DNA of 64,000 nt, from contig CAVPOM010000009.1 in assembly GCA_963707025.1 (NCBI GenBank), positions 320,085-384,084 on the forward strand. Direction: 5' to 3'. Under the pieces are notes generated by a model. It ran no database searches. It was not told the DNA's origin and saw only the letters and a list, made by a program, of their open reading frames with translations. Within the stretch, counting starts at the first letter, position 1. Each line of letters begins with the position of its first letter. Shown piece after piece: positions 1 to 64,000 of this stretch. This DNA is from an uncultured Verrucomicrobiae bacterium. Its GTDB lineage: Bacteria; Verrucomicrobiota; Verrucomicrobiia; Limisphaerales; Palsa-1400. Position numbers and translations under genes: made by a program.

Positions 1-404
1 GCGCCTTGCAGGCCTGCCTGGGCGCCAGGCGCATCCTGGCCGGCGCGTTTTTAAATCTCGGGCCACTGGCGCGCTGGATCAAAAACCAGCCCCCGCCCAG
101 CCTTCTCCTGGTCGGCGCGGGCACTTTCGAGCAAGCCGCCTACGAAGACACCCTGGCCGCCGGCGCCCTGGCGGAACTGGTCTGGGACCAATTCCGCCGC
201 CCGGGCGATTCGGCCCACATCGCCCTGGAGATTTACCGCGCGGGCCGCCGCGATTTGGGCGCCGCCTGCCAGGAACATTCCAGCAACGCCCGCCATCTCC
301 TGGCCCAGCCGGATTTGCGCGACGATGTTGCTTTTGCCTTGCAACGCGACACCGTGCCTTTCGCCGCCGAATTAAAAAACGGCGCGGTGGTGAAGATGCA
401 ATAA
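1..404 (+). CDS. 3' part of a ComB-like (2-phosphosulfolactate phosphatase family) protein; the 5' end lies outside the window
   Basis: The frame is open from the window edge to TAA at 402-404. The segment LLLVGAGTFEQAAYEDTLAAGALAELV resembles the conserved AG..ED..AGA core of the ComB family. Recognition is from memory only. Confidence 0.4.
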   Translation, partial: ALQACLGARRILAGAFLNLGPLARWIKNQPPPSLLLVGAGTFEQAAYEDTLAAGALAELVWDQFRRPGDSAHIALEIYRAGRRDLGAACQEHSSNARHLLAQPDLRDDVAFALQRDTVPFAAELKNGAVVKMQ

Positions 405-535
405 GGCCGGGCGCATCTTGACGCAACCACGCTTGGATGGATGGAACCCTGTACCCCAACCTCGCCGCTTCGTGGGATGAGCGAATTTCCCCTTTACACC
501 TTGCGCCACATTGAATAGTACGTCTGCGTGCCTTT

Positions 536-1822
536 TTGGCCGTGAAAACTATGACTCAACTCATCGGAAATCTTTTGGTCGCACAATCCGGCGGGCCCAC
601 CGCCGTGATCAACGCCAGCATCGCCGGCGTCGTTCAGGAAGCCCGTCAACATGACACCATCCGCGGCATTTACGGAGGACTCAACGGCATCCTCGGCATA
701 CTCAAGGAGGAACTGACTGATTTGAGGCGCGAAAAAGCTTCCACCATCAAGGCCCTCAAACACACTCCCGGCGCGGCCCTGGGCACCTGCCGCTATAAAA
801 TTGACTTCAAAAAGAGGCCCGAAAAAGCCGCCCTGGACATGGAGCGCCTTTTCCAGGTCTTCCAGGCGCACGACATCCGGTTCTTTCTTTACGCGGGAGG
901 AAACGATTCGCAGGACACCGCCCACAAAATCCATCTCGAAGCGGTCAAACGCGGCTACGAAATGCGCATCATCGGCGTGCCCAAAACCATAGATAACGAT
1001 TTGCCCCACACCGACCATTGCCCCGGTTTTGGTTCCGTCGCCAAATACAACGCCTGCACCGTCATGGAAGTGGCCATTGACATTGGCAGCATGGCGACCG
1101 ACGACGGCGCCTGCGGCGTCATTGAAGTGATGGGCCGCAGCGCCGGCTGGATCGCCGCCAGTGCCATCCTGGCCCGGCGCCAGCCCGGCGACGCTCCGCA
1201 CCTCATTTTGCTGCCGGAGGTTCCTTTCCAAGAGCAAGCCTTCCTGGACAAGGTCAAGGCCACGGTGGACGCGTTGCACTACTGTGTGGTGGTGGTGGGC
1301 GAAGGATTGAAAAATCCCGACGGCACGGAGTTCAGCGCCGACGCCTCGCGTTTGGATGCCTTCGGCCACCCGGTCCTGGCCGGCGCGGGCGAGCGCGTGG
1401 CCGAAGTGGTGCAACGCAAGCTCCACACCAAAACCCGCTCTGTCAAACTCGGTTATGCCCAGCGTTGCGCCGCCCATTACGCCAGCGCCACCGATGCCGC
1501 CGAGGCCTTGGCTTGCGGCGTGGCCGCCGTCCGCGCGGCCGTCGAGGGCCAGAGCGGGCAGATGGTCAAAATCGTGCGCACCCAGACCAGTCCTTACATG
1601 TGGACCACCGGTCTGCAACCGCTCGAAGACATTGCCAACGTCGAACATGTCCTGCCGCGCGACTGGATCAGCGAGGACGGATTTTCCCCCAACGAAAAGT
1701 TCGTGGCATACGCCCGTCCCCTCATCGAAGGCGAAGTCAAGGTGCCGGCCGAAGGGGGCCTGCCCAAGTTTGCCGTGCTGGCAAAGCACCGGCTCCCCCG
1801 CAAACTCCCTCCGCGGGCGTAG
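536..1822 (+). CDS. 6-phosphofructokinase family enzyme (PfkA/Pfp type; ATP versus PPi dependence not resolved)
   Basis: 428-aa ORF with the motifs GGPTAVINAS, AGGNDSQDT, PKTIDNDL and MGRSAGWIA, which are typical of the PFK family. Confidence 0.9.
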   Translation: MAVKTMTQLIGNLLVAQSGGPTAVINASIAGVVQEARQHDTIRGIYGGLNGILGILKEELTDLRREKASTIKALKHTPGAALGTCRYKIDFKKRPEKAALDMERLFQVFQAHDIRFFLYAGGNDSQDTAHKIHLEAVKRGYEMRIIGVPKTIDNDLPHTDHCPGFGSVAKYNACTVMEVAIDIGSMATDDGACGVIEVMGRSAGWIAASAILARRQPGDAPHLILLPEVPFQEQAFLDKVKATVDALHYCVVVVGEGLKNPDGTEFSADASRLDAFGHPVLAGAGERVAEVVQRKLHTKTRSVKLGYAQRCAAHYASATDAAEALACGVAAVRAAVEGQSGQMVKIVRTQTSPYMWTTGLQPLEDIANVEHVLPRDWISEDGFSPNEKFVAYARPLIEGEVKVPAEGGLPKFAVLAKHRLPRKLPPRA

Positions 1823-1842
1823 GGAAACGACCGGCCACGGCA

Positions 1843-1911
1843 GGGCGAGACTCTGTTCGAGCCCTGACTCGATTTCGGAAAACATAGTTACGGCTCGACG
1901 GAGTCTCGCCC
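1843..1911. repeat. Long imperfect palindrome (stem-loop) in the pfk/RHH intergenic region
   Basis: GGGCGAGACTCtgTTCGAGCC (1843-1863) pairs with GGCTCGAcgGAGTCTCGCCC (1892-1911) around a 28-nt loop. There is no T-run, so it is REP-like rather than a canonical terminator. Confidence 0.5.
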
Positions 1912-1992
1912 GACCGATTTGAAATTAAGTCGCCTTGGACTCGGAAAAGAGGAGTTGGAACGAAGGCTCCGTGGCTGTGGTACTATCGGTGT

Positions 1993-2217
1993 ATGACAGA
2001 AATACTCACGATCCGGCTTGATCGCGCGGAGAAAAGGGCCGTGCAAAAGCTCGCTGGAAAATCAGGGGCCAGCCGGTGGGTCAGAAGGTTGATCCAGGCG
2101 CAACTCAACTTGCCTCCCCCCGGTTTTGTGGCCCGTCACGAGCAATGGCTGGCCACCCAGAACAAGGTCGTGGACGACGAGACGGTCCTTGATTGGTTCC
2201 GAAGAAACCGGCGATGA
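1993..2217 (+). CDS. Ribbon-helix-helix (CopG/VapB-like) antitoxin-type protein
   Basis: 74-aa ORF. The N-terminus ILTIRLDRAEKRAVQKLA fits the RHH beta-strand/helix pattern. Its stop overlaps the next ATG in an ATGA, as in TA pairs. Confidence 0.6.
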   Translation: MTEILTIRLDRAEKRAVQKLAGKSGASRWVRRLIQAQLNLPPPGFVARHEQWLATQNKVVDDETVLDWFRRNRR

Positions 2218-2252
2218 AACCGTTCGCCGACACCAATTGGCTGGCCTTCTAA
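2214..2252 (+). pseudogene. 12-codon stub of a PIN/VapC-type toxin gene
   Basis: MKPFADTNWLAF followed by a stop. The M..F.DTN.L start is typical of PIN toxins, and it is ATGA-coupled to the RHH gene. No continuation was found downstream. Confidence 0.3.
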
Positions 2253-2558
2253 GTGAGCGCCCAAAAATAACTTCTAGACAGGGGGCGTAATTCAAACAAT
2301 TTCAAAAAGAAGGCAACGTCAGAAAAATGGGGGCAGAAAAATGAAAATTCCCCGCTTCGTTCCAAACGGGGGCGGGGTGTATTATCTTTCTGCCCGGATA
2401 TTTCTGACATCCTCTTCGAGAAGAATCGGGAACAGTCTTTGCGCGAACCCTAAGAAGACAGAACCCGCCTCGCTGCGCTGCGTTGACGCTCATTTCACGT
2501 TTAACCTTGAATTTCCCTCCCTCCCGCCGCTTACTGGCGCAAAATTTTTTGCGACCCG

Positions 2559-4359
2559 ATGAACCACGAGCTCCTGGCCAAAGCCAAATCGCTCGGATTT
2601 TCCGACCGGCAGATCGCCCATTTGACCGGCCAGACCGAGGACGCAGTCCGCGCCTTGCGCAAGAAACTCGGCCTGGTGCCCAGCTACCGGCTGGTGGACA
2701 CCTGCGCCGCCGAGTTCGAGGCCTACACGCCTTATTATTATTCCACCTACGACCGCGGCGACGACGAGGTCAAACCCAGCGCCGAAACGAAAGGTGATGA
2801 TCCTCGGCGGCGGCCCGAACCGCATCGGCCAGGGCATCGAGTTCGATTACTGCTGCGTCCACGCCGCCTTCGCGCTCAAGGAGGACGGCTTCGAAACCAT
2901 CATGGTCAATTCCAACCCGGAAACCGTCTCCACCGATTACGACACCAGCGACAAGCTGTTCTTCGAGCCGCTCACGCTGGAGGACGTGCTGCACATTTAC
3001 GAGCGCGAAAAATGCTGGGGCGCCATCGCCCAGTTCGGCGGCCAGACGCCGCTCGAACCTGGCGCTCGGCCTGCAGAAGAAACGGCGTCAACATCATCGG
3101 CACCTCGCCGCAAAGCATCGAGATCGCCGAGGACCGCAAGCTCTTCGCCGCCATGCTGCGACAAGCTGAACATTCCCCAGCCGCCCAACGGCCTGGCCAC
3201 CAACGAGGCCGAAGCGCTCGCAGGCCGCCAAGAAACTGGGCTACCCGGTGCTCGTCCGCCCGTCCTTCGTGCTCGGCGGGCGCGCGATGCAGATCGTTTA
3301 TTCCGACGCCGAGCTGCAGCATTACATGCGTTTCGCCGTGGAAGCCTCGCCCGGAACGCCCGGTGCTGGTGGACAAATTCCTGGAAGACGCCACCGAGGT
3401 GGACGTGGATTGCATCGCCGACGTCGGCCATTTCGACGATCCGAACGAGGGCACCATTGTCATCGGCGGCATTCTGGAGCACATCGAATTTGCCGGCGTC
3501 CATTCCGGCGACGCCGCGATGGTCCTGCCGCCGCACACGCTTTCCCAGAAAGTCATCGAGACCATCCGCGAATACACTCACGCCATGGCGCGCGAACTGA
3601 AGGTCATCGGCCTGATGAACGTGCAATACGCCGTGAAGGGCGACACGGTTTATGTGCTGGAAGTCAACCCGCGCGCCTCGCGCACCGTGCCGTTCGTCAG
3701 CAAGGCCATCGGCGTGCCGCTGGCCAAACTCGCCGCCAAAGTCATGGCCGGCAAAACGCTGAAGGAACTGGGTTTCACCAAGGAAATCTGGCCGAAGTAT
3801 TGGGCGGTCAAGGAATCCGTTTTCCCGTTCAACCGCTTTCACGGCCAGGACATCCTGCTCTCGCCGGAAATGCGCTCCACCGGCGAAGTCATGGGCCTGG
3901 ACGCCGATCTGGGCATCGCCTACGCCAAATCGCAGATGGCCGCCGGCGCCCCGCTGCCGTTGAGCGGACGGGTTTTCATCAGCGTCAGCGACGCGCACAA
4001 AGAGCGACGTCGCCGCCGGTGGCCAGACAATTTGCCGACCTGGGATTTGAACTCGTCGCCACCAGCGGCACGGCGGCGGTTTTGGAAAAGGCCGGCCTGA
4101 AGGTGCAGCGCGTCTTCAAACTGCTCGAAGGCCGGCCCAACGCGATTGACCTGCTGAAGAACCGCGAAATCCAGCTCGTCATCAACACCCCCACCGGCGC
4201 AGACCCCGCGCGCGGACGAAGTAAAAATCCGCACCACCGCCGTCTATACCGGCACGCCGCATCATGACCACGCTCAGCGGCGCCAAGGCCGCCGCCCTGG
4301 GCATCGCCGCGCTGAAGAAAAACGGCTACAGCGTCAAGACCCTGCAGGAATATCATTGA
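2559..4359 (+). pseudogene. carB: Carbamoyl-phosphate synthase large subunit: only the C-terminal ~600 residues, interrupted by about nine frameshifts
   Basis: CarB-specific blocks are spread over all three forward frames: [118 protein letters not shown] and the MGS-like tail VATSGTA. Frame changes are near 2790, 3057, 3080, 3160, 3228, 3350, 4003, 4208 and 4258. No N-terminal half is present upstream in any frame. Confidence 0.85.
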
Positions 4360-4411
4360 GCACTGCTTTTCCCCACGGCTTGCAATCCATGACCCTTGTT
4401 GGGAGTGATGG

Positions 4412-7400
4412 TTAGTTTTCCTGCGGCGCCTTCGGCTTCGCCTTGCTCCATTCGTAAAGTTTCACCGCCAGCACCAGGTTGGTGCTCCCGTCGGCGCGGT
4501 ATTTCTTTTCCGGGCGCAACTGCCCGTCCCCAAAGCCAAGGGTGTAATTCGCATCGCTCAGGGTGGTGAACTCGAAACGCCCATTGCCATCTGTCCGAGT
4601 CTGGAGCTGCGGCAGCCTGTTGAGGTGGTCGAAATCCGCTGCAAACACCAGGACGTTGGGGAGGGCGTAGCCGGTGCCCGCCTCCACCACGCGCCCCGCC
4701 AGCGTCCGCCCGCGTTTGAGCCGGATTGTCTGCGGCTGGGAACCGAAGTCCGGCTTAATCCTCTCGGCCATCAACCCCGGCGCCTTTACTTGCAGCGCAT
4801 ACTCGCCCACTGCCGGCGTCATGTCTTCAATGTGAAACCGCCCCTCCTGATCGGTGAAAACGGACTTCAATCCGAAACTGCCAGCCTTGGGCAATTCAAA
4901 CGAAACTCCCAACTCGGCATCCGCCAGAGGCTTTCCATCAGGGTCCAGCACCACGCCATCAAAAGTTTTTGCGGGCGGAAATTGCAACTCGAGGTCGGCG
5001 TCCGGGTTGGCTTCGGTAAGTTTGACCGGCACGCTAAGACAGAACGCATTCCCGCGCCAGCCGTGGACCTGATACGTCCCGCCGAGCGGCAGCGGGCCGG
5101 AAACCCACTTTCGCGGCAGGTCCCCGGAAAAGACATCGCTGCCACCGCCCAGCAAAGTGGCTTCACTCACGCCAGGCGCGCGTTGCAATTCGCTCACCCC
5201 AAACCCCAAACCGGCCGCCGGCGTGCCATTGTCATTGCGCGCTTTGGCATAAATCGCCCCGGCCGGAACCAGCGGAATCTCCACCACCTGCGGTCCGGGG
5301 CCGTTGGTCACTTCGATGGACAACAGACTGCCGTTTTTGCCGAAGCGGTCGAACCAGTAGCCCACCATGCGTTTGGCTTCGATGGAGGTTCCCCCGCCGA
5401 TCTCGATTTCCGTCCGCACCTCGCCGTTGGTAATTTCCATCTCCACCGCGCGAGCGGTGTTGTGGCTTCTCTCCAATTTGTCCTGGATCGTCACCGAAAC
5501 CGTCCCGCGCGGCGGCACGCCGGAGGGATGCTTGAATCGGAAAACCACCTCGCGTTTCGGCACATTGTTCTCCTCTTTCTTGCGTGGCCGGGTCAAATCC
5601 ACCACCCAATCCTCGACGGGGGCAGTTACCTCGCGTTGTTCCTCATAACCTCCGCCGCTCAATGTCACCGGCCCCGCGACGGCATTGGTGAATTGAAAGC
5701 GCGCCACGCCATCGGTGACGCGCACCGGCACCCATTCGGATTCTCCCCAACTCCCGTTCTCAATTACTTCGGAATAAGTCCTGTAAAGCGCAGGGTAGCC
5801 ATCATTCCATTCCAGGCCGCCGAGGTTGCCGATGACGCGTCCGCGCACGATGAGTTCCGGGCCGAGCTTGACCAGCACGTCCTTCGCGCCGGGTACCGCC
5901 TCCAGCAGCACTGATTCGTGCCCCGGCGCGCTGACCCCGAGCCAGAATTTTGTGTCGCGCCGGAGCTGGTTGACCGTAAAGCGGCCGTCCGCATCCGTCC
6001 GCGCCAGCAGACGCAGCGGATCGGTCCATTGGTAATGCGCCTCCGCCGGGAAGGCCTCGTGGATTACCCGCAAGGTCGCGCCGGGAAGGCCTTCGCCCGT
6101 GGCTTCGTCCACAACCCTGCCGGCAATGATTTTGCCCGGTTGCAATTTCACTTTCAGCGCCTGCCCCGCGCTCAGCCGCTCGAAACGCTGGTCAATAAAC
6201 TCGTAGCCCGGCGCATTCACCGTGACAATCAACGGCTGGTCAAGGCACAGCGGCAGCGTCACACCCCCGGCGGCGTCAGGTCTGACATCGCGCGAACCCT
6301 GCAAGTATTGCCCGCCCGTACGCATGACAAATTGCGTGTGCAAGGCGGCATTGGTCACCGCCGCGCCGGAATCCGCGTCGCTGACTTGGAGGGAAACTTC
6401 AAACCCGCGATTCAAAGACAATTCGCCGGCGTCCACACGATTGGTCGCCCGGCCTTCGAACGGACCGGCCAGCGCGGGCGCATAGCCTTCGGCATCCGCC
6501 TCGATGAGGATTTCGCCGCGCCCGACCCTATGATTGGTCACTCCGCCATCTTCCGCCACCCGGGCGCTGTACATGGCCATGGCCTTGGGATTGAGAGAGA
6601 GGATAAGGACATTCTTAATTCTCGGCAACGGCGAGCCGTCCGCCGTACGCAGATGAACGGAGACAGAAACCCCTTCCTGATCCATCGGTGCGTTGCCTTG
6701 CGCCGCCGGTCTTTCGCCAAATTCGGTCATTTTCTTTTCAATGCGGGCGATGCGTTGCTGGGGCGAAAGTATCGCCGCGACCGCGGCGCGTGTGCCCAGC
6801 GCCGAGAGCACGAGCAGCCCGCCTCCCACGAACAGCGCCGCCAGCAGCGCGCACCAGGTCAGCCGCAGGGCCGGACGATACCCCGGCACCAACAGCCGTT
6901 GGATGCGATCCTTCAGCCCGGAGGGATTGCCCCGGTCGGCCAAGGCCGGCGCCGCGGCCAGCGCTGCCCCGGCCACCTGGGCGAGCGTCCGCGCGTACTG
7001 CAATCGTTCTCCCGCCAGCCCAATGGCCATCGCATCGCAGCACGCCTCGCGTTCCTGCCGGATCTGCCGGCTGATCCACCAGACGGCGGGATTGAAAAAC
7101 AAGAGCGACTCCGCCAGAAGCTGGCCCAAATTAACCAGATAATCGCCGCGCTGGATATGCGCCAGTTCGTGCAACAAAATCAGTTGCCACTGGCCCGGCG
7201 GCAGCGTCGTGACCATGGAAAGCGGCAAAATGAGAACCGGCGCCACCCAACCCATAACCGCCGGCGATGTCAATTGCCCTGTCACCACCACCCGGATGCG
7301 ACGGGCCAACCCCAGCTTCCCCCGCGCCTCCTCGATCAGTTTCAACACCGTCTCGTTCTCCAGCGGGCCGCACCTCCGGCGCAACGTCTCCGCCTCCACC

Positions 7401-7819
7401 ACCAACCAGCCGGCCCGCCCCAGCATGACCGCCGCCCCGCCCAGCCAGACCAAGGCAATCCAGGGAGTCCACCGCCCTTGTGGCGTCCTCTCCGCAGGCT
7501 CAGGCGCCAACGCCGCGGCAACATTAGGGGAGGACGCGACCACCCCTGCTGTCGGCGCCTTGACCGCAGCCGCAGATGTGGCACTGGACGATTGGCCAAT
7601 GGGCCGCCCCTGCAACACAGCCCAGGCAACCATTCCCCCCAGCACCACGGCCAGCAACGCGCCCACGCACCACCGGTAGCGCCTCCCCGGGTCGGTCTTC
7701 CCGCGCAAAACCCAATACAATCCCCCGGCGGCCAATCCCCCCAGCCACAACGTGTGCAGCAAGGCCTTGACCACACAAGCCCATTGCTCCGAGGCCAGCG
7801 ATTGCAGCAGCAGGTTCAT
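4412..7819 (-). CDS. BlaR1/MecR1-type M56 peptidase-domain membrane sensor with a very long C-terminal extension of CarboxypepD_reg-like beta-sandwich repeats
   Basis: Intact 1135-aa ORF. It has N-terminal TM helices, the HExxH motif in LLHELAHIQRGDY, and repeated GRVVDEATGEGLPGA / GRVVEAGTGYALPN / DGVVLDPDGKPLADA units. Its start overlaps the BlaI-like gene stop. Confidence 0.85.
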   Translation of the reverse strand: MNLLLQSLASEQWACVVKALLHTLWLGGLAAGGLYWVLRGKTDPGRRYRWCVGALLAVVLGGMVAWAVLQGRPIGQSSSATSAAAVKAPTAGVVASSPNVAAALAPEPAERTPQGRWTPWIALVWLGGAAVMLGRAGWLVVEAETLRRRCGPLENETVLKLIEEARGKLGLARRIRVVVTGQLTSPAVMGWVAPVLILPLSMVTTLPPGQWQLILLHELAHIQRGDYLVNLGQLLAESLLFFNPAVWWISRQIRQEREACCDAMAIGLAGERLQYARTLAQVAGAALAAAPALADRGNPSGLKDRIQRLLVPGYRPALRLTWCALLAALFVGGGLLVLSALGTRAAVAAILSPQQRIARIEKKMTEFGERPAAQGNAPMDQEGVSVSVHLRTADGSPLPRIKNVLILSLNPKAMAMYSARVAEDGGVTNHRVGRGEILIEADAEGYAPALAGPFEGRATNRVDAGELSLNRGFEVSLQVSDADSGAAVTNAALHTQFVMRTGGQYLQGSRDVRPDAAGGVTLPLCLDQPLIVTVNAPGYEFIDQRFERLSAGQALKVKLQPGKIIAGRVVDEATGEGLPGATLRVIHEAFPAEAHYQWTDPLRLLARTDADGRFTVNQLRRDTKFWLGVSAPGHESVLLEAVPGAKDVLVKLGPELIVRGRVIGNLGGLEWNDGYPALYRTYSEVIENGSWGESEWVPVRVTDGVARFQFTNAVAGPVTLSGGGYEEQREVTAPVEDWVVDLTRPRKKEENNVPKREVVFRFKHPSGVPPRGTVSVTIQDKLERSHNTARAVEMEITNGEVRTEIEIGGGTSIEAKRMVGYWFDRFGKNGSLLSIEVTNGPGPQVVEIPLVPAGAIYAKARNDNGTPAAGLGFGVSELQRAPGVSEATLLGGGSDVFSGDLPRKWVSGPLPLGGTYQVHGWRGNAFCLSVPVKLTEANPDADLELQFPPAKTFDGVVLDPDGKPLADAELGVSFELPKAGSFGLKSVFTDQEGRFHIEDMTPAVGEYALQVKAPGLMAERIKPDFGSQPQTIRLKRGRTLAGRVVEAGTGYALPNVLVFAADFDHLNRLPQLQTRTDGNGRFEFTTLSDANYTLGFGDGQLRPEKKYRADGSTNLVLAVKLYEWSKAKPKAPQEN

Positions 7820-8229
7820 TGTTTTCCTTTCCTGGGAGCGTCCGCCCCGCCTCCGCCCCTTTGTTCATGCCGGGCGATGATCTCCTTGATCTCCTCCAAT
7901 TCGCGGCCGCTGACCCGCTCTTCCGCCAGCAGATGTTGCAACGCCGTCGCCGCGCTGCCCCCGAAAACCTGCCGCACCAAGCCGCGCAACAACGGCCCCG
8001 CCACCTTCCGGCGCGAAACCCGCGCCTGATAAACGTGGACATTGCCCTCCGCCACATGCGAGACCAGCCCTTTCTTCTCCATCACCTGCATGACCGACAG
8101 GATCGTGGTGTAGGCGCGCGCCTTGCCGTCCGGCATAACCTCCAGCACCTCCCGCACCGTGGACGGGCCCCGCCCCCACAACACCGACAACACCTGCATT
8201 TCCAGCCGCGAAGGCTCGCGATTTTCCAT
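7816..8229 (-). CDS. BlaI/MecI/CopY family winged-helix repressor
   Basis: MENREPSRLEMQVLSVLWGRGPSTVREVLE...AYTTILSVMQVMEKKGLV is the family signature. The 3' end overlaps the M56 sensor start by 4 nt. The ORF is open up to 8292, but the 8229 start matches family N-termini and leaves the repeat-rich 8250-8290 region as the operator. Confidence 0.85.
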   Translation of the reverse strand: MENREPSRLEMQVLSVLWGRGPSTVREVLEVMPDGKARAYTTILSVMQVMEKKGLVSHVAEGNVHVYQARVSRRKVAGPLLRGLVRQVFGGSAATALQHLLAEERVSGRELEEIKEIIARHEQRGGGGADAPRKGKQ

Positions 8230-8250
8230 AAGTTTTTCAGGCTTTTTCTC

Positions 8251-8290
8251 TACTGTAATGCTAGTAGATACTACATCTCTAGTAGATGTC
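8251..8290. promoter_or_regulatory. Candidate BlaI-type operator
   Basis: CTAGTAGAT occurs twice (8261-8269 and 8279-8287). There is also an inverted repeat ACATCT-N5-AGATGT and a TACtGTA element, all directly upstream of the repressor start. Confidence 0.35.
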
Positions 8291-8544
8291 AAGGGCCATC
8301 TTTAAAAATTTTCGCCGGGCGGCCATGCGCCGGTCATGGGCTGGCCGGGAAAGTTGTTCCCTGGCCTCCAAATGCTTTGCGAAAGCGCCGTGGAATGATT
8401 TGACAGGGGAAAATGGGCCGCCTAAAGTCAGCGGCCAGGCACCTTGGCCGCCGGGCCAGACCTGCAGAACACACTACCATGAAGCCGCGTCTCCACCACC
8501 CCTTTCCCGGATTTCCGAATCGTAATTCTAATCCGAAACATCCC

Positions 8545-10517
8545 ATGAAGCCGCGTTTCCTCCTGCCCTTTTTCAGGCTGGCGCTGCTCGCCCTGGCCTT
8601 GGCCGCGGCGTCCAGCGCGCCCTCCCAGGAACCGGTCCCCGCCCCGGTCGAAATCACGATTGATGCCTCTCAAACCGGCGCGCCCATCAACCCGCATATT
8701 TACGGACAGTTTATCGAGCATATGGGCCGGTGCATCTATGGCGGCATCTGGGCGGAGATGCTGGAAGACCGCAAATTCTATTTTCCCGTGCCCGCTCCCG
8801 GAGCCATTTGGAAGCAGACCCGCGCCCAGGCCACCGTGCTGGCCGCTTCGCCCTGGAAAGTCATCGGGCCGCCGGGGACGGTGCAAATGGTGGAAAAGGA
8901 CGCCTGCGTTGGCCGGCATTCGCCGCACATCATGGCGCCCGGCGGGGGAGTCACGGTGGGGATCTATCAGGAGGACTTGGGATTGCTCACCAACAAGACC
9001 TACACCGGATACGTTGTCCTGGCGGGGGACGGCAAGGTGGCGCCCGTGACGGTCAGCCTGGCCTGGGGCGCGGGCAGCGCGAACCAGGCGGCGCAAACCA
9101 TCCGGCATGTCGGCTCCAAATTTGCCAGGGTGCCTTTCCACTTCACGGTGGGCGGCGCCAGCGACCACGGCCGCCTGGCCATCACCACTTCCGGACAGGG
9201 CACGCTCAAGATCGGCTGCGTCTCCCTCATGCCGGGCGACAATGTTGAAGGCTTCCGCAAGGACACGCTGGACCTGCTCAAGCAACTGGGCGGCACGATT
9301 TATCGCTGGCCAGGCGGCAATTTTGTCAGCGGTTATGACTGGCGCGACGGCGTGGGCGAGCGCGACCAACGGCCCCCCCGCGCCAACCCGGCCTGGGCCG
9401 GCCTGGAGCCAAACGACGTCGGCCTGGCCGAATTCGCGCGCTTTTGCGAGTTGATCGGCACCGAACCGATGATCGCTGTCAACACGGGTTTCGGCGACGC
9501 GTCTTCGGCGGCGGCGGAGGTCGAATATGCCAACGGCTCCACCGGCACGCCGATGGGGAAATGGCGCGCCCAAAACGGGCATCCCAAGCCCTTCGCCATC
9601 CAATGGTGGTGCGTGGGCAATGAAATGTGGGGCTCCTGGCAACTGGGCTACATGGCCTCCTCCCAATACGTCCTCAAACACAACTGGGTGGAGGAAAAAA
9701 TGCGCCGGGTGGATCCCACCATCCGGACCATCGCCAGCGGCAACCTCGGGGCCTGGAGCCGGGCCATGCTGACCAACTGCGCCGATCACATGAATTTGAT
9801 CAGCGAACATTTCTACGTCAACACCAACCTCCCCGACGTGGCCGCGCACATGCAACAAGCGCCCGCCCGCATCAAACGCATCGCCGAGGCCCACCGCCAA
9901 TACCGCCGCGAAATCCCCTCTCTCCAGGGCAGGGACATCCGCATCGCCCTGGATGAATGGAACTATGCTTACGGCCCTCATTTCTTCGGCGAGGGGGGCC
10001 GGCGCTTTTTCCTCGAAGACGCCCTGGGCATTGCCGCCGCGCTGCACGAGTGTTTCCGCAACAGCGACCTGATTGACATGGCCAATTACGCCCAGACCGT
10101 CAATGTCCTCGGCTGCGTCAAAACCACCAAAACGCGCGCCGAATTCGATGCCACCGCCTTTCCCCTCCTGCTCTATCGCGCCCAGTTCGGCACCCTCCCG
10201 CTGCCGGTGGAAAATCCGGCCGCGCCCGTGGACATTGCCGCGGCGCTGACCGGTGACAAAAAAACCCTGACCATCGGCGTGGTCAATCCCAAGGGCGCGG
10301 CGGTGGCGCTGACCTTGAACCTGAAATCGGCGCGGATAACCGGTTACGGGAAGGCCTGGCTGATTCTAGGCCGAATCCGCCCGACCCGCTGGCTTTCAAC
10401 CAGCCCGGCGAGAAGCGCCAAGTGGACCTGCATGAGTATCCGGCAAACCTGAACTGGCCCGTGACCGTTCCGGCCTATAGCATCGCCCTGTTCCGCTTCC
10501 CAGTGGCGCAGGATTAG
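8545..10517 (+). pseudogene. GH51 alpha-L-arabinofuranosidase with a signal peptide; one frameshift near 10370
   Basis: Motifs IYGQFIEHMGRCIYGGIW, RWPGGNFVSGYDWRDGVG and WCVGNEMWG. The C-terminus continues in another frame as PNPPDPLAFNQPGEKRQVDLHEY...SIALFRFPVAQD to TAG at 10515-10517. The start at 8545 (MKPRFLLPFF) gives a signal peptide. Confidence 0.8.
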
Positions 10518-11241
10518 GAAAATTGGGAACGCGAGTCAGGGGCACTAATGTCAGGATGTTGCAGATTGAATCTGGAGGGCTTAACACACGGACGGATGGT
10601 TGAATGAATAATTGTTGGCTGAGATCGCCATGGCAGCAAACCATTGTGAAAGGATGAAGAAATGAAACCTGTTCTGATCACGATGTTGCTCTGCTCTTTG
10701 ATTTGGTTGCCGGGTGTTACAAGGATCCCGCGCCGACGGCCCCGGGCGGCGGCCTGAAACAGCAAGTGCATCTCCCCCTCCGTGGCCTCAGTCGTCTCCT
10801 GTTCAAGACGCTTCTTCATTCTGCGTTTTGCAGTTCGATGGAAGTGGCGAACGGGCGGAGGGGAGCACGGGCGAAAAAAGCCATTTGGCGGCGGTCATAG
10901 TCCGCCGCTACAGGCGGTGGATGCAGGTTTCCGGTTGTCCGATTCCGGGTTATGGTCTATATTAGAAATGTGAGGTTCCGCTGTCCAAATTGTTTGCCGG
11001 GCGCGATCGCCATCGTGTCGTCCATTTTATTTCCCATCTGTTCATCCAGCCAGACCAACCAGACCAAATTCACCCGCCTGTGCGACGAAACCACCGCCAC
11101 GCCGCCCACGGAAAAAATGGCTCCGTCCGCGCCCGGTTTCAAAAACAACGGGACGGCCACGGCAGCCTCCGCCGGCGGCTACGGCCCCTTGAAGAGTGTT
11201 GGAGAGCCGGTTGGTTTACAAAAATGCAAGAGAGATTTTTT

Positions 11242-14127
11242 ATGACGACTGGCCAGCTCCATTCCCCCCCGGCGGCCCTGCCGTTGAGCGTTGCCCGGAA
11301 GGCAGAGGCAAACCAATTTTCGGGCGGCCGCCTCGCCGCCACGGCGCTGCTGGCGGCGTGCTGGCTTGGGTTTTCGCTGCCGGCCCAAGCGGCGCAACAG
11401 GTGCTCAAAGGCCATGTGCCGGCGATCACCAAACGGCTCGCGTCCATCGGCCCACTGGAGGGCAGCACGCGCCTGGACCTGGCAATCGGTTTGCCGTTGC
11501 GCAACCGCGAGAAACTGACCAACCTGCTGCAAGAGCTTTATCAGCCGTCGAATGCCAATTTTCGCCACTATTTGACCGCCGGCCAGTTCGCCTCCTCCTT
11601 TGGCCCCAGCCGGGAGGACTACCAGGCGGTGGCTGATTTCGCGAAGTCCCGCGGGCTGATCGTCAAAGGGACCCATCCCAACCGCACTTTGCTGGATGTC
11701 AGCGGGTCGGTCGCGGACATCGAGAAGGCCTTTCACATCAAGATGCGCGTCTATCAACACCCGGTTGAGAACCGCACTTTTTTCGCTCCGGATGTGGAAC
11801 CGTCGCTGGACCTGGATATTCCCGTGCTGGCCATCAGCGGCCTGGACAATTATGTGCGGCCGCGTCCACCGAAACACCGGTTGGGCGCGCAGGTCCACCC
11901 GGCGATCCGTCCGTTGGGCGGCGGCGGTGGCGGCGGCGGCGGGGGCGGCAACACCGGCCCCTTCGAGGGCTATGATTTCCGCAACGCTTACGCCGCCGGC
12001 GTTTCGCAGGACGGCACCGGACAGACGGTCGGGCTGTTTGAACTTTTCGGTTTCTCCGCCCAGGACATCCAGGACTTCGAAGACGAGGCCGGCATTTTTC
12101 CCTACGTCAACGTGCAACCGGTTCCGATTGACGGCGGCCCGGGCGATCCCGCGAACGTTGATTGGATTGATTACCCGGGTTACCTCGATTATTCCTTCGA
12201 GGTCACGGGAGACATTGAAATGGCGATTTCCATGGCGCCGGGGTTGACCAACGTGCTGGTCTATGAAGGTCCCACGCCGCTGGATGTGCCGCCCTTGGGG
12301 ATAAACTATATCCAAGATGCTGCAACGACTGCCCTAATCAACGATGTGCTTAACAGCATGGCCACGGATGACTTGGCCGAGCAACTGAGTTGCTCCTACG
12401 GGTTCGATATTAATCTCTCGACGGTGCAGATATTCCAACAATTTGCCGCGCAAGGTCAGAGCTTCTTTTTAGCCAGTGGCGATAGCGGCGCGTTTCCGGC
12501 AGCCATTGACGAACCGGCCGACGACCCCTATCTCACGGTGGTGGGCGGAACGACGTTGACAACCTCGAGTTCGGATGGCTCGTGGATGTCGGAAACCGCC
12601 TGGCTTACGCCGGCGGGTCCCGACGGCCTGGGTGGTACTACTCCGGAGCAGGCGACGGGCGGCGGTGTGAGTCTCGCTTACGGCATCCCGGCCTGGCAGC
12701 AGGGCATCAGCATGAGCGCCAACCAAGGCTCCACCACCATGCGCAACCTGCCGGACGTCTCCTCGGTGGCCAACAACATAACTATCGTGTGGGGCAACGA
12801 TTTTATTGGAGCCTCCTCTGACTGGCCGGAAGGGGGCACCAGCCTGGCTGCCCCCCTCTGGGCGGGTTTCATGGCGCTGGTCAACCAGCAGGCCGCCGCC
12901 AACGGCCAGCCCCCAATCGGCTTTGCCAATCCCGCCCTTTACGCCATTGGAAAGAGCACCAACTACCATTCCTGCTTTCACGACATTACGACTGGAAACA
13001 ACTTCAGTGCCAGCAGTCCAAGCAAGTACTCCGCGACGGCCGGGTATGACCTCTGCACCGGCTGGGGCACGATGATCGGCAGCAATCTGATGCCGGCGCT
13101 GCTGGCCCCTCCGGCGGAAAACCTGGTCGTCTCGCCGCCCGTGGGCTTTACCTCCGTCGGACCTGGCGGCGGGCCTTTTACGGTGGCTTCCCAAACTTAC
13201 ACCCTGACCAATATCGGCTCGACCCCATTGCATTGGAGCCTCGTCAACACCTCCCTTTGGCTCACCGTTTCCTCGACCGCCGGCACGCTCATGGCCCACG
13301 GCGCCTCGACTTGCACGGTCGGCCTCAATGCGGCGGCCAGCAATTTTTTGATCGGAAACTACAGCGGCAATGTTGCCATTCTTGACCTGACCGGCGGCAT
13401 GGCCCAAAACCGGCAATTTGATTTGTACGCGGGCAACGGCGGCTTTGAAAGCAGCGACTTCACCGACTGGAACTTTTCCGCCGACACCAACTATACGTTT
13501 GTCTTGAGCGCCGATGACACGGACGTGGGTGGAACCAACGCGTTGCCGGGCATATCCGATGGGCCATTCGTGCATGCAGGTCTTTATGGCGCCTACCTCG
13601 GACAGTATCCCACCAATGGTTCCCTCTCCCAAGCCGTGGCCACCAGGCCCGGTCAGGAATACCTGGTATCCTTTTGGTTGACAAGCGTTGCCGACAACCA
13701 CGGAGCGACGGCCCCGAACGACTTCGCCGCGCGCTGGAACGGCGCGACCCTCTACGCTCTGACCAACGGGGCCGCCTTCGCCTGGACCAACCTGCAATTC
13801 GCCGTTCCTGCCACCGCCGCCCGCACCACGCTGGAATTTGATTTCGAAAATGTCCCGGCGGCATTTGGCTTGGACGACATCAGCGTGGAAACCGTTCCCG
13901 CGCCGGTTTTGCAGTCAGTCGCCCTGGCCGGCGGCAACATCACGCTCACCTGGAGCGGTCTGGCCAACCTTTCCTATCAGGTTCAGGCGGCCAGCGATTT
14001 GATCAATCCCAACTGGACGAACATCCCCCCCGCCATAATCGCCCCCGGCAATTTGGTGAGCGCATCTGAGCCTGTGGGCAAGGCATCGCAGCAGTTTTAC
14101 CGGGTGGTACTGCTGCCGGCTCACTGA
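11242..14127 (+). CDS. Secreted S53 (sedolisin/kumamolisin-like) serine peptidase with a pro-domain, an 11-residue Gly run and additional C-terminal beta-rich domains
   Basis: Signal-like N-terminus, a pro-kumamolisin activation-domain-like block (RLDLAIGLPLRNREKLTNLLQELYQPSNANFRHYLT), and the catalytic-serine motif GGTSLAAPLWAG. The start was chosen at MTTGQL. Confidence 0.8.
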   Translation: MTTGQLHSPPAALPLSVARKAEANQFSGGRLAATALLAACWLGFSLPAQAAQQVLKGHVPAITKRLASIGPLEGSTRLDLAIGLPLRNREKLTNLLQELYQPSNANFRHYLTAGQFASSFGPSREDYQAVADFAKSRGLIVKGTHPNRTLLDVSGSVADIEKAFHIKMRVYQHPVENRTFFAPDVEPSLDLDIPVLAISGLDNYVRPRPPKHRLGAQVHPAIRPLGGGGGGGGGGGNTGPFEGYDFRNAYAAGVSQDGTGQTVGLFELFGFSAQDIQDFEDEAGIFPYVNVQPVPIDGGPGDPANVDWIDYPGYLDYSFEVTGDIEMAISMAPGLTNVLVYEGPTPLDVPPLGINYIQDAATTALINDVLNSMATDDLAEQLSCSYGFDINLSTVQIFQQFAAQGQSFFLASGDSGAFPAAIDEPADDPYLTVVGGTTLTTSSSDGSWMSETAWLTPAGPDGLGGTTPEQATGGGVSLAYGIPAWQQGISMSANQGSTTMRNLPDVSSVANNITIVWGNDFIGASSDWPEGGTSLAAPLWAGFMALVNQQAAANGQPPIGFANPALYAIGKSTNYHSCFHDITTGNNFSASSPSKYSATAGYDLCTGWGTMIGSNLMPALLAPPAENLVVSPPVGFTSVGPGGGPFTVASQTYTLTNIGSTPLHWSLVNTSLWLTVSSTAGTLMAHGASTCTVGLNAAASNFLIGNYSGNVAILDLTGGMAQNRQFDLYAGNGGFESSDFTDWNFSADTNYTFVLSADDTDVGGTNALPGISDGPFVHAGLYGAYLGQYPTNGSLSQAVATRPGQEYLVSFWLTSVADNHGATAPNDFAARWNGATLYALTNGAAFAWTNLQFAVPATAARTTLEFDFENVPAAFGLDDISVETVPAPVLQSVALAGGNITLTWSGLANLSYQVQAASDLINPNWTNIPPAIIAPGNLVSASEPVGKASQQFYRVVLLPAH

Positions 14128-14351
14128 GTAACGCCGTGGCAAAACGCGGTGATGGGATGAGGAGGACGAAGGACTGATTTTGCCCGCTCTTATTCTGAAT
14201 CCCGATTTCAACCTCTCATGACAAAGAATAAGATTAAGACCAGGATGAACATTGAGTGCGGGAACGGTCGCGCCGCCGCCGGAACTAGGGGGGCCGAATT
14301 TTTGCGTAAAAAGATGTTGACATATAGACAATAATGGGGTAAACAATCCCC

Positions 14352-14819
14352 ATGAAGAAAAATTCCGATGCCCCCGGCCCGCGCTACCGGGCCTTGCTCC
14401 AGATGTTGCGCACGGCGGACAACCTCTGGAACGCCAGCCGCGTCTTTTTTGGCCGCTGGGACCTCAGCCCCAGCCAGTTCAACGTCCTCAACCTCTTGCA
14501 CGGGGAACCGGCCGGGCTGAGCCAGATCGAGATCAGCCGCCTGCTCATCATGCACCGCTCCAACGCCACCGGCCTGATTGACCGCCTGGAGGAGAGGGGC
14601 CTGCTCCACCGCCGCGCCACCCCCGGCGACCGCCGCGCCTGGCGGGTGGTCCTGGCCCCCTCCGCGCGCCAATTGATTGGAGAAATTCTCCCCGGCTATT
14701 ACCGCCTGGCGGAGGAGGTTTGGGGCGATCTGCCCGTCGCCCGCGTCAGCCAGCTTCTGGCCGACTTGTCCCGCCTCGACGCCAATCTTGCCCGCCTCGA
14801 ACCCAAACTGGCCCCATGA
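14352..14819 (+). CDS. MarR family transcriptional regulator
   Basis: SPSQFNVLNLL...LSQIEISRLLIMHRSNATGLIDRLEERGLLHRRATPGDRRA is the MarR wHTH signature. Its stop overlaps the next gene's start (ATGA). Confidence 0.85.
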   Translation: MKKNSDAPGPRYRALLQMLRTADNLWNASRVFFGRWDLSPSQFNVLNLLHGEPAGLSQIEISRLLIMHRSNATGLIDRLEERGLLHRRATPGDRRAWRVVLAPSARQLIGEILPGYYRLAEEVWGDLPVARVSQLLADLSRLDANLARLEPKLAP

Positions 14820-16078
14820 ACCGCGCCCGCAATTATTTCCTGCTCTTGGCCAGCCAGTTCTGGAGCGCCTTCGGCGACAATTTCATTTTGATCGTGATCC
14901 TGGGGCCGATCATGACCCAATTCCAGGCCCGCCAAATCACCGCCCAGGCCCAGAGCATCGCCAACATCTATTACACTTGTCTGCTCTTCGTGCCCTACGT
15001 TCTGCTGGCGCCCCTGGCCGGTTACCTGAACGATCGCTTCGCCAAAAACCGCTGGTTGCTGGGCGGCAACGCCGTCAAATTGCTCGGCACGGGCCTGGTC
15101 GCCCTCGGCGTCCATTCTGCGCCGGTCTGGCAGGGCATCGGTTATTTCGTGGTCGGGATCGGGGCCTGCGTTTATTCGCCGGCCAAGTACGGCATCCTGC
15201 CGGAAATCCTCCCCGCGGAACGCCTGGTCAAAGCCAACGGCGCCATGGAATTTCTGACCTTGATCGGCATCCTCACCGGCAGCTTCTTCGGCTCGTTGGC
15301 GTTTGACCATTTGCCGTTGTCACGCTGCTACGCCATCGTGGGCGGCGTTTACGGGCTGTCGCTCGCGCTCAATCTCCTCATGTCCAAAACACCCTCCTAT
15401 CCCGAGGTGCGGTTGCGCCACAGCCTGGCCAGCTTTTTCCAAAATCTCGCCGCCCTGTTCTCGCAAAAGCGCCTGGCCCGCATCCTCGTCGGCACGGCCT
15501 TGTTTTGGATTTGCGGCGCGAGCATGAAGATGAACTTCCAGCCCTGGGGCCAGCAAATCCTCAAACTCGAATCCATGACGCAGATCAACCTCCTGGGCCT
15601 CTGGCTGAGCCTGGGCGTCATGGCCGGCAGCATTTTGGCCGGACAACTCTACCGCGTGGGCGATCTCCACGCCGCCCGCCGTCACGGCTGGCTGCTGGCC
15701 TGCGCGCTGGGCGCGCTCGCCCTGGTGGGCAGCCTGATGGACGCCGGCTTCAGCCAGGCCCGGCTCCTGGCCGTGGTCACATTAGTATTGACGGGTCTCT
15801 TTGCCGGGCTTTTTCTGATTCCGTTGAACGCCGCCTTGCAGGACGAGTCGCACAAGGACAAGCTGGGCAAGACCATTGCCACCCAGAACGGTTTTGAGAA
15901 CCTGGCCATGCTGGGCGGCGGCGTCACCGCCTTTTGCCAGGTCAAATCCGGATTCAATCCCTCGCAGCTTTTGCTGGCCCTGGCCCTTTTCGTGGCCCTC
16001 GTGGTCGTCTGGTTGAAAATCCCGGCCCGCCCGAACCTGGAGAATGACAAAAAACATGAAGGCATCACCGCCCATTAA
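14816..16078 (+). CDS. lplT: MFS lysophospholipid transporter LplT
   Basis: The N-terminus ASQFWSAFGDNFILIV matches the LplT signature AQFLSAFGDN. It has 12-TM-like hydrophobicity and lies upstream of aas, as in E. coli. Confidence 0.75.
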   Translation: MNRARNYFLLLASQFWSAFGDNFILIVILGPIMTQFQARQITAQAQSIANIYYTCLLFVPYVLLAPLAGYLNDRFAKNRWLLGGNAVKLLGTGLVALGVHSAPVWQGIGYFVVGIGACVYSPAKYGILPEILPAERLVKANGAMEFLTLIGILTGSFFGSLAFDHLPLSRCYAIVGGVYGLSLALNLLMSKTPSYPEVRLRHSLASFFQNLAALFSQKRLARILVGTALFWICGASMKMNFQPWGQQILKLESMTQINLLGLWLSLGVMAGSILAGQLYRVGDLHAARRHGWLLACALGALALVGSLMDAGFSQARLLAVVTLVLTGLFAGLFLIPLNAALQDESHKDKLGKTIATQNGFENLAMLGGGVTAFCQVKSGFNPSQLLLALALFVALVVVWLKIPARPNLENDKKHEGITAH

Positions 16079-16304
16079 AGAGATTGGGCTTGGGCGGGCT
16101 TTGCTCTGCGCCGCCGGCGCCGTCGCTTGCTTCAGCCTGGCCTATGCCTTCACCAGTTGCGAGTTTTTGATCGCCGGCTTTTTTGCCTGTCTGTTCCCGC
16201 TGGCCCGGTTGTCCGTGGCCGTGACGGCGGCGCTGATGGGATGGCTGGCTGTGGCCGCCCTCCGGAAAAGAATGGAAAATCGTGTTCACCTCTCCTCCCC
16301 ATGA
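16044..16304 (+). CDS. Small two-TM membrane protein, hypothetical
   Basis: The 86-aa ORF exactly fills the lplT-aas gap. Its stop overlaps the aas ATG (ATGA at 16301-16304), and it has two hydrophobic helices. No family was recognised. Confidence 0.35.
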   Translation: MTKNMKASPPIKEIGLGRALLCAAGAVACFSLAYAFTSCEFLIAGFFACLFPLARLSVAVTAALMGWLAVAALRKRMENRVHLSSP

Positions 16305-18445
16305 AAAACATTCTTCGCTTGATCCTGCGGTTGTTGTTTGGTTATCACGCCTTTAACACGGCCGCGCTGCAGGAGCCGGGGCCGCTCCTGCTCCTGCCCA
16401 ACCACGTCTCGTGGCTTGACTGGCTTTTTCTGGGCTGCTGCCTGGACGGGCGCTGGCGCTTCGTCGTCTCCGCCCAGGCCGCCCAGGTCAGTTTCGTCCA
16501 TCGCTTCATTATGATCAACCGCCTCACCTTCCCGGTGGACACCGATTCGCCCTACGCTGTCAAGCGCATGGCGGAACATTTGCAGGCCGGCGGAAAACTG
16601 GTCATCTTCCCTGAAGGCCGCCTCTCCCGCACCGGCGCCCTCATGAAACTGTTTGACGGCACCGGCTTCCTGCTGTTCAAAACCAACGCCAAAGTCATCA
16701 CCTGCTATTTGCGCGGCGCCCGCCGCCTCCCCTTCTCGCCCAATCCAAACCGGAAGAAATGGTTCGCCCGCGTCACCGCCCATTTCAGCGGCCTGTTGAC
16801 GCCGCCGCGCCTGACGGGCATGAGCACCGCGCGCGCCCGGCAAAAACTCACCCGCTGGCTCTACGACACCATGGTCCAACAGCAATTCGACGTCGAGCTG
16901 GCCGCCTCGCCCAAAAACGTCCTGGCCGCCATCCTGCAAACCGCGCGGCAGTTTCCCGGCGTCGTCGCGCTGGAAGATGTCACGCATAAAAAGCTGACTT
17001 ACCGGCGGCTCCTGGCCGGGGCGGACGCGCTGGCCGGCCAGTGGCGGCGGCAATGGCCCGGCGGCGGCCCGGCGCGCGTGGGCGTGCTGCTCCCCAGTTC
17101 CCTGGCCATGCCGGTCACCTTGCTCAGCCTGTGGCGGGCGCAAAAAATTCCGGCCATTCTCAACTTTTCCACCGGCGTCGCCACCATGCTGGCCTGCGCC
17201 CAACTGGCCGGGCTGAAACAAATCATCACCTCCAAAACTTTTCTGGAGCGGGCCAGATTAAACCTGCAAGTGCTTCAGGACGCCGGCCTGGAGTTGCTTT
17301 ATCTGGAAGACATCCGCGCCAAAATCTCGCGCGCCGCCCAATTCCGCTCCCTGCTGCGAGTGGTCTTCCGCCCGCAATCTTTGATCCCCGATCCCCGATT
17401 CGCCATCTTTGATCCGCCCTCCGAAGTGGCCCTGGTTCTTTTCACCAGCGGCTCGGAAGGCACGCCCAAGGGAGTGGAACTGACCCATGCCAACCTGGTG
17501 GCCAATGTCCGCCAATTGCTGGCGGTGCTGGATGTGACGGAGGCCGACCGCATTTTCAACTGCCTGCCCCTGTTTCACAGCTTTGGCATCGTCGCCACCA
17601 TCCTGCCTTTGATCCACGGCTGCTATGTTTTCCTCTATCCATCCCCGCTGCACTGCCGGGTGATTCCGACCTTGATCTACAACCTGGATTGCACCATTTT
17701 CATCGGCACCAACACCTTTCTCAACGGCTACGCCCGCAAGGCCAATCCGTTCGATTTCCGCTCCCTGCGCCTGCTCCTCGCCGCCGCCGAAAAACTCCAG
17801 GAAGCGACCGCCAGCGCCTGGGCGCGCCAGTTTGGCGTGCGGATTTTGGAAGGTTACGGCGCGACCGAATGCAGCCCCACCATCACGGTCAATACCCCGG
17901 TCCACCCGCGCTTTGGCACCGCCGGCCGGTTCCTGCCGGGCATCGAATACAAATTCGAGCCGGTGGAAGGCGTGGCCCAGGGCGGCCGCTTATGGGTGCG
18001 CGGCCCCAACCTCATGCGCGGCTATTTGAACCCGGAGGCCAATGAAAAATTCCTCGCCGGCCGCGGCTGGTACGACACCGGCGACATCGCCAGCGTGGAT
18101 GAAGACGGCTTCCTGCAAATCCTGGGCCGCCTCAAACGCTTCGCCAAAGTCAGCGGCGAAATGGTCAGCCTCACCGCCGCCGAAGAAGCCCTGGCCGGCG
18201 CCTTCCCGCAATATGGGTTGCGCTTTCAAGTCGCCGTCCTGGCCCGTCCCGACCCCGAGCGGGGCGAGTGCCTGGTCGCGGTGGCCAACGACCAGAGAGT
18301 GACCATGGACGAAATTCGCGCCGCCATCAGGGCCAGGGGCTTGAGCAACCTTTATGTGCCGCGCGAAATCAAATACACCCGCGAAATTCCCAAGCTGGGA
18401 ACCGGCAAATTGGACCATCGCGCCCTGCAAAAACTTGTCATGTAG
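16301..18445 (+). CDS. aas: Bifunctional 2-acylglycerophosphoethanolamine acyltransferase / acyl-ACP synthetase
   Basis: N-terminal PlsC-type HX4D motif (PNHVSWLDW) and FPEGR, followed by the AMP-binding motif LFTSGSEGTPKGV and a C-terminal adenylate-forming domain. Confidence 0.85.
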   Translation: MKNILRLILRLLFGYHAFNTAALQEPGPLLLLPNHVSWLDWLFLGCCLDGRWRFVVSAQAAQVSFVHRFIMINRLTFPVDTDSPYAVKRMAEHLQAGGKLVIFPEGRLSRTGALMKLFDGTGFLLFKTNAKVITCYLRGARRLPFSPNPNRKKWFARVTAHFSGLLTPPRLTGMSTARARQKLTRWLYDTMVQQQFDVELAASPKNVLAAILQTARQFPGVVALEDVTHKKLTYRRLLAGADALAGQWRRQWPGGGPARVGVLLPSSLAMPVTLLSLWRAQKIPAILNFSTGVATMLACAQLAGLKQIITSKTFLERARLNLQVLQDAGLELLYLEDIRAKISRAAQFRSLLRVVFRPQSLIPDPRFAIFDPPSEVALVLFTSGSEGTPKGVELTHANLVANVRQLLAVLDVTEADRIFNCLPLFHSFGIVATILPLIHGCYVFLYPSPLHCRVIPTLIYNLDCTIFIGTNTFLNGYARKANPFDFRSLRLLLAAAEKLQEATASAWARQFGVRILEGYGATECSPTITVNTPVHPRFGTAGRFLPGIEYKFEPVEGVAQGGRLWVRGPNLMRGYLNPEANEKFLAGRGWYDTGDIASVDEDGFLQILGRLKRFAKVSGEMVSLTAAEEALAGAFPQYGLRFQVAVLARPDPERGECLVAVANDQRVTMDEIRAAIRARGLSNLYVPREIKYTREIPKLGTGKLDHRALQKLVM

Positions 18446-18449
18446 ATTT

Positions 18450-19202
18450 ATGAATGCCGTTTTCCTCGCTTTTGTCCTTTGCGTCGCTCTGGCGCAACCA
18501 GTAAAGGCCGCGCCCGTGCCCGCCCAAAAACAGCCCGGCGCCCAAGCCGCGCCGCCGGATTGTGTCATCCTGATGCATGGATTGGGCCGGACTCCTCTGA
18601 GCATGAAGTGGCTGGAATGGACGCTGGAGCGGGCCGGCTACCAAGTCGTCAACTTGGGCTATCCGTCACGCCGGTTCAACGTCCAACGGCTGGCAGAAGA
18701 TTACCTGGACAAGGCCGTCGTTGCCCGGAGCCAGGCTGGGCGGATTCACTTTGTCACCCATTCCTTGGGGGGCATCGTGCTGCGAGACTATTTGGCCGGT
18801 CGTGCCATGACCAACCTCGGCCGCGTCGTCATGCTCGCGCCGCCCAATCACGGCAGCGAGCTGGCGGACCGCCTCAAGCAAAGCGCCCTGGGCCGCTGGA
18901 TTCTTGGTCCGGCCGGCTGCCAACTCGGCACCGGCGCGTCGGAATTGCCCGAGCGGCTGGGGCCGGCCCATTTCCAAGCCGGCGTGATCGCGGCGGATGG
19001 CCCGGTTCATCCCTGGTTTTATCGAGTCTTCTCCGGCCCCAACGACGGCAAAGTATCAGTGGAGAGCGCCAAACTGGACGGCATGGCTGATTTCCTGGTG
19101 GTGCCTGGCAGCCACACCTGGATCATGTGGCGCTCCGACACGGCACGCCAGGTTTTGGCCTTTTTGCAACACGGCCATTTCGCGCGGGACCAGCAACGGT
19201 AA
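18450..19202 (+). CDS. Secreted alpha/beta-hydrolase (lipase/esterase-like)
   Basis: Signal peptide MNAVFLAFVLCVALAQPVKA, the nucleophile elbow VTHSLGG, and an HG oxyanion motif (ILMHGLG). Confidence 0.75.
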   Translation: MNAVFLAFVLCVALAQPVKAAPVPAQKQPGAQAAPPDCVILMHGLGRTPLSMKWLEWTLERAGYQVVNLGYPSRRFNVQRLAEDYLDKAVVARSQAGRIHFVTHSLGGIVLRDYLAGRAMTNLGRVVMLAPPNHGSELADRLKQSALGRWILGPAGCQLGTGASELPERLGPAHFQAGVIAADGPVHPWFYRVFSGPNDGKVSVESAKLDGMADFLVVPGSHTWIMWRSDTARQVLAFLQHGHFARDQQR

Positions 19203-19240
19203 GCCCCAATTAGTGCGAATGGTCGAATGTTGATGTCGAG

Positions 19241-19612
19241 CTAGCCATTTTCTTTAGGCTCCCACAACTCGATGGGATTCCCTTCCGGATCATGTAATCG
19301 GGCGAACCGGCCGTTGGGGTGGATTTCGGGATCCACGGCGACCTCGATGCCCGCAGCACGGAGCTGTGCCGCCATGGCCTCCAGGTCCCTCACGCGAAAG
19401 TTCATCATCCAGCTCTGCTTCTTCTTCCCGAAGTAATCGGTATCCCTGGGGAACGCGGCCAATACGGTCGGGCCCGCTTCCTGGCGCCAGGGTGGCTGAT
19501 GGTAGTCCGACGGTGCGGGATCAACTCCGAGGTTTTCCTGATACCACCGGCCCATTGCCAGGGGATCCTTCGCCCGGAAGAAGATGCCTCCGATGCCGGT
19601 GACTCGCTCCAT
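19241..19612 (-). CDS. VOC (glyoxalase/bleomycin-resistance) family protein
   Basis: 123 aa. IGGIFFRAKDP...FRVRDLEAMAAQLRAAGIEV...ARLHDPEGNPIELWEP is the typical VOC fold signature. Confidence 0.8.
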   Translation of the reverse strand: MERVTGIGGIFFRAKDPLAMGRWYQENLGVDPAPSDYHQPPWRQEAGPTVLAAFPRDTDYFGKKKQSWMMNFRVRDLEAMAAQLRAAGIEVAVDPEIHPNGRFARLHDPEGNPIELWEPKENG

Positions 19613-19653
19613 ATTCAGTCCTCAGCTAAAAACCAATTGTGTCAAACACACAT

Positions 19654-20517
19654 TTAAAGCCGGTATTTTGAACCGCCACATTTCGGGGGAGGCTCGATGC
19701 GCGGCGGAATGGGAACACGCCGGCGCAGTTCCACCGGAGGCGGGACCGGGGGCGGAGGGGGTGCTTTCGGCGGTGGCGGCGGCAGAGAGGCCGCTGTCTT
19801 TATTTCTGAAACCCACTGGCTGGCCCGGCTGGTCGTCTCCCCGATCTTTTCCGCGGCCATTTTCAATCCGCCGCTCAATTCGGCGCTGGCCCGGGTCAGC
19901 AGTTCCTCCGCCGCCGCACCGATGGAGGGCATGGGCGGCGACGCCGGGGTCGGCACGGAGGCACGGTCCAGTGCGTCGTAGCCATTGACAATCCAATCCA
20001 GCTTGCCGGTGGCCGTGTCCACCATCAGCCCATGCACCGGAATTTTCGGTCCAATGAGCGGGCTGCGGCGCGCAAAATCCACGCCGCGGATGACGTTCTG
20101 CTGTTCGCTGGCAAACACCCCGAAGTAATCCGTCAAGTTTTCCGGCAAGACATGCCGCTCAATGCCCAACGCCTTGAAACGGTCAATCAACTGGCTGATC
20201 GTGGTCTCGCGGACTTTGCAGTCGGTATGGCCGATGATGGCGATTTCGCGTCCGCCCTTCAGCGCGCAAGCCAGGGCCATGGAGCGCATCGTGCTGCTCA
20301 AGGGGCTGGTGATGATGTTGCCGGCATTGCGCAGCCAGATGAAATACTCTTCCGGCAGGCCGAGGACTCCGGGAAAGAAGCGGTTCAGGCGCACGTCAAT
20401 GCAGGTCAGCGCGACCACCGGCAGTTCCGCGGCGAAATCGGCGACGTGGACGCCGGCCCGGTTGTCGCCGGCGACGGCGCGATGATTGGCATCGAGAATG
20501 GCATCAAACAAGCGCAT
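19654..20517 (-). CDS. Beta-class carbonic anhydrase-like protein with a proline-rich C-terminal extension
   Basis: Zinc-ligand motifs CxDxR (TCIDVRL) and HxxC (GHTDCKV). The last ~100 aa are low complexity (PPPPPKAPPPPPVPPPV). Confidence 0.75.
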   Translation of the reverse strand: MRLFDAILDANHRAVAGDNRAGVHVADFAAELPVVALTCIDVRLNRFFPGVLGLPEEYFIWLRNAGNIITSPLSSTMRSMALACALKGGREIAIIGHTDCKVRETTISQLIDRFKALGIERHVLPENLTDYFGVFASEQQNVIRGVDFARRSPLIGPKIPVHGLMVDTATGKLDWIVNGYDALDRASVPTPASPPMPSIGAAAEELLTRASAELSGGLKMAAEKIGETTSRASQWVSEIKTAASLPPPPPKAPPPPPVPPPVELRRRVPIPPRIEPPPKCGGSKYRL

Positions 20518-20535
20518 ATTTACTTTGGGTTAAGT

Positions 20536-20931
20536 TTATTCTGAAGAGCTGTTGCGACCGCTCAGAGTCTTAAATAATCGTTGAGTGAGCTTCAAATGCT
20601 CTCGCAATGAGTCCAACTCAACTGGTTGGTCGGAAAAGCCGGGATAGCGGTCGGCGATATAGCCACTAGTGAGGACGGAGGCCGTTTCGCAGTACCAACC
20701 AAGATCAAGGGCGCGTTCCTCAAGTTCCTGAATCAATTCCGTCAGATCATGCGTCTTGCGCAGATTCCAACCCAGTTGGATTAACTTGCCCTTGCAAGCT
20801 TTCTCGGCGGTTTGTTGCAAATGGAACAGGCAATCTTCGGCATCACCTTCGGCTATTCGTTTGACGGCGCGATCAAGATCCTTCGCGGCGAAATCAAACC
20901 AGACCTGAGGATCACGAGGATTGGCGGGCAT
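20536..20931 (-). CDS. HEPN domain toxin of a HEPN/MNT module
   Basis: 131 aa with an RxxxxH motif (RKTHDL) in a helical protein. It overlaps the upstream MNT gene by 20 nt. Confidence 0.8.
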   Translation of the reverse strand: MPANPRDPQVWFDFAAKDLDRAVKRIAEGDAEDCLFHLQQTAEKACKGKLIQLGWNLRKTHDLTELIQELEERALDLGWYCETASVLTSGYIADRYPGFSDQPVELDSLREHLKLTQRLFKTLSGRNSSSE

Positions 20932-21286
20932 AGATTTTAACCCCGCTTCGCGCGATTTCGCCGTAAAGGCCAAACGGATGCGCTTGCTCGTAGGCCCACT
21001 GGCTTTTGGTGATGGCAATGACATCCAATGGCGGACGATGGCGAACCTTTGCCGCGGTCTTGAATGACGCCAAATTCGGACGATCCAATCCGTGCCCATC
21101 GGCCAGCACCACCAGCAAGTCCAGATCGCTGTTGTCCGTCGCTTTGCCGTCCGCCCGGGAGCCAAAAACCCAAACCTCTTCCACAGGCAGCGCATTGACC
21201 AGGGCGGCAACACATCTCGGCAAGACATCACCGGCTCTCTCACCGTGAACGACGGGCAAATCAATGACTTCTACACAGGCTTTCAT
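20912..21286 (-). CDS. Minimal nucleotidyltransferase (MNT) antitoxin
   Basis: VWVFGSRADGKATDNSDLDLLVV is the GS...D.D polymerase-beta-type NTase motif. Confidence 0.8.
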   Translation of the reverse strand: MKACVEVIDLPVVHGERAGDVLPRCVAALVNALPVEEVWVFGSRADGKATDNSDLDLLVVLADGHGLDRPNLASFKTAAKVRHRPPLDVIAITKSQWAYEQAHPFGLYGEIARSGVKIYARQSS

Positions 21287-21339
21287 GGACCACTTTCAAT
21301 ATAGTTGATCGCGGCGGAATTTGCCAGCAACTACGCCTC

Positions 21340-21417
21340 TCATTTGGACGGCGGCGCTTTTGTCCTCCGCGCGACCGCACGATGATTGGCATCAAGCATG
21401 GCATCGAAGAGGCGCAT
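21340..21417 (-). pseudogene. 5' fragment of a second beta-carbonic anhydrase gene
   Basis: It encodes MRLFDAMLDANHRAVA, compared with MRLFDAILDANHRAVAG in the intact gene. Positions 21371-21417 are 40/47 identical to 20471-20517. Confidence 0.5.
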
Positions 21418-21503
21418 GAAAATATTTGATGGCGTTTTTGTACGGTGCCACGGCGTTCAAATAATTTTGGCTCCAGGCTTGGATGCTCTTGCCGCAAGCA
21501 GGA

Positions 21504-21722
21504 TCAACCGGGATAAAAGTTGCTTCTTTTGGGATGGCCGATGGCGTGGTAAAGCAGCGCGCCGATGAAGTGCAGGAAGACCATGACCAGCACCCAGCAA
21601 ATGCTCTCGGTGTCGCTGAGCCCCTTGTTTTGAATGGCGGAAACGAGCATCCAAATCCAGAACGCCGTAGCCAACAACGCCAGCGGGATGATGAAAAGCA
21701 AGAGGAGTAGAGGCTGAGACAT
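21504..21722 (-). CDS. PLDc_N-type small membrane protein
   Basis: 72 aa with two TM helices and the W...I....K..W.LV..FL..IGALLY pattern of the PLD N-terminal domain family. It is the last gene of the NfeD-flotillin operon. Confidence 0.6.
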   Translation of the reverse strand: MSQPLLLLLFIIPLALLATAFWIWMLVSAIQNKGLSDTESICWVLVMVFLHFIGALLYHAIGHPKRSNFYPG

Positions 21723-21739
21723 ATTTTGTCCTTTTTGGT

Positions 21740-23276
21740 TTACTTGTTCTCTTCCTTGCCCCGGCCCATCGCGTTTTTCAGCGCGGGCACCTGTTCGAGC
21801 AGCTTTTCAAATTTGATGCCTGTCAGGCTCTCGATCACCGGCGGCAACTGGGCGATGATCTGGGTGATGTCGCCGGTCAGTTTGCTGGCCCCGCCGCCGG
21901 CGCCGCCGCCGCTGTTGATGATGACGATCTTCTCGGTCTTGGCCAGCGGCTCGCTGACTTTGCCCGCCACTTCGGGCAGGATGCGCACGATCATTTCGAT
22001 GACCGCCGCCTCGTTATATTGCTTGAAGGAATCGGCTTTGAGCTTCATGGCTTCGGCGGTGGCGCTCCTTGCGCCTCGATGATGGCCGCCTCGGCCAGGC
22101 CGCGCGCCTTGTTGGCATCGGCCTCGGCCAAGCCGGTCGCCTTGACCACGTCGGCGGCGGCAAAGCCCTTGGCCTTGGCCGCGGTGGCCGCGCCCGCCGC
22201 CTCGGTTTCGAGTTGGAATTTGCGTGGCGTTGGCCAGGGTTTCCACGCGGTAACGCTCGGCGTCGGCCGGTTTTTGCACGTTGGCTTCCAGCTCGCGCTG
22301 CCTGCGCTGGATTTCCTGCTGTTGCAACTCGATTTGCTTCTGCTTCTCAATGATGCTGACCTGGACCTCCTCGGCCTTGACCAGTTGGCCGGTCTTGAAC
22401 TTCTGCAAATCGTAAGCCAGGTCGGCTTCGGCTTTCTTCTGATTGACTGCGGCCTGATAGACTGCGACGTTGCATTGATAATCCCGCTGCGCCTCGGCAA
22501 TCTTGGTGTCGGCGAGCGAACTTGGCTTCCTGCCCGGCCTGGGTCGCCTGCGAGGACCGGATCATGGCGTCCCGGTCGGCTTCGGCCTGGGCGATGTCGG
22601 CGTCGCGTTTGACCTGGGCGATGCGCGGCTTGCCCAAGGCATCCAGATAACCCTGCGTGTCGCGAATATCGCGGATGGTGAAGCTGACAATGCCCAGCCC
22701 CATGTTGGCCATGTCGCCGGCGGCCACTTCCTGTACCTTGGAGGCGAAGGCGTCTCGGTTCTGGTAAATATCCTCCACCGTCATCGTGCCCAGAATGGCC
22801 CGCAAGTGGCCTTCCAGGGTCTGGGTGGCGACATTCTTGATCTCGTCGATCGTCTTGCTCAGCAACTGCTCGGCGGCGGTGGCGATGGAAATGTCGTCGC
22901 CTTTGATCTTGATCTGGGCCACCCCATCCACCTTGACCGGCACGCCTTTGCTGGTATAAACCTCCGGCGTCTGCACATCTATGGTCAGCAACTCCAGCGA
23001 CAGCCGGTCCACTTTCTCCAGCACCGGGATGACGAAGGTGCCGCCGCCCTTGACAATGCGGAAGCCCCGGTCGCGCATCGTGCCGTCCGGGTCGGCGTAG
23101 CGATGTTTGCGCCCGGAAACGATCAGCACCTCGTTGGGGCCCACCTTGGTGTAGCGGCTGGCCCAAATGGCGGCAAAGACGAAAATGACAACGACTATTC
23201 CGACCGCCGCCATCACGCCTTTCGGACCGAGGCCGAGAATGTTGAGTTGTCCGAGCAGGAGCGAATTTGTAAGCAT
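21740..23276 (-). pseudogene. Flotillin (SPFH/band-7, YqiK-like), three frameshifts
   Basis: The N-terminal SPFH domain is intact (YTKVGPNEVLIVSG...VPVKVDGVAQIKI). The coiled-coil flotillin repeats continue across frames (ADTKIAEAQRDYQ..., KFQLETEAAGAATAAKAKGFAAADV..., ATAEAMKLKADSFKQYNEAAV...). Shifts are near 22510, 22225 and 22065. Confidence 0.85.
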
Positions 23277-23307
23277 AGGTTTTTGGGAGTTTGGCCGAAG
23301 CCGTGGT

Positions 23308-23871
23308 TTAAAGGGGCGTGACGTAAAACTGCGTGCCGGTGATGCGGTTGATTTTGACCGTCTGCCCGCTCCCCACCGCGCAACCCGACTCGGTGCGCGC
23401 GGGCGCGGTGTAACGCGAACCGCCCTGCACATAGGCGATTTCCCCGACCCCCTGTTGCGGGATGGGCGAGATCACCGTGGCATCCTGGCCCACCAGCAGC
23501 CCGATGTGCCCCTCGCTGGTGCTTTGCGTCTTGTGAAAAATATAGCCGAAGACCCACAACACCGCTCCGGCGATAATCGCCCCGCCCAAAAGAGACAGCG
23601 GCATGCTGACCCAGACGCTGCGGGTGGCTTCGATGCTGGAGAAAATCATCCCGAAGCCGCCGAAAGCGGTGAGGAAGGAGCAAATCGTCGTCGGGCTGAA
23701 GGGCGACAACCCCGGCATGCCCGTATCGTTGAACCCGGCCTCGGCATGGCCACCCGTTCCGATTTCCGCGTGAGCGTCATGCCCTCCGCCCAACAGATGG
23801 CCGAACAACGCGCTGAAAATCGTGAACACCAGGCCCACAAAAAAACAAATTTCATAAACGATAGAGTCCAT
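23308..23871 (-). CDS. NfeD/YqiJ-like membrane protein
   Basis: N-terminal TM segments and a C-terminal OB-like NfeD domain (GEIAYVQGGSRYTAPAR...GQTVKINRITG). It is positioned upstream of the flotillin gene. Confidence 0.7.
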   Translation of the reverse strand: MDSIVYEICFFVGLVFTIFSALFGHLLGGGHDAHAEIGTGGHAEAGFNDTGMPGLSPFSPTTICSFLTAFGGFGMIFSSIEATRSVWVSMPLSLLGGAIIAGAVLWVFGYIFHKTQSTSEGHIGLLVGQDATVISPIPQQGVGEIAYVQGGSRYTAPARTESGCAVGSGQTVKINRITGTQFYVTPL

Positions 23872-24344
23872 AAGTTTTTCTCCAATTAGATCACGCGTTA
23901 TCTTGCGCGCCCTTATTATTAGCAGGTCCCTTTCCCGAAATCACCTACAAAATGACGCCCTGATTGTAGTCGTCCCAAACACCCCGCCGCCACCGGGCGC
24001 AGTCCGCCGCCACCCCATCCGCAACGGCCTGTCCGGCGCGCCGAAGCGCCTGGGGGACAAGCCCTTCCGCAACCATTCCCAGTCCCCCGCTGTTTTCAGT
24101 GGAATGAAAAGCGACGTTTGGTGCGTCATCATGGCTTTTGCCAATCCCGACGGGATTGAAGCTTTCGCCCAGGGTTGCGAGTTGCGAAGCCAGGCCACTC
24201 CGGCCAAGAATACAGGGAATCAGGAACCGGAAAGGGTTGAATTTCCAGCGCGGCAATGCTCCCCCTTAATACGTTTGTCGCCGCGGGTCAAAAACGGATC
24301 GGGGGTTCAGGCCGGTGGCCGCGGCCTCCGCGGAAACGGAGCCA

Positions 24345-24878
24345 TCAGGGCGCCCTGCTGGCAAACAAATTCTCCGCCAGCTCCGCCTCCTGCGCCTGGG
24401 CTTCCGCCATCATTTGCCTTGCCTCCGCGTCGTCCCGGTCGCGCCGCAGAACCAGGCGGCACGCGTTCTGCGCCGCCTCGTGCTGTCCGGCGTCCAGGTG
24501 AATTCTGGCCAGGATTTTCAAAGCGGTCGCTTCGGTTGGATCAAGCGCGATGGCGCGGAGGGCCGCGTGGGCCGCCTCGGCGGTGCGTCCCAGCTTTTGG
24601 CAGGCCAGGGCCAGGCTGGAATGCGCCGCGGCCGATTTTGGCAGGAGGCGTGCCGCGCTCGTATAAGCCACCCGCGCCGTCCCGAAATTCCCCAGACCCA
24701 TCTCCACATGCCCAAGGGCCAGCGGCACTTCCCCGTTGTCCGGCGCCTGTTGCATGGCCTGGGCCAGCCGCTCGCGCGCTTCGGCGATGTGCTCGCATCG
24801 CCAGGCCTCGTACGGCTCGGCGGCGCCTTCGGATTCCACCCCGTTTTCCGCCCGGTTGGCGGTGGCGAAAGCCTTCAT
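24345..24878 (-). CDS. TPR repeat protein
   Basis: Repeated A..Y..A...P..A.A...LA pattern. Its start overlaps the stop of the upstream ORF (ATGA). It is the last gene of the fliW-csrA unit. Confidence 0.65.
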   Translation of the reverse strand: MKAFATANRAENGVESEGAAEPYEAWRCEHIAEARERLAQAMQQAPDNGEVPLALGHVEMGLGNFGTARVAYTSAARLLPKSAAAHSSLALACQKLGRTAEAAHAALRAIALDPTEATALKILARIHLDAGQHEAAQNACRLVLRRDRDDAEARQMMAEAQAQEAELAENLFASRAP

Positions 24879-25183
24879 ATTTGCAGCAGGTTGAAGACGG
24901 ACTCCGGGCTTAGATTGGCCTGCGCCGCCAGAGCGGGCGCGGACTGGGAAGGAAGGTTGGCGCGGATGAACTCGGTGACTTGATCGGCGCCGGCCGCGTC
25001 GCTGATTGTCGCAACTCCCGGCTCATCCAAAGGAACCAGTCCCTGCAGCCGCCCGAACGACGGATCGGCGCCGGAGGTTTTGGGGGCGGCGATGGCGGCG
25101 GGCGCGGGCGAAGAATCGGCGGCCCGGCCGTTCCGCAAATCCGGGGCGGTCGAGTCGGGCGAAAGACTGGTGTTGATGAACAT
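24875..25183 (-). CDS. Hypothetical 102-aa Ala/Pro/Ser-rich protein in the fliW-csrA operon
   Basis: Tight spacing (5 nt after csrA, and an ATGA overlap with the TPR gene). No family was recognised. Confidence 0.4.
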   Translation of the reverse strand: MFINTSLSPDSTAPDLRNGRAADSSPAPAAIAAPKTSGADPSFGRLQGLVPLDEPGVATISDAAGADQVTEFIRANLPSQSAPALAAQANLSPESVFNLLQI

Positions 25184-25187
25184 GGAA

Positions 25188-25454
25188 TTACTGGCCCAGC
25201 AAAGCTGGGGCCGGTTTGGATGCTGCGGACGCCGGTGGTTTGGCCAGGAAACGGGAAAGTGGCGGGCGGTTGTCCCTCAACGCTTCCTTGTTATTGCGTT
25301 GGATTTCATCATAGACCTCCTGGCGATGCACCGGCACCTCCCGCGCCGCCTCAATGCCGACTTTGACCATGTCGCCCTCCAGCCGCACAATCTTCACGAC
25401 GATGCGGCCGTCAATTACGATGCTTTCGCCCGGTTTGCGAGATAGAATGAGCAT
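25188..25454 (-). CDS. csrA: Carbon storage regulator CsrA
   Basis: MLILSRKPGESIVIDGRIVVKIVRLEGDMVKVGIEAAREVPVHRQEVY is the canonical CsrA sequence, here with an extended C-terminal tail. Confidence 0.92.
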   Translation of the reverse strand: MLILSRKPGESIVIDGRIVVKIVRLEGDMVKVGIEAAREVPVHRQEVYDEIQRNNKEALRDNRPPLSRFLAKPPASAASKPAPALLGQ

Positions 25455-25473
25455 AACATTGCGCCCGGAAACT

Positions 25474-25902
25474 TCACGAGGCGGCCAGTGGATGGTGCAG
25501 CGAGTATTTGGCCGCGTTATTCAGAATCACCTGCTTGCCGATAAGCGTGCGCCGGTTGATCACCACCGGGCCTTTCAAATTCACCGTCGCCTTGCCGTTG
25601 CCGCGCAAGGTCACGATGTTGAGCAAAAAAGCGTCGGATGGATCGGTCAGTCCCAGAAAATCAACCTCCTCATCGCTGATGTCCGGCTGATAATCGGCCA
25701 CCAGGTGGGAGGGTGGCGCGACCAGAAACGCCCGCTTGGTGTCGTCCAGCATCTGGAACCACATGAACGGCTCCTCTGCCGGGTTGGCCAAAAGAACATA
25801 CTCTTTGACATGCTCAAAGCCCAACAATCCGAACGGCAGCCGGATCGTCTCTCTTCCTTCACTTTGGCGTGTCTTTGGTTCGGTTAATTCTACAGTGATC
25901 AT
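25474..25902 (-). CDS. fliW: Flagellar assembly factor FliW
   Basis: The signature FGLLGFEHVKEYVLL...PFMWFQ...FLV..P, and adjacency to csrA. Confidence 0.9.
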   Translation of the reverse strand: MITVELTEPKTRQSEGRETIRLPFGLLGFEHVKEYVLLANPAEEPFMWFQMLDDTKRAFLVAPPSHLVADYQPDISDEEVDFLGLTDPSDAFLLNIVTLRGNGKATVNLKGPVVINRRTLIGKQVILNNAAKYSLHHPLAAS

Positions 25903-26324
25903 GTTCGTGTATAATCGTTGTGTTCATAGAGCAAAGGGTATGCCACACCTGTCACCGGGCCGAAAATGAGTCAAAAAGTCCCAAAACAGATGAAAAGAGC
26001 GCTCCGGGCCGGTTTCTCGGCCATAATCGGTCGGCAATGGGCAAAAACAGCTTGGCCCAAGCCAATCCAACCGGCCATATTTTCCTCCCCTTTTCTCCCC
26101 TTGCGCCGCTGGTACCGCCATCGGATGACCCTCTTTCTCGATGCGCCCGAGCTTCTCCTGGCGCGCCCATCGGAGATCAAATTCGCCTGGCAGGTCCAAC
26201 CAGGAATTTATAATCACACGCCAAGAAAATGCCGATGGAGTTAATGTATTCGAGTTTTATATTGCACTTAGATTTATGCTGTATGCTGCCCTTTTTGGCG
26301 CGTTGACTCAAAGCCGCTGAAGCC

Positions 26325-26846
26325 ATGGATTTGCCAAACCCAGCGGAATTTCTCCTGCCAGTCCGGGCCGGCCCGGCGGACTTTGCCGTCAGCCGCGATC
26401 CGCAAGCCGTGTTGTCCGCCGGGCCCCTGGGCGCGGGGTTGGGCGTCTGCTTTTACGACCCGCTGGCCAGGGCCGGCGGGTTGCTGCACGCCCTGCTGCC
26501 GGATTCGCGGCTGGATCCATCCCGAGCCGCCCAACAGCCTGGAATGTTTGTTGACACCGGCCTGGCAGCCCTGCTCCAGAACGTGCAGAACCTGGGAGCC
26601 AGGGCCGAAAATCTTCTGGTCTGCGTCGCCGGCGGCGGGCGGATTCTGGAGGAAGAAGCTGATTTTGACATCGGGGGACAAAACTGCGCCGCCTTGGAGG
26701 CTTGGCTGGCCGGCCCGGGCCTGAAAATCCATGCCGCGGCCGTGGCGGGCCAGGCCAGCCGGATTTTGCGGCTCAACCTCGCCACAGGACAGGTCCGGGT
26801 CAGGCTGGCCGCCGGGGAGAAGGACATCATTTTATGCCAACCATAA
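26325..26846 (+). CDS. cheD: CheD-family chemoreceptor glutamine deamidase (copy 1)
   Basis: GLGVCFYDP...AGGLLHALLP...PGMFVDTG and a C-terminal LNLATGQVRV. It is a paralog of the second copy at 56358. Confidence 0.8.
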   Translation: MDLPNPAEFLLPVRAGPADFAVSRDPQAVLSAGPLGAGLGVCFYDPLARAGGLLHALLPDSRLDPSRAAQQPGMFVDTGLAALLQNVQNLGARAENLLVCVAGGGRILEEEADFDIGGQNCAALEAWLAGPGLKIHAAAVAGQASRILRLNLATGQVRVRLAAGEKDIILCQP

Positions 26847-27676
26847 ATCAGTACCTCAACCGCGCGCGCAATCTGCCGCCGGGCCGGGTGGTGCCGGACC
26901 TGCTGAAATTGCTCAAGCGCCCGAATCTGGACAGCAGCAGAATCGTCCATCTGCTGGCGCCCGACCCCATGCTGACGGCGCAGGTGCTGCGGATTTGCAA
27001 CAGCGCCTTTTACGGAGCGACGCCGACGGAAGATTTGTCGGAAGCGGTGACGCGGATTGGTTTTCAGGAGACCTATCGCGTCGTGGCGGCGACCAGCGGA
27101 GCGCGCCTGCTTGGCTCGGCGCTGGCGGGTTACGGCATGGGGCCGGGCGAACTTTGGCGGCACGGCTTTGTCGCGGCGACGGCGGCGCAAATCATCGCCC
27201 GCGAACTGGGCGAAGCGGAGAATCTGGTTTTCACCGCGGCGCTGATGCATGACGTGGGCAAAGTGATCCTGGCCCCGGCGCTGGAGGCGGCCGGCGCGAA
27301 CCTGTCTCAGGAAACCCCGGTCCCGATGACGCTGGTGGAAGCGGAGAGAAAATGGTTGGGCGTGGAGCACGCGGAGATGGGCGGCCGTTTGTTGGAACGC
27401 TGGAATTTCCCGCCGGAGATCGTTTCGGCGGTCTGGTTTCATCACGTCCCCAAAGGCGCGCGGTCGGATCGAAGGCTGGCGGCGCTGGTCTATGTAGGCA
27501 ACGTCATCGCCTGTCTGATGGGCCACACCCACGGCCACCTGGCCCTGGCCATGCGGGGGCGCAGCGAAGTATTTTCCATTCTTGGTCTTGCGCCCGAGAG
27601 CCTGCCCCGCTTCATGCTGGCCACTTTCGACCAATTGCAGACCCCGGACGCCCTATCCGCCCTGGCCGCCGTTTGA
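26834..27676 (+). CDS. HDOD domain protein (copy 1)
   Basis: LPPGRVVPDLLKLL...LLAPDPMLTAQVLRICNSAFYG...AVTRIGF...LMHDVGK. It overlaps the cheD 3' end by 13 nt. Confidence 0.8.
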   Translation: MPTINQYLNRARNLPPGRVVPDLLKLLKRPNLDSSRIVHLLAPDPMLTAQVLRICNSAFYGATPTEDLSEAVTRIGFQETYRVVAATSGARLLGSALAGYGMGPGELWRHGFVAATAAQIIARELGEAENLVFTAALMHDVGKVILAPALEAAGANLSQETPVPMTLVEAERKWLGVEHAEMGGRLLERWNFPPEIVSAVWFHHVPKGARSDRRLAALVYVGNVIACLMGHTHGHLALAMRGRSEVFSILGLAPESLPRFMLATFDQLQTPDALSALAAV

Positions 27677-27799
27677 GTCCCCGCGCATTTGCAGATGCCC
27701 ATCCGCCGTCAAAATCCATGGTGGCCACGCAATGAGGACCACCGCCCCAATGGTTTGCAGAAGAACTTCGCCGGAGCAATGCGTGACTCTTGAGGGTAG

Positions 27800-27827
27800 G
27801 GCGGTCCCCGGATTATCGGGACCCGCC
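27800..27827. terminator. GC-rich hairpin between the convergent HDOD and flgL genes
   Basis: GGCGGTCCCCG-gattat-CGGGACCCGCC, with 9 of 11 stem pairs. There is no U-run, so the terminator assignment is tentative. Confidence 0.3.
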
Positions 27828-27936
27828 ACTCGATGGTGGTGCGAGGTTGATTCTCCGGCCAGAGTCTGAGGACGCCACTTGCCTCGCGGCGCCTAAAAAC
27901 TGGCATGCGAACGGTGGCCCCTTTTACCACGGGCGG

Positions 27937-28887
27937 CTAGGGAGCCGTGGTGTTTATGTAATCCAGAATGGACAGGTGCATGATCACCTCGCTGCTTTGC
28001 AGGGCGGCTTGATAGGCGGTCTGGGTCTGGTCCAGTTTCGTCAGGGTGGTGGCCAGGTCGGCGCTGGTGAGATTGGAGGTCTGGGTGGTAATGTTGGTGC
28101 CCAGTTGCGTGGCCGCGGTGCCGGCGCTCTCCAAGGTGGATTGAAGGACCCCATTGTCCGCAATTCCGGAAACAATGTTGTTCTCGTCCTTGGTCAAGTT
28201 GGGGCTGTCGGTGGAGGCGATGGCGGCGGTGTTGCCGGAAGTCAGGTTCTGTTGCAGCGAAATCAAATCACGGAACAAATCCGCGCCGGAACGGCTGTCG
28301 GCCAGGAGTCCGACCGGGCCGGTGCCGGTGGGGTTGCCCCCGGGAACCAGGGCCGAAACGGTCTGGCCGGGGCCGATCTGGCTTTGGGACAGGGCGGTGT
28401 TGCCCTTGTAAGTGACCGCGGTGACGTTGCCGTTGGCATCGGTGGTGGCGACAAACGGCGGCTGACTGTTCACGGTGCCGCCAAAAATGTAATGGCCCTG
28501 CGCGTCCTGGGTGTTGGCCGCCTGCAGTGCTTCCTGGATTAAATTGCCGACTTCCGTGGCGTAAGCAGCCATTTGAGTGGAGGAAGTGACGCCGCTGGCC
28601 TCAGTGGCGATTTCGCCGGCCTGTTCGGTGAGGGTTTGCAGGCTGTTCATGGCGGAGGCGGCGCTGGTGGCGGTGCCCTGAAGCTGGGTGATGTTGCCTT
28701 GGTATTGGGCATTGGCCCCGGCCTGCGCTTGCAGGTTGAGCACCTGTTCCATGGTGGCGGGGTCGTCCTCCGGCAAAGTGACTTTCAGACCCGTGGTGAC
28801 CTCGCTTTGCAGTTGGATCTGCTGGCTTTGCAGTTGATTGGTCTGCGCCAGGAAATTGCTGGCGAATAAATCGGTGGAGATGCGCAT
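27937..28887 (-). CDS. flgL: Flagellar hook-associated protein 3, FlgL
   Basis: Flagellin-like N-terminus MRISTDLF...Q...LQ and position after flgK. Confidence 0.85.
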   Translation of the reverse strand: MRISTDLFASNFLAQTNQLQSQQIQLQSEVTTGLKVTLPEDDPATMEQVLNLQAQAGANAQYQGNITQLQGTATSAASAMNSLQTLTEQAGEIATEASGVTSSTQMAAYATEVGNLIQEALQAANTQDAQGHYIFGGTVNSQPPFVATTDANGNVTAVTYKGNTALSQSQIGPGQTVSALVPGGNPTGTGPVGLLADSRSGADLFRDLISLQQNLTSGNTAAIASTDSPNLTKDENNIVSGIADNGVLQSTLESAGTAATQLGTNITTQTSNLTSADLATTLTKLDQTQTAYQAALQSSEVIMHLSILDYINTTAP

Positions 28888-28913
28888 AGGTTTTAATCCG
28901 GTTGGCAGTATTA

Positions 28914-30299
28914 TTAGTGCTTCATGTTAATAACTGTCTCCATCATGGCGTTCAAGGTGGTGACCAGTTGGGCGGAGGCTTCGTAGGCCTTTTGGAACTC
29001 CATCAGATTGGTCATCTCTTGATCTATGGAAACCCCGCTTTGCGAACTGCGCTGATCGGTCAAGGTGGTGCTGATGGCCTGGCTGGTGTTGAGCTGCTCG
29101 GCCGCCGTGTCTATGGCATGGCCCAGGTTGGCGACGGCCTGGGCGTAGCTCTGGGTCAGGGACTGGTTGCCCAGGGCGGCGTTGTTCTGCGTGGCCAGGT
29201 CCGCCAGGGAAAGGGCGATCTGGCTGTCCCCGCCGGCCCCGGGGATGCTGCTGGCCTGGAACTGGGAGGGGTCGGAAACCAGGCTGCTGTTGACGCCGAT
29301 GTCGGCGGCGCTGGTTCCGGTGAAAAAAACCTGGCCGGTGCCGCCGCTGGCATCATAGCCCGCCGAATATATATTATTGACTTGTGTAATGAGTTGCCCA
29401 GCCAGGGTGTCGAGGCTGGTTTGCAGGCCGGCCAGCGCGCCGTCGCGGGCGGCGATGTTGCCGCCGATGCTTCCGCCGGTCACGGCCAGGGGCGTGGCCC
29501 CATTCCCGTCCTGGATGAGGAGCTGTCCGCCTCCGGTGTCGTAAGTTTGCAGGCCGTCAACCGCCTGCCCGCCGCTGACCATGGACACGCCGCCGATGCT
29601 GATGTCCACGCTGCCGTTGGCCTGGGCGGCGGTGGAAATGTTGACCATGCTGGCGAGGTGCTCGATGGTTTGCTGGCGTGTATCCACCAAATCATCGGCC
29701 GTGCCTCCCCCGGCTTCGGCCAGGACGATCTGTAGGTTGAGGGTGGCGATCTGGCTCAAGTCCTGGTTGCTGGAGGCCACCTCGTTTTCAATGGTGGTGT
29801 TCAAATTGCCGCGGACCTGGCTGAGGTTGGCGGAAACCTGGTTGAATTGGTTGGTCACTTCCTGCGCGCTTTGCACGACCGTGGCCGGGTCGCCCGCGCC
29901 GGTGGTCATGCTGGAAAAGGAATTGAAAAGATTGGAGAGCATGGCGGCCAGGCCGGTGGTGCTGGCGGCGGAGGCGCTGGTGAGTTGCTCGCCCAGGTAA
30001 GCCTCGGCATTTTGCAGGGCGCTTTGCTGGGCGGTGAAGGAGCCGGTGAGGCTGTTTTCAGCGACAATTTGGTTGTCCAGCAGGCTGTCGCGAGATTCGC
30101 TGATGGAGACCACGTTGGCGCCGGTGCCTTCCTCCCCGGCGGGCGTTTCCAGCCCCGGGGTGGTTTGGACCACCGCCTGCTCGTCAGCGTAGCCCGGATT
30201 ATTGACATTGGCCATGTTTTGTCCGGCCACGGCCATGGCCTCCTGCTGCGTGGCAAGAGACCGGGAAGCCAGATCGAGCGTACCAAAGAGTCCGAGCAT
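28914..30299 (-). CDS. flgK: Flagellar hook-associated protein 1, FlgK
   Basis: N-terminus GLFGTLDLASRSLATQQEAMAVAGQNMANVNNPGY and C-terminus SGVSIDQEMTNLMEFQKAYEASA. Confidence 0.9.
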   Translation of the reverse strand: MLGLFGTLDLASRSLATQQEAMAVAGQNMANVNNPGYADEQAVVQTTPGLETPAGEEGTGANVVSISESRDSLLDNQIVAENSLTGSFTAQQSALQNAEAYLGEQLTSASAASTTGLAAMLSNLFNSFSSMTTGAGDPATVVQSAQEVTNQFNQVSANLSQVRGNLNTTIENEVASSNQDLSQIATLNLQIVLAEAGGGTADDLVDTRQQTIEHLASMVNISTAAQANGSVDISIGGVSMVSGGQAVDGLQTYDTGGGQLLIQDGNGATPLAVTGGSIGGNIAARDGALAGLQTSLDTLAGQLITQVNNIYSAGYDASGGTGQVFFTGTSAADIGVNSSLVSDPSQFQASSIPGAGGDSQIALSLADLATQNNAALGNQSLTQSYAQAVANLGHAIDTAAEQLNTSQAISTTLTDQRSSQSGVSIDQEMTNLMEFQKAYEASAQLVTTLNAMMETVINMKH

Positions 30300-30315
30300 A
30301 AATGGTTGGTTGGTG

Positions 30316-30822
30316 TCAGCCCACGGCGTTGTAAAGCGGGTGGACGTTGAGCACCGAGCCGCGCTTGTGGCCGTTGCCGTTATAGAGGGAGGTTTGACGC
30401 GCCGGAAAAAGCGTGCGCAACAATTCCTGCATCAATTCCACCGAGCGGCGCAACAGGACGTGGTTTTGCCGCGCCCGCTGGCGGACCCGTCCCAGCAATT
30501 GGTTGTTTTCATCCACCAACGCCCGCAGCAGCGGCCGGTAATCGGGCGGCAGGAGTGGGATCAAATGGGTGAACGAGGCGCTTTCCGGCTGGCGGCAGGC
30601 CAGCGCGGCCGCGCCGCGGCATTTCTCGCGCTGTTGCCGTGCGCCCTGGATGGCGGCGGCCTGGGCCTGAATGAGGCTGATGGACTGGAAAATCTCCCCG
30701 GCGGAGCGCGCTTTGACCTGCTCCTGCTGGCGGTCCAGCAGGACCAGCATTTCGCCATACTGCTGCAATTCCTCGCGCAACGCGGCGATAAGCGGCCCAA
30801 GGCTGTCGGTAGAGTCATTCAT
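30316..30822 (-). CDS. flgN: FlgN-like flagellar export chaperone
   Basis: Helical 168-aa protein (LREELQQYGEMLVLLDRQQEQV) directly upstream of flgK. Confidence 0.6.
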   Translation of the reverse strand: MNDSTDSLGPLIAALREELQQYGEMLVLLDRQQEQVKARSAGEIFQSISLIQAQAAAIQGARQQREKCRGAAALACRQPESASFTHLIPLLPPDYRPLLRALVDENNQLLGRVRQRARQNHVLLRRSVELMQELLRTLFPARQTSLYNGNGHKRGSVLNVHPLYNAVG

Positions 30823-30825
30823 GGA

Positions 30826-31206
30826 TTACTGGCTTGATTTTTTATGCAAGGCAACGGCCAGCGGCGTCAGGGTGGGAGGCGCCGCCGACGCGTTGGGCAA
30901 TACCTGATGGGCCAGTTCGCCCTGCAAACTTTTGCCCAGCCCGAACGAGCCGGAGCGGCTGATGCTCTCGGCCAGTTGGTTGTTGATCATGTCATCATAA
31001 ATCCCCGAGGTCGTGGCGTCCGCCGGGGAAGAGGGGGTGACCGAGGACTTGCGCGTTTCCTGCAACATCTGGCGCAACAGCACCGCTTCAAATTGCCGCG
31101 AAACTTCCGCCACTTTTTCCTGGTCGGGAATATTCTTGTTGGCCGCCAGATCGCGCAACGGCACGTCGCAAGCCTTGAGGTGGGGATGAAGCGCCAGGAG
31201 GTTCAT
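30826..31206 (-). CDS. Rod-binding protein (FlgJ N-terminal domain only)
   Basis: SRQFEAVLLRQMLQETRK...GIYDDMINNQLAESISRSGSFGLG matches the rod-binding domain. No muramidase domain is present. Confidence 0.7.
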   Translation of the reverse strand: MNLLALHPHLKACDVPLRDLAANKNIPDQEKVAEVSRQFEAVLLRQMLQETRKSSVTPSSPADATTSGIYDDMINNQLAESISRSGSFGLGKSLQGELAHQVLPNASAAPPTLTPLAVALHKKSSQ

Positions 31207-31207
31207 G

Positions 31208-32323
31208 TTAGCGAAGGATTAATTCGGCCTGCAAGGCCCCCGCCTCTTTCATGGCTTCGAACATGGACATCATGTCGCGCGGGGTGACGCCGAGGGAATT
31301 GAGGGCGGAGGCGACCTTTTCCACCGTCGGCAATTCGGGCAGCGCCACCATGGATCCCTTGTCCTCTCTTATCTTGGCGTCGGTGCGGGTGGTGACGGCG
31401 GTGGTGCCGCCCTGGCTGAAAGCGTTGGGCTGCGACACGTCCTGGGTGGAGGCGATGCTGATGGTGACGTTGCCGTGGGAGACGGCGCAACTGGAGATGT
31501 GAATGCGCGCCGTGGCCACGATGGTGCCGGTGCGTTCGTTGATCACGATGCGGGCCGGAACGTCCGGCGTGACCAGCAGCATTTCCAACTGGGCAATGAA
31601 ATCAATGGGCGACCCTCCCCAATTGGCCGGTATTTGCACCTGGACGCTGGTCGCATCCAGCGCCGTGGCGGAATTGGTAAATCTCTCATTGACGGCCACG
31701 GCCATGCGCGCGGCGGAAGTAAAATCCGGCTCGCGCAGGATCAGTTCCAAATGATGGTCGCTGATGATGGTGGCGGGGATTTCCCGCTCGACCAGCGCGC
31801 CGTTGATGATCGTCCCCACCGTGGGATGGTTCTTTTGCACGGTGGCGCCGCCCGCTCCCCCCGCGCCCGCGGATAGCCCGCCAATGGACAGTGTGCCCTG
31901 ACCCACCGCATAAACATTGCCGTCGGCGCCGTACAAGGGGGTTTGAATCAACACGCCGCCTTGCAGGCTCTTGGCGTCGCCCATGGAAGAAACCACCACG
32001 TCCAGCCGGCTGCCAGGTTTGGCAAAGGCGGGGATGTCCGCCGTGACCATCACCACCGCCACGTTTTTGGCCGAGAGGGTGGTAATCGGCACGGTCAGCC
32101 CGTAGCGTTGCAGAAGGTTGGCCAGGGTTTGCAGCGTGTCAATCGGGTTCATATCGCCGTCGCCGGCCAGCCCGGTCACCAGTCCGAAGCCGGACAACTG
32201 GTTGTCCCGCGCGCCGGAGATCATGGCGATGTCCTTGATGCGCGAACCGGCCGCCGCGGCGGAGCCGGCCAAGGCCAGCCACGCGCCCAGCAACAAGACG
32301 TAACAACAAAAGGCGCGGCGCAT
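31208..32323 (-). CDS. flgI: Flagellar P-ring protein FlgI
   Basis: RIKDIAMISGARDNQLSGFGLVTGLAGDGD and a C-terminal LNSLGVTPRDMMSMFEAMKEAGALQAELI. The start at 32323 has a GAGG 7 nt upstream and yields a signal peptide. Confidence 0.9.
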   Translation of the reverse strand: MRRAFCCYVLLLGAWLALAGSAAAAGSRIKDIAMISGARDNQLSGFGLVTGLAGDGDMNPIDTLQTLANLLQRYGLTVPITTLSAKNVAVVMVTADIPAFAKPGSRLDVVVSSMGDAKSLQGGVLIQTPLYGADGNVYAVGQGTLSIGGLSAGAGGAGGATVQKNHPTVGTIINGALVEREIPATIISDHHLELILREPDFTSAARMAVAVNERFTNSATALDATSVQVQIPANWGGSPIDFIAQLEMLLVTPDVPARIVINERTGTIVATARIHISSCAVSHGNVTISIASTQDVSQPNAFSQGGTTAVTTRTDAKIREDKGSMVALPELPTVEKVASALNSLGVTPRDMMSMFEAMKEAGALQAELILR

Positions 32324-32331
32324 GGCAAACC

Positions 32332-32970
32332 TCAGAACGGGTTGATCTTGTCCCAAATCCGGTTGAACCAGCCTTTGTTCTGGCTGTCGGTGATGGCGCC
32401 GTGCGAAACGAACTGGATGGAGGCGTCGGCGATATTATAGCTGAAAACGGTGTTGTTGGCGGCGATGTCGTCGTAGCGGATGGTGCCGCGCAGGATGGCG
32501 TCCTGTTTCTCACCGGAGAAGGCGGTGTGGCGGCGGCCTTCCACCACCAGGTTGCCGTTAGGCAGCACGTCAATGACCCGCACGGCCACCTGGTCGGTGA
32601 TGGTTTCCGCATTGTTGATCTGGCCGCCGCCGGAATACGTGTTCTTGTCGGAGAAATTCAGCGCCGGATACGCTCCGCCCTTGGTCAGCAATCCGCTGGC
32701 GGCGGGACCGTAAAGGAAGCTGGCGATGCTGGCGTTGACCCCCGTCTGCTTGGCGGTGGTGGTGTTGTTATTGCGCGTGGCGGCGTTGTTTTGCTGCACG
32801 ACGATGGTCACGATGTCGCCCACCCGCCGCGCCTTTTTATCGGCGAACATGGAACTGGGCGAGGTGTCCGTTTTCCAAAGCGAGTCCGCCACGACGCTGG
32901 TCACCTGGAAAGTGACCAACAGGGCGATCAAGTGGGCCGGGTCAAAGAGTAATGCGGATAGTTTCTTCAT
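32332..32970 (-). CDS. flgH: Flagellar L-ring protein FlgH
   Basis: FADKKARRVGDIVTIVV...NGNLVVEGRR...IRYDDIAANNTV. Confidence 0.9.
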   Translation of the reverse strand: MKKLSALLFDPAHLIALLVTFQVTSVVADSLWKTDTSPSSMFADKKARRVGDIVTIVVQQNNAATRNNNTTTAKQTGVNASIASFLYGPAASGLLTKGGAYPALNFSDKNTYSGGGQINNAETITDQVAVRVIDVLPNGNLVVEGRRHTAFSGEKQDAILRGTIRYDDIAANNTVFSYNIADASIQFVSHGAITDSQNKGWFNRIWDKINPF

Positions 32971-33976
32971 TTTGGACCTTTCCAGATAATTCACGCCTGG
33001 TTTTGGGGTTGCGCACCCGGACGATTTGCCCGAGCAAACCGTCTTCCAGGATTTCCACTTTGAGTGAAATGGTCAAACTCCCCTCCTCAAAAACCCCGTC
33101 CACCAACTGGCCGCGCTTGAGGAGCGGGCGCGGACGCACCGCGCGGCAGGGCACCGGCTGGCCGGCCGCGATGTTCTCCACCAGGGCCAGCGAGTTGTCG
33201 TCCTTGGAAATGTTCATGATCGCGTCGCGCGTCGCCAAAAGGTCGCGGCGCTCCATCACGATGTCGGCCTCGCGCAGCAACTGGCCGCGCGTCAGCGGGG
33301 AATGGGCCACCGCCGCCTCCCGCCAAATCTTGGCCTGCAACACCGCCTGCCAGTGGCCGACCCGTTCCGGGCCGTTCCACAAATCAAATCCGGCCACAAA
33401 ATTAGGAATGACACCCGCCGCGGGCATCTCCCCGAGGGTGAGACGCAGCGGTTCGTCCGGGACGGTCACCGCCATCCAGGGACGGGCAAAACCCAGTTCC
33501 AATTCGCCCAGATCTTTAACGTAATCCCGCTGCAGCGTCGCCCTGAGCAGACCGGTCATTTCCACCTCGCCCAATTCGCGGGTCAGGCGCACCACCCGCA
33601 CGCGGGCAGGGCCGGTCCAGTTGCTGGCGCTCATGCCCGCCACGTTCGTCCGGGCCAGAGCGAGGACCTGGTCGCGCGACAAAAAGATCGTTTGGCCCAG
33701 GGAGGGAGCTGGGGCCAAACGAATTCGTGGGAGGGCCACAGGCGGGTTTGCGTTGACGATCTGATTGAGGAAAATGCCGGAACTGTCCACCCGCGCCTCG
33801 GAGGGCAACTGCCAGGAATGGGCGGGCGCCGCAAGCTCCTTGCCGGCCACGGTCAGGGCGGGCTGCGAGGGCGGCTGTTCTGGAGCATCGCCCGCCCCGG
33901 CAGGCCAGCCGGAAAGGACGGCGGCCAGCGCCAGGGCGGGAATGCTCATATTGTTCTGCAAAGGTTTCATGCTCAT
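32942..33976 (-). CDS. flgA: Flagellar P-ring assembly chaperone FlgA
   Basis: C-terminal SAF/FlgA block GQPVPCRAVRPRPLLKRGQLVDGVFEEGSLTISLKVEILEDGLLGQIVRVRN, and position between flgG and flgH. Confidence 0.75.
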   Translation of the reverse strand: MSMKPLQNNMSIPALALAAVLSGWPAGAGDAPEQPPSQPALTVAGKELAAPAHSWQLPSEARVDSSGIFLNQIVNANPPVALPRIRLAPAPSLGQTIFLSRDQVLALARTNVAGMSASNWTGPARVRVVRLTRELGEVEMTGLLRATLQRDYVKDLGELELGFARPWMAVTVPDEPLRLTLGEMPAAGVIPNFVAGFDLWNGPERVGHWQAVLQAKIWREAAVAHSPLTRGQLLREADIVMERRDLLATRDAIMNISKDDNSLALVENIAAGQPVPCRAVRPRPLLKRGQLVDGVFEEGSLTISLKVEILEDGLLGQIVRVRNPKTRRELSGKVQNEETIRITL

Positions 33977-34758
33977 CAGCGGCGCAGGTTGTTGCTCTCC
34001 TGCATCATTTCGTCGGCGGATTGCACGGACTTGGAGTTGACCTCGTAGGCGCGTTGCGCCACGATCATGTTGACCATTTCTTGGACGACCTTGACATTGG
34101 ACATTTCCAGGTAGCCTTGTTGGAGCGTGCCGTATCCTTGTTGACCCGGCGTCCCCGTTTCCGGCGTCCCGGAAGCCAGGCTTTCCGTGTATAAATTGCC
34201 GCCAATGGAGTTCAGACCCGCCGGATTGGTGAACCGCACCAACTGCACCTGGAAATTCTGATTGCCGCTGGAGGAGGTGGTAGTGACCATGCCGTTGGAG
34301 CTGATGGTCACGCCGGTCGTCCCCACCGGAATGGGCTGAAAGCCGCCCTGCAAGGGCAATCCGTCGCTGGTCGTCACTTGCCCGGTGGCGGATCGTTTGA
34401 GGGCGCCGTCCCGCGTGTAGGCGATTGAGCCATCGGGCATTTGCACCTGGAAAAACCCGTCGCCATTGATCGCCAGATCCAGTTGTTCACCCGTCTGGGT
34501 CAGTTCGCCTTCCGTAAAAACTTTCGCGGTCGCGACCACGCGGCTGCCATGGCCCACCTGGATGCCGGTGGGCAATTGCGTCCCGCTGCCAGCCTCGGCC
34601 CCCGGCGCGCGGGTCGTCTCGTAGAGCAAGTCCTGGAACTCAATCTTACTTCGTTTAAAGCCGGTCGTGTTGACGTTGGCCAGGTTGTTGGCGATAACGT
34701 CCAGGTTGGCTTGCTGGGCTTCCATGCCCGAGGCGGATGAATAAAGAGATCGCACCAT
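33976..34758 (-). CDS. flgG: Flagellar distal rod protein FlgG
   Basis: MVRSLYSSASGMEAQQANLDVIANNLANVNTTGFKRS and C-terminus GYLEMSNVKVVQEMVNMIVAQRAYE. Confidence 0.92.
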   Translation of the reverse strand: MVRSLYSSASGMEAQQANLDVIANNLANVNTTGFKRSKIEFQDLLYETTRAPGAEAGSGTQLPTGIQVGHGSRVVATAKVFTEGELTQTGEQLDLAINGDGFFQVQMPDGSIAYTRDGALKRSATGQVTTSDGLPLQGGFQPIPVGTTGVTISSNGMVTTTSSSGNQNFQVQLVRFTNPAGLNSIGGNLYTESLASGTPETGTPGQQGYGTLQQGYLEMSNVKVVQEMVNMIVAQRAYEVNSKSVQSADEMMQESNNLRR

Positions 34759-34766
34759 AAATTATA

Positions 34767-35528
34767 TCAGGCCGGGTTGCCCAGGTCGGCGATGGTTTTG
34801 CTCAAACGATCATCCTGAATTTGGATGACATGCTGATTGGCCTCGAAGCCGCGCATGGCCGTCATCAGGCTGGCCATTTCCAGCACCGTCGAGCTGTTGG
34901 AGGTTTCCAGATAGCCCTGGCGCACCGTGGAGGTGACCGGCTGGGGCTGAACGCCGGGGTTTTGGGCCACAAAATAACTGGCGCTGATCTGGGTGAGCAG
35001 CCCCGGATTGTTGAACTCGGCCAGGGCCAGTTTGCCCTTTGAACTGGCGCCTTGGCTGATGTCGCCGCCGGAAGAAATGGTCATGGGCGTCGGGTCTTGC
35101 GGGTTCAGTTGCACCGGGATTTGAGCCGGCCCGGCCTGGCTCAACACCGGATAACCCTCCTTGGTGGACAGTTGGCCCTTGGCATTCATCTGAAATTCAC
35201 CGTCCCGCGTATAGCCGGTCGTCCCGCCGGGCAGTTGCACCGCAAAAAACCCCTTGCCCTCAATGGCCACGTCGGTCGAGATACCGGTGGGCTTCATTTC
35301 CCCGCCGGTAAAATTGATGCTCGTCGTGCCTTGGGGAAGAACGAACATTTGCGGAGATTGGCTCCCGTTTAAGCCGCCCGGCATCAATCCCGCTTGCACC
35401 GCCGCAATGGACAACTGCTGTTTCTTATAGCCGGGCACCGAACTGGACGCCAGATTGTCCGCAATGATCTCCTGCCAACGGCTGTTGGTATTCAGAGCGG
35501 CGCCTGCCTGGAACAAACTAACATTCAC
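34767..35528 (-). CDS. flgF: Flagellar proximal rod protein FlgF
   Basis: IADNLASSSVPGYKK and C-terminal GYLETSNSSTVLEMASLMTAMRGFEANQ. A GTG start at 35528 is preceded by GGAG. Confidence 0.8.
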   Translation of the reverse strand: MNVSLFQAGAALNTNSRWQEIIADNLASSSVPGYKKQQLSIAAVQAGLMPGGLNGSQSPQMFVLPQGTTSINFTGGEMKPTGISTDVAIEGKGFFAVQLPGGTTGYTRDGEFQMNAKGQLSTKEGYPVLSQAGPAQIPVQLNPQDPTPMTISSGGDISQGASSKGKLALAEFNNPGLLTQISASYFVAQNPGVQPQPVTSTVRQGYLETSNSSTVLEMASLMTAMRGFEANQHVIQIQDDRLSKTIADLGNPA

Positions 35529-35669
35529 GAACTCCAGCGGAGCAACGACTATGCCACGGGAAAAAGCCGTTGAATTACAGGCACTTACAAATTTCGAACC
35601 GCCCGACCGGGGCAAAACTTGCCATGAGCGCCGGGCTAAAATTGCCCCTTTGCCAACGCGGCACGATTA

Positions 35670-36375
35670 TCAAACGAAGGCGCCAGCGATGCGCGGGCCG
35701 ATTTGCATCCTCCCAACGACGACCGCGCCGGCTTCCACCAAGAAATGCCAGGGCATGCACGTCGCCAAACAACCGCGCGGTGGACTTCAGGGCGACAGAG
35801 TTCCGGGCGCGGAGATTGGCGGCAAGTTCCCCGGCGATTTCCGCTGAGCCAACCGTCAATGAGTCCGGCCAGCGAAAATGTGTTCCCAACGGAATGATCA
35901 GGTGGCTGGCAGTCAAGCTGCCTTTAATGTCGGCCGTCGGGTAAATCGTCAACGACCGTTCCACGGCCAGCTTGCCGCGGAATTGTCCCCTGATGACCGC
36001 GTCGCCCACAATGGAATCGGTGTTAATGACACAACCTTTGGGCTCGATGACGAACACCCCTTTGGTCTTGAAATTCTTGCCGATGGCGCTCGTGATGCGA
36101 TAATCGTGCAGGTCCACGTAGGCGCTGCATTGTCTGCACATCGTGGACTCGGCGCTGGCCGGCACCTCCAGTTCGGCCCCGCACCCGAAACAGGCGACCC
36201 GTCTCTGTTGCGGCGCCGGGGCGGGCGCTTGCGGCGCAGGGCTGAGAATGTCCTGAACGCGGAGATGCCGCCCGCACTCTTTACAAAAGGTGGAGTAGGC
36301 CGAGCGCGGCTCCTTCTGCTGGTGCCCGCAGTGCGGGCAAGCCAGCAGGACCTTGTCCTGTTTGACCGCCGACAT
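35670..36375 (-). pseudogene. Bactofilin-domain protein with two N-terminal zinc ribbons; one frameshift near 35750
   Basis: CPHCGH...CKECG and CFGCGA...CRQC, followed by bactofilin beta-helix repeats. After LFGDVHA the natural continuation HFLVEAGAVVVGRMQIGPRIAGAFV plus a stop (35670-35672) is in another frame. Confidence 0.65.
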
Positions 36376-36406
36376 TCAAAGTGTTTCCCCACCCCCGTCG
36401 CCGGGC

Positions 36407-36826
36407 TTAACGGCCGGCCTTGGAAAATTCGTGAGTTTTTGGCACTTCCATCGGACGCGCCGGGGGCGCCGCGGGTTGGACCTTGTTCGGATTGACTTCC
36501 GTTTTGCCGACAAAGGTCACCCCCTCCTCCACCACCAGTTTGGTGGCACGGATGTCGCCAAACAATTCCGTCTTGGACTTGATCTCAATTTTTTCCTTGG
36601 CGTTGATGTTGCCGTTGACCTTGCCGCGCACCACCACCGTTTGCGCGTTGATGTTGCCGTTGATCACGGCGCTGTCGCCGAGGGTCAAACTGCCCTCGGT
36701 GTTGATTTCGCCGTCCAGTTTGCCATCAAAGACCAGTTCGCTGGTGAACTTGATATTGCCTTTGACTTCGACATCGGAGTTCAACGTGTTTTTGGATGTG
36801 CTGCCTGTGTTCATTGTGTCCATCAT
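36407..36826 (-). CDS. Bactofilin (CcmA/BacA-like polymer-forming protein)
   Basis: DVEVKGNIKFTSELVFDGKLDGEINTEGSLTLGDSAVINGNINAQTVVVRGKVNGNI...FGDIRATKLVVEEGVTFVG is the canonical bactofilin repeat. Confidence 0.85.
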   Translation of the reverse strand: MMDTMNTGSTSKNTLNSDVEVKGNIKFTSELVFDGKLDGEINTEGSLTLGDSAVINGNINAQTVVVRGKVNGNINAKEKIEIKSKTELFGDIRATKLVVEEGVTFVGKTEVNPNKVQPAAPPARPMEVPKTHEFSKAGR

Positions 36827-37036
36827 TCCTCCTTCTGTTTCATTGAAGTTATACTTAATGCAGAAAGACTATGACGTCAATGAATTATTTTCGCCCTGCA
36901 TCCAGGCGGGCGCATCCCAGTTTTTGGCAGGGTCGCGGCGCTGCGCCAGCGCGCACGCCGTGCGCGCCGCGGCGGGTCCCGATCATTCGGGACCCGCCCT
37001 GCCGCGTAATGCGGCTGCAGTATTTGTGAAACCGCT

Positions 37037-37861
37037 CTAATTGCGGGAGGCGGTTTGCGTTGCGCCGGGCGGGGCAATCCTCTCCAGCACATCCACCCCG
37101 TTGACCCTCTCGTAGGTGAGCTTGTAGGGCTGGCCCAGCGCCAAGTCCTTTAATTCTCCGGGCTTTTCGCCCTCGCCTTTCAACAGGATTTGGCAATCGT
37201 TAGCCAGATCGAATCTCACGTCGCCGGTCTTTTCCTTCGCTTGCAGAGTGCGATCTGTCGGGTCAATCGAGTCAACCACCGCGACCGCGGTCAAGCTCCG
37301 GTCGGTGATGCGGTAGGCCACCGACGAGCTGCCGGGCAGATCGTACAGGACGGTTATGCGGTCGCCGGAATTGAGTTGCGCCAGCGCGCCGCTGCGCCCG
37401 TCCGGCATGACGATGCCGCAGTTTGCCGCGGTGTGGAACACCTGGGGCGCGCGGAAGGGCGCGTAAAGAGGCGCCTGGGCCATCGTTACCGTGCCATCCT
37501 TCTGATTGACATCCCGAACCGTGCCATCGTAGCGCAAGGCCCGTTCGGTGATGCGGTCGGCCACCAGGACACCTTGGACATTCTGATAGCGAATCTCCAC
37601 CTTCTCACCCGGTCGCAGATCGCTCAGGACGGCGCTGCTTTTATCCAGCGACGAAACCGCGCATTTCTGGCCGATGTGGAAGGTCCTTGCGAACCAAAGG
37701 GGCGGCCTCACCGCCATGGTGTTGTCCTGCGGGTTCAAGGCAGTGAGCGTGCCCGTGCAGCTTTGTTCGTTGTTCATGCTCGAGGTCTGTTCACCGGCCT
37801 TCAGGCCCAGCGGAACGGCAACGAGCAGAGCCAGTAATCCCATTGTGCTAATAGTTTTCAT
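37037..37861 (-). CDS. Secreted protein built of three tandem ~80-aa beta-rich repeats (DUF5666-like)
   Basis: Signal peptide MKTISTMGLLALLVAVPLGLKA, then three units that share the pattern GT(V/L)..(V/L)(N/D)..D.T...F....C.I.....L.DL..G(D/E)...(I/V).Y.....VA.RI. Confidence 0.6.
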   Translation of the reverse strand: MKTISTMGLLALLVAVPLGLKAGEQTSSMNNEQSCTGTLTALNPQDNTMAVRPPLWFARTFHIGQKCAVSSLDKSSAVLSDLRPGEKVEIRYQNVQGVLVADRITERALRYDGTVRDVNQKDGTVTMAQAPLYAPFRAPQVFHTAANCGIVMPDGRSGALAQLNSGDRITVLYDLPGSSSVAYRITDRSLTAVAVVDSIDPTDRTLQAKEKTGDVRFDLANDCQILLKGEGEKPGELKDLALGQPYKLTYERVNGVDVLERIAPPGATQTASRN

Positions 37862-38569
37862 AATATAATCTCCTGTTGATTAGACGTTCTTTGGAATGGG
37901 GCCGTTCAAAATTCAAATGGTTTCAATCACAAGTTACACGACATCAACGGGTTACGATTTAATCAGTGGTTCTTCGCTGTTTTCGGTGGAATTGGCCTTT
38001 CGTAGCCCGGGTTTCCTAACCTGGCTTAAGGTTCAGAACCTGTGCCGTGTACCCTGTTCAGACCCGGCCTCTGGCCGAGGCAGCCAACAGAAGCCCTCGA
38101 TAAAGCGGTCATAAAGGGGTTAATGGTATTGTCATATTTTATCAAAGGAGTCAGACCATGGTTTTGTCCAATAAAATGCGTAATAGCCTGTAAATCATTT
38201 GGTTATAGATGGGTCTATACAGGCCTAATATGCCCTCTCGCCATGACGCCCGCGCGATGCGACCGCCCTGAGAAACCGCGCCCCAGTGCCCTTGCGCCAC
38301 CCTTCTTGCCATTTATCATTTATCATTTTGCCTTTCCCGCCACCCCCCCTCCCCTCCGCGCATTCCTTCATTCATGATTTATCCTTTATCATTTATAATT
38401 TCCCATTCCCCTGCCCGCGATGGTGGGCGACGGCATGGAGGTGAGGCGAGGGCTGAACTGGCGGCCGTGCAGCACGAGCGCCGCATGGCCGTCCTCATGG
38501 AAACGGCAGCGCTGCAAGGGGTTACCGGTAGTATTGCACAAAGCATGGGCGTTTTAACACCTCCGAAGA

Positions 38570-38717
38570 TGTAACGGCATGTAACGGGGGTGTAACGGCT
38601 CTAAAATGCGTAAGTGCTTGTGGTGCAACAGGTGTAACGATGTAACGGCTGTAACGGAGCAATGCTCCCCTTCCGCTTGACTTCACCGTCATACCCAATG
38701 TGTGTAACGATGTAACG
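38570..38717. repeat. Array of eight TGTAACG heptamers, including a ~38-nt direct repeat
   Basis: TGTAACG occurs at 38570, 38580, 38591, 38633, 38641, 38650, 38703 and 38711. The segment GTGTAACGATGTAACGGCTGT..C.GAGCAATG.TC occurs at 38632-38668 and again at 38702-38738, 70 nt apart. Confidence 0.7.
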
Positions 38718-38852
38718 GCTGTTTCCGAGCAATGGTCGCGAGCGGACCCTGCGCTACTTCCAACGGTTGTCCTGGCGAAACAAATCCACTGAAAACAGCG
38801 AAGAACCTAATCAGGGGTCGCCCATCACTCCATCACTCCCATCAAGGTCAGA

Positions 38853-39587
38853 TCAGCCCGGCTGCTTCTTGGGCGAACGGCGGAAGCCGCACTTGATCCA
38901 GAGGCTCCAGACCATGATCAAGGCTTCCCAGACGATGTTGCCGGACATCTTGGAGCAGCCTTGCAGCCGCTCAGTAAAGATGATCGGCACTTCGGCCACC
39001 CGCATCCCGCTCATCCAGATGCGATGGGTCATCTCGATTTGAAAGCTGTAGCCGTTGGACTTGATGGCGTCCAGTTGGATGGATTGCAAGGCGCTTCGGC
39101 GAAAACACTTGAATCCGCCGGTCGGGTCGCTGAAAGGCATGCCCGTGATCAGACGCACGTATTGGGCCGCACTGGTGCTGAGGAGCAACCGCCGCAAGGG
39201 CCAGTTGATCACGCGGATGCCGCCGCAATAGCGGGAACCCAGCACCAGGTCCGCCTGTTGCGCCGCCTTCAGGAATCTGGGAGTGTCATCCGGGTTATGG
39301 GAAAGATCGCTGTCCATCTCCATGATGAACTCATACTCCCGCTCCAGCGCCCAGGCGAAGCCGGCCAGATAGGCGCGCCCCAACCCTTTCTTCTCCTTCT
39401 CATGCAGCACATGGATGGCCGGGTGCATGGCGGCCAGATCATCGGCGATTTTGCCTGTGCCATCGGGGGAATTGCCCTCCAGAATCAGCATGTCCACCGG
39501 CACGGCCAATTTCAGCAGACGATCGGCCAGGTGGGGAAGGTTTTCCCGCTCGTTGTACGTCGGAACAATGACCAGCGTTTTGCTCAT
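38853..39587 (-). CDS. GT2 polyprenol-phosphate mannose synthase (Dpm1/Ppm1-like)
   Basis: LVIVPTYNERENL...EGNSPDGTG...EMDSDLSHNP...GSRY. Only the 3' 244 codons of the 633-aa tracked ORF are supported. Confidence 0.85.
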   Translation of the reverse strand: MSKTLVIVPTYNERENLPHLADRLLKLAVPVDMLILEGNSPDGTGKIADDLAAMHPAIHVLHEKEKKGLGRAYLAGFAWALEREYEFIMEMDSDLSHNPDDTPRFLKAAQQADLVLGSRYCGGIRVINWPLRRLLLSTSAAQYVRLITGMPFSDPTGGFKCFRRSALQSIQLDAIKSNGYSFQIEMTHRIWMSGMRVAEVPIIFTERLQGCSKMSGNIVWEALIMVWSLWIKCGFRRSPKKQPG

Positions 39588-39773
39588 TTGTATGTCAAAC
39601 AGCCCAGACCCGCCAAAGGCCGCATGCCTTGCACCCTTTAAAGAAGCTAATGTCCGGGAAAAACTCAAGCCGTAAATCGCCAGAATGACAAAGTTCTTCC
39701 GCAATTGTGCGTGGCAAAAAGCACGGAACGCGATAAAGTCGGCCTGGGTTTGCAATGAAACCCAGGAAAACCT

Positions 39774-40559
39774 TTGAATCTTGTACACTATTGGTACCAG
39801 GCCCTGCATAGTCCGTGGTCCCTGCTGCCCGTCGCCTTGCACGTCTGGCTGCTGATTGACGCCATTCGGCGGGAGGAATGGCTGTGGGCGGCTTTTATGC
39901 TTTTTTTTCCCGGCCTGGCCGACGTGGTTTATTTTTTTTATGTGATGCGCGCCGCCCCTTCGGCGACGATGGGCTTCGAACTGCCGGGGGCGCACAGCCG
40001 CCGCCGCATCAAGGAGTTGCAGGCGCAGATCCACAACCTGGACAAGCCGCATCACTATCTGGAGTTGGGCGACATTTATTTCCAGAAGGGCAATTTGAAA
40101 CAGGCCCAAGAGTGCTATCGCGCCTCCCTGGAACGCGATCCGCAGGACATTGACGCGCGCGCCCACATGGGCCAGTGCCTGCTGCGCGCCCAGAATGCGG
40201 CGGCGGCCCGCCCGCTCCTGGAACAGGTTTGCCGCGAAAAACCGATGCATGACTACGGGCATTCCTTGATGGCTTACGCAGAAACGCTGGCCGCTTTGGG
40301 TGAGACGGATGCGGCCATTGCCGTCTGGCAGCGAGTCCTGGAAAGCCACAACTACGCCCGCGCCCGGGTGCAATTGGCGGAATTGTATCTGGCCAAAAAC
40401 CAGCGGGACCTGGCCCAGGCCGGTTTGCGCGAGGCCATCAGCGATGACGCGCACGCCCCGAATTTCCAACGCAAACGCGACCGGGTGTGGATGCGCAAGG
40501 CCCGGCGGTTGTTGCGGGCCGCCTCGCTCTCGGCGGTTAAAAATCACCTGCGGTATTGA
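39774..40559 (+). CDS. Membrane-anchored TPR repeat protein with a PLDc_N-like N-terminus
   Basis: N-terminal WLLIDAIRREEWLWAAFMLFFPGLADVVYFFY, followed by TPR units (LELGDIYFQKGNLKQAQECYRASLERDPQD...). A TTG start is taken from the ORF track. Confidence 0.7.
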   Translation: MNLVHYWYQALHSPWSLLPVALHVWLLIDAIRREEWLWAAFMLFFPGLADVVYFFYVMRAAPSATMGFELPGAHSRRRIKELQAQIHNLDKPHHYLELGDIYFQKGNLKQAQECYRASLERDPQDIDARAHMGQCLLRAQNAAAARPLLEQVCREKPMHDYGHSLMAYAETLAALGETDAAIAVWQRVLESHNYARARVQLAELYLAKNQRDLAQAGLREAISDDAHAPNFQRKRDRVWMRKARRLLRAASLSAVKNHLRY

Positions 40560-40875
40560 GGATAACCTGGCGGGGGGTTTGGTGGAGGCAGCACTGCCCA
40601 CAAAACGAACAGTCAGAGGGCAGCTTTGGACAGGCGACGCATCCTGCCGGGAGCTTTTTGCCGCCCGGAGCAGGCCACCGATGCGGGAAGGCCGCGGCGG
40701 AATCCTGGTTTTGACTGCTTGAAAGGGCTGGCATCGCTTTTGCTGTGCAGTCATGTCGTCGTGTCAAAACAACGACGGGCTGGCAGCATTGGAAAAACCG
40801 GGCAACGTATTGATATCATATTAACCCGCTGCTGGCTGTCATGAACGAAGTGACAAGAGAAAGCTCAGTCAAACT

Positions 40876-41253
40876 ATGAAAATGAAAACTCAGAAACAGA
40901 GTGGGTTCACCTTGGTGGAAATCATGATCGTCGTCGCCATCATCGGCCTCCTGGCCGCCATCGCGATTCCCAACTTCGTGCGCGCCCGCACCACCTCGCA
41001 GACCAATGCCTGCATCAGCAATCTCCGTATCATTGACGGAGCCAAGGGCCAGTGGGCCTTGGAAGTCCACAAGCAGACCACCGACACGCCCGGCGACACC
41101 GACCTCCAGCCTTACATGGGCCGGGGATCCGCCGGCGAACTGCCCGTTTGCCCGAATGATACGGCGCAGACCTTCGACACCAGCTACAGCCCCAACGCTG
41201 TTGGCACCAAGCCGATCTGCAACATCGTCCCGGCTACGCACAGTTTGCCGTAG
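40876..41253 (+). CDS. Prepilin-type N-terminal cleavage/methylation domain protein (pseudopilin-like)
   Basis: GFTLVEIMIVVAIIGLLAAIAIPNF is the class III signal peptide motif. Confidence 0.85.
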   Translation: MKMKTQKQSGFTLVEIMIVVAIIGLLAAIAIPNFVRARTTSQTNACISNLRIIDGAKGQWALEVHKQTTDTPGDTDLQPYMGRGSAGELPVCPNDTAQTFDTSYSPNAVGTKPICNIVPATHSLP

Positions 41254-41293
41254 TTCCAAGCCTTTTTCTGGATCGCTAAGATCTAAACACACC

Positions 41294-41327
41294 AAAAAAG
41301 CCCGGAAGAAATTCCGGGGTTTTTTTA
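41294..41327. terminator. Bidirectional intrinsic terminator
   Basis: The sequence AAAAAAG-CCCGGAA-gaaa-TTCCGGG-GTTTTTTT lies between the convergent prepilin and kinase genes. Confidence 0.75.
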
Positions 41328-43784
41328 TTCACCGGTCACGGGCGGCGGAGGGGGGGCCTCGACCGGCTGCTCCACTTGCGGCAGGTAAACCTTGAAGGTC
41401 GTGCCTTGTCCCGGCCCGCTCCGGACGCTGATATTGCCGCCGCATTGTTTGATGATGCCGTGGCAGGCGGCCAGCCCCAACCCCGTCCCTTGCCCCGCCC
41501 CCTTGGCGGAAAGGAACGGCTCAAACAGCCGCGCTTTCGCCTCTTCGCTCATGCCCGTGCCGGTATCGGTGAGCGCCAGCATGACATAGCCGCCCGGTTT
41601 CAACTCGGGGAAATCGTCCCCGCCCGGCTGGTCCAAGCTCAGGTTGGCCGTTTCCAGCGTCAGTTTCCCGCCGCCGGGCATGGCTTGGCGGGCGTTGATG
41701 GCCAAGCTGAGGATCACTTGTTCGATCTGCTCCGCGTCCGCCTGCACCGCCCGCAGGCCTTCCGCCGCGATGACGCGCACCTCCACTGCCGCGCCCATGA
41801 CGAGGCGGAAGGACTCGGTCATGCCGGCGATGACCTGGTTGAGGTCGAGCGGTTCCATCCGCGGGGATTGCTTGCGCCCGCAGGCCTGCAATTGCCCGGT
41901 AAGCACCGCGGCCCGTTCGGCGGCGCGAATGATGTCCTTGACTTCGTTGCGCAACGGACTGGCCGCCGGCAGCTCGCTGAGCAGGAATTCACCCTGGCCC
42001 AGAATGACGGTGAGGATGCCGTTGAACTCGTGGGCCACCCCGGCCGCCAGCTTGCCGGCGATTTCCAGCTTTTGGGATTGCAGCCCATGATCCTCCAGCC
42101 GTTTGCGCCCGGTGATGTCGTGGAACGTCCAGATTCTCCCGTAGTATTTTCCGTCCTTGCCGATGACCGGCGCCGAGTACCCGTCCAGCACCGCCCCGTT
42201 GTTGAGTTCGATCTCATCCTTGCTGATTTGGTCCGGGTGGGAATAAAGAGAGGCGATTTTTTCCGCAAAGGACGCGGGGTTTTTGACCCGGCTCGCGATC
42301 CACTGCATCTGCTTCTGGTGGTCCGGGTCGTCGGCCACGGGCTGGGGAATTTCCCACAGTTCGTTCAGCCGCTGGTTTTGCAGGATCTTCCTTCCCTCCT
42401 TGTCCACCACCAGGATGCCGTCGCTGGAGCAATTGACTTGGGCCTCGAGGAAGGCGGTTTTCCACTGCAACTCCTCTTCCCCCCGCTTGCGCTTGGTGAT
42501 GTCTTGAATCTGCGAGATGAAATAGAGCGGGCGGCCCCCGGCGTCGCGCACCAGGGAAACACTCAACAAAACCCTGACCAGGTGGCCGCGCATGTGGAAA
42601 TACCGTTTCTCCGCCTGAAAGGAAGCGATTTCCCCCGCCATCAGCTTGCGCACGTTTTCCTGGTCGGTTTCCAGGTCATCCGGATGGGTGATGTCCTGGA
42701 AGGTGCGCATGCGCAACCCGGCTTCCGAGTACCCCACCAATTCGCACAGCGCCCGGTTGACTTTGAGCCACCTGCCGTCCAGTCCTACCAGGGCCATGCC
42801 GATGGCCGCCGACTCGAACGCGCTGGAGAAGCGTTCCTCGCTGGCCCGCAAGGACTCCTCCACTCGGCGCCGTTGGGTGATGTCTTCGTGAATGGCAAAA
42901 AAATGAGGCTGGCCGTCCGCCTCGACAACACCAGCCCGCGTTCGCGCCAGAAAGGTGGTGCCGTCCTTGCGGCGCCGGCGGACTTCTTCCAGCCATTTGG
43001 AACCGCCTTGGGTTGAAGCCAGCATCTCTGCCACGGCCTGGCGGGCCTCCTCCTCATCGGCCTGGCACAGCATCGAAACAGGCCGCCCGATCAACTCCCC
43101 GCGCTCGTAACCAAACATCTGGTCCGTCGCCGGATTGGTCGTGACGATCCGCCATTGCCCGTCCATCACGATCACGCTCGCCGTCATCTTCTCGATGACG
43201 CGGGCCTGCAATTGCAATTTTTCCTCCGTTTGCTTGCGCGCGGTCATGTCGCGCGTCACCTTGGCAAAGCCGCGCAACACTCCCTTTTCATCGCGCAACG
43301 CCGTGATGACCACGCTGGCCCAAAAGGGCGCGCCCCCCTGGCCCACCCGCCAGCCCTCCTCGACAAAGCGCCCTTCCGCCGCCGCCACCTGCAATGCCAT
43401 CGCCGGCTGGCCCCTCTCCACCTCGGCCGGGGGGTAAAAGCAGGAGAAATGCCGCCCGATCATCTCGCTCTCGGCATAGCCGTGGATTTGTTCGGCCCCG
43501 TCATTCCAACTGACGATGCAGCCGCCGGTGTCGAGCATGAGGATGGCATAATCCTTGACGCTGCCGATCATCATCTGGAAGCGCTCCAGGTCGGCCCGCA
43601 AGGCTTCTTCCACCCGGCTGCGACAGGCGATTTCCCGGCGCAATTCTTCATTGGCTTTGGCCAGGACGGCGGCGCGCTCCTCCCCGCCCTTGCGCAGTTC
43701 CTCAAGGGCGGCCTTCAATTCGCTGACCTCCTGCGCCAACGCCAAATCCCCCCGCTTGGCCCGCTTGTTTTTGGTTTGGTCCAT
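41325..43784 (-). CDS. Multi-PAS sensor histidine kinase
   Basis: Several PAS units, the H-box AAGVAHEFNGIL, and HATPase N/G boxes (LSLAINARQAM, DTGTGM, GQGTGLGLA). Confidence 0.85.
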   Translation of the reverse strand: MDQTKNKRAKRGDLALAQEVSELKAALEELRKGGEERAAVLAKANEELRREIACRSRVEEALRADLERFQMMIGSVKDYAILMLDTGGCIVSWNDGAEQIHGYAESEMIGRHFSCFYPPAEVERGQPAMALQVAAAEGRFVEEGWRVGQGGAPFWASVVITALRDEKGVLRGFAKVTRDMTARKQTEEKLQLQARVIEKMTASVIVMDGQWRIVTTNPATDQMFGYERGELIGRPVSMLCQADEEEARQAVAEMLASTQGGSKWLEEVRRRRKDGTTFLARTRAGVVEADGQPHFFAIHEDITQRRRVEESLRASEERFSSAFESAAIGMALVGLDGRWLKVNRALCELVGYSEAGLRMRTFQDITHPDDLETDQENVRKLMAGEIASFQAEKRYFHMRGHLVRVLLSVSLVRDAGGRPLYFISQIQDITKRKRGEEELQWKTAFLEAQVNCSSDGILVVDKEGRKILQNQRLNELWEIPQPVADDPDHQKQMQWIASRVKNPASFAEKIASLYSHPDQISKDEIELNNGAVLDGYSAPVIGKDGKYYGRIWTFHDITGRKRLEDHGLQSQKLEIAGKLAAGVAHEFNGILTVILGQGEFLLSELPAASPLRNEVKDIIRAAERAAVLTGQLQACGRKQSPRMEPLDLNQVIAGMTESFRLVMGAAVEVRVIAAEGLRAVQADAEQIEQVILSLAINARQAMPGGGKLTLETANLSLDQPGGDDFPELKPGGYVMLALTDTGTGMSEEAKARLFEPFLSAKGAGQGTGLGLAACHGIIKQCGGNISVRSGPGQGTTFKVYLPQVEQPVEAPPPPPVTGE

Positions 43785-43908
43785 GAGTAAGCCTAACTTG
43801 CTTCATCATCTGAATCAATTTTAACCTTGCGTGCTTGCGGGGCGCCGGTTTTAAGGGTTGACCGCGCCGGAAATGTTGCGAGACTGGCGGGGTCACACAT
43901 ACATTTCT

Positions 43909-45507
43909 ATGACCGACAATAATCCTGGCTCATCGCCCGCCGCCGTCAAAACCGGCCTGTTCCGCGGCGCCGAAGGACAAAACTACGCGGTGCCCTTCGT
44001 CTTGGTCACTTCATTGTTTCTCCTCTGGGGCCTCTGCAACGGGTTGATTGACACCATGGACAAACACTTTCAGGACCACCTTCATTTGACCAAGGCCCAG
44101 TCAGCCTGGGTCCAGTTTGCCCACTACATGGGCTATACTTTAATGGCGCTTCCCGCAGGCATGCTCACGCGCCGGTTCGGATACAAAACCGGCATCATTT
44201 TCGGTCTTTTGCTTGTTGCCGCAGGCGGATTCTGGTTCATGCCGGCGACACACATCGAGGCGTTCTGGGCTTTTCTACTAGGCGTCTGTTTGATTGCAAT
44301 GGGGTTGACCGTGCTTGAGACGGTGGCCAACCCTTACACCACGTTGCTGGGCTCCAAGGAGCGCGGCCCCACCCGCATCAATCTGGCCCAATCCTTCAAC
44401 GGCGTTGGCTGGATTCTCGGCCCGATTGTGGGCGGCACCTACTTTTACTCAGCAGGCGGGGTTGAGGTGGCCCATGGCCGGCTTTATATCCCCTATGTCG
44501 GGATAGCGATCATTGTGCTCATTCTGGCGGTGATCTTTTATTTCGCCAATATGCCGGAGGTTAGGTCTGAAGACGCCTATCACACCGACGACCAACAGCC
44601 CGTCCCCGAATCCGCCGGGCAAGCCGACAAAAAATACAACCGATTGCTCATTTTCCTCCTGATGGTCCTCAATGTTTGCGTGCTGGGCTTTGCCACCTAC
44701 ATGATCTTGAATTTAATTCTGCCCGCCTGCAACGTCACCCCGGCAACGACCGCGTGGCTTGTGCCCCGTATCGTCGGCCTTCCCCTCCTCCTGGCCATCC
44801 TGCTGCTGATACCCTTGACAAACAGGCTCTCCTTCCACAGCATTTGGGCCCACCCTCACTTCTCCTCGGCGACGTTCGCCCAGTTTTGCTATATCGCCGC
44901 TCAAGCGGGCATTTTCAGCTTCTTCATCAACTACGTCATCTCCGAGATGCCCGCGGTCTCCAAGGCGACTGTGGACGGCTGGCTGATCAGCGGCAATGCG
45001 GTGGTGCGGGACGGTGCTTACTTCGTGAACGAGAAGGGAGCAACGCGGCTGCTGGGGTATGTGGGCTTCGTCCTGTTCTGTCTTGGCCGTTTTGTCGGCG
45101 CCGCCGTTATCAACAAGGCGCCGGCGCACCGGGTGCTTGGCTGCTACGCCCTCCTCAATGTTATCCTCTGCGGGATTGTCGTTCTCAAGCTTGGCTGGAT
45201 TTCTGTGATCGCGGTTTTCCTGACCTTCTTTTTCATGTCCGTCATGTTCCCAACCATTTTCGCCCTCGGCATTCACGGCTTGGGATCTCAATCCAAGAAG
45301 AAGGCCTCAGCCTTCATCGTCATGTCCATTACCGGCGGCGCGCTCATGCCCAAAGTCATGGGCCACCTCGGCGATATTTACAATATGTCCGTCAGCTTCT
45401 GGATGCCCTTTGGCTGCTTCGCTTTCGTCGCCCTCTACGGTTTTGCCTGGCCCAAACTCTCCAAGTCCGAAGGCGCGCTCAACCTCTCCCTTGCCAAGGG
45501 GCATTGA
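43909..45507 (+). CDS. fucP: L-fucose:H+ symporter family MFS permease
   Basis: SLFLLWGLCNGLIDTMDKHFQ, PAGMLTRRFGYKTGII, LETVANPY and INLAQSFNG align with E. coli FucP blocks. Confidence 0.8.
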   Translation: MTDNNPGSSPAAVKTGLFRGAEGQNYAVPFVLVTSLFLLWGLCNGLIDTMDKHFQDHLHLTKAQSAWVQFAHYMGYTLMALPAGMLTRRFGYKTGIIFGLLLVAAGGFWFMPATHIEAFWAFLLGVCLIAMGLTVLETVANPYTTLLGSKERGPTRINLAQSFNGVGWILGPIVGGTYFYSAGGVEVAHGRLYIPYVGIAIIVLILAVIFYFANMPEVRSEDAYHTDDQQPVPESAGQADKKYNRLLIFLLMVLNVCVLGFATYMILNLILPACNVTPATTAWLVPRIVGLPLLLAILLLIPLTNRLSFHSIWAHPHFSSATFAQFCYIAAQAGIFSFFINYVISEMPAVSKATVDGWLISGNAVVRDGAYFVNEKGATRLLGYVGFVLFCLGRFVGAAVINKAPAHRVLGCYALLNVILCGIVVLKLGWISVIAVFLTFFFMSVMFPTIFALGIHGLGSQSKKKASAFIVMSITGGALMPKVMGHLGDIYNMSVSFWMPFGCFAFVALYGFAWPKLSKSEGALNLSLAKGH

Positions 45508-45531
45508 TGGCCCCAATCCCATTCGCGTTGC

Positions 45532-45921
45532 TCAGGCCGATTCCAAAATAATGTTCGCATACTGAATCGTGTCCCCGGTGCGGATCAGGCCAATCGCCGC
45601 CGGAACGCGCTTTTTGAACCGGAGGTGCGGTTCGTGTCCCACCGGAATGCCGCGCAAGGCCTCGGCAAAGGCGGCCCGCACCGCCTTGTCGTTATGCTTG
45701 ACAAATTCCCGCGCCATCCAGGCCCGCCCCGCCTTGAAATTGCCGCGCACGGCCGCCAGCACCTGCAGGACGGAGGGGATGCCGTCCACCAGCGAGAGGT
45801 CCACCGTTTCAAGCTGCGGCCAAAAGGGAAAACCGCGGTCGGCAATCACCAGCGTGTTGGTGTGGCGCACCCGGCTCAACAGATCGTTGAGGCGGGGATT
45901 GAGGATTCCAGTCTTCAGCAT
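45532..45921 (-). CDS. RbsD/FucU family sugar mutarotase (pyranase)
   Basis: MLKTGILNP...RHTNTLVIADRGFP...GIPSVLQVL...IRTGDTIQYANIIL parallels E. coli RbsD. Confidence 0.8.
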   Translation of the reverse strand: MLKTGILNPRLNDLLSRVRHTNTLVIADRGFPFWPQLETVDLSLVDGIPSVLQVLAAVRGNFKAGRAWMAREFVKHNDKAVRAAFAEALRGIPVGHEPHLRFKKRVPAAIGLIRTGDTIQYANIILESA

Positions 45922-45987
45922 AAGGCCCACCAGCATGGCGGATTTCGCGCGAACGGTCAACTCACGGGCACATTTTTTGGGTTCCCT

Positions 45988-46064
45988 TCTTAATCTTAAT
46001 CCTAATCTTAATCTTAATCTTCAAACGCAGGAGCGGGGATTATGATTAAGATTAAGATTAAGAA
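45988..46064. repeat. Hexanucleotide (CTTAAT)n microsatellite forming a long inverted repeat
   Basis: CTTAATCTTAATCCTAATCTTAATCTTAATCTTC (45988-46021) faces GATTATGATTAAGATTAAGATTAAGAA (46038-46064). The element is about 67 nt upstream of the RbsD/FucU start. Confidence 0.8.
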
Positions 46065-46105
46065 ATCGGAATTGTCTGTCCGCCCTGCCTTTGTCCAGGC
46101 TGGCA

Positions 46106-46936
46106 TTAAAACCCCCGCAAATCCGTGCTCGACCGCCGGGGCAATCCGGGCGCGGGCAGGCGCAGGAACACAAGGTATTCGATGCCGTGTTCCCGGCAGT
46201 ATTCGCGCTTGCCGCCTCTGTCCCCGTCCTCGTTGACGGCATAAATATCCGGCTTGAGACGCTCGATTTCCGGCGCGGCGTCCAGCCATCCCTCTCCCGT
46301 CGAAATCAGGGCCTCGGTCACGAAACGGATGGATTGAACCGCATACCGCCGTTCCTCCTGTGGGAACAGCGGATGCCCCGCCCCCTTGAGCAGACGGATG
46401 TTCGCATCATGCCCCAGCACCACATAAAGGTCGCCATAGCTGCTGGCTTCCTCAAAAAAACGCACATGCCCGGAATGGAGCCAGTCATACGTGCCGGTCA
46501 CGACGACTTTCTTGCGCGCCGCGCCGGCCGGGGCCGGCGCTTTGGCCGCTGGCGGAAATCCGCGCAACTGCTGGCCGCCCAACTCCCGATAGGCCAGCCG
46601 GTGCTGCTCGCAAAAGGCCCGTTGCGCCGGGCCGGCCCGCGCCTCTTCCACCACCCAAAGATCGGGCGTGAATCCGGGCACGCCCGGCAGCGCATTGGCC
46701 GCGACCTCGCCCTTCACCGGCACCACCTGTTTCACGTAACGAAGCGCCTGCAAAAAATAGGCCCGCTCCGCCAGGGGAAATTTCAGGGGCTTCCAGTCCA
46801 GCGCGCGCACCGTGTCATCCGGCCAAAGGAGCACGGTCACTTCGCCCAGCCGCGCCGCCTCCTGCAAAAAGCGCAGCGTCCGCGAGCCTTGCTCATCAAA
46901 CGGGCCGGTCACGGCCACCTGCACCGGGGCGCTCAT
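46106..46936 (-). CDS. Tandem cytidylyltransferase-like (HxGH nucleotidyltransferase) protein
   Basis: VVVTGTYDWLHSGHVRFFEEA carries the HxGH motif in the second half. The first half has a degenerate copy (VAVTGPFDEQ). Confidence 0.7.
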   Translation of the reverse strand: MSAPVQVAVTGPFDEQGSRTLRFLQEAARLGEVTVLLWPDDTVRALDWKPLKFPLAERAYFLQALRYVKQVVPVKGEVAANALPGVPGFTPDLWVVEEARAGPAQRAFCEQHRLAYRELGGQQLRGFPPAAKAPAPAGAARKKVVVTGTYDWLHSGHVRFFEEASSYGDLYVVLGHDANIRLLKGAGHPLFPQEERRYAVQSIRFVTEALISTGEGWLDAAPEIERLKPDIYAVNEDGDRGGKREYCREHGIEYLVFLRLPAPGLPRRSSTDLRGF

Positions 46937-46937
46937 G

Positions 46938-47693
46938 TCAAACGCCTTCCGGTGGAAATAACGGCGAAGCCAGCAGGCCCCATTTCGCCAGCCGGAAGCG
47001 CAGCGCGGTGGCCAGGCAGCCAAAACCATAGGTCACGCTGCGCCGGAAATTGATGGAGGAAGCCTCCTCAAAATAGCGGGTCGGGCAACTGATCTCCCCA
47101 ATGGTGAACCCGGCCCAGACAATTTGCGCCAGCATTTGATTGTCAAATACAAAATCATCCGAATTGCCCGCCAGGGGCAGCCGTTCCAGGATCTGCCGCG
47201 AAAAGGCCCGGTAACCGGTGTGGTATTCGGACAGCTTGGCCCCCAGCAGCAGATTCTCCGCCGCCGTCAGAAACCGGTTGGCCGCGTACCTCCACCACGG
47301 CATCCCGCCGTGCCGCGCGTAGCCGCCCAGAATCCGGCTGCCCAGCACGCACGGATAAAGGCCGGCCGCAATCAGGGAAACCATCGCCGGAATGAGTTTG
47401 GGCGTGTACTGGCAATCCGGATGCACCATAATGATGATGTCCGCCCCCTCCGCCAGCGCCAGGCGGTAGCAGCTCTTTTGATTTCCCCCGTAACCCAGGT
47501 TCCGGGCGTGCGTGAACACGACGGTGTTGGGCAGGTTCTTCGCCACCGCCACCGTCTCATCCCGGCTGGCATCATCCACAATGATCACCCGGTCAACCAT
47601 CCCCTGCGCCATGACCTCGTTGTAGGTTTGGACGAGCGTTTTGGCCGCATTGTAAGCGGGCATGACCACGGCCACTTTTTTATCTCGAAACAT
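46938..47693 (-). CDS. Family 2 glycosyltransferase
   Basis: VAVVMPAYNAAKTL...IIVDDASRDET...NLGYGGNQK...MVHPD. Confidence 0.85.
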   Translation of the reverse strand: MFRDKKVAVVMPAYNAAKTLVQTYNEVMAQGMVDRVIIVDDASRDETVAVAKNLPNTVVFTHARNLGYGGNQKSCYRLALAEGADIIIMVHPDCQYTPKLIPAMVSLIAAGLYPCVLGSRILGGYARHGGMPWWRYAANRFLTAAENLLLGAKLSEYHTGYRAFSRQILERLPLAGNSDDFVFDNQMLAQIVWAGFTIGEISCPTRYFEEASSINFRRSVTYGFGCLATALRFRLAKWGLLASPLFPPEGV

Positions 47694-48249
47694 ATTGAAA
47701 AACGCGCGCCCGCACCACCCCTGTCATCGGCCCAACCGCCGGACCACTGAATGGCAATCCGTCATCGTTCAGGCCCTCCTTCGCCCGCCGGTGCGAGCGG
47801 TGGCGGGCGGCCTCCGCTCTTCCTGTCGGCCATGAACCCGCGCGCCATCAACTTGTCAAGGCTGGAGCCAGTTGTCGGAATCGGACGAATACAGCCCCAT
47901 CCGCATCTGGCTCTGCTTCAGGCGCTTTGGCAAAACGGCCTGATACGGGGCCACTTTAGCGCGGTGGCGGCATTCTGCAAGCTTCCATTCACTCTTTTTC
48001 ATCCGCCCTGCTCTGCCCTTCACCTTCGGATGTGTTTACAATGCCCCCCAGCGTTGAATCGGCGTACGCTGGGCAAGAAGGGCGGGGCGATTGTAAATCC
48101 CGTGTTCTGAATGTCCCGGTCCACGTTGCTTTGGAGCGCGGCAAGGAGCTGCCGGCTCTCATTTTCAACCTGACTGATATCGCTTACCTCGTTGCGGACG
48201 GTCAGCGAGTACTGGCGAGGTATTATGGCTGTAGTTTCATTGAAAATGC

Positions 48250-48386
48250 TCAAGCTGGGCCGAAGACCCTTCAATCCTGGCCCAGAAAACGGCACGATTG
48301 CCCACCGGCATTTGTACGCCCAAGGCGTCAAGGCCAACGTCCTGTTCTTCGACCGCAAACCCGCCCAGGAAAAGCCCCAGACCTGA
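48250..48386 (+). pseudogene. hsdM: 3' remnant of a type I restriction-modification methyltransferase (HsdM)
   Basis: ARLPTGI in one frame, then [17 protein letters not shown] in the next, together reproduce the conserved [24 protein letters not shown] block. There are stops on both sides. Confidence 0.5.
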
Positions 48387-48572
48387 ACCCGTGGATTGCG
48401 GATTAGGAAAGAGAGCAAGACGAAACACGCCCACGTAAAAAGGCCAGCCACCACCACCCCGAGGCGAGAGACCGCTTTTAGGTTTTCGTCGCATTCAGCA
48501 CATCGCCCGCTCGCGCCGGGACCACAACAGACGTCGCTCATGTCGCTTGAGCGAAGCAACGCCCGCCTTGAA

Positions 48573-48797
48573 CTAAGCCAGGACGGCCTTCTTCGCTTTC
48601 AGGTATTTCTCAATGGTTTTTATGAGATTGCAGGAATTGGGGACGCGGACGGCGTTGGGCTTGCCCAATTTGTAATGCACCAGCAATTTGCCGACCATTC
48701 CCACTCGAAGATCCGCTTCCGCCATGCGCCAAAGTTGACCTGCGGCCAAAGGTTGTTGGACAATGCGGCGAGGAGTCGTGATTTTTTTCATGGCCAA
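48573..48797 (-). CDS. Hypothetical 74-aa protein
   Basis: Isolated ORF of normal composition. No family was recognised. Confidence 0.3.
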   Translation of the reverse strand: MAMKKITTPRRIVQQPLAAGQLWRMAEADLRVGMVGKLLVHYKLGKPNAVRVPNSCNLIKTIEKYLKAKKAVLA

Positions 48798-49039
48798 TCC
48801 TGCCCGTTCCTTTTCGATTAAACCAGTTAAATCTCCATGATTGACTCCAAACCCACGCCGGCGGTCAAGATCTGGTTTACCCTACAGGATCAATCAAGGT
48901 ATCCCGCGAGTTCGTCACCATCGGCATATAGGGTAAGCCCGAAGGGGCGGTAGTGTTTTCCTATCATTAAGCGATGCATCCTTTGACCGATGGTTTCTCT
49001 ATGAAACACGAAGCGGTGTCAGAACATGCCGGGAATAAC

Positions 49040-50674
49040 ATGCATAAAGTACAAAATTGGACGATCAAAAAGAAAATCATCGCCGGGTTGGTCGCCGGCC
49101 TCGTGGTGGTCTTGCCCCTCGCCGTTGGATCGCACCTTCTTTTCCAAAAAGTCAAGGCGGACACCAAAAACGTGAGGACGGAGGCCCTGCCGGGGCTGAC
49201 GGCGGTGTTACAGATCAGGGGCCTGAGCAGTGAACTCCATATCCAGGTCCTCCGCGCCATCCTGGCCACAACCCCGGAGGACCGGAAAAGATTTGAGGAC
49301 GAAGCCGCTGCGATGCAGGCGACCATTTTGAAGGTCATGGATGGCTACGAGAAGGCGATCCCGCTCGCCGGGGACCGCCAGATGTTCAAGCAAATGGAGG
49401 CCAGCCGCGATACCTATGACGCCGCCCGCGATCATCTTTTTGAATTGGCCAGGGCCGGCAAGGCGGAGGAGGCAAAGGCGTTCGCCAACTCGACTATCGG
49501 AGCCGATTACGAGGCTTATGAAGAGATGGTCAGCAAGATGCTGGATGGGAACAGGGCGAATGCGGAAGAATCCAGCGCGAATGCCCAGAGGACAGCCGGG
49601 AATGCCAGCTTGATCATCGGCGGCGCGTCCGTGGTGGTCATCGTGTTGTGCCTGGTTTTCGCGTCAGCCATTGTGATCGGCCTGAATCGTGTTTTGGTAA
49701 GAATAGCCAACTCCCTTAACGAGGATTCCGGCCGGGTTTCCAGCGCCGCGACTCAGGTTTCATCCGCCAGCCAGACTTTGGCCGAAGGCGCCAGCGAACA
49801 GGCGGCGTCACTGGAGGAAACCAGTTCTTCGTTGGAAGAGATGGCCTCCATGACCAAACGCAATTCCGAGAATGCCCAGAAAGCCAACGATCTCGCCAAG
49901 CAAGCTCGTGAAGCCGCGGATAAAGGCGTGGGCGACATGCAATCCATGTCCACCGCGATGGAAGCCATCAAAGTGTCCAGCCACGATATTGCCAAGATCA
50001 TCAAGACCATAGATGAAATTGCTTTCCAGACCAACATTCTGGCTTTGAACGCCTCGGTGGAAGCGGCCCGCGCCGGTGAAGCGGGCATGGGATTTGCCGT
50101 CGTTGCCGATGAAGTTCGCAACCTGGCCCAACGCAGCGCCCAAGCGGCCAAAGAAACGGCGGGCAAGATTGAGGGAGCTATTGCCAAGGCAGGGCAAGGA
50201 GTCGAAATCAGCAGCCAGGTGGCGCGGACTTTGAATGATATCGTGGCCAAAGTGCGGCAGGTTGACGAACTGGTGGCCGAAGTCGCCGACGCATCGCGCG
50301 AACAAGCGCAGGGCGTCACCCAAATGAACACCGCGGTAGGGCAGGTGGACAAGGTGACGCAGAGCAACGCGGCCAGCGCCGAGGAAAGCGCCGCTGCCGC
50401 CGAAGAACTCAATGCCCAGGCTGAGACGATGAAACAGACGGTGGCGGAATTGCTGGACCTCGTGGGCGGCAAGAGCGGAGCTGTCACGACAAAACCGCCT
50501 GCTCCGGTCGCACCCGTAAAGGGAGTTCATGCAGCTCCTCCGGCAGCAAAATGGCGCGCCACTGGCAATGGCAGCGGAATTGGCAATAGACATGCCCATT
50601 TTGCGCCGGCAATGGCCGCCGCGGGAAACCGGCGCGGTGAGATCCCAATGGAAGATGATTTCAAGGACTTTTAA
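49040..50674 (+). CDS. Methyl-accepting chemotaxis protein with a four-helix-bundle type sensor
   Basis: TM1, a helical periplasmic domain, TM2, and the highly conserved hairpin [47 protein letters not shown]. Confidence 0.9.
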
Positions 50675-50700
50675 ACCGGAAAAGCACCTGTCACAAAACT

Positions 50701-52773
50701 ATGAAACTACAAACTAAAGTCGGATTGCAACTGCTGGGCGGGCTGATGGGTGTCCTGGCGGTTTCGCAGGCGGTACAATATGTTCAGGCGCACCGCTCCA
50801 ATGGCAGGCTGGCGGGGTCGAGCCAGGCGCTGCTCCAGGAACGCGAGCTTCAGAATGTCAAGAACATCCATGCCGCGGTGGATTTCAGCGTGAGCGATTG
50901 CCTGGGTCGCGGGGACATGGATGTGTTCCCCCGGCTGATCAAGTTGCAGCAAACCATGCCGGGCTTCCTGGAGTTCTCCCTTTACGATGAAGAAGGGAAG
51001 ATCAGCGATTCGTCGCTCAAATCCGCGCGCGGGCACAAGCTGGAGCCGCAGCTCAAGGCGGTGCTTTACTCCAAACCGGACGAACTGCTGCAAACGACCA
51101 GCAACGGTTTCGAAATCTACAAGCCCCTGATCGCCACCGCGAAATGTCTGGAATGCCACGACGCCAAAGTTGGTGATATCCGCGGGGTGACCTATTTCCA
51201 TTTCTCGAACGAGGCCGCCAGCCGGCTGGCCGGGCAATTCGGCGAAATCACCACTGCCGCCAATCACCAATGGCAGGCTCTTTCGGTAGGTATTCTGTTT
51301 TTTGGAGGTTTGATCGTCGCGGCCCTGACGTTTGCCATCACCCGCCCCATCCTTAAGACCTTGTCCGCCACGACGAGCGAGTTGAACGGGCAAAGCGCCG
51401 AAATCCGCGCGGGAGCCACCCAGGTGGCCAGCGCCGCCGCCACGCTGGCGGAAAGCGCCAGCGAGCAAGCCGCCTCTCTGGAGGAAACGAGTGCCTCGTT
51501 GGAGGAAGTCTCCAGCATGACCAAGCGCAACACGGAAAATGCCGAGAAGGTCAACCAATTGGCGCGCGAGGCCCGCGTCGCGGCCGACAGCGGCGCGGCC
51601 GAAATGCAGGCCATGGCGGGAGCCATGAATGAGATCAAAACCAGCGGGGATGACATCGCCAAGATCATCAAGACCATTGATGAGATTGCCTTCCAGACGA
51701 ATATCCTGGCCCTGAATGCCGCGGTGGAGGCCGCGCGCGCCGGCGAGGCGGGGCTGGGCTTCGCCGTCGTGGCCGATGAAGTGCGCAACCTGGCGCAACG
51801 CGCCGCCCAATCCGCCAAGGAAACATCCGCCAAAATCGAGAACGCGGTCCACAAGACGGCCCAGGGCGTTCAGATCACCGCCGGGGTGTCAAAGAGCCTG
51901 CAGGAGATTGTGGCCAAAGCGCGCCAAGTGGACGAATTGGCGGGCGCGGTTGCCAGCGCTTCCAAAGAACAGTCGCAGGGCATCGAACAGGTCAACATTG
52001 CGGTGGCGCAGATGGACAAGGCCACGCAGAGCAATGCCGCCAGCGCCGAGGAGAGCGCCGCGGCCGCGGAACAACTCAACGGTCAAGCCGCAATCATGAA
52101 AGAATCCATCCTGGAATTGTTGAAACTCGTCAATGGCAGCAGCCAGACGGTCTTGTCCGCGTCAGTGCCCCACACCCATGGTGGCGGCTCGTCCCGCAGC
52201 CCGATCAAAGCAGCTTCACATCCAAGGGGGAACGGAAAATCCGGCCATTTGTCATCCTCTCCGCAGGGCGGCCCGGCAGCGGGACCGCGGGCGATGCAGG
52301 CAGGCTTGGTTGCCTGGGACGAGTCATCCATGTCCACCGGCGTGGAATCGGTTGATGCCCAGCATCAAGATTTGATCCGGAACATTAATGAGCTGCACAG
52401 GGCCTTTCTGGCCGGGACGGCGAAGGAAGAGTTGCTCAAAATGCTGGTTTTCCTCGGCGAATACGTCCAAACGCATTTCCAGCATGAGGAGCGGGTCATG
52501 CAAGAGCATCAATGCCCCGTTCGCGGCAAGAACAAGGCCGCGCATGACCAGTTTCTGAAAGATTTCGCAAGCCTGCACGAAATCGTGAAACGGGAGGGAT
52601 CCTCCACCTCGGCGGCCATGCAAATCAAGACCATGCTGGGCAACTGGCTGAAAAATCATATTTGCACCGTGGACACTCATTTGCGCGGCTGCCGCCAGAC
52701 GCCCCCGGCCTTGGAAAATGCCGGGTATGGCCGGAGCGAGATCCCGATGGCAGGCGAATTAAAAGCCTTTTAA
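50701..52773 (+). CDS. Methyl-accepting chemotaxis protein with a periplasmic CxxCH site and a C-terminal hemerythrin-like domain
   Basis: Periplasmic AKCLECHD, the MCP hairpin [30 protein letters not shown], and then the hemerythrin ligand pattern ([28 protein letters not shown]). Confidence 0.9.
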
Positions 52774-52791
52774 TTCCCACCCGAACCAACC

Positions 52792-53310
52792 ATGACTACC
52801 TCGACAATACTGCCGACCGCCACCGGCAAGGCCGGCGCTGCCGCGGGAAAGTATCTTACCCTGACACTGGGTGGGGAGTCCTACGGAATCGCCGTAACCA
52901 AGGTGCGGGAGATCATCCGCCCGATGAAAATAACCTTGGTGCCGCAGATGCCCAATTTCGTCAAGGGCGTGATCAACCTGCGCGGCAAGGTGATTCCGAT
53001 CGTGGACCTGCGGCTGAGATTTCAAATGCCCGAGGTCCCGGCCACCGAGCGGACCTGCATTGTGGTTGTTCAAGTTATGCTGGGTAACGGCACGGAGGCT
53101 TTGATGGGCCTGGTGGTGGACGGCGTGGAGGAAGTCGCCAACATCCCGGCGGCCGATATGGAGCCGACGCCCGATTTTGGCACCTGCCTGGACGCCGCCT
53201 ACATTATCGGCATGGCCAAGGTCAAGGGCGCGGTAAAAACACTGCTGGACATTGACCGGCTGCTCAAAGAAGAAACCGGCGCTCCCCTCCCGAACGGGGC
53301 TGAAGCGTGA
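52792..53310 (+). CDS. cheW: CheW coupling protein
   Basis: YLTLTLGGESYGIAVTKVREI...VPQMPNFVKGVINLRGKVIPIVDLR. Confidence 0.9.
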   Translation: MTTSTILPTATGKAGAAAGKYLTLTLGGESYGIAVTKVREIIRPMKITLVPQMPNFVKGVINLRGKVIPIVDLRLRFQMPEVPATERTCIVVVQVMLGNGTEALMGLVVDGVEEVANIPAADMEPTPDFGTCLDAAYIIGMAKVKGAVKTLLDIDRLLKEETGAPLPNGAEA

Positions 53311-53333
53311 AGCCCAAACAGAATTGACGCGCC

Positions 53334-55499
53334 ATGAACCCAGAAGCAGTCGCCGCGCTGAAAAGCCTTTCGGAAAAGATCGCCCGCGAGCTGGTTTTCG
53401 CCGAACCCGGCAAAGACCTTGGTCTGCTGCCGGTGAACAGTCTGCTCATCCAGATCGAGGAACATCTGGCCCAAACGGGCTGTGCGGACCCGTTGCCGCA
53501 GGCGGCTCGTTTGGCGCGCCGCTGGGTGGAAGGCATCATTGAATCCACCGGCACCTTCAGCGTCTCCGGCCTGAAGCGGTTGGGAGAATGGGCGGCTTGG
53601 TTGCAGGCGGGGGTACAGGCGCTCGAGAGCCAAAGTGACATGCCGGCGATACCCGGCGGTTGGGAAAGTCTGAATATCGAGGCGGGCGCGCCGGAACCGG
53701 CTGCGCCGGAAGAATTGCCGGATCAATCTGAACCGGCGCTGCTGCTGAATCTGGATCAGGATGGTGAGTTGCTGCGGGAGTTCATCAACGAATCCCAGGA
53801 GCACTTGGAGAACATCGAACAAGGTGTGCTCGTCCTGGAGGAAAACCCGTCGGACGCGGAGACGCTGAACTCGATCTTCCGGGCCTTTCACACCTTCAAA
53901 GGCGGTTCGGGCTTCTTAAACCTGGAGGCCATCAAGACACTGGCGCACGAGCTGGAATCGGTGCTGGATCTGGCCCGGCAACAAAAGCTGGCCATCACAC
54001 CCGAGGTCATCAATCTCATCCTGGAGGGCGGGGACACGCTCCAGCGGTTTATGGGTGAGATCGGCGCCCGCCTGTCCGGCCAACAACCGGCAGGTCCGAT
54101 TATCGTGCCGACCTTGCATTTGCTGGGATGCGTCCGGGAGGTGCTGGCGCGTGGCACAGGGTCTTCGGCTCCAGAGACCGCCACGGCGATTCGTCCCGTC
54201 GTTGCCGCCGCAATCCCACCCGCGCCAGCGGAGTCCCGAAGTTCCGGCGCGAGGGCTGTCGCTGAAACCGCCTTGGAAATCAAGCCGGGAAGTCCGGGCA
54301 AAACCCGGACCATTGCTCCCGGCACCTCCATCAAGGTGGATACGTTGAAGCTGGACAGCCTGGTTGATCTGGTGGGCGAACTGGTGATTGCGCAATCGTT
54401 GATCATCCAGAACCGGAATCTCAACACTTCGCGGGACGAGCAACTGACCCGGGATCTGGCGCAACTCGGGCACATCAGCAAGGATTTGCAACGCACGGCC
54501 ATGTCTCTGCGCATGGTGCCGATCAGCGCGACCTTTCAAAAGATGCACCGGCTGGTGCGCGACCTCACAGCCAAGGTGGGCAAACAGGTGGAGTTAGTGA
54601 CCGAAGGGGAAGACACCGAACTGGATCGCACCATTGTGGAGGAGATCAGCGATCCGCTGGCGCACATGGTTCGCAACTCCGTGGACCACGGGATCGAAAA
54701 GGAAGCCCTCCGGCAACAGCGCGGCAAGCCGGCGCGCGGCACGGTGTTCCTCAGGGCCTTTCACCAGGGCGGCAACATTGTCATCGAGATCAGGGACGAC
54801 GGCAACGGTCTGGACCGGGAACGGATTCTGGCCAAGGCGCTGGAGCAGGGTTTGGTGAAGCCGGATGAACAACTTTCGGACAGCCAGATCTTCCATCTCA
54901 TTCTTGCCGCCGGGTTTTCCACGGCGGAAACCGTTACCGATCTTTCCGGTCGCGGAGTCGGATTGGATGTAGTGCGCCGCAACATCGAGAAACTGCGCGG
55001 CAAGATCGAGATTCAATCCAATCCGGGACAAGGCTCCACCTTCCGCATTTATGTGCCACTCACCCTGGCCATCATTGACGGCCTGCTCGTCGGCGTGGGA
55101 GAACACCGTTACATTGTACCGACGTTATCGGTGTGCGAATCGTTCCAGCCGAAGGTCGAGATGATCCAGACGGTGCATGGGCGCGGTGAACTGATCAACG
55201 TGCGCGGCCGGTTGCTGCCGCTGCTGCGCCTTTACTCGCATCTGGGGATTCAGCCGGTGACGACCGATCCGGCGCGGTCCATCGTGGTGGTGGTGGAAGC
55301 GGGCAAAGAGGCCCGTTGCCTGCTGGTGGACCAACTGCTCGGCAAGCAGGAAGTCGTCATCAAGAGCCTGGGTGAAACTTTCGCCGCCAACCGTTGTCTG
55401 GCCGGAGCGGCCATCCTGGGCGACGGGCGCGTCGGGCTGATTCTCGATCCCCAGGCGTTGGTGCGTCTTGAATCCGCCCCCATGGAGGCGGCGGCTTGA
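53334..55499 (+). CDS. cheA: CheA histidine kinase
   Basis: Hpt motif FRAFHTFKGGSG, a dimerisation domain, the HATPase block (HMVRNSVDHGIE, DDGNGLD, GRGVGLDVV), and a C-terminal CheW-like domain. Confidence 0.92.
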   Translation: MNPEAVAALKSLSEKIARELVFAEPGKDLGLLPVNSLLIQIEEHLAQTGCADPLPQAARLARRWVEGIIESTGTFSVSGLKRLGEWAAWLQAGVQALESQSDMPAIPGGWESLNIEAGAPEPAAPEELPDQSEPALLLNLDQDGELLREFINESQEHLENIEQGVLVLEENPSDAETLNSIFRAFHTFKGGSGFLNLEAIKTLAHELESVLDLARQQKLAITPEVINLILEGGDTLQRFMGEIGARLSGQQPAGPIIVPTLHLLGCVREVLARGTGSSAPETATAIRPVVAAAIPPAPAESRSSGARAVAETALEIKPGSPGKTRTIAPGTSIKVDTLKLDSLVDLVGELVIAQSLIIQNRNLNTSRDEQLTRDLAQLGHISKDLQRTAMSLRMVPISATFQKMHRLVRDLTAKVGKQVELVTEGEDTELDRTIVEEISDPLAHMVRNSVDHGIEKEALRQQRGKPARGTVFLRAFHQGGNIVIEIRDDGNGLDRERILAKALEQGLVKPDEQLSDSQIFHLILAAGFSTAETVTDLSGRGVGLDVVRRNIEKLRGKIEIQSNPGQGSTFRIYVPLTLAIIDGLLVGVGEHRYIVPTLSVCESFQPKVEMIQTVHGRGELINVRGRLLPLLRLYSHLGIQPVTTDPARSIVVVVEAGKEARCLLVDQLLGKQEVVIKSLGETFAANRCLAGAAILGDGRVGLILDPQALVRLESAPMEAAA

Positions 55500-55515
55500 T
55501 GGCCCCGGCAAGAGG

Positions 55516-56355
55516 ATGCAGGCGATGACCACCATGAAGGCCGAGTCGGAGGCGTACCGCTACATCATCGAACTGGTCCACCACCGCTGCGGCATCCGAT
55601 TGCACCAGGGCAAGGAAGCGCTCATCAAAGCGCGGTTGGGCAAACGCCTGCGCCACTTCAGTTTCGCCAGCCTGGCCGCCTACTGCGACTTTCTCCAGTC
55701 TGGTGGCAACAACGAGGAGGAATTGGAGCTGATGACCGAGGCGTTGACTACAAATTTCACCGGCTTTCTGCGCGAGGAAAGCCATTTCAAGTTCATGGTG
55801 GACCAAGGGCTGCCTGCGCTGCTTGCCCCGGGCTCGAGCAAAATCCGGGTCTGGAGCGCCGCCAGTTCCACCGGGGAAGAGCCTTACTCGATCGCCTTCT
55901 ATCTGGGCGACCGTCATCCGCCTGAAGAAGGATGGGACTGGCGGATCACCGCCTCGGACATTTCCACCAAAGTGCTGGGCAAGGCGCGCCAGGCGATTTA
56001 TGCGCAAGAGCGGGTGCAGGGGCTGCCCAGGGAATGGCTGCGCAAATACTTTCAAAAGGGCACCGGCCCGTGGGAAGGCCACTATCGCATCAAAAGCAGC
56101 CTGGCCGAACGGGTGACCTTCCAGCAGATCAATTTGATCGAACCCTACTGCCATGCGGAGCCGTTCCAGATCATCTTCTGTCGCAACGTCATGATTTATT
56201 TCGACCGTTCCACCCAGGAACAACTGGTCAAACAGCTCTGCCGCTTTCTGGTGCCCAATGGTTATCTTCTCATCGGCCACTCCGAGAGCCTCAACGGCCT
56301 GAACCTTCCGCTGCGCTGCCTGCGGCCCAGCATCTACCAAAGGAGCCAAGCCTGA
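55516..56355 (+). CDS. cheR: CheR chemotaxis methyltransferase
   Basis: TTNFTGFLREESHF, VWSAASSTGEEPYSIA and IFCRNVMIYFD. An AAGAGG ribosome-binding site lies before the ATG. Confidence 0.9.
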   Translation: MQAMTTMKAESEAYRYIIELVHHRCGIRLHQGKEALIKARLGKRLRHFSFASLAAYCDFLQSGGNNEEELELMTEALTTNFTGFLREESHFKFMVDQGLPALLAPGSSKIRVWSAASSTGEEPYSIAFYLGDRHPPEEGWDWRITASDISTKVLGKARQAIYAQERVQGLPREWLRKYFQKGTGPWEGHYRIKSSLAERVTFQQINLIEPYCHAEPFQIIFCRNVMIYFDRSTQEQLVKQLCRFLVPNGYLLIGHSESLNGLNLPLRCLRPSIYQRSQA

Positions 56356-56357
56356 AT

Positions 56358-56903
56358 ATGGGAAGCCCGTCCCTGAGCGCCATCGCCGAGTTTGAAAGCA
56401 AGCTGATCGTCGGAGTCGGCGGACTGGCGGTTTCCAACAATCAAGCCATGACCCTGACGACCTATTCGCTGGGTTCCTGCCTGGGCATAACCATTTACGA
56501 TCCGGTGACCCGCGCGGGCGGATTGTTGCACGCCATGCTGCCGGATTCTTCGATCAATTCCGCCAAAGCCAGCGAGCAACCGGCCATGTTTGTGGATACG
56601 GGGATTGGCGCTTTGTTCCGCGCGGCCTACGCGCTGAAGGCGGAAAAACACCGGATGCAAATCTGCGTGGCTGGCGGCGCCCAGTTCATGGACAAATCCG
56701 GCTTTTTCAACATCGGTCAGCGCAACTACGCCTGTCTGGCCCAACTGCTCGGCCAGCATGGCTTGGTCATTGACGCGGCGGACGTGGGAGGACTGGTCAG
56801 TCGGACCTTGAATCTGCGCTTAAAGACCGGGGAGGTGCGCCTGAAAAGTTCCAGCCTGAGCGAAGAAACCATTCTGTTTAGAGGTTATGCAAGCGTTGGA
56901 TAA
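56358..56903 (+). CDS. cheD: CheD chemoreceptor glutamine deamidase (copy 2)
   Basis: TTYSLGSCLGITIYDP...AGGLLHAMLP...PAMFVDTG...NIGQRN. Confidence 0.85.
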   Translation: MGSPSLSAIAEFESKLIVGVGGLAVSNNQAMTLTTYSLGSCLGITIYDPVTRAGGLLHAMLPDSSINSAKASEQPAMFVDTGIGALFRAAYALKAEKHRMQICVAGGAQFMDKSGFFNIGQRNYACLAQLLGQHGLVIDAADVGGLVSRTLNLRLKTGEVRLKSSSLSEETILFRGYASVG

Positions 56904-57735
56904 CTACATTGACTCGGTGAAGACCCTGCCGCCAGCCCCGCGGGTTCTGCCGCAGTTGCTCGTGCTCTTGAACTTGGACGACACCGACGCCCGGGAGATT
57001 GTGGACCTTATTTCGCTGGATCCGGCCTTGACGGCGAAGGTGCTGCAGCACTGCAACAACGCGGCATCCGGCCGGTCCTGCGCCGTCTCCGATCCGGCGG
57101 AGGCGGTGACGCAAGCCGGCTTCGGCGCCATTTACCGGTTGGTGGCGATGGTGGTGGGCGAAAGCCTGCTGGGATCGGCCCAACAAGGCTACGGCATTGG
57201 CGCGGGCGAATTGTGGGAGCATTCGGTCACGACCGCGGTGGCGGCCAGGGTCATTGCCGGCAAACTGGGCGGCGAGGACAATCTGGCGTTTACGGCGGGG
57301 CTGCTCCATGACATCGGCAAACTGGTGCTCGGCGCTTTTCTGGAGGGCATGCAACCGTCGGTTTCGAGAGAAACCGGGCCGTCCGGCCATTCCTTTCTGG
57401 AAGCAGAGAAAGCCATTCTTGGGGTGGATCACGAGGAAATCGGCGGGCGGCTGCTGGCGCGGTGGAATTTCCCGGAAAAGCTGGCGGCAGCGGTGCGGTG
57501 CCATCACGACCCGGCCCAAGCCCGGCCGCATGAGCAACTGGCCGCTTATGTTCATCTGGGAGACATCATCGCCCACTGTCTTGGGCAGGCCCAAGGGTAT
57601 GAATCCTTCGCCGTGCGGACCCGGCCGGAGGCGCTGGAGATTTTGGAAATCAGCCCAAGGGAAATCGAGACGCTCGTCCTCGAAACAGACGCGGCCTTGC
57701 AACAATGCCACGGGTTCACCCGCACCAGATCATGA
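56887..57735 (+). CDS. HDOD domain protein (copy 2)
   Basis: LPPAPRVLPQLLVLL...LISLDPALTAKVLQHCNNA...AVTQAGF...LLHDIGK. It overlaps the cheD 3' end by 17 nt, and its stop overlaps the cheB ATG. Confidence 0.8.
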   Translation: MQALDNYIDSVKTLPPAPRVLPQLLVLLNLDDTDAREIVDLISLDPALTAKVLQHCNNAASGRSCAVSDPAEAVTQAGFGAIYRLVAMVVGESLLGSAQQGYGIGAGELWEHSVTTAVAARVIAGKLGGEDNLAFTAGLLHDIGKLVLGAFLEGMQPSVSRETGPSGHSFLEAEKAILGVDHEEIGGRLLARWNFPEKLAAAVRCHHDPAQARPHEQLAAYVHLGDIIAHCLGQAQGYESFAVRTRPEALEILEISPREIETLVLETDAALQQCHGFTRTRS

Positions 57736-58817
57736 GCACCCGCCCCATCCGACTTTTGGTGGTGGATGATTCCGCGCTGGCGCGCAAGATCATCACCAGC
57801 AGTCTGGCCCCGTTTGCTGACATCGAAGTGGTCGGCACCGCGGTGGACCCTTATGTGGCCCGCGACAAAATCCTGGAACTGTCTCCCGATGTCGTGACGC
57901 TGGACATCGAGATGCCGCGCATGGACGGCATCACCTTCCTCAAACTTCTCATGAAACACCATCCCATGCCGGTGATTATTATGAGTTCGCTTACCCCGGC
58001 CGGTTCTGTCAAAGCGATGGAGGCCCTCCACGCCGGCGCGGTGGACATCATGGAAAAACCGGGCGGCACCTTTTCCGCCCACGGCGACGGCGGCCGTCTG
58101 GTCGAAAAGATCAGGGCCGCCGCTGGCGCCCGGGTGCGCGCGCATCCGGAGGAAACGACTTTGTTCACCCGCCGCCCAACTCGGGCCGCGGGACAAGGGA
58201 CGCCCAGGTCCCGCTCGTTTCCCGCGCGCAAGATCATTTTGCTGGGGGCCTCCACGGGTGGCACCGAGGCGTTGAAATCGGTGCTGACTTCCTTGCGGGG
58301 CGACCTGCCGGGCATCTGCATCGTGCAACACATTCCGGCTTACTTCTCCAAGGCGTTCGCCGACCGGCTCAATCAAATCTGCCCGATGGAGGTGCGGGAG
58401 GCCAGCCACGGGGACATCCTCCAGCCGGGATTGGCCTTGATCGCGCCCGGCGGGCGGCATCTGCTCTTGAAATGGCAGGGGAGTCACTATGCGGTGGAAT
58501 TAAACGACGGGCCGCCGATCCATCATCAAAGGCCGGCGGTTGACATTATGTTTGACTCTGCCGTGAGAGCGGGGGCCGGCCCGCACGCCGTCGCGGCGGT
58601 GTTGACGGGCATGGGCGCCGACGGGGCGGCCGGCCTGTTGCGCCTGCGCGAAGCGGGGGCCGCCACGGCCGCCCAAAACGAAGAGACCTGCGTCGTCTTC
58701 GGAATGCCGCGGGAAGCGGTCCGGCTGGGCGCCGCGCAGCAAGTCCTGGCGCTGTCGCGCATCGGCCAGTTTTTGGAGCAGGAAAACCAGGAACCACCAC
58801 CCGATACTTATGAATGA
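57732..58817 (+). CDS. cheB: CheB methylesterase/response regulator
   Basis: REC domain (IRLLVVDDSALAR...DVVTLDIEMPRMDG) plus an esterase domain (LLGASTGGTEAL, IVQHIP, GMGADG). Confidence 0.92.
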   Translation: MSTRPIRLLVVDDSALARKIITSSLAPFADIEVVGTAVDPYVARDKILELSPDVVTLDIEMPRMDGITFLKLLMKHHPMPVIIMSSLTPAGSVKAMEALHAGAVDIMEKPGGTFSAHGDGGRLVEKIRAAAGARVRAHPEETTLFTRRPTRAAGQGTPRSRSFPARKIILLGASTGGTEALKSVLTSLRGDLPGICIVQHIPAYFSKAFADRLNQICPMEVREASHGDILQPGLALIAPGGRHLLLKWQGSHYAVELNDGPPIHHQRPAVDIMFDSAVRAGAGPHAVAAVLTGMGADGAAGLLRLREAGAATAAQNEETCVVFGMPREAVRLGAAQQVLALSRIGQFLEQENQEPPPDTYE

Positions 58818-59301
58818 CCAAATCGAACAGATAGACCGGTTAACAAGGGATGCGGTGAAGGAGGTCTTTCAAAGCATGTTGTCCATGGAGATGAACCCCC
58901 AGCCGCCCAGCCCGCTGCCGGCGGACCCCGCCGGGCAGATTATTGGTTCGGTCGCCTTCATCGGCGAGGCCACGGGCATCATTTACCTTTATTCCGGCAT
59001 GAGCTTTGCCACGGTCATCACCAGCCGCCTCCTGGGGATTTCCGAGCCGGAAGTGGACACCGGGGACATGGTGACTGACGCCATCGGTGAATTGAGCAAC
59101 ATGGTGGTGGGCTACGTGAAGTCGCGCCTGTGCGACAGCGGCTGGCCCTGCACGCTGACCATCCCCTCGGTGGTGCGCGGGCAGCAACTGAGCGTCGAAG
59201 GCTCGGCCCAAGTCACCAGAAGAGTGATCGGATTCCGCAACTGCCAATATCTTTTGTTGGCGGAAGTGTTGCTAAAAGAGTCCAAAGCGAAAGAATTATG
59301 A
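58810..59301 (+). CDS. cheX: CheX-like CheY-P phosphatase (CheC/CheX/FliY family, single active-site motif)
   Basis: One D-x3-E-x2-N motif (DAIGELSNMVVG), followed about 21 residues later by Pro. Size is 163 aa. Confidence 0.65.
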   Translation: MNDQIEQIDRLTRDAVKEVFQSMLSMEMNPQPPSPLPADPAGQIIGSVAFIGEATGIIYLYSGMSFATVITSRLLGISEPEVDTGDMVTDAIGELSNMVVGYVKSRLCDSGWPCTLTIPSVVRGQQLSVEGSAQVTRRVIGFRNCQYLLLAEVLLKESKAKEL

Positions 59302-60422
59302 GTATCAAAATCCTGACCGTTGATGATAGCAAAACCATTCGCCTCATCGTGGCGAAGGCCTTCAAACCATTCGACTGCATGGTGCTGGAGGCGGACAATG
59401 GCATCATGGGCCTGGCGGTGGCCAGCCGCGAGAAGCCGGACGTCATTCTGCTGGACTACACCATGCCCGTGATGGACGGGTTTGAGGTCCTGGCGCGGTT
59501 GCGTTCCGACCCGGACCTGAAAGCCACCCCGGTGATCATGCTGACCGCGGAAGCGGGGCGCGCGACGATCATGAAGATCGCCAAGCTCGGCGTGCGCGAC
59601 TACCTCATCAAGCCATTCAAAGGCGAACTGCTCATCGAGCGCGTTGGCCGTGTGGTGGAGCTGAAGGACAAGAACGCCGCTGTCGCAAAAAACAAGCGGT
59701 TTGACGACCCGATCCACATCCTGGTGGTTGATGACAAACCCGCCATCGTCGAGCAAATTCGCGCCGGCCTGGCCGACACGCCGTGGAAGCTGACCAGCGC
59801 CGACCAACCCGGGCAGGCTCTGGACAATTGCATGGAGAACGGGGTGGATTTGGTGTTGGCCAGCTTGTCGCTGCCCAATGACGGGGCTTATATGCTCTTT
59901 CAAAACTTGCGCGGCTTTGCCAACACCGCCTCAATCCCGATGATTGGGATGTGCGTGCGCACCGCCGCCGCCGAGCTGGCGCGCGCCCAGCAAACCGGCT
60001 TCGCCAGCGTGATCACCAAACCAATAGACCCTGCCGAACTCAAGACCAAAGTCAGCCGCACCCTCAAACTGCAGACCTCGTACAAATACTTCCAGCAACG
60101 CGACGGCGTCCTGGCGCTGATGCTGCCCAAGGATTTCCATCCGGGCGTGGCGCAGGAAGTTTCCACTCATCTGGACAGCCAGTTGGCCGGCACCGTGGAC
60201 GCGGGCGGCAATAAAATGATCATTGATCTCCTCGCGGTGGAGGCCGCCAGCTTGCCCGTCATCGAACTGGCGATTTCCGCCATTCAGGCGGCCACCAAGT
60301 TATCCATGTGTTTCGCGGTAGTCGGTTCGGCAGCCATCAAGGGCCAGTTCCGCAGTTGCGAGGAAACCCAGTCCTGTGTGTTTGCCGAGAGTTTTGAACA
60401 GGCTCTGGCTCTTCTCAGATAA
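59298..60422 (+). CDS. Response regulator with REC, a second REC-like domain and a C-terminal STAS-like domain
   Basis: REC1 is KILTVDDSKTIR...DVILLDYTMPVMDG...MLTAE...KP. REC2 is ILVVDDKPAIV...DLVLASLSLPNDGA...KP. The last ~115 aa fit the STAS pattern (DGVLALMLP...MIIDLLAVEAASLPVIE...FAVVG...FESFEQALALL). The ATG overlaps the cheX stop. Confidence 0.7.
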   Translation: MSIKILTVDDSKTIRLIVAKAFKPFDCMVLEADNGIMGLAVASREKPDVILLDYTMPVMDGFEVLARLRSDPDLKATPVIMLTAEAGRATIMKIAKLGVRDYLIKPFKGELLIERVGRVVELKDKNAAVAKNKRFDDPIHILVVDDKPAIVEQIRAGLADTPWKLTSADQPGQALDNCMENGVDLVLASLSLPNDGAYMLFQNLRGFANTASIPMIGMCVRTAAAELARAQQTGFASVITKPIDPAELKTKVSRTLKLQTSYKYFQQRDGVLALMLPKDFHPGVAQEVSTHLDSQLAGTVDAGGNKMIIDLLAVEAASLPVIELAISAIQAATKLSMCFAVVGSAAIKGQFRSCEETQSCVFAESFEQALALLR

Positions 60423-61095
60423 ACACGGGATCTCCGGTTAAACCCGAACCCGGGGTTTCAGCCGAGTTCGCCAAACTGACTCAATTACATGAGCTGGCCG
60501 CCAGACTCTCCTCCCATTTGGAGATGGACGTGGATTTGCAAAGGTCCAAACCGGCGGCCGGGCCGTTCCAGAGATTTGCCGACAGCCTCTCCAACCCGGC
60601 CTTTCTCACGATGCTCAAGCTGCAGCCTCTGGCGGAGATCGGCCGGCTGAGCCTCCCGCCGCGGCCGCGCCTGTGAATTGTGGCCAGAGAATTCGGGATG
60701 CGAGCTCGGACTCTGGAAGGAATACGCCAAACCGGCCAGACGGAGGCCCGCCTCCTTTCCCTGGTCGCAAGCCTGATGATCCACCAAAGGTGCCGCACCA
60801 GGAGCATCCTCCTGGAGGCGCGGCCCGGCGTCCCGGGAAACGAAAGCAACCGCCGCCTCCGGCAAGACTTCGACCCCGGACAAACTCGCGAACCGCCGCC
60901 CATTGACCGCGTTGTTTTGGACTGGTCGGACCGTCCACAACGGATTTGGCGGAGAGGATGGCAAACGACGGCGCAGGCCCTGGAGGTTCGAGCGGATTCA
61001 TTTCGGGCGGATGAGTGCGGTTGAGCCTTGCTGGTTGCGCCCCGCCAAGCCGAGATATCGCCAAAAAAAGCTTCTAAGTAAACAAATAATGGTGA

Positions 61096-63473
61096 GTGCG
61101 CTTGGGTGGGTTGAGGCACACTGTCCTCAGTATGATTGTTGGAACAGTGGATTCTCATCGGAAAAGAAGCCGGAGTCCAGGCGGACAGCCGCGCGCAGAA
61201 TCTGACCTGCTTGCCCGGATCATGGAAATCAGTCCGGCGGGCCTTGCTGTCATCAATCGTGACGGCCGAATTACCTATGCCAATGCCCAAGCCGGGCGAA
61301 TTTTGGGGCTGGCCAAGGCTCGGATCACCCAACTCCATTACAACGCCCCGGAGTGGCAGGTCACCGATTACGAGGGACAGCCCTTTCCGGAAGACGAACT
61401 GCCTTTCCGGCGGGTCCTGCAGACGGGGCGCGCGGTGCAAGACGTGCGGCACGCCATCGTGTTGCCGGATGGGCAAAGAAAGCTGCTTTCCATTAACGCC
61501 GCGCCCATCCTGGATGAGTCAGGCCAGGTGGACAAAGTGGTGGCTGCCATTGAAGACGTCACGGAACGTATCCAGGTGGAGAGGGCGCTGCGCAGCAGCG
61601 AAAATTACTATCGCCGATTGCTCGAGTCGGTCAACGATGCCATTTTTTTGCATCCGATCACGCCCGATGGATTTTTGGGGCGTTTTACCGATTTCAACGG
61701 CGTCGCCTGCAAATGGCTGGGGTACTCGCGGGAGGAACTCCAGCAGAAATCGCCCATGGACATTGCCCCGGATTCCACCGCCGGGCAAATCGAGGCCCGG
61801 GAGAAAGAATTGTTGGCGCGAGACAGCATGATCTTTCAGACGACGCTGGAGACGAAAAGCCGGCCGGAGGATACCGGTCGAAATCAGCGCGCATCGTTTT
61901 GAGTGGGGTGGCCGGCAAATGATGCTCTCCATCGCTCGTGATCTGACGGAGCGCCGGGCCGCAGAGGCCGCCTTGCGCCAGAGCGAGGCACGGCTTAACA
62001 CCTTCAACGAAGCGGCCTTTGATGGCATCGTCGTCACCGAGCACGGGACTTTGGTGGACCTCAACCCGCGCATGGCACAGCTCCTGGGCTATGACATTGC
62101 GGAGTTGGTCGGCCGGAAAGTGTCTGATGTTGTCGCACCCGAGGATTGGTCTCTTGTCCAACAATGCCAGGCTTCGGGCCTCGAACAGCCCTATGAGAAC
62201 CGGCTGGTCCGCAAGGACGGTTCAGTTATCACCGTCGAAACGCAGGCGCGGCATTGCATCTACCTGGGCCGCCGCATGCGCGTGACCGTGGTCCATGACG
62301 TCACCCTGCACAAGCAGATGGAAGCACAATTGCGCCAGGCACAGAAAATGGAGGCGATCGGCCAACTGGCCGGGGGAGTGGCGCACGATTTCAACAACAT
62401 CCTGGCGGCGACGCTCCTGCACCTCGGCCTGTTGCGGCAGAATCCCGAATTAGGCCCGGGCACGAAGGAAACCATCAAGGAGGTCGAAAGGGAAACCCTG
62501 CGCGCGGCCAACCTGACGCGCCAACTCCTCCTGTTCAGCCGGCGACAATTAGCCCAAGTCGAGCCGTTGGACATGGAAGTGTTGATCGCGGACCTGCTGA
62601 AAATGTTGCGCCGGCTGTTGGGCGAGAACATCGAAACGACGTTCCAGGATCACGCGGGCACCAACTGGGTCTGCGCCGACGCGGGCATGATGGAACAGTT
62701 GGTGATGAATCTATGCATCAACGCTCGCGACGCGATGCCCGATGGCGGGCGATTGACGCTGGCGCTAACGAAGGTTGAGATCGAGCGTCAAGACGCAAGA
62801 CCAAACCCAACTGCCCGGTGCGGACAATTTGTTTGTCTGTCGGGTAACCGACACTGGATGCGGCATGGATGAGACCATTCTCGGGAGGATATTTGAACCG
62901 TTTTTTACCACAAAAGAAGCGGGCAAAGGGACCGGACTGGGGCTGGCCACGGTTTACGGGATCGTCAAGCAGCACAAAGGCTGGATTGATGTGGAAAGCG
63001 TGGTGGGTCAGGGCAGCACCTTCCGGGTTTATCTTCCTGCGGGGACAAAGCCGTTGGACGCGGCGAGGAATCCCAAGCATGCTGTGGAAATCATATGCGG
63101 CTCCGAGACGATTTTGCTGGTGGAGGACGAACCCTTTGTGCGCCGAACGGTCGCATTGGGACTCCGCAAGCTGGGCTACGCAGTGCTGGAGGCTGGCACC
63201 GGGGTGGAAGCCTTGAAAGTGTGGGAACTGCACCATCAAAGAATCGCGCTATTATTCACGGACATGATCCTGCCGGAAAACATCACCGGGTTGGACCTGG
63301 CGAAGCGGCTCAAGAATGAAAAAGCAACTTTGAAAGTTGTGATCTCCAGCGGCTACAGCGCCGATTTGGCCGAAACGCCTTCCATCGCGGAGAAGGAGTT
63401 CGTCTATCTGCCCAAACCGTACAGCGCCATCGAATTGGCAAAGAGCGTGCGGCGGTGCCTGGACAATTGCTGA
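61096..63473 (+). pseudogene. Hybrid PAS-PAS-PAS histidine kinase with a C-terminal receiver; two frameshifts
   Basis: PAS units, the H-box LAGGVAHDFNNIL, N/G boxes ([28 protein letters not shown]), and a REC domain ([12 protein letters not shown]...LLFTDMILP...KP). The frame changes at ~61860 (CCGGCCGG) and ~62842 (GGG). The total length is two nt more than a multiple of three. Confidence 0.8.
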
Positions 63474-63514
63474 GGATCCCAGCGGAACATGATTTGCCAA
63501 TTCAGTTGTTATTT

Positions 63515-64000
63515 ATGAAGACGAGATTATTGCTTGTAGAGGATCATCCCCTGTTGCGCCATGGGTTCCGCCAAGCCGTGGCCCAGCAACCGGATCTGAC
63601 ACTGGTGGGGGAGGCGGCGACCGGCGCGGAGGGTCTGAGGCTGGCGCGGGAGTTGACCCCGGATTTGGTGGTGATGGATATTCATTTGCCGGACATGAAT
63701 GGCATCGAGGCGACGCGGCGGATGATGGGCGCCGGGCCCAGCATCAAGATTCTCATTTTTACGGGGGAAACATCCCGCCGATTTGTTGACCAAGCCCTCT
63801 TGGCCGGGGCCTGCGGGTACCTTTCCAAAGCCGGTGCTTTGGAAGAGTTGATTCATGCGATTACCTTGGTAATGGAAGGAAAACTCTATTTAAGCCCTGA
63901 GGTCAACGCCGGCATACTGGAGGATTACCGCAAGAGCCTGGTTGAGGGACCCGAGCCGTCGAAGCCCTGCCTGTCGGAGCGCGAAAAGCAATTGCTGCGG
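63515..64000 (+). CDS. NarL/LuxR-type response regulator (3' end outside the window)
   Basis: MKTRLLLVEDHPLLRHGF...DLVVMDIHLPDMNGIE, and the beginning of the LuxR HTH (LSEREKQLLR). The frame is open to the window end. Confidence 0.85.
   Translation, partial: MKTRLLLVEDHPLLRHGFRQAVAQQPDLTLVGEAATGAEGLRLARELTPDLVVMDIHLPDMNGIEATRRMMGAGPSIKILIFTGETSRRFVDQALLAGACGYLSKAGALEELIHAITLVMEGKLYLSPEVNAGILEDYRKSLVEGPEPSKPCLSEREKQLLR

Follow-up and report, generated by a model that had tools for sequence, protein, structure and literature searches.

A recurrent cheD–HDOD gene pair in bacterial chemosensory operons suggests HDOD as a candidate partner of CheD

The regulation of CheD has so far been understood only with CheC or, in Borrelia, with CheX as its partner. 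In Borrelia burgdorferi, a CheX–CheD complex is described as enhancing phosphatase activity (Moon et al. 2016, as cited in PMC5318424). HDOD, for its part, is a very common bacterial signaling domain whose molecular role has been elusive for about twenty years. Mutants in HDOD genes recurrently show motility phenotypes, as in Pseudomonas, Xanthomonas, and Campylobacter. Among regulators in which HDOD is coupled to a receiver (REC), GsmR of Xanthomonas influences flagellar genes, and the HDOD of DVU0330 from D. vulgaris keeps its HD residues and has weak phosphodiesterase activity. HD-domain genes were also noted in 2008 inside the alpha-group che clusters of Geobacter, in clusters reported only in Geobacteraceae (PMC2577667). 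This survey and the motility screens are the nearest precedents that our literature search returned; no publication on a cheD–HDOD pair was found.

Here, we analyzed a 64,000-nucleotide stretch of DNA from an uncultured Verrucomicrobiae bacterium (hereafter, the window), which carries two paralogous cheD–HDOD units on its forward strand. In copy 2, a cheD gene for a predicted active receptor glutamine deamidase (56358–56903, 181 aa; PF03975, E = 2e-25) is followed by a gene for a di-metal HDIG/HDOD protein (56887–57735, 282 aa; PF08668, E = 1.9e-46; PF01966, E = 4.6e-13). The two open reading frames lie in different frames across a 17-nt overlap (56887–56903), and AGAGG stands immediately 5' of the HDOD ATG, an arrangement indicative of translational coupling. 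Copy 1 consists of a cheD gene that lacks the catalytic cysteine codon (26325–26846, 173 aa; PF03975, E = 2.6e-21), its product being a predicted non-deamidase, and an HDOD gene with intact metal ligands (26834–27676, 280 aa; PF08668, E = 8e-43; PF01966, E = 1.5e-8). Here, the overlap is 13 nt (26834–26846) and is preceded by GGAGAAGGA; a 13-nt overlap also occurs at loci L005, L006, L010, L011, and L083. The HDOD start codons are backed by more than 100 equal-length orthologues opening with MQ(A/T)LD, and the two paralogues align with each other from their first residues onward. The preliminary description had reported two such units with overlaps of 17 and 13 nt and roughly 45 percent identity: both overlaps are exact, all four proteins pass the profile searches for CheD (PF03975) or HDOD (PF08668), and the paralogues are 42% (CheD) and 45% (HDOD) identical.

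Copy 2 lies in a che operon on the forward strand. Upstream are genes for a methyl-accepting chemotaxis protein (MCP; 48974–50674), an MCP-hemerythrin (50701–52773), cheW (52792–53310), and cheA (53334–55499), followed by the methyltransferase gene cheR (55510–56355), which stops 2 nt 5' of cheD. Downstream of HDOD are cheB, encoding a REC domain plus methylesterase (57705–58817; with the alternative start at 57732, cheB would overlap the stop codon of HDOD in an ATGA), cheX (58810–59301), and, as the last operon gene, one for a double-receiver protein (59295–60422). A double-receiver gene neighbors HDOD also in L003, where a FliG-like gene comes next; the latter has no counterpart in the window. 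Copy 1 sits in a flagellar setting, flanked on the opposite strand by csrA (25188–25454) and fliW (25474–25902) on one side and by flgL, flgK, and flgN (27937–30822) on the other. A sigma-70-like promoter lies on the forward strand at 26187–26214, about 110 nt 5' of cheD, as a consensus match only, while no FliA (sigma-28) promoter was matched 5' of copy 1 at up to two mismatches.

We then examined the two CheD proteins. Both score well above the PF03975 cut-off (89.5 and 76.2 bits vs. 25) and can be aligned with chain C of 2F9Z, the T. maritima CheD, at E values of about 4e-21, while their best scores against all nine NCBIfam CheD equivalog models (104 and 92 bits) stay far below the cut-offs of 223–369; they represent a divergent CheD subfamily. 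The copy 2 protein, CheD2, keeps the catalytic Thr/Cys/His of T. maritima (TT..GSC..H) and is predicted to deamidate receptor glutamines. In CheD1, the catalytic Cys is replaced by Gly (GSC to GAG), and the His is the only one of the three catalytic residues retained. This Gly is common to 22 of 58 close homologues, which are ~40–88% identical, have intact open reading frames of ~173 aa, and retain the His together with LLPDS and FVDTG motifs; in the neighborhoods examined (L083–L085), an overlapping HDOD partner is retained as well. The Cys-less CheDs form a conserved clade that still travels with HDOD. Since CheD1 lacks the catalytic Cys, modulation of deamidase activity by HDOD cannot be the whole story.

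The genes found in the flagellar slot offer a different view of copy 1. The slot between fliW-csrA and flgL holds cheR-cheD(GSC)-HDOD-cheB in L011, and L005 has the same four genes 3' of csrA-fliW; in the window and in L008 the slot is occupied by a Cys-less cheD plus HDOD, and in L012 by HDOD alone. Together with an HDOD broken into two open reading frames in L084, this series could mean that copy 1 is what remains of a cheR-cheD-HDOD-cheB insertion undergoing decay, with CheD1 a functionless relic nearing loss. We give this explanation little credence, however, because the Cys-less form is a clade of intact proteins in which the His, both motifs, and, in the neighborhoods examined, the HDOD partner are conserved, a pattern that indicates purifying selection.

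The HDOD proteins were assigned with similar margins (158.5 and 146.6 bits against PF08668 vs. a cut-off of 22.9, covering profile positions 1–196 and 6–196). The preliminary description had called HDOD a degenerate HD domain, a term for HDODs that have lost the active-site residues of HD proteins (Galperin 2006, as cited in PMC4114195). This does not apply here: both proteins also pass the Pfam HD (PF01966) and TIGR00277 HDIG models above cut-off, and H112, H141, D142, H182, H206, and H207 of HDOD2, which align to the five-His/one-Asp di-iron ligands of PDB 3HC1, are invariant in all 78 relatives, whether or not these are linked to cheD. The ligand columns are likewise invariant in the alignment used for HDOD1. 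With an AlphaFold2 model of HDOD2 (pLDDT 83.6) as query, the top 12 Foldseek matches were all solved HDODs (9QZK, 3HC1, 3MEM, 3M1T, MmoQ, 3I7A, and Cj0248 among them), and the next structural neighbors were PgpH, HD-GYP proteins, and PhnZ. Neither HDOD has a GYP motif, HD-GYP structures were only weak Foldseek matches (E > 0.2), and no CheC or CheX profile (CheC/CheX/FliY family) matched either protein. The HDODs of the window are HDIG-type HD-fold proteins with a complete, 3HC1-like di-metal (di-iron) ligand set. Orthology of 3HC1 to the CheD-linked HDODs is unsupported, identity being ~30% even for a Desulfuromonadaceae member.

Such a metal site raises the possibility that HDOD acts on its own, either as a di-metal (di)nucleotide phosphodiesterase or as a di-iron redox/O2/NO sensor feeding CheY, CheX, or the motor, and that its place after cheD reflects inherited gene order and coexpression. 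Invariance of the ligands in linked and unlinked members alike fits this explanation, as do the match to the HDIG metalloprotein model, the weak phosphodiesterase activity of DVU0330, the dinucleotide hydrolase role proposed for HDOD in the literature, the structural proximity to PgpH, HD-GYP, and PhnZ, the published HDOD motility phenotypes, which make no mention of CheD, and the hemerythrin MCP in the same operon. We regard an autonomous HDOD as a tangible possibility that nevertheless falls short of probable, for reasons that lie in the distribution of the gene pair.

To assess this distribution, we carried out the neighborhood census proposed in the preliminary description, starting from either gene. 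Among 78 HDOD relatives of 30–75% identity from species-representative genomes of many phyla, 39 have cheD directly 5' on the same strand, compared with a chance expectation of about 0.04 in 78 (inferred from one to three cheD genes per ~4000 genes). Linked pairs occur in Verrucomicrobiota, Planctomycetota, Kiritimatiellae, Krumholzibacteriota, Desulfobacterota/Thermodesulfobacteriota, KSB1, and Glassbacteria, among others. In the reverse direction, using metagenomes, HDOD lies directly 3' of cheD in 70 of 76 CheD relatives. The enrichment is thus large, crosses phyla, and is seen from both sides; the pairing is not due to chance. Apart from cheD and HDOD, no neighbor recurs to a comparable extent in the census, the neighbors of the 39 unlinked HDODs being mixed, with the commonest family filling 7 of 78 slots.

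The partnership is not obligate, and either gene may occur alone in close relatives. Six of the 76 CheD relatives have cheB or a receiver gene directly 3' instead of HDOD, and HDOD is paired with cheW instead of cheD in two Krumholzibacteria. Among the nearest relatives, HDOD persists in L003, where cheD is reduced to 25 codons, and in L012, where it is missing; their retention of HDOD, like the unlinked half of the relatives, is what an autonomous HDOD would predict. We also considered whether the CheD-linked HDODs are monophyletic. This was rejected, as linked and unlinked members are interspersed in a neighbor-joining tree, which implies that the linkage is old and has been lost repeatedly.

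The preliminary description had taken adjacency and overlap in two diverged copies as an argument for a functional pair. Within the window, the overlap by itself carries little weight, since all gene junctions between cheR and the final receiver gene either overlap or leave a gap of at most 2 nt. The argument does hold when loci are compared: cheD and HDOD overlap in 32 of the 39 linked loci (26 of these being 4-nt ATGA/GTGA overlaps), compared with 4 of 17 for cheR–cheD (Fisher's exact test, P = 5e-5) and 19 of 34 for HDOD and the next gene (P = 0.02). The pair also stays constant while the gene 5' of cheD varies (cheR in 18 loci, none in 12, cheB in 5, cheW in 3, and cheA in 1). Moreover, it is found as a lone pair, beside fliW-csrA in copy 1 of the window, L008, L083, L084, and L085, and, in L009, at a distance from any other che gene; CheD is Cys-less in all of these lone pairs. 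An autonomous HDOD leaves unexplained why the constant 5' neighbor should be cheD and not cheR, cheB, or cheY, why isolated pairs are kept even after loss of the CheD cysteine, and why this junction is the tightest of the operon.

We next turned to the relation of the pair to CheC and CheX. That no cheC gene is present in the window, as had been stated, is literally so, but a gene of the CheC family is found in the same operon: the product of 58810–59301 matches the CheX-family profile (PF13690, E = 6e-17; the single match in a six-frame scan of the window) and is a CheY-P phosphatase predicted to be catalytically competent from its DAIGELSN-x21-P motif (D-x3-E-x2-N...P type). In B. subtilis and T. 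maritima, cheC lies 5' of cheD, not 3'. CheX is encoded in 30 of the 39 CheD-linked loci, compared with 2 of the 39 unlinked ones, and, unlike CheC, it belongs to the recurrent families of the linked clusters. The proposal that HDOD fills an empty CheC slot is thereby weakened, since an apparently competent member of the family known to partner CheD in Borrelia is encoded two genes 3' of HDOD.

These data could also be read as making CheX the alternative or additional partner of CheD. If CheX were the real partner, as in Borrelia, HDOD would work with CheX and CheY, its N-subdomain recruiting or regulating the phosphatase or docking it to the array. Besides the Borrelia complex and the co-occurrence of CheX with linked pairs, this accords with natural fusions of the HDOD N-subdomain to CheX in 15 loci, each of which also has a cheD–HDOD pair, and with a REC protein (single-domain CheY or CheB) encoded directly 3' of HDOD in 35 of the 39 linked loci. 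However, the lone pairs (copy 1, L008, L009, and L083–L085) have no adjoining cheX or cheY, cheB stands between HDOD and CheX in the window, and the fusion may just as well serve to bring CheX to CheD by way of the N-subdomain. On balance, we find it distinctly unlikely that CheX, and not HDOD, is the true CheD partner. Less probable still, to a degree that makes it very remote, is that HDOD itself dephosphorylates CheY-P and so stands in for CheC as the catalyst; it is a phosphohydrolase of the HD fold, its metal site is intact, and a REC gene adjoins its own, but a competent CheX is already predicted in the window and CheX is present in most linked loci, and we know of no HD-domain aspartyl-phosphate phosphatase.

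To look for more direct signs of association, we searched 1.84 billion representatives with a profile built from the CheD alignment, which gave 9818 matches. Among the long proteins in the best 150 of these 9818, there was no CheD–HDOD fusion; CheD–REC fusions exist, and one tandem CheD was seen. A mirror-tree comparison of 40 cheR-cheD-HDOD triplets gave correlations of 0.86 for CheD–HDOD, 0.86 for CheD–CheR, and 0.90 for HDOD–CheR, i.e., no specific CheD–HDOD coevolution signal above the CheR pairings. Positions 235–244 of HDOD are better conserved in CheD-linked than in unlinked members.

Together, these results lead us to a reading to which we give even weight for and against: cheD–HDOD would be an ancient, cotranslated module of a widespread class of chemosensory operons in which CheX, not CheC, is the CheY-P phosphatase, with HDOD as a regulatory partner of CheD alongside the CheX phosphatase. 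It is favored by the adjacency census, the tightest junction, the constancy of the pair despite the variable 5' gene, and its joint movement to sites apart from the remaining che genes, as well as by the REC and CheX links, the fusions, the conservation of positions 235–244, the precedent of SadB as an adaptor, and the HDOD motility phenotypes. Against it stand the lack of a CheD–HDOD fusion among the proteins inspected, mirror-tree correlations no higher than those of the CheR pairs, and the separability of the genes; with CheX present, the control of CheD might not require HDOD, and a protein serving purely as a CheD sink would have no use for the invariant metal site, which points to catalysis or sensing.

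In such a module, HDOD would act with CheD at the receptor-modification (adaptation) step. From adjacency and coupling we infer that the two proteins bind each other; HDOD would then bind or sequester CheD, taking the CheD-binding half of the role that CheC has in Bacillus and Thermotoga, while CheX would supply the phosphatase half. The state of HDOD may be set by the neighboring CheY-type receiver, by a ligand or the redox state at the metal pocket, or by both. In copy 2, HDOD would work on a catalytically competent CheD within the che operon. Copy 1 would derive by reduction from a cheR-cheD-HDOD-cheB module inserted in the late flagellar cluster; in it CheD1, its nucleophile lost, may act by binding only, leaving the pair as a regulatory unit that is non-enzymatic as regards CheD. 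A more specific and, in our judgment, unlikely version makes HDOD an unrecognized core accessory protein of a CheC-less chemosensory class, a di-iron ligand or redox sensor that binds CheD (the Cys-less CheD at the flagellar locus) and gates its access to receptors under the control of CheY-P. If true, this would be the first defined molecular role for HDOD, and it would account for the recurrent motility phenotypes.

The pair offers a testable handle on both the role of HDOD and the control of CheD, in that it names a candidate partner and places it in the defined pathway of receptor modification and adaptation. A natural experiment is provided by the clade of Cys-less CheDs, which keeps HDOD, and the HDOD_N–CheX, REC–HDOD, and CheD–REC fusions outline a network of CheD, HDOD, CheY, and CheX. 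In addition, the pair identifies a class of chemosensory operon, in the little-studied PVC group, Desulfobacterota, Krumholzibacteriota, and KSB1, that is missing from current inventories of Che proteins.

Compared with described HDOD proteins, those of the window share the fold and the five-His/one-Asp ligand set with the stand-alone di-iron HDOD of Geobacter sulfurreducens (3HC1), at an identity of ~23–30%. The HD gene of the 2008 Geobacter survey (PMC2577667) was not connected to cheD. As in the REC–HDOD regulators (GsmR, DVU0330, and MmoQ; 3LJX/3P3Q), HDOD is coupled to a receiver, but here it stands alone, the receiver is encoded by a separate neighboring gene, and cheD is the constant 5' partner. 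The best structural match, SadB of Pseudomonas (YbaK–HDOD; 9QZK), shows that HDOD can serve as a protein–protein adaptor in motility and biofilm control; it differs in lacking three of the five His ligands, in its occluded pocket and extra YbaK domain, and in targeting AmrZ for proteolysis. The Borrelia system resembles the present one in being CheC-less and having CheD plus CheX, whereas it is not reported to include an HDOD component, and here an extra conserved protein is encoded between cheD and REC/cheX. Finally, as in the CheC–CheD system of B. subtilis and T. maritima (2F9Z), cheD adjoins, within its che operon, the gene of a dedicated accessory protein, CheD2 has the Thr/Cys/His residues, and a CheY-type receiver is encoded nearby. 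In contrast to that system, the candidate partner is a metalloprotein with an HD fold that has no relation to CheC and is encoded 3' of cheD, the phosphatase role would fall to a separate CheX, and one of the two CheDs is Cys-less.

Two gene pairs in which cheD is followed by an HDOD-domain gene lie on the plus strand of the window. In copy 2, cheD (56358-56903, 181 aa; Pfam CheD, 2e-25) overlaps HDOD (56887-57735, 282 aa; Pfam HDOD, 1.9e-46) by 17 nt in a different frame, and in copy 1 the overlap between cheD (26325-26846, 173 aa; Pfam CheD, 2.6e-21) and HDOD (26834-27676, 280 aa; Pfam HDOD, 8e-43) is 13 nt. The coordinates of these overlapping units in the preliminary description were exactly borne out, and all four proteins passed Pfam as CheD or HDOD. 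The paralogues share 42% (CheD1 vs CheD2) and 45% (HDOD1 vs HDOD2) identity, and the HDOD start codons are backed by >100 orthologues that have the same length and begin alike at the N-terminus. Against the nine NCBIfam CheD equivalog models, with cut-offs of 223-369 bits, CheD1 and CheD2 scored ~100 bits; this CheD subfamily lies outside the curated models.

Copy 2 belongs to an operon ordered MCP, MCP-hemerythrin, cheW, cheA, cheR, cheD, HDOD, cheB, cheX and a double-receiver gene. From cheR onward, neighbouring genes all overlap or lie ≤2 nt apart; therefore, overlap within the window is not specific to cheD-HDOD. Two genes 3' of HDOD lies cheX (58810-59301, plus strand; PF13690, 6e-17), which carries the D-x3-E-x2-N...P phosphatase motif. 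The earlier statement that the window contains no cheC is literally true, but CheX is itself a CheC-family phosphatase, and the argument that HDOD fills the slot of CheC needs revision. In the second MCP (50701-52773, plus strand), the C-terminal domain is a hemerythrin (a di-iron O2-type sensor); this MCP shares the operon with the di-metal HDOD. Directly 3' of the operon is a 331-aa ORF (60481-61476, minus strand) with no Pfam match, whose region is partially conserved at the DNA level in L003, the species-representative locus closest to copy 2. The two genes of copy 1 stand alone on the plus strand, with fliW-csrA on one side and flgL-flgK-flgN on the other, all of these on the minus strand. 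Between a TPR gene and this csrA is a 102-aa ORF (24875-25183, minus strand), also without a Pfam match, whose position and sequence are kept in locus L012.

We then scanned the HDOD alignment against one genome per species, which gave 80 loci (30-75% identity), 78 of them assessable. cheD was immediately upstream on the same strand in 39/78; by record titles, these linked loci come from Verrucomicrobiota, Planctomycetota, Kiritimatiellae, Krumholzibacteriota, KSB1, Glassbacteria and several unclassified MAGs, as well as Desulfobacterales, Desulfuromonadaceae, Desulfurivibrionaceae and other Thermodesulfobacteriota. Conversely, when the CheD alignment was searched against metagenomes (80 loci, 47-82% identity, 76 assessable), HDOD directly followed cheD in 70/76. 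Whichever gene is taken as the starting point, the enrichment of the adjacency thus amounts to orders of magnitude. The original proposal holds in part: the association drawn from the two copies proved real and strong across phyla. The adjacency is not obligate: in the other six CheD loci, cheB or a receiver gene directly followed cheD, or cheD was truncated. The genes overlapped at 32 of the 39 linked cheD-HDOD junctions, 26 of these by the 4 nt of ATGA/GTGA; overlaps in Verrucomicrobia were 13, 25 and 34 nt, and six junctions had gaps of 9-20 nt. By comparison, overlap occurred at 4/17 cheR-cheD junctions (Fisher p=5e-5) and at 19/34 junctions between HDOD and the next gene (p=0.02). The gene 5' of cheD was variable (CheR 18, none 12, CheB 5, CheW 3, CheA 1), and the gene 3' of HDOD encoded a single-domain receiver in 23 linked loci and CheB in 11. 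Among the 78 flanking genes of the 39 unlinked relatives, no comparably recurrent neighbour was found; they fell into 118 families, the commonest being a response-regulator receiver, seen 7 times. In two Krumholzibacteria loci (L044, L063), HDOD directly followed cheW with no cheD. HDODs from MAGs labeled 'Bifidobacteriaceae' (L015, L022, L046, L049, L055) grouped with Verrucomicrobiota in an NJ tree, those of L046 and L055 being in che-gene contexts, and the near-identical loci L028 and L034 are labeled 'Archangium' and 'Chthonomonas'; these labels are probably binning or taxonomy errors.

CheX was encoded in the flanks of 30/39 linked loci vs 2/39 unlinked ones. Among 85 ORFs of linked clusters that carried no other label, the largest family was again CheX, with 8 further members, and the recurrent families did not include CheC. 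Moreover, the HDOD N-terminal subdomain (profile ~14-98, ~85 aa) was fused to a full CheX in 15 loci, all with cheD-HDOD: L001 (5896-6615, both halves above Pfam thresholds), L029, L055, L058, L066, L117-L119, L124, L128, L133-L135, L139 and L142. The window CheX lacks this extension. Together, these results show that cheD and HDOD form a conserved, co-translated module of chemosensory operons that lack CheC and are of the CheX type, and that a receiver gene adjoins HDOD. The links between HDOD and CheX also bear on a reading that we consider unlikely, in which HDOD works with CheX and CheY and CheX is the CheD partner, as in the Borrelia CheX-CheD complex (Moon et al. 2016, as cited in PMC5318424). 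REC-HDOD fusions are already known. A CheD profile search returned CheD-REC fusions and a tandem CheD-CheD protein (P0271, P0309, P0179), and no CheD-HDOD fusion occurred among the best 150 of 9818 CheD representatives. A mirror-tree test on 40 cheR-cheD-HDOD triplets was uninformative (CheD-HDOD 0.86, CheD-CheR 0.86, HDOD-CheR 0.90).

The two CheD proteins differ at the active site. By alignment to T. maritima CheD, CheD2 keeps all the catalytic residues (T..GSC..H), whereas CheD1 has GAG for GSC, so the nucleophilic Cys is replaced by Gly; the suggested assay of HDOD as a modulator of deamidase activity needs revision. This Gly is common to 22 of the 58 close CheD homologues listed, CheD1 among them, in intact ORFs of ~173 aa with ~40-88% identity (window 26325-26846; homologues listed P0122-P0177), and the change is not a private lesion. 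These Gly-bearing CheDs form a conserved clade that, to our knowledge, is new to the literature. Wherever neighbourhoods were readable (L008, L009, L083, L084, L085), the Cys-less cheD was followed by an overlapping HDOD, and in L008 and L083-L085 the pair lay beside csrA with no other che gene near, fliW being called except in L083. In L084 (5510-6356), HDOD is broken into ORFs of 140 and 124 aa, which points to an assembly error or to a frameshift/pseudogene.

HDOD had been described as a degenerate HD fold, a label that fails here: both window HDODs pass Pfam HD (PF01966) and TIGR00277 ('HDIG domain-containing metalloprotein'), and H112, H141, D142, H182, H206 and H207 (copy-2 numbering) occur without exception in 78/78 relatives, linked and unlinked alike. 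These residues align with the five His and one Asp that bind two iron ions in the Geobacter sulfurreducens HDOD structure 3HC1. The di-metal site of the window HDODs is complete. An AF2 model of HDOD2 (pLDDT 83.6) best matched SadB, 3HC1, 3MEM and 3M1T; PgpH, HD-GYP and PhnZ ranked after these solved HDOD proteins as weak matches, and neither window HDOD has a GYP motif. Two kinds of HDOD are known from the literature, and those of the window belong with DVU0330, a weak phosphodiesterase in which the HD residues are retained, as opposed to the ligand-poor GsmR and SadB, the latter a protein adaptor. Residues 235-244, outside the Pfam model, are more strongly conserved where HDOD is linked to cheD than where it is not (G237, 100% vs 51%; R244, 61% vs 10%).

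The slot between fliW-csrA and flgL, compared by synteny, reads as a reductive series: it holds cheR-cheD(GSC)-HDOD-cheB in L011, the Cys-less cheD-HDOD in the window and L008, and HDOD without other module genes in L012. L005 has the same four genes as L011, 3' of csrA-fliW. In L003, which has lost cheB and cheX as well as the che genes upstream, only the final 25 codons of cheD (6940-7014) precede HDOD and a double-receiver gene (within 7001-10135); thus, HDOD is the most persistent element. A FliG-like gene without counterpart in the window lies 3' of this double-receiver gene. Persistence without cheD is accounted for by the main alternative reading, in which HDOD works on its own in the motility network, as a phosphodiesterase or a redox sensor, and cheD adjacency is inherited operon order. 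We regard this as possible but somewhat doubtful, as it leaves unexplained why the cheD junction is so specific and so tight and why isolated cheD-HDOD pairs exist. We put at about an even chance the proposal that HDOD is a CheD-directed regulatory partner. The role of CheC would in that case be divided, CheD binding falling to HDOD and phosphatase activity to CheX. The neighbouring receiver, the metal pocket of HDOD or both would set the state of HDOD, and in copy 1 the CheD side would act by binding alone.

Our literature search found no paper naming CheD and HDOD together. HDOD genes are reported to give motility phenotypes. HD-domain genes in the alpha-group che clusters of Geobacter were pointed out in a 2008 survey (PMC2577667), which reported these clusters as restricted to Geobacteraceae and did not tie the HD gene to cheD. 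The kind of system we infer is a chemotaxis adaptation module, in which the cheD-HDOD association stands on firm ground and the mechanism is a proposal. This module differs from the Borrelia CheX-CheD system, for which no HDOD is reported, and its logic is similar to that of CheC-CheD, although the HDOD fold is unrelated to CheC.
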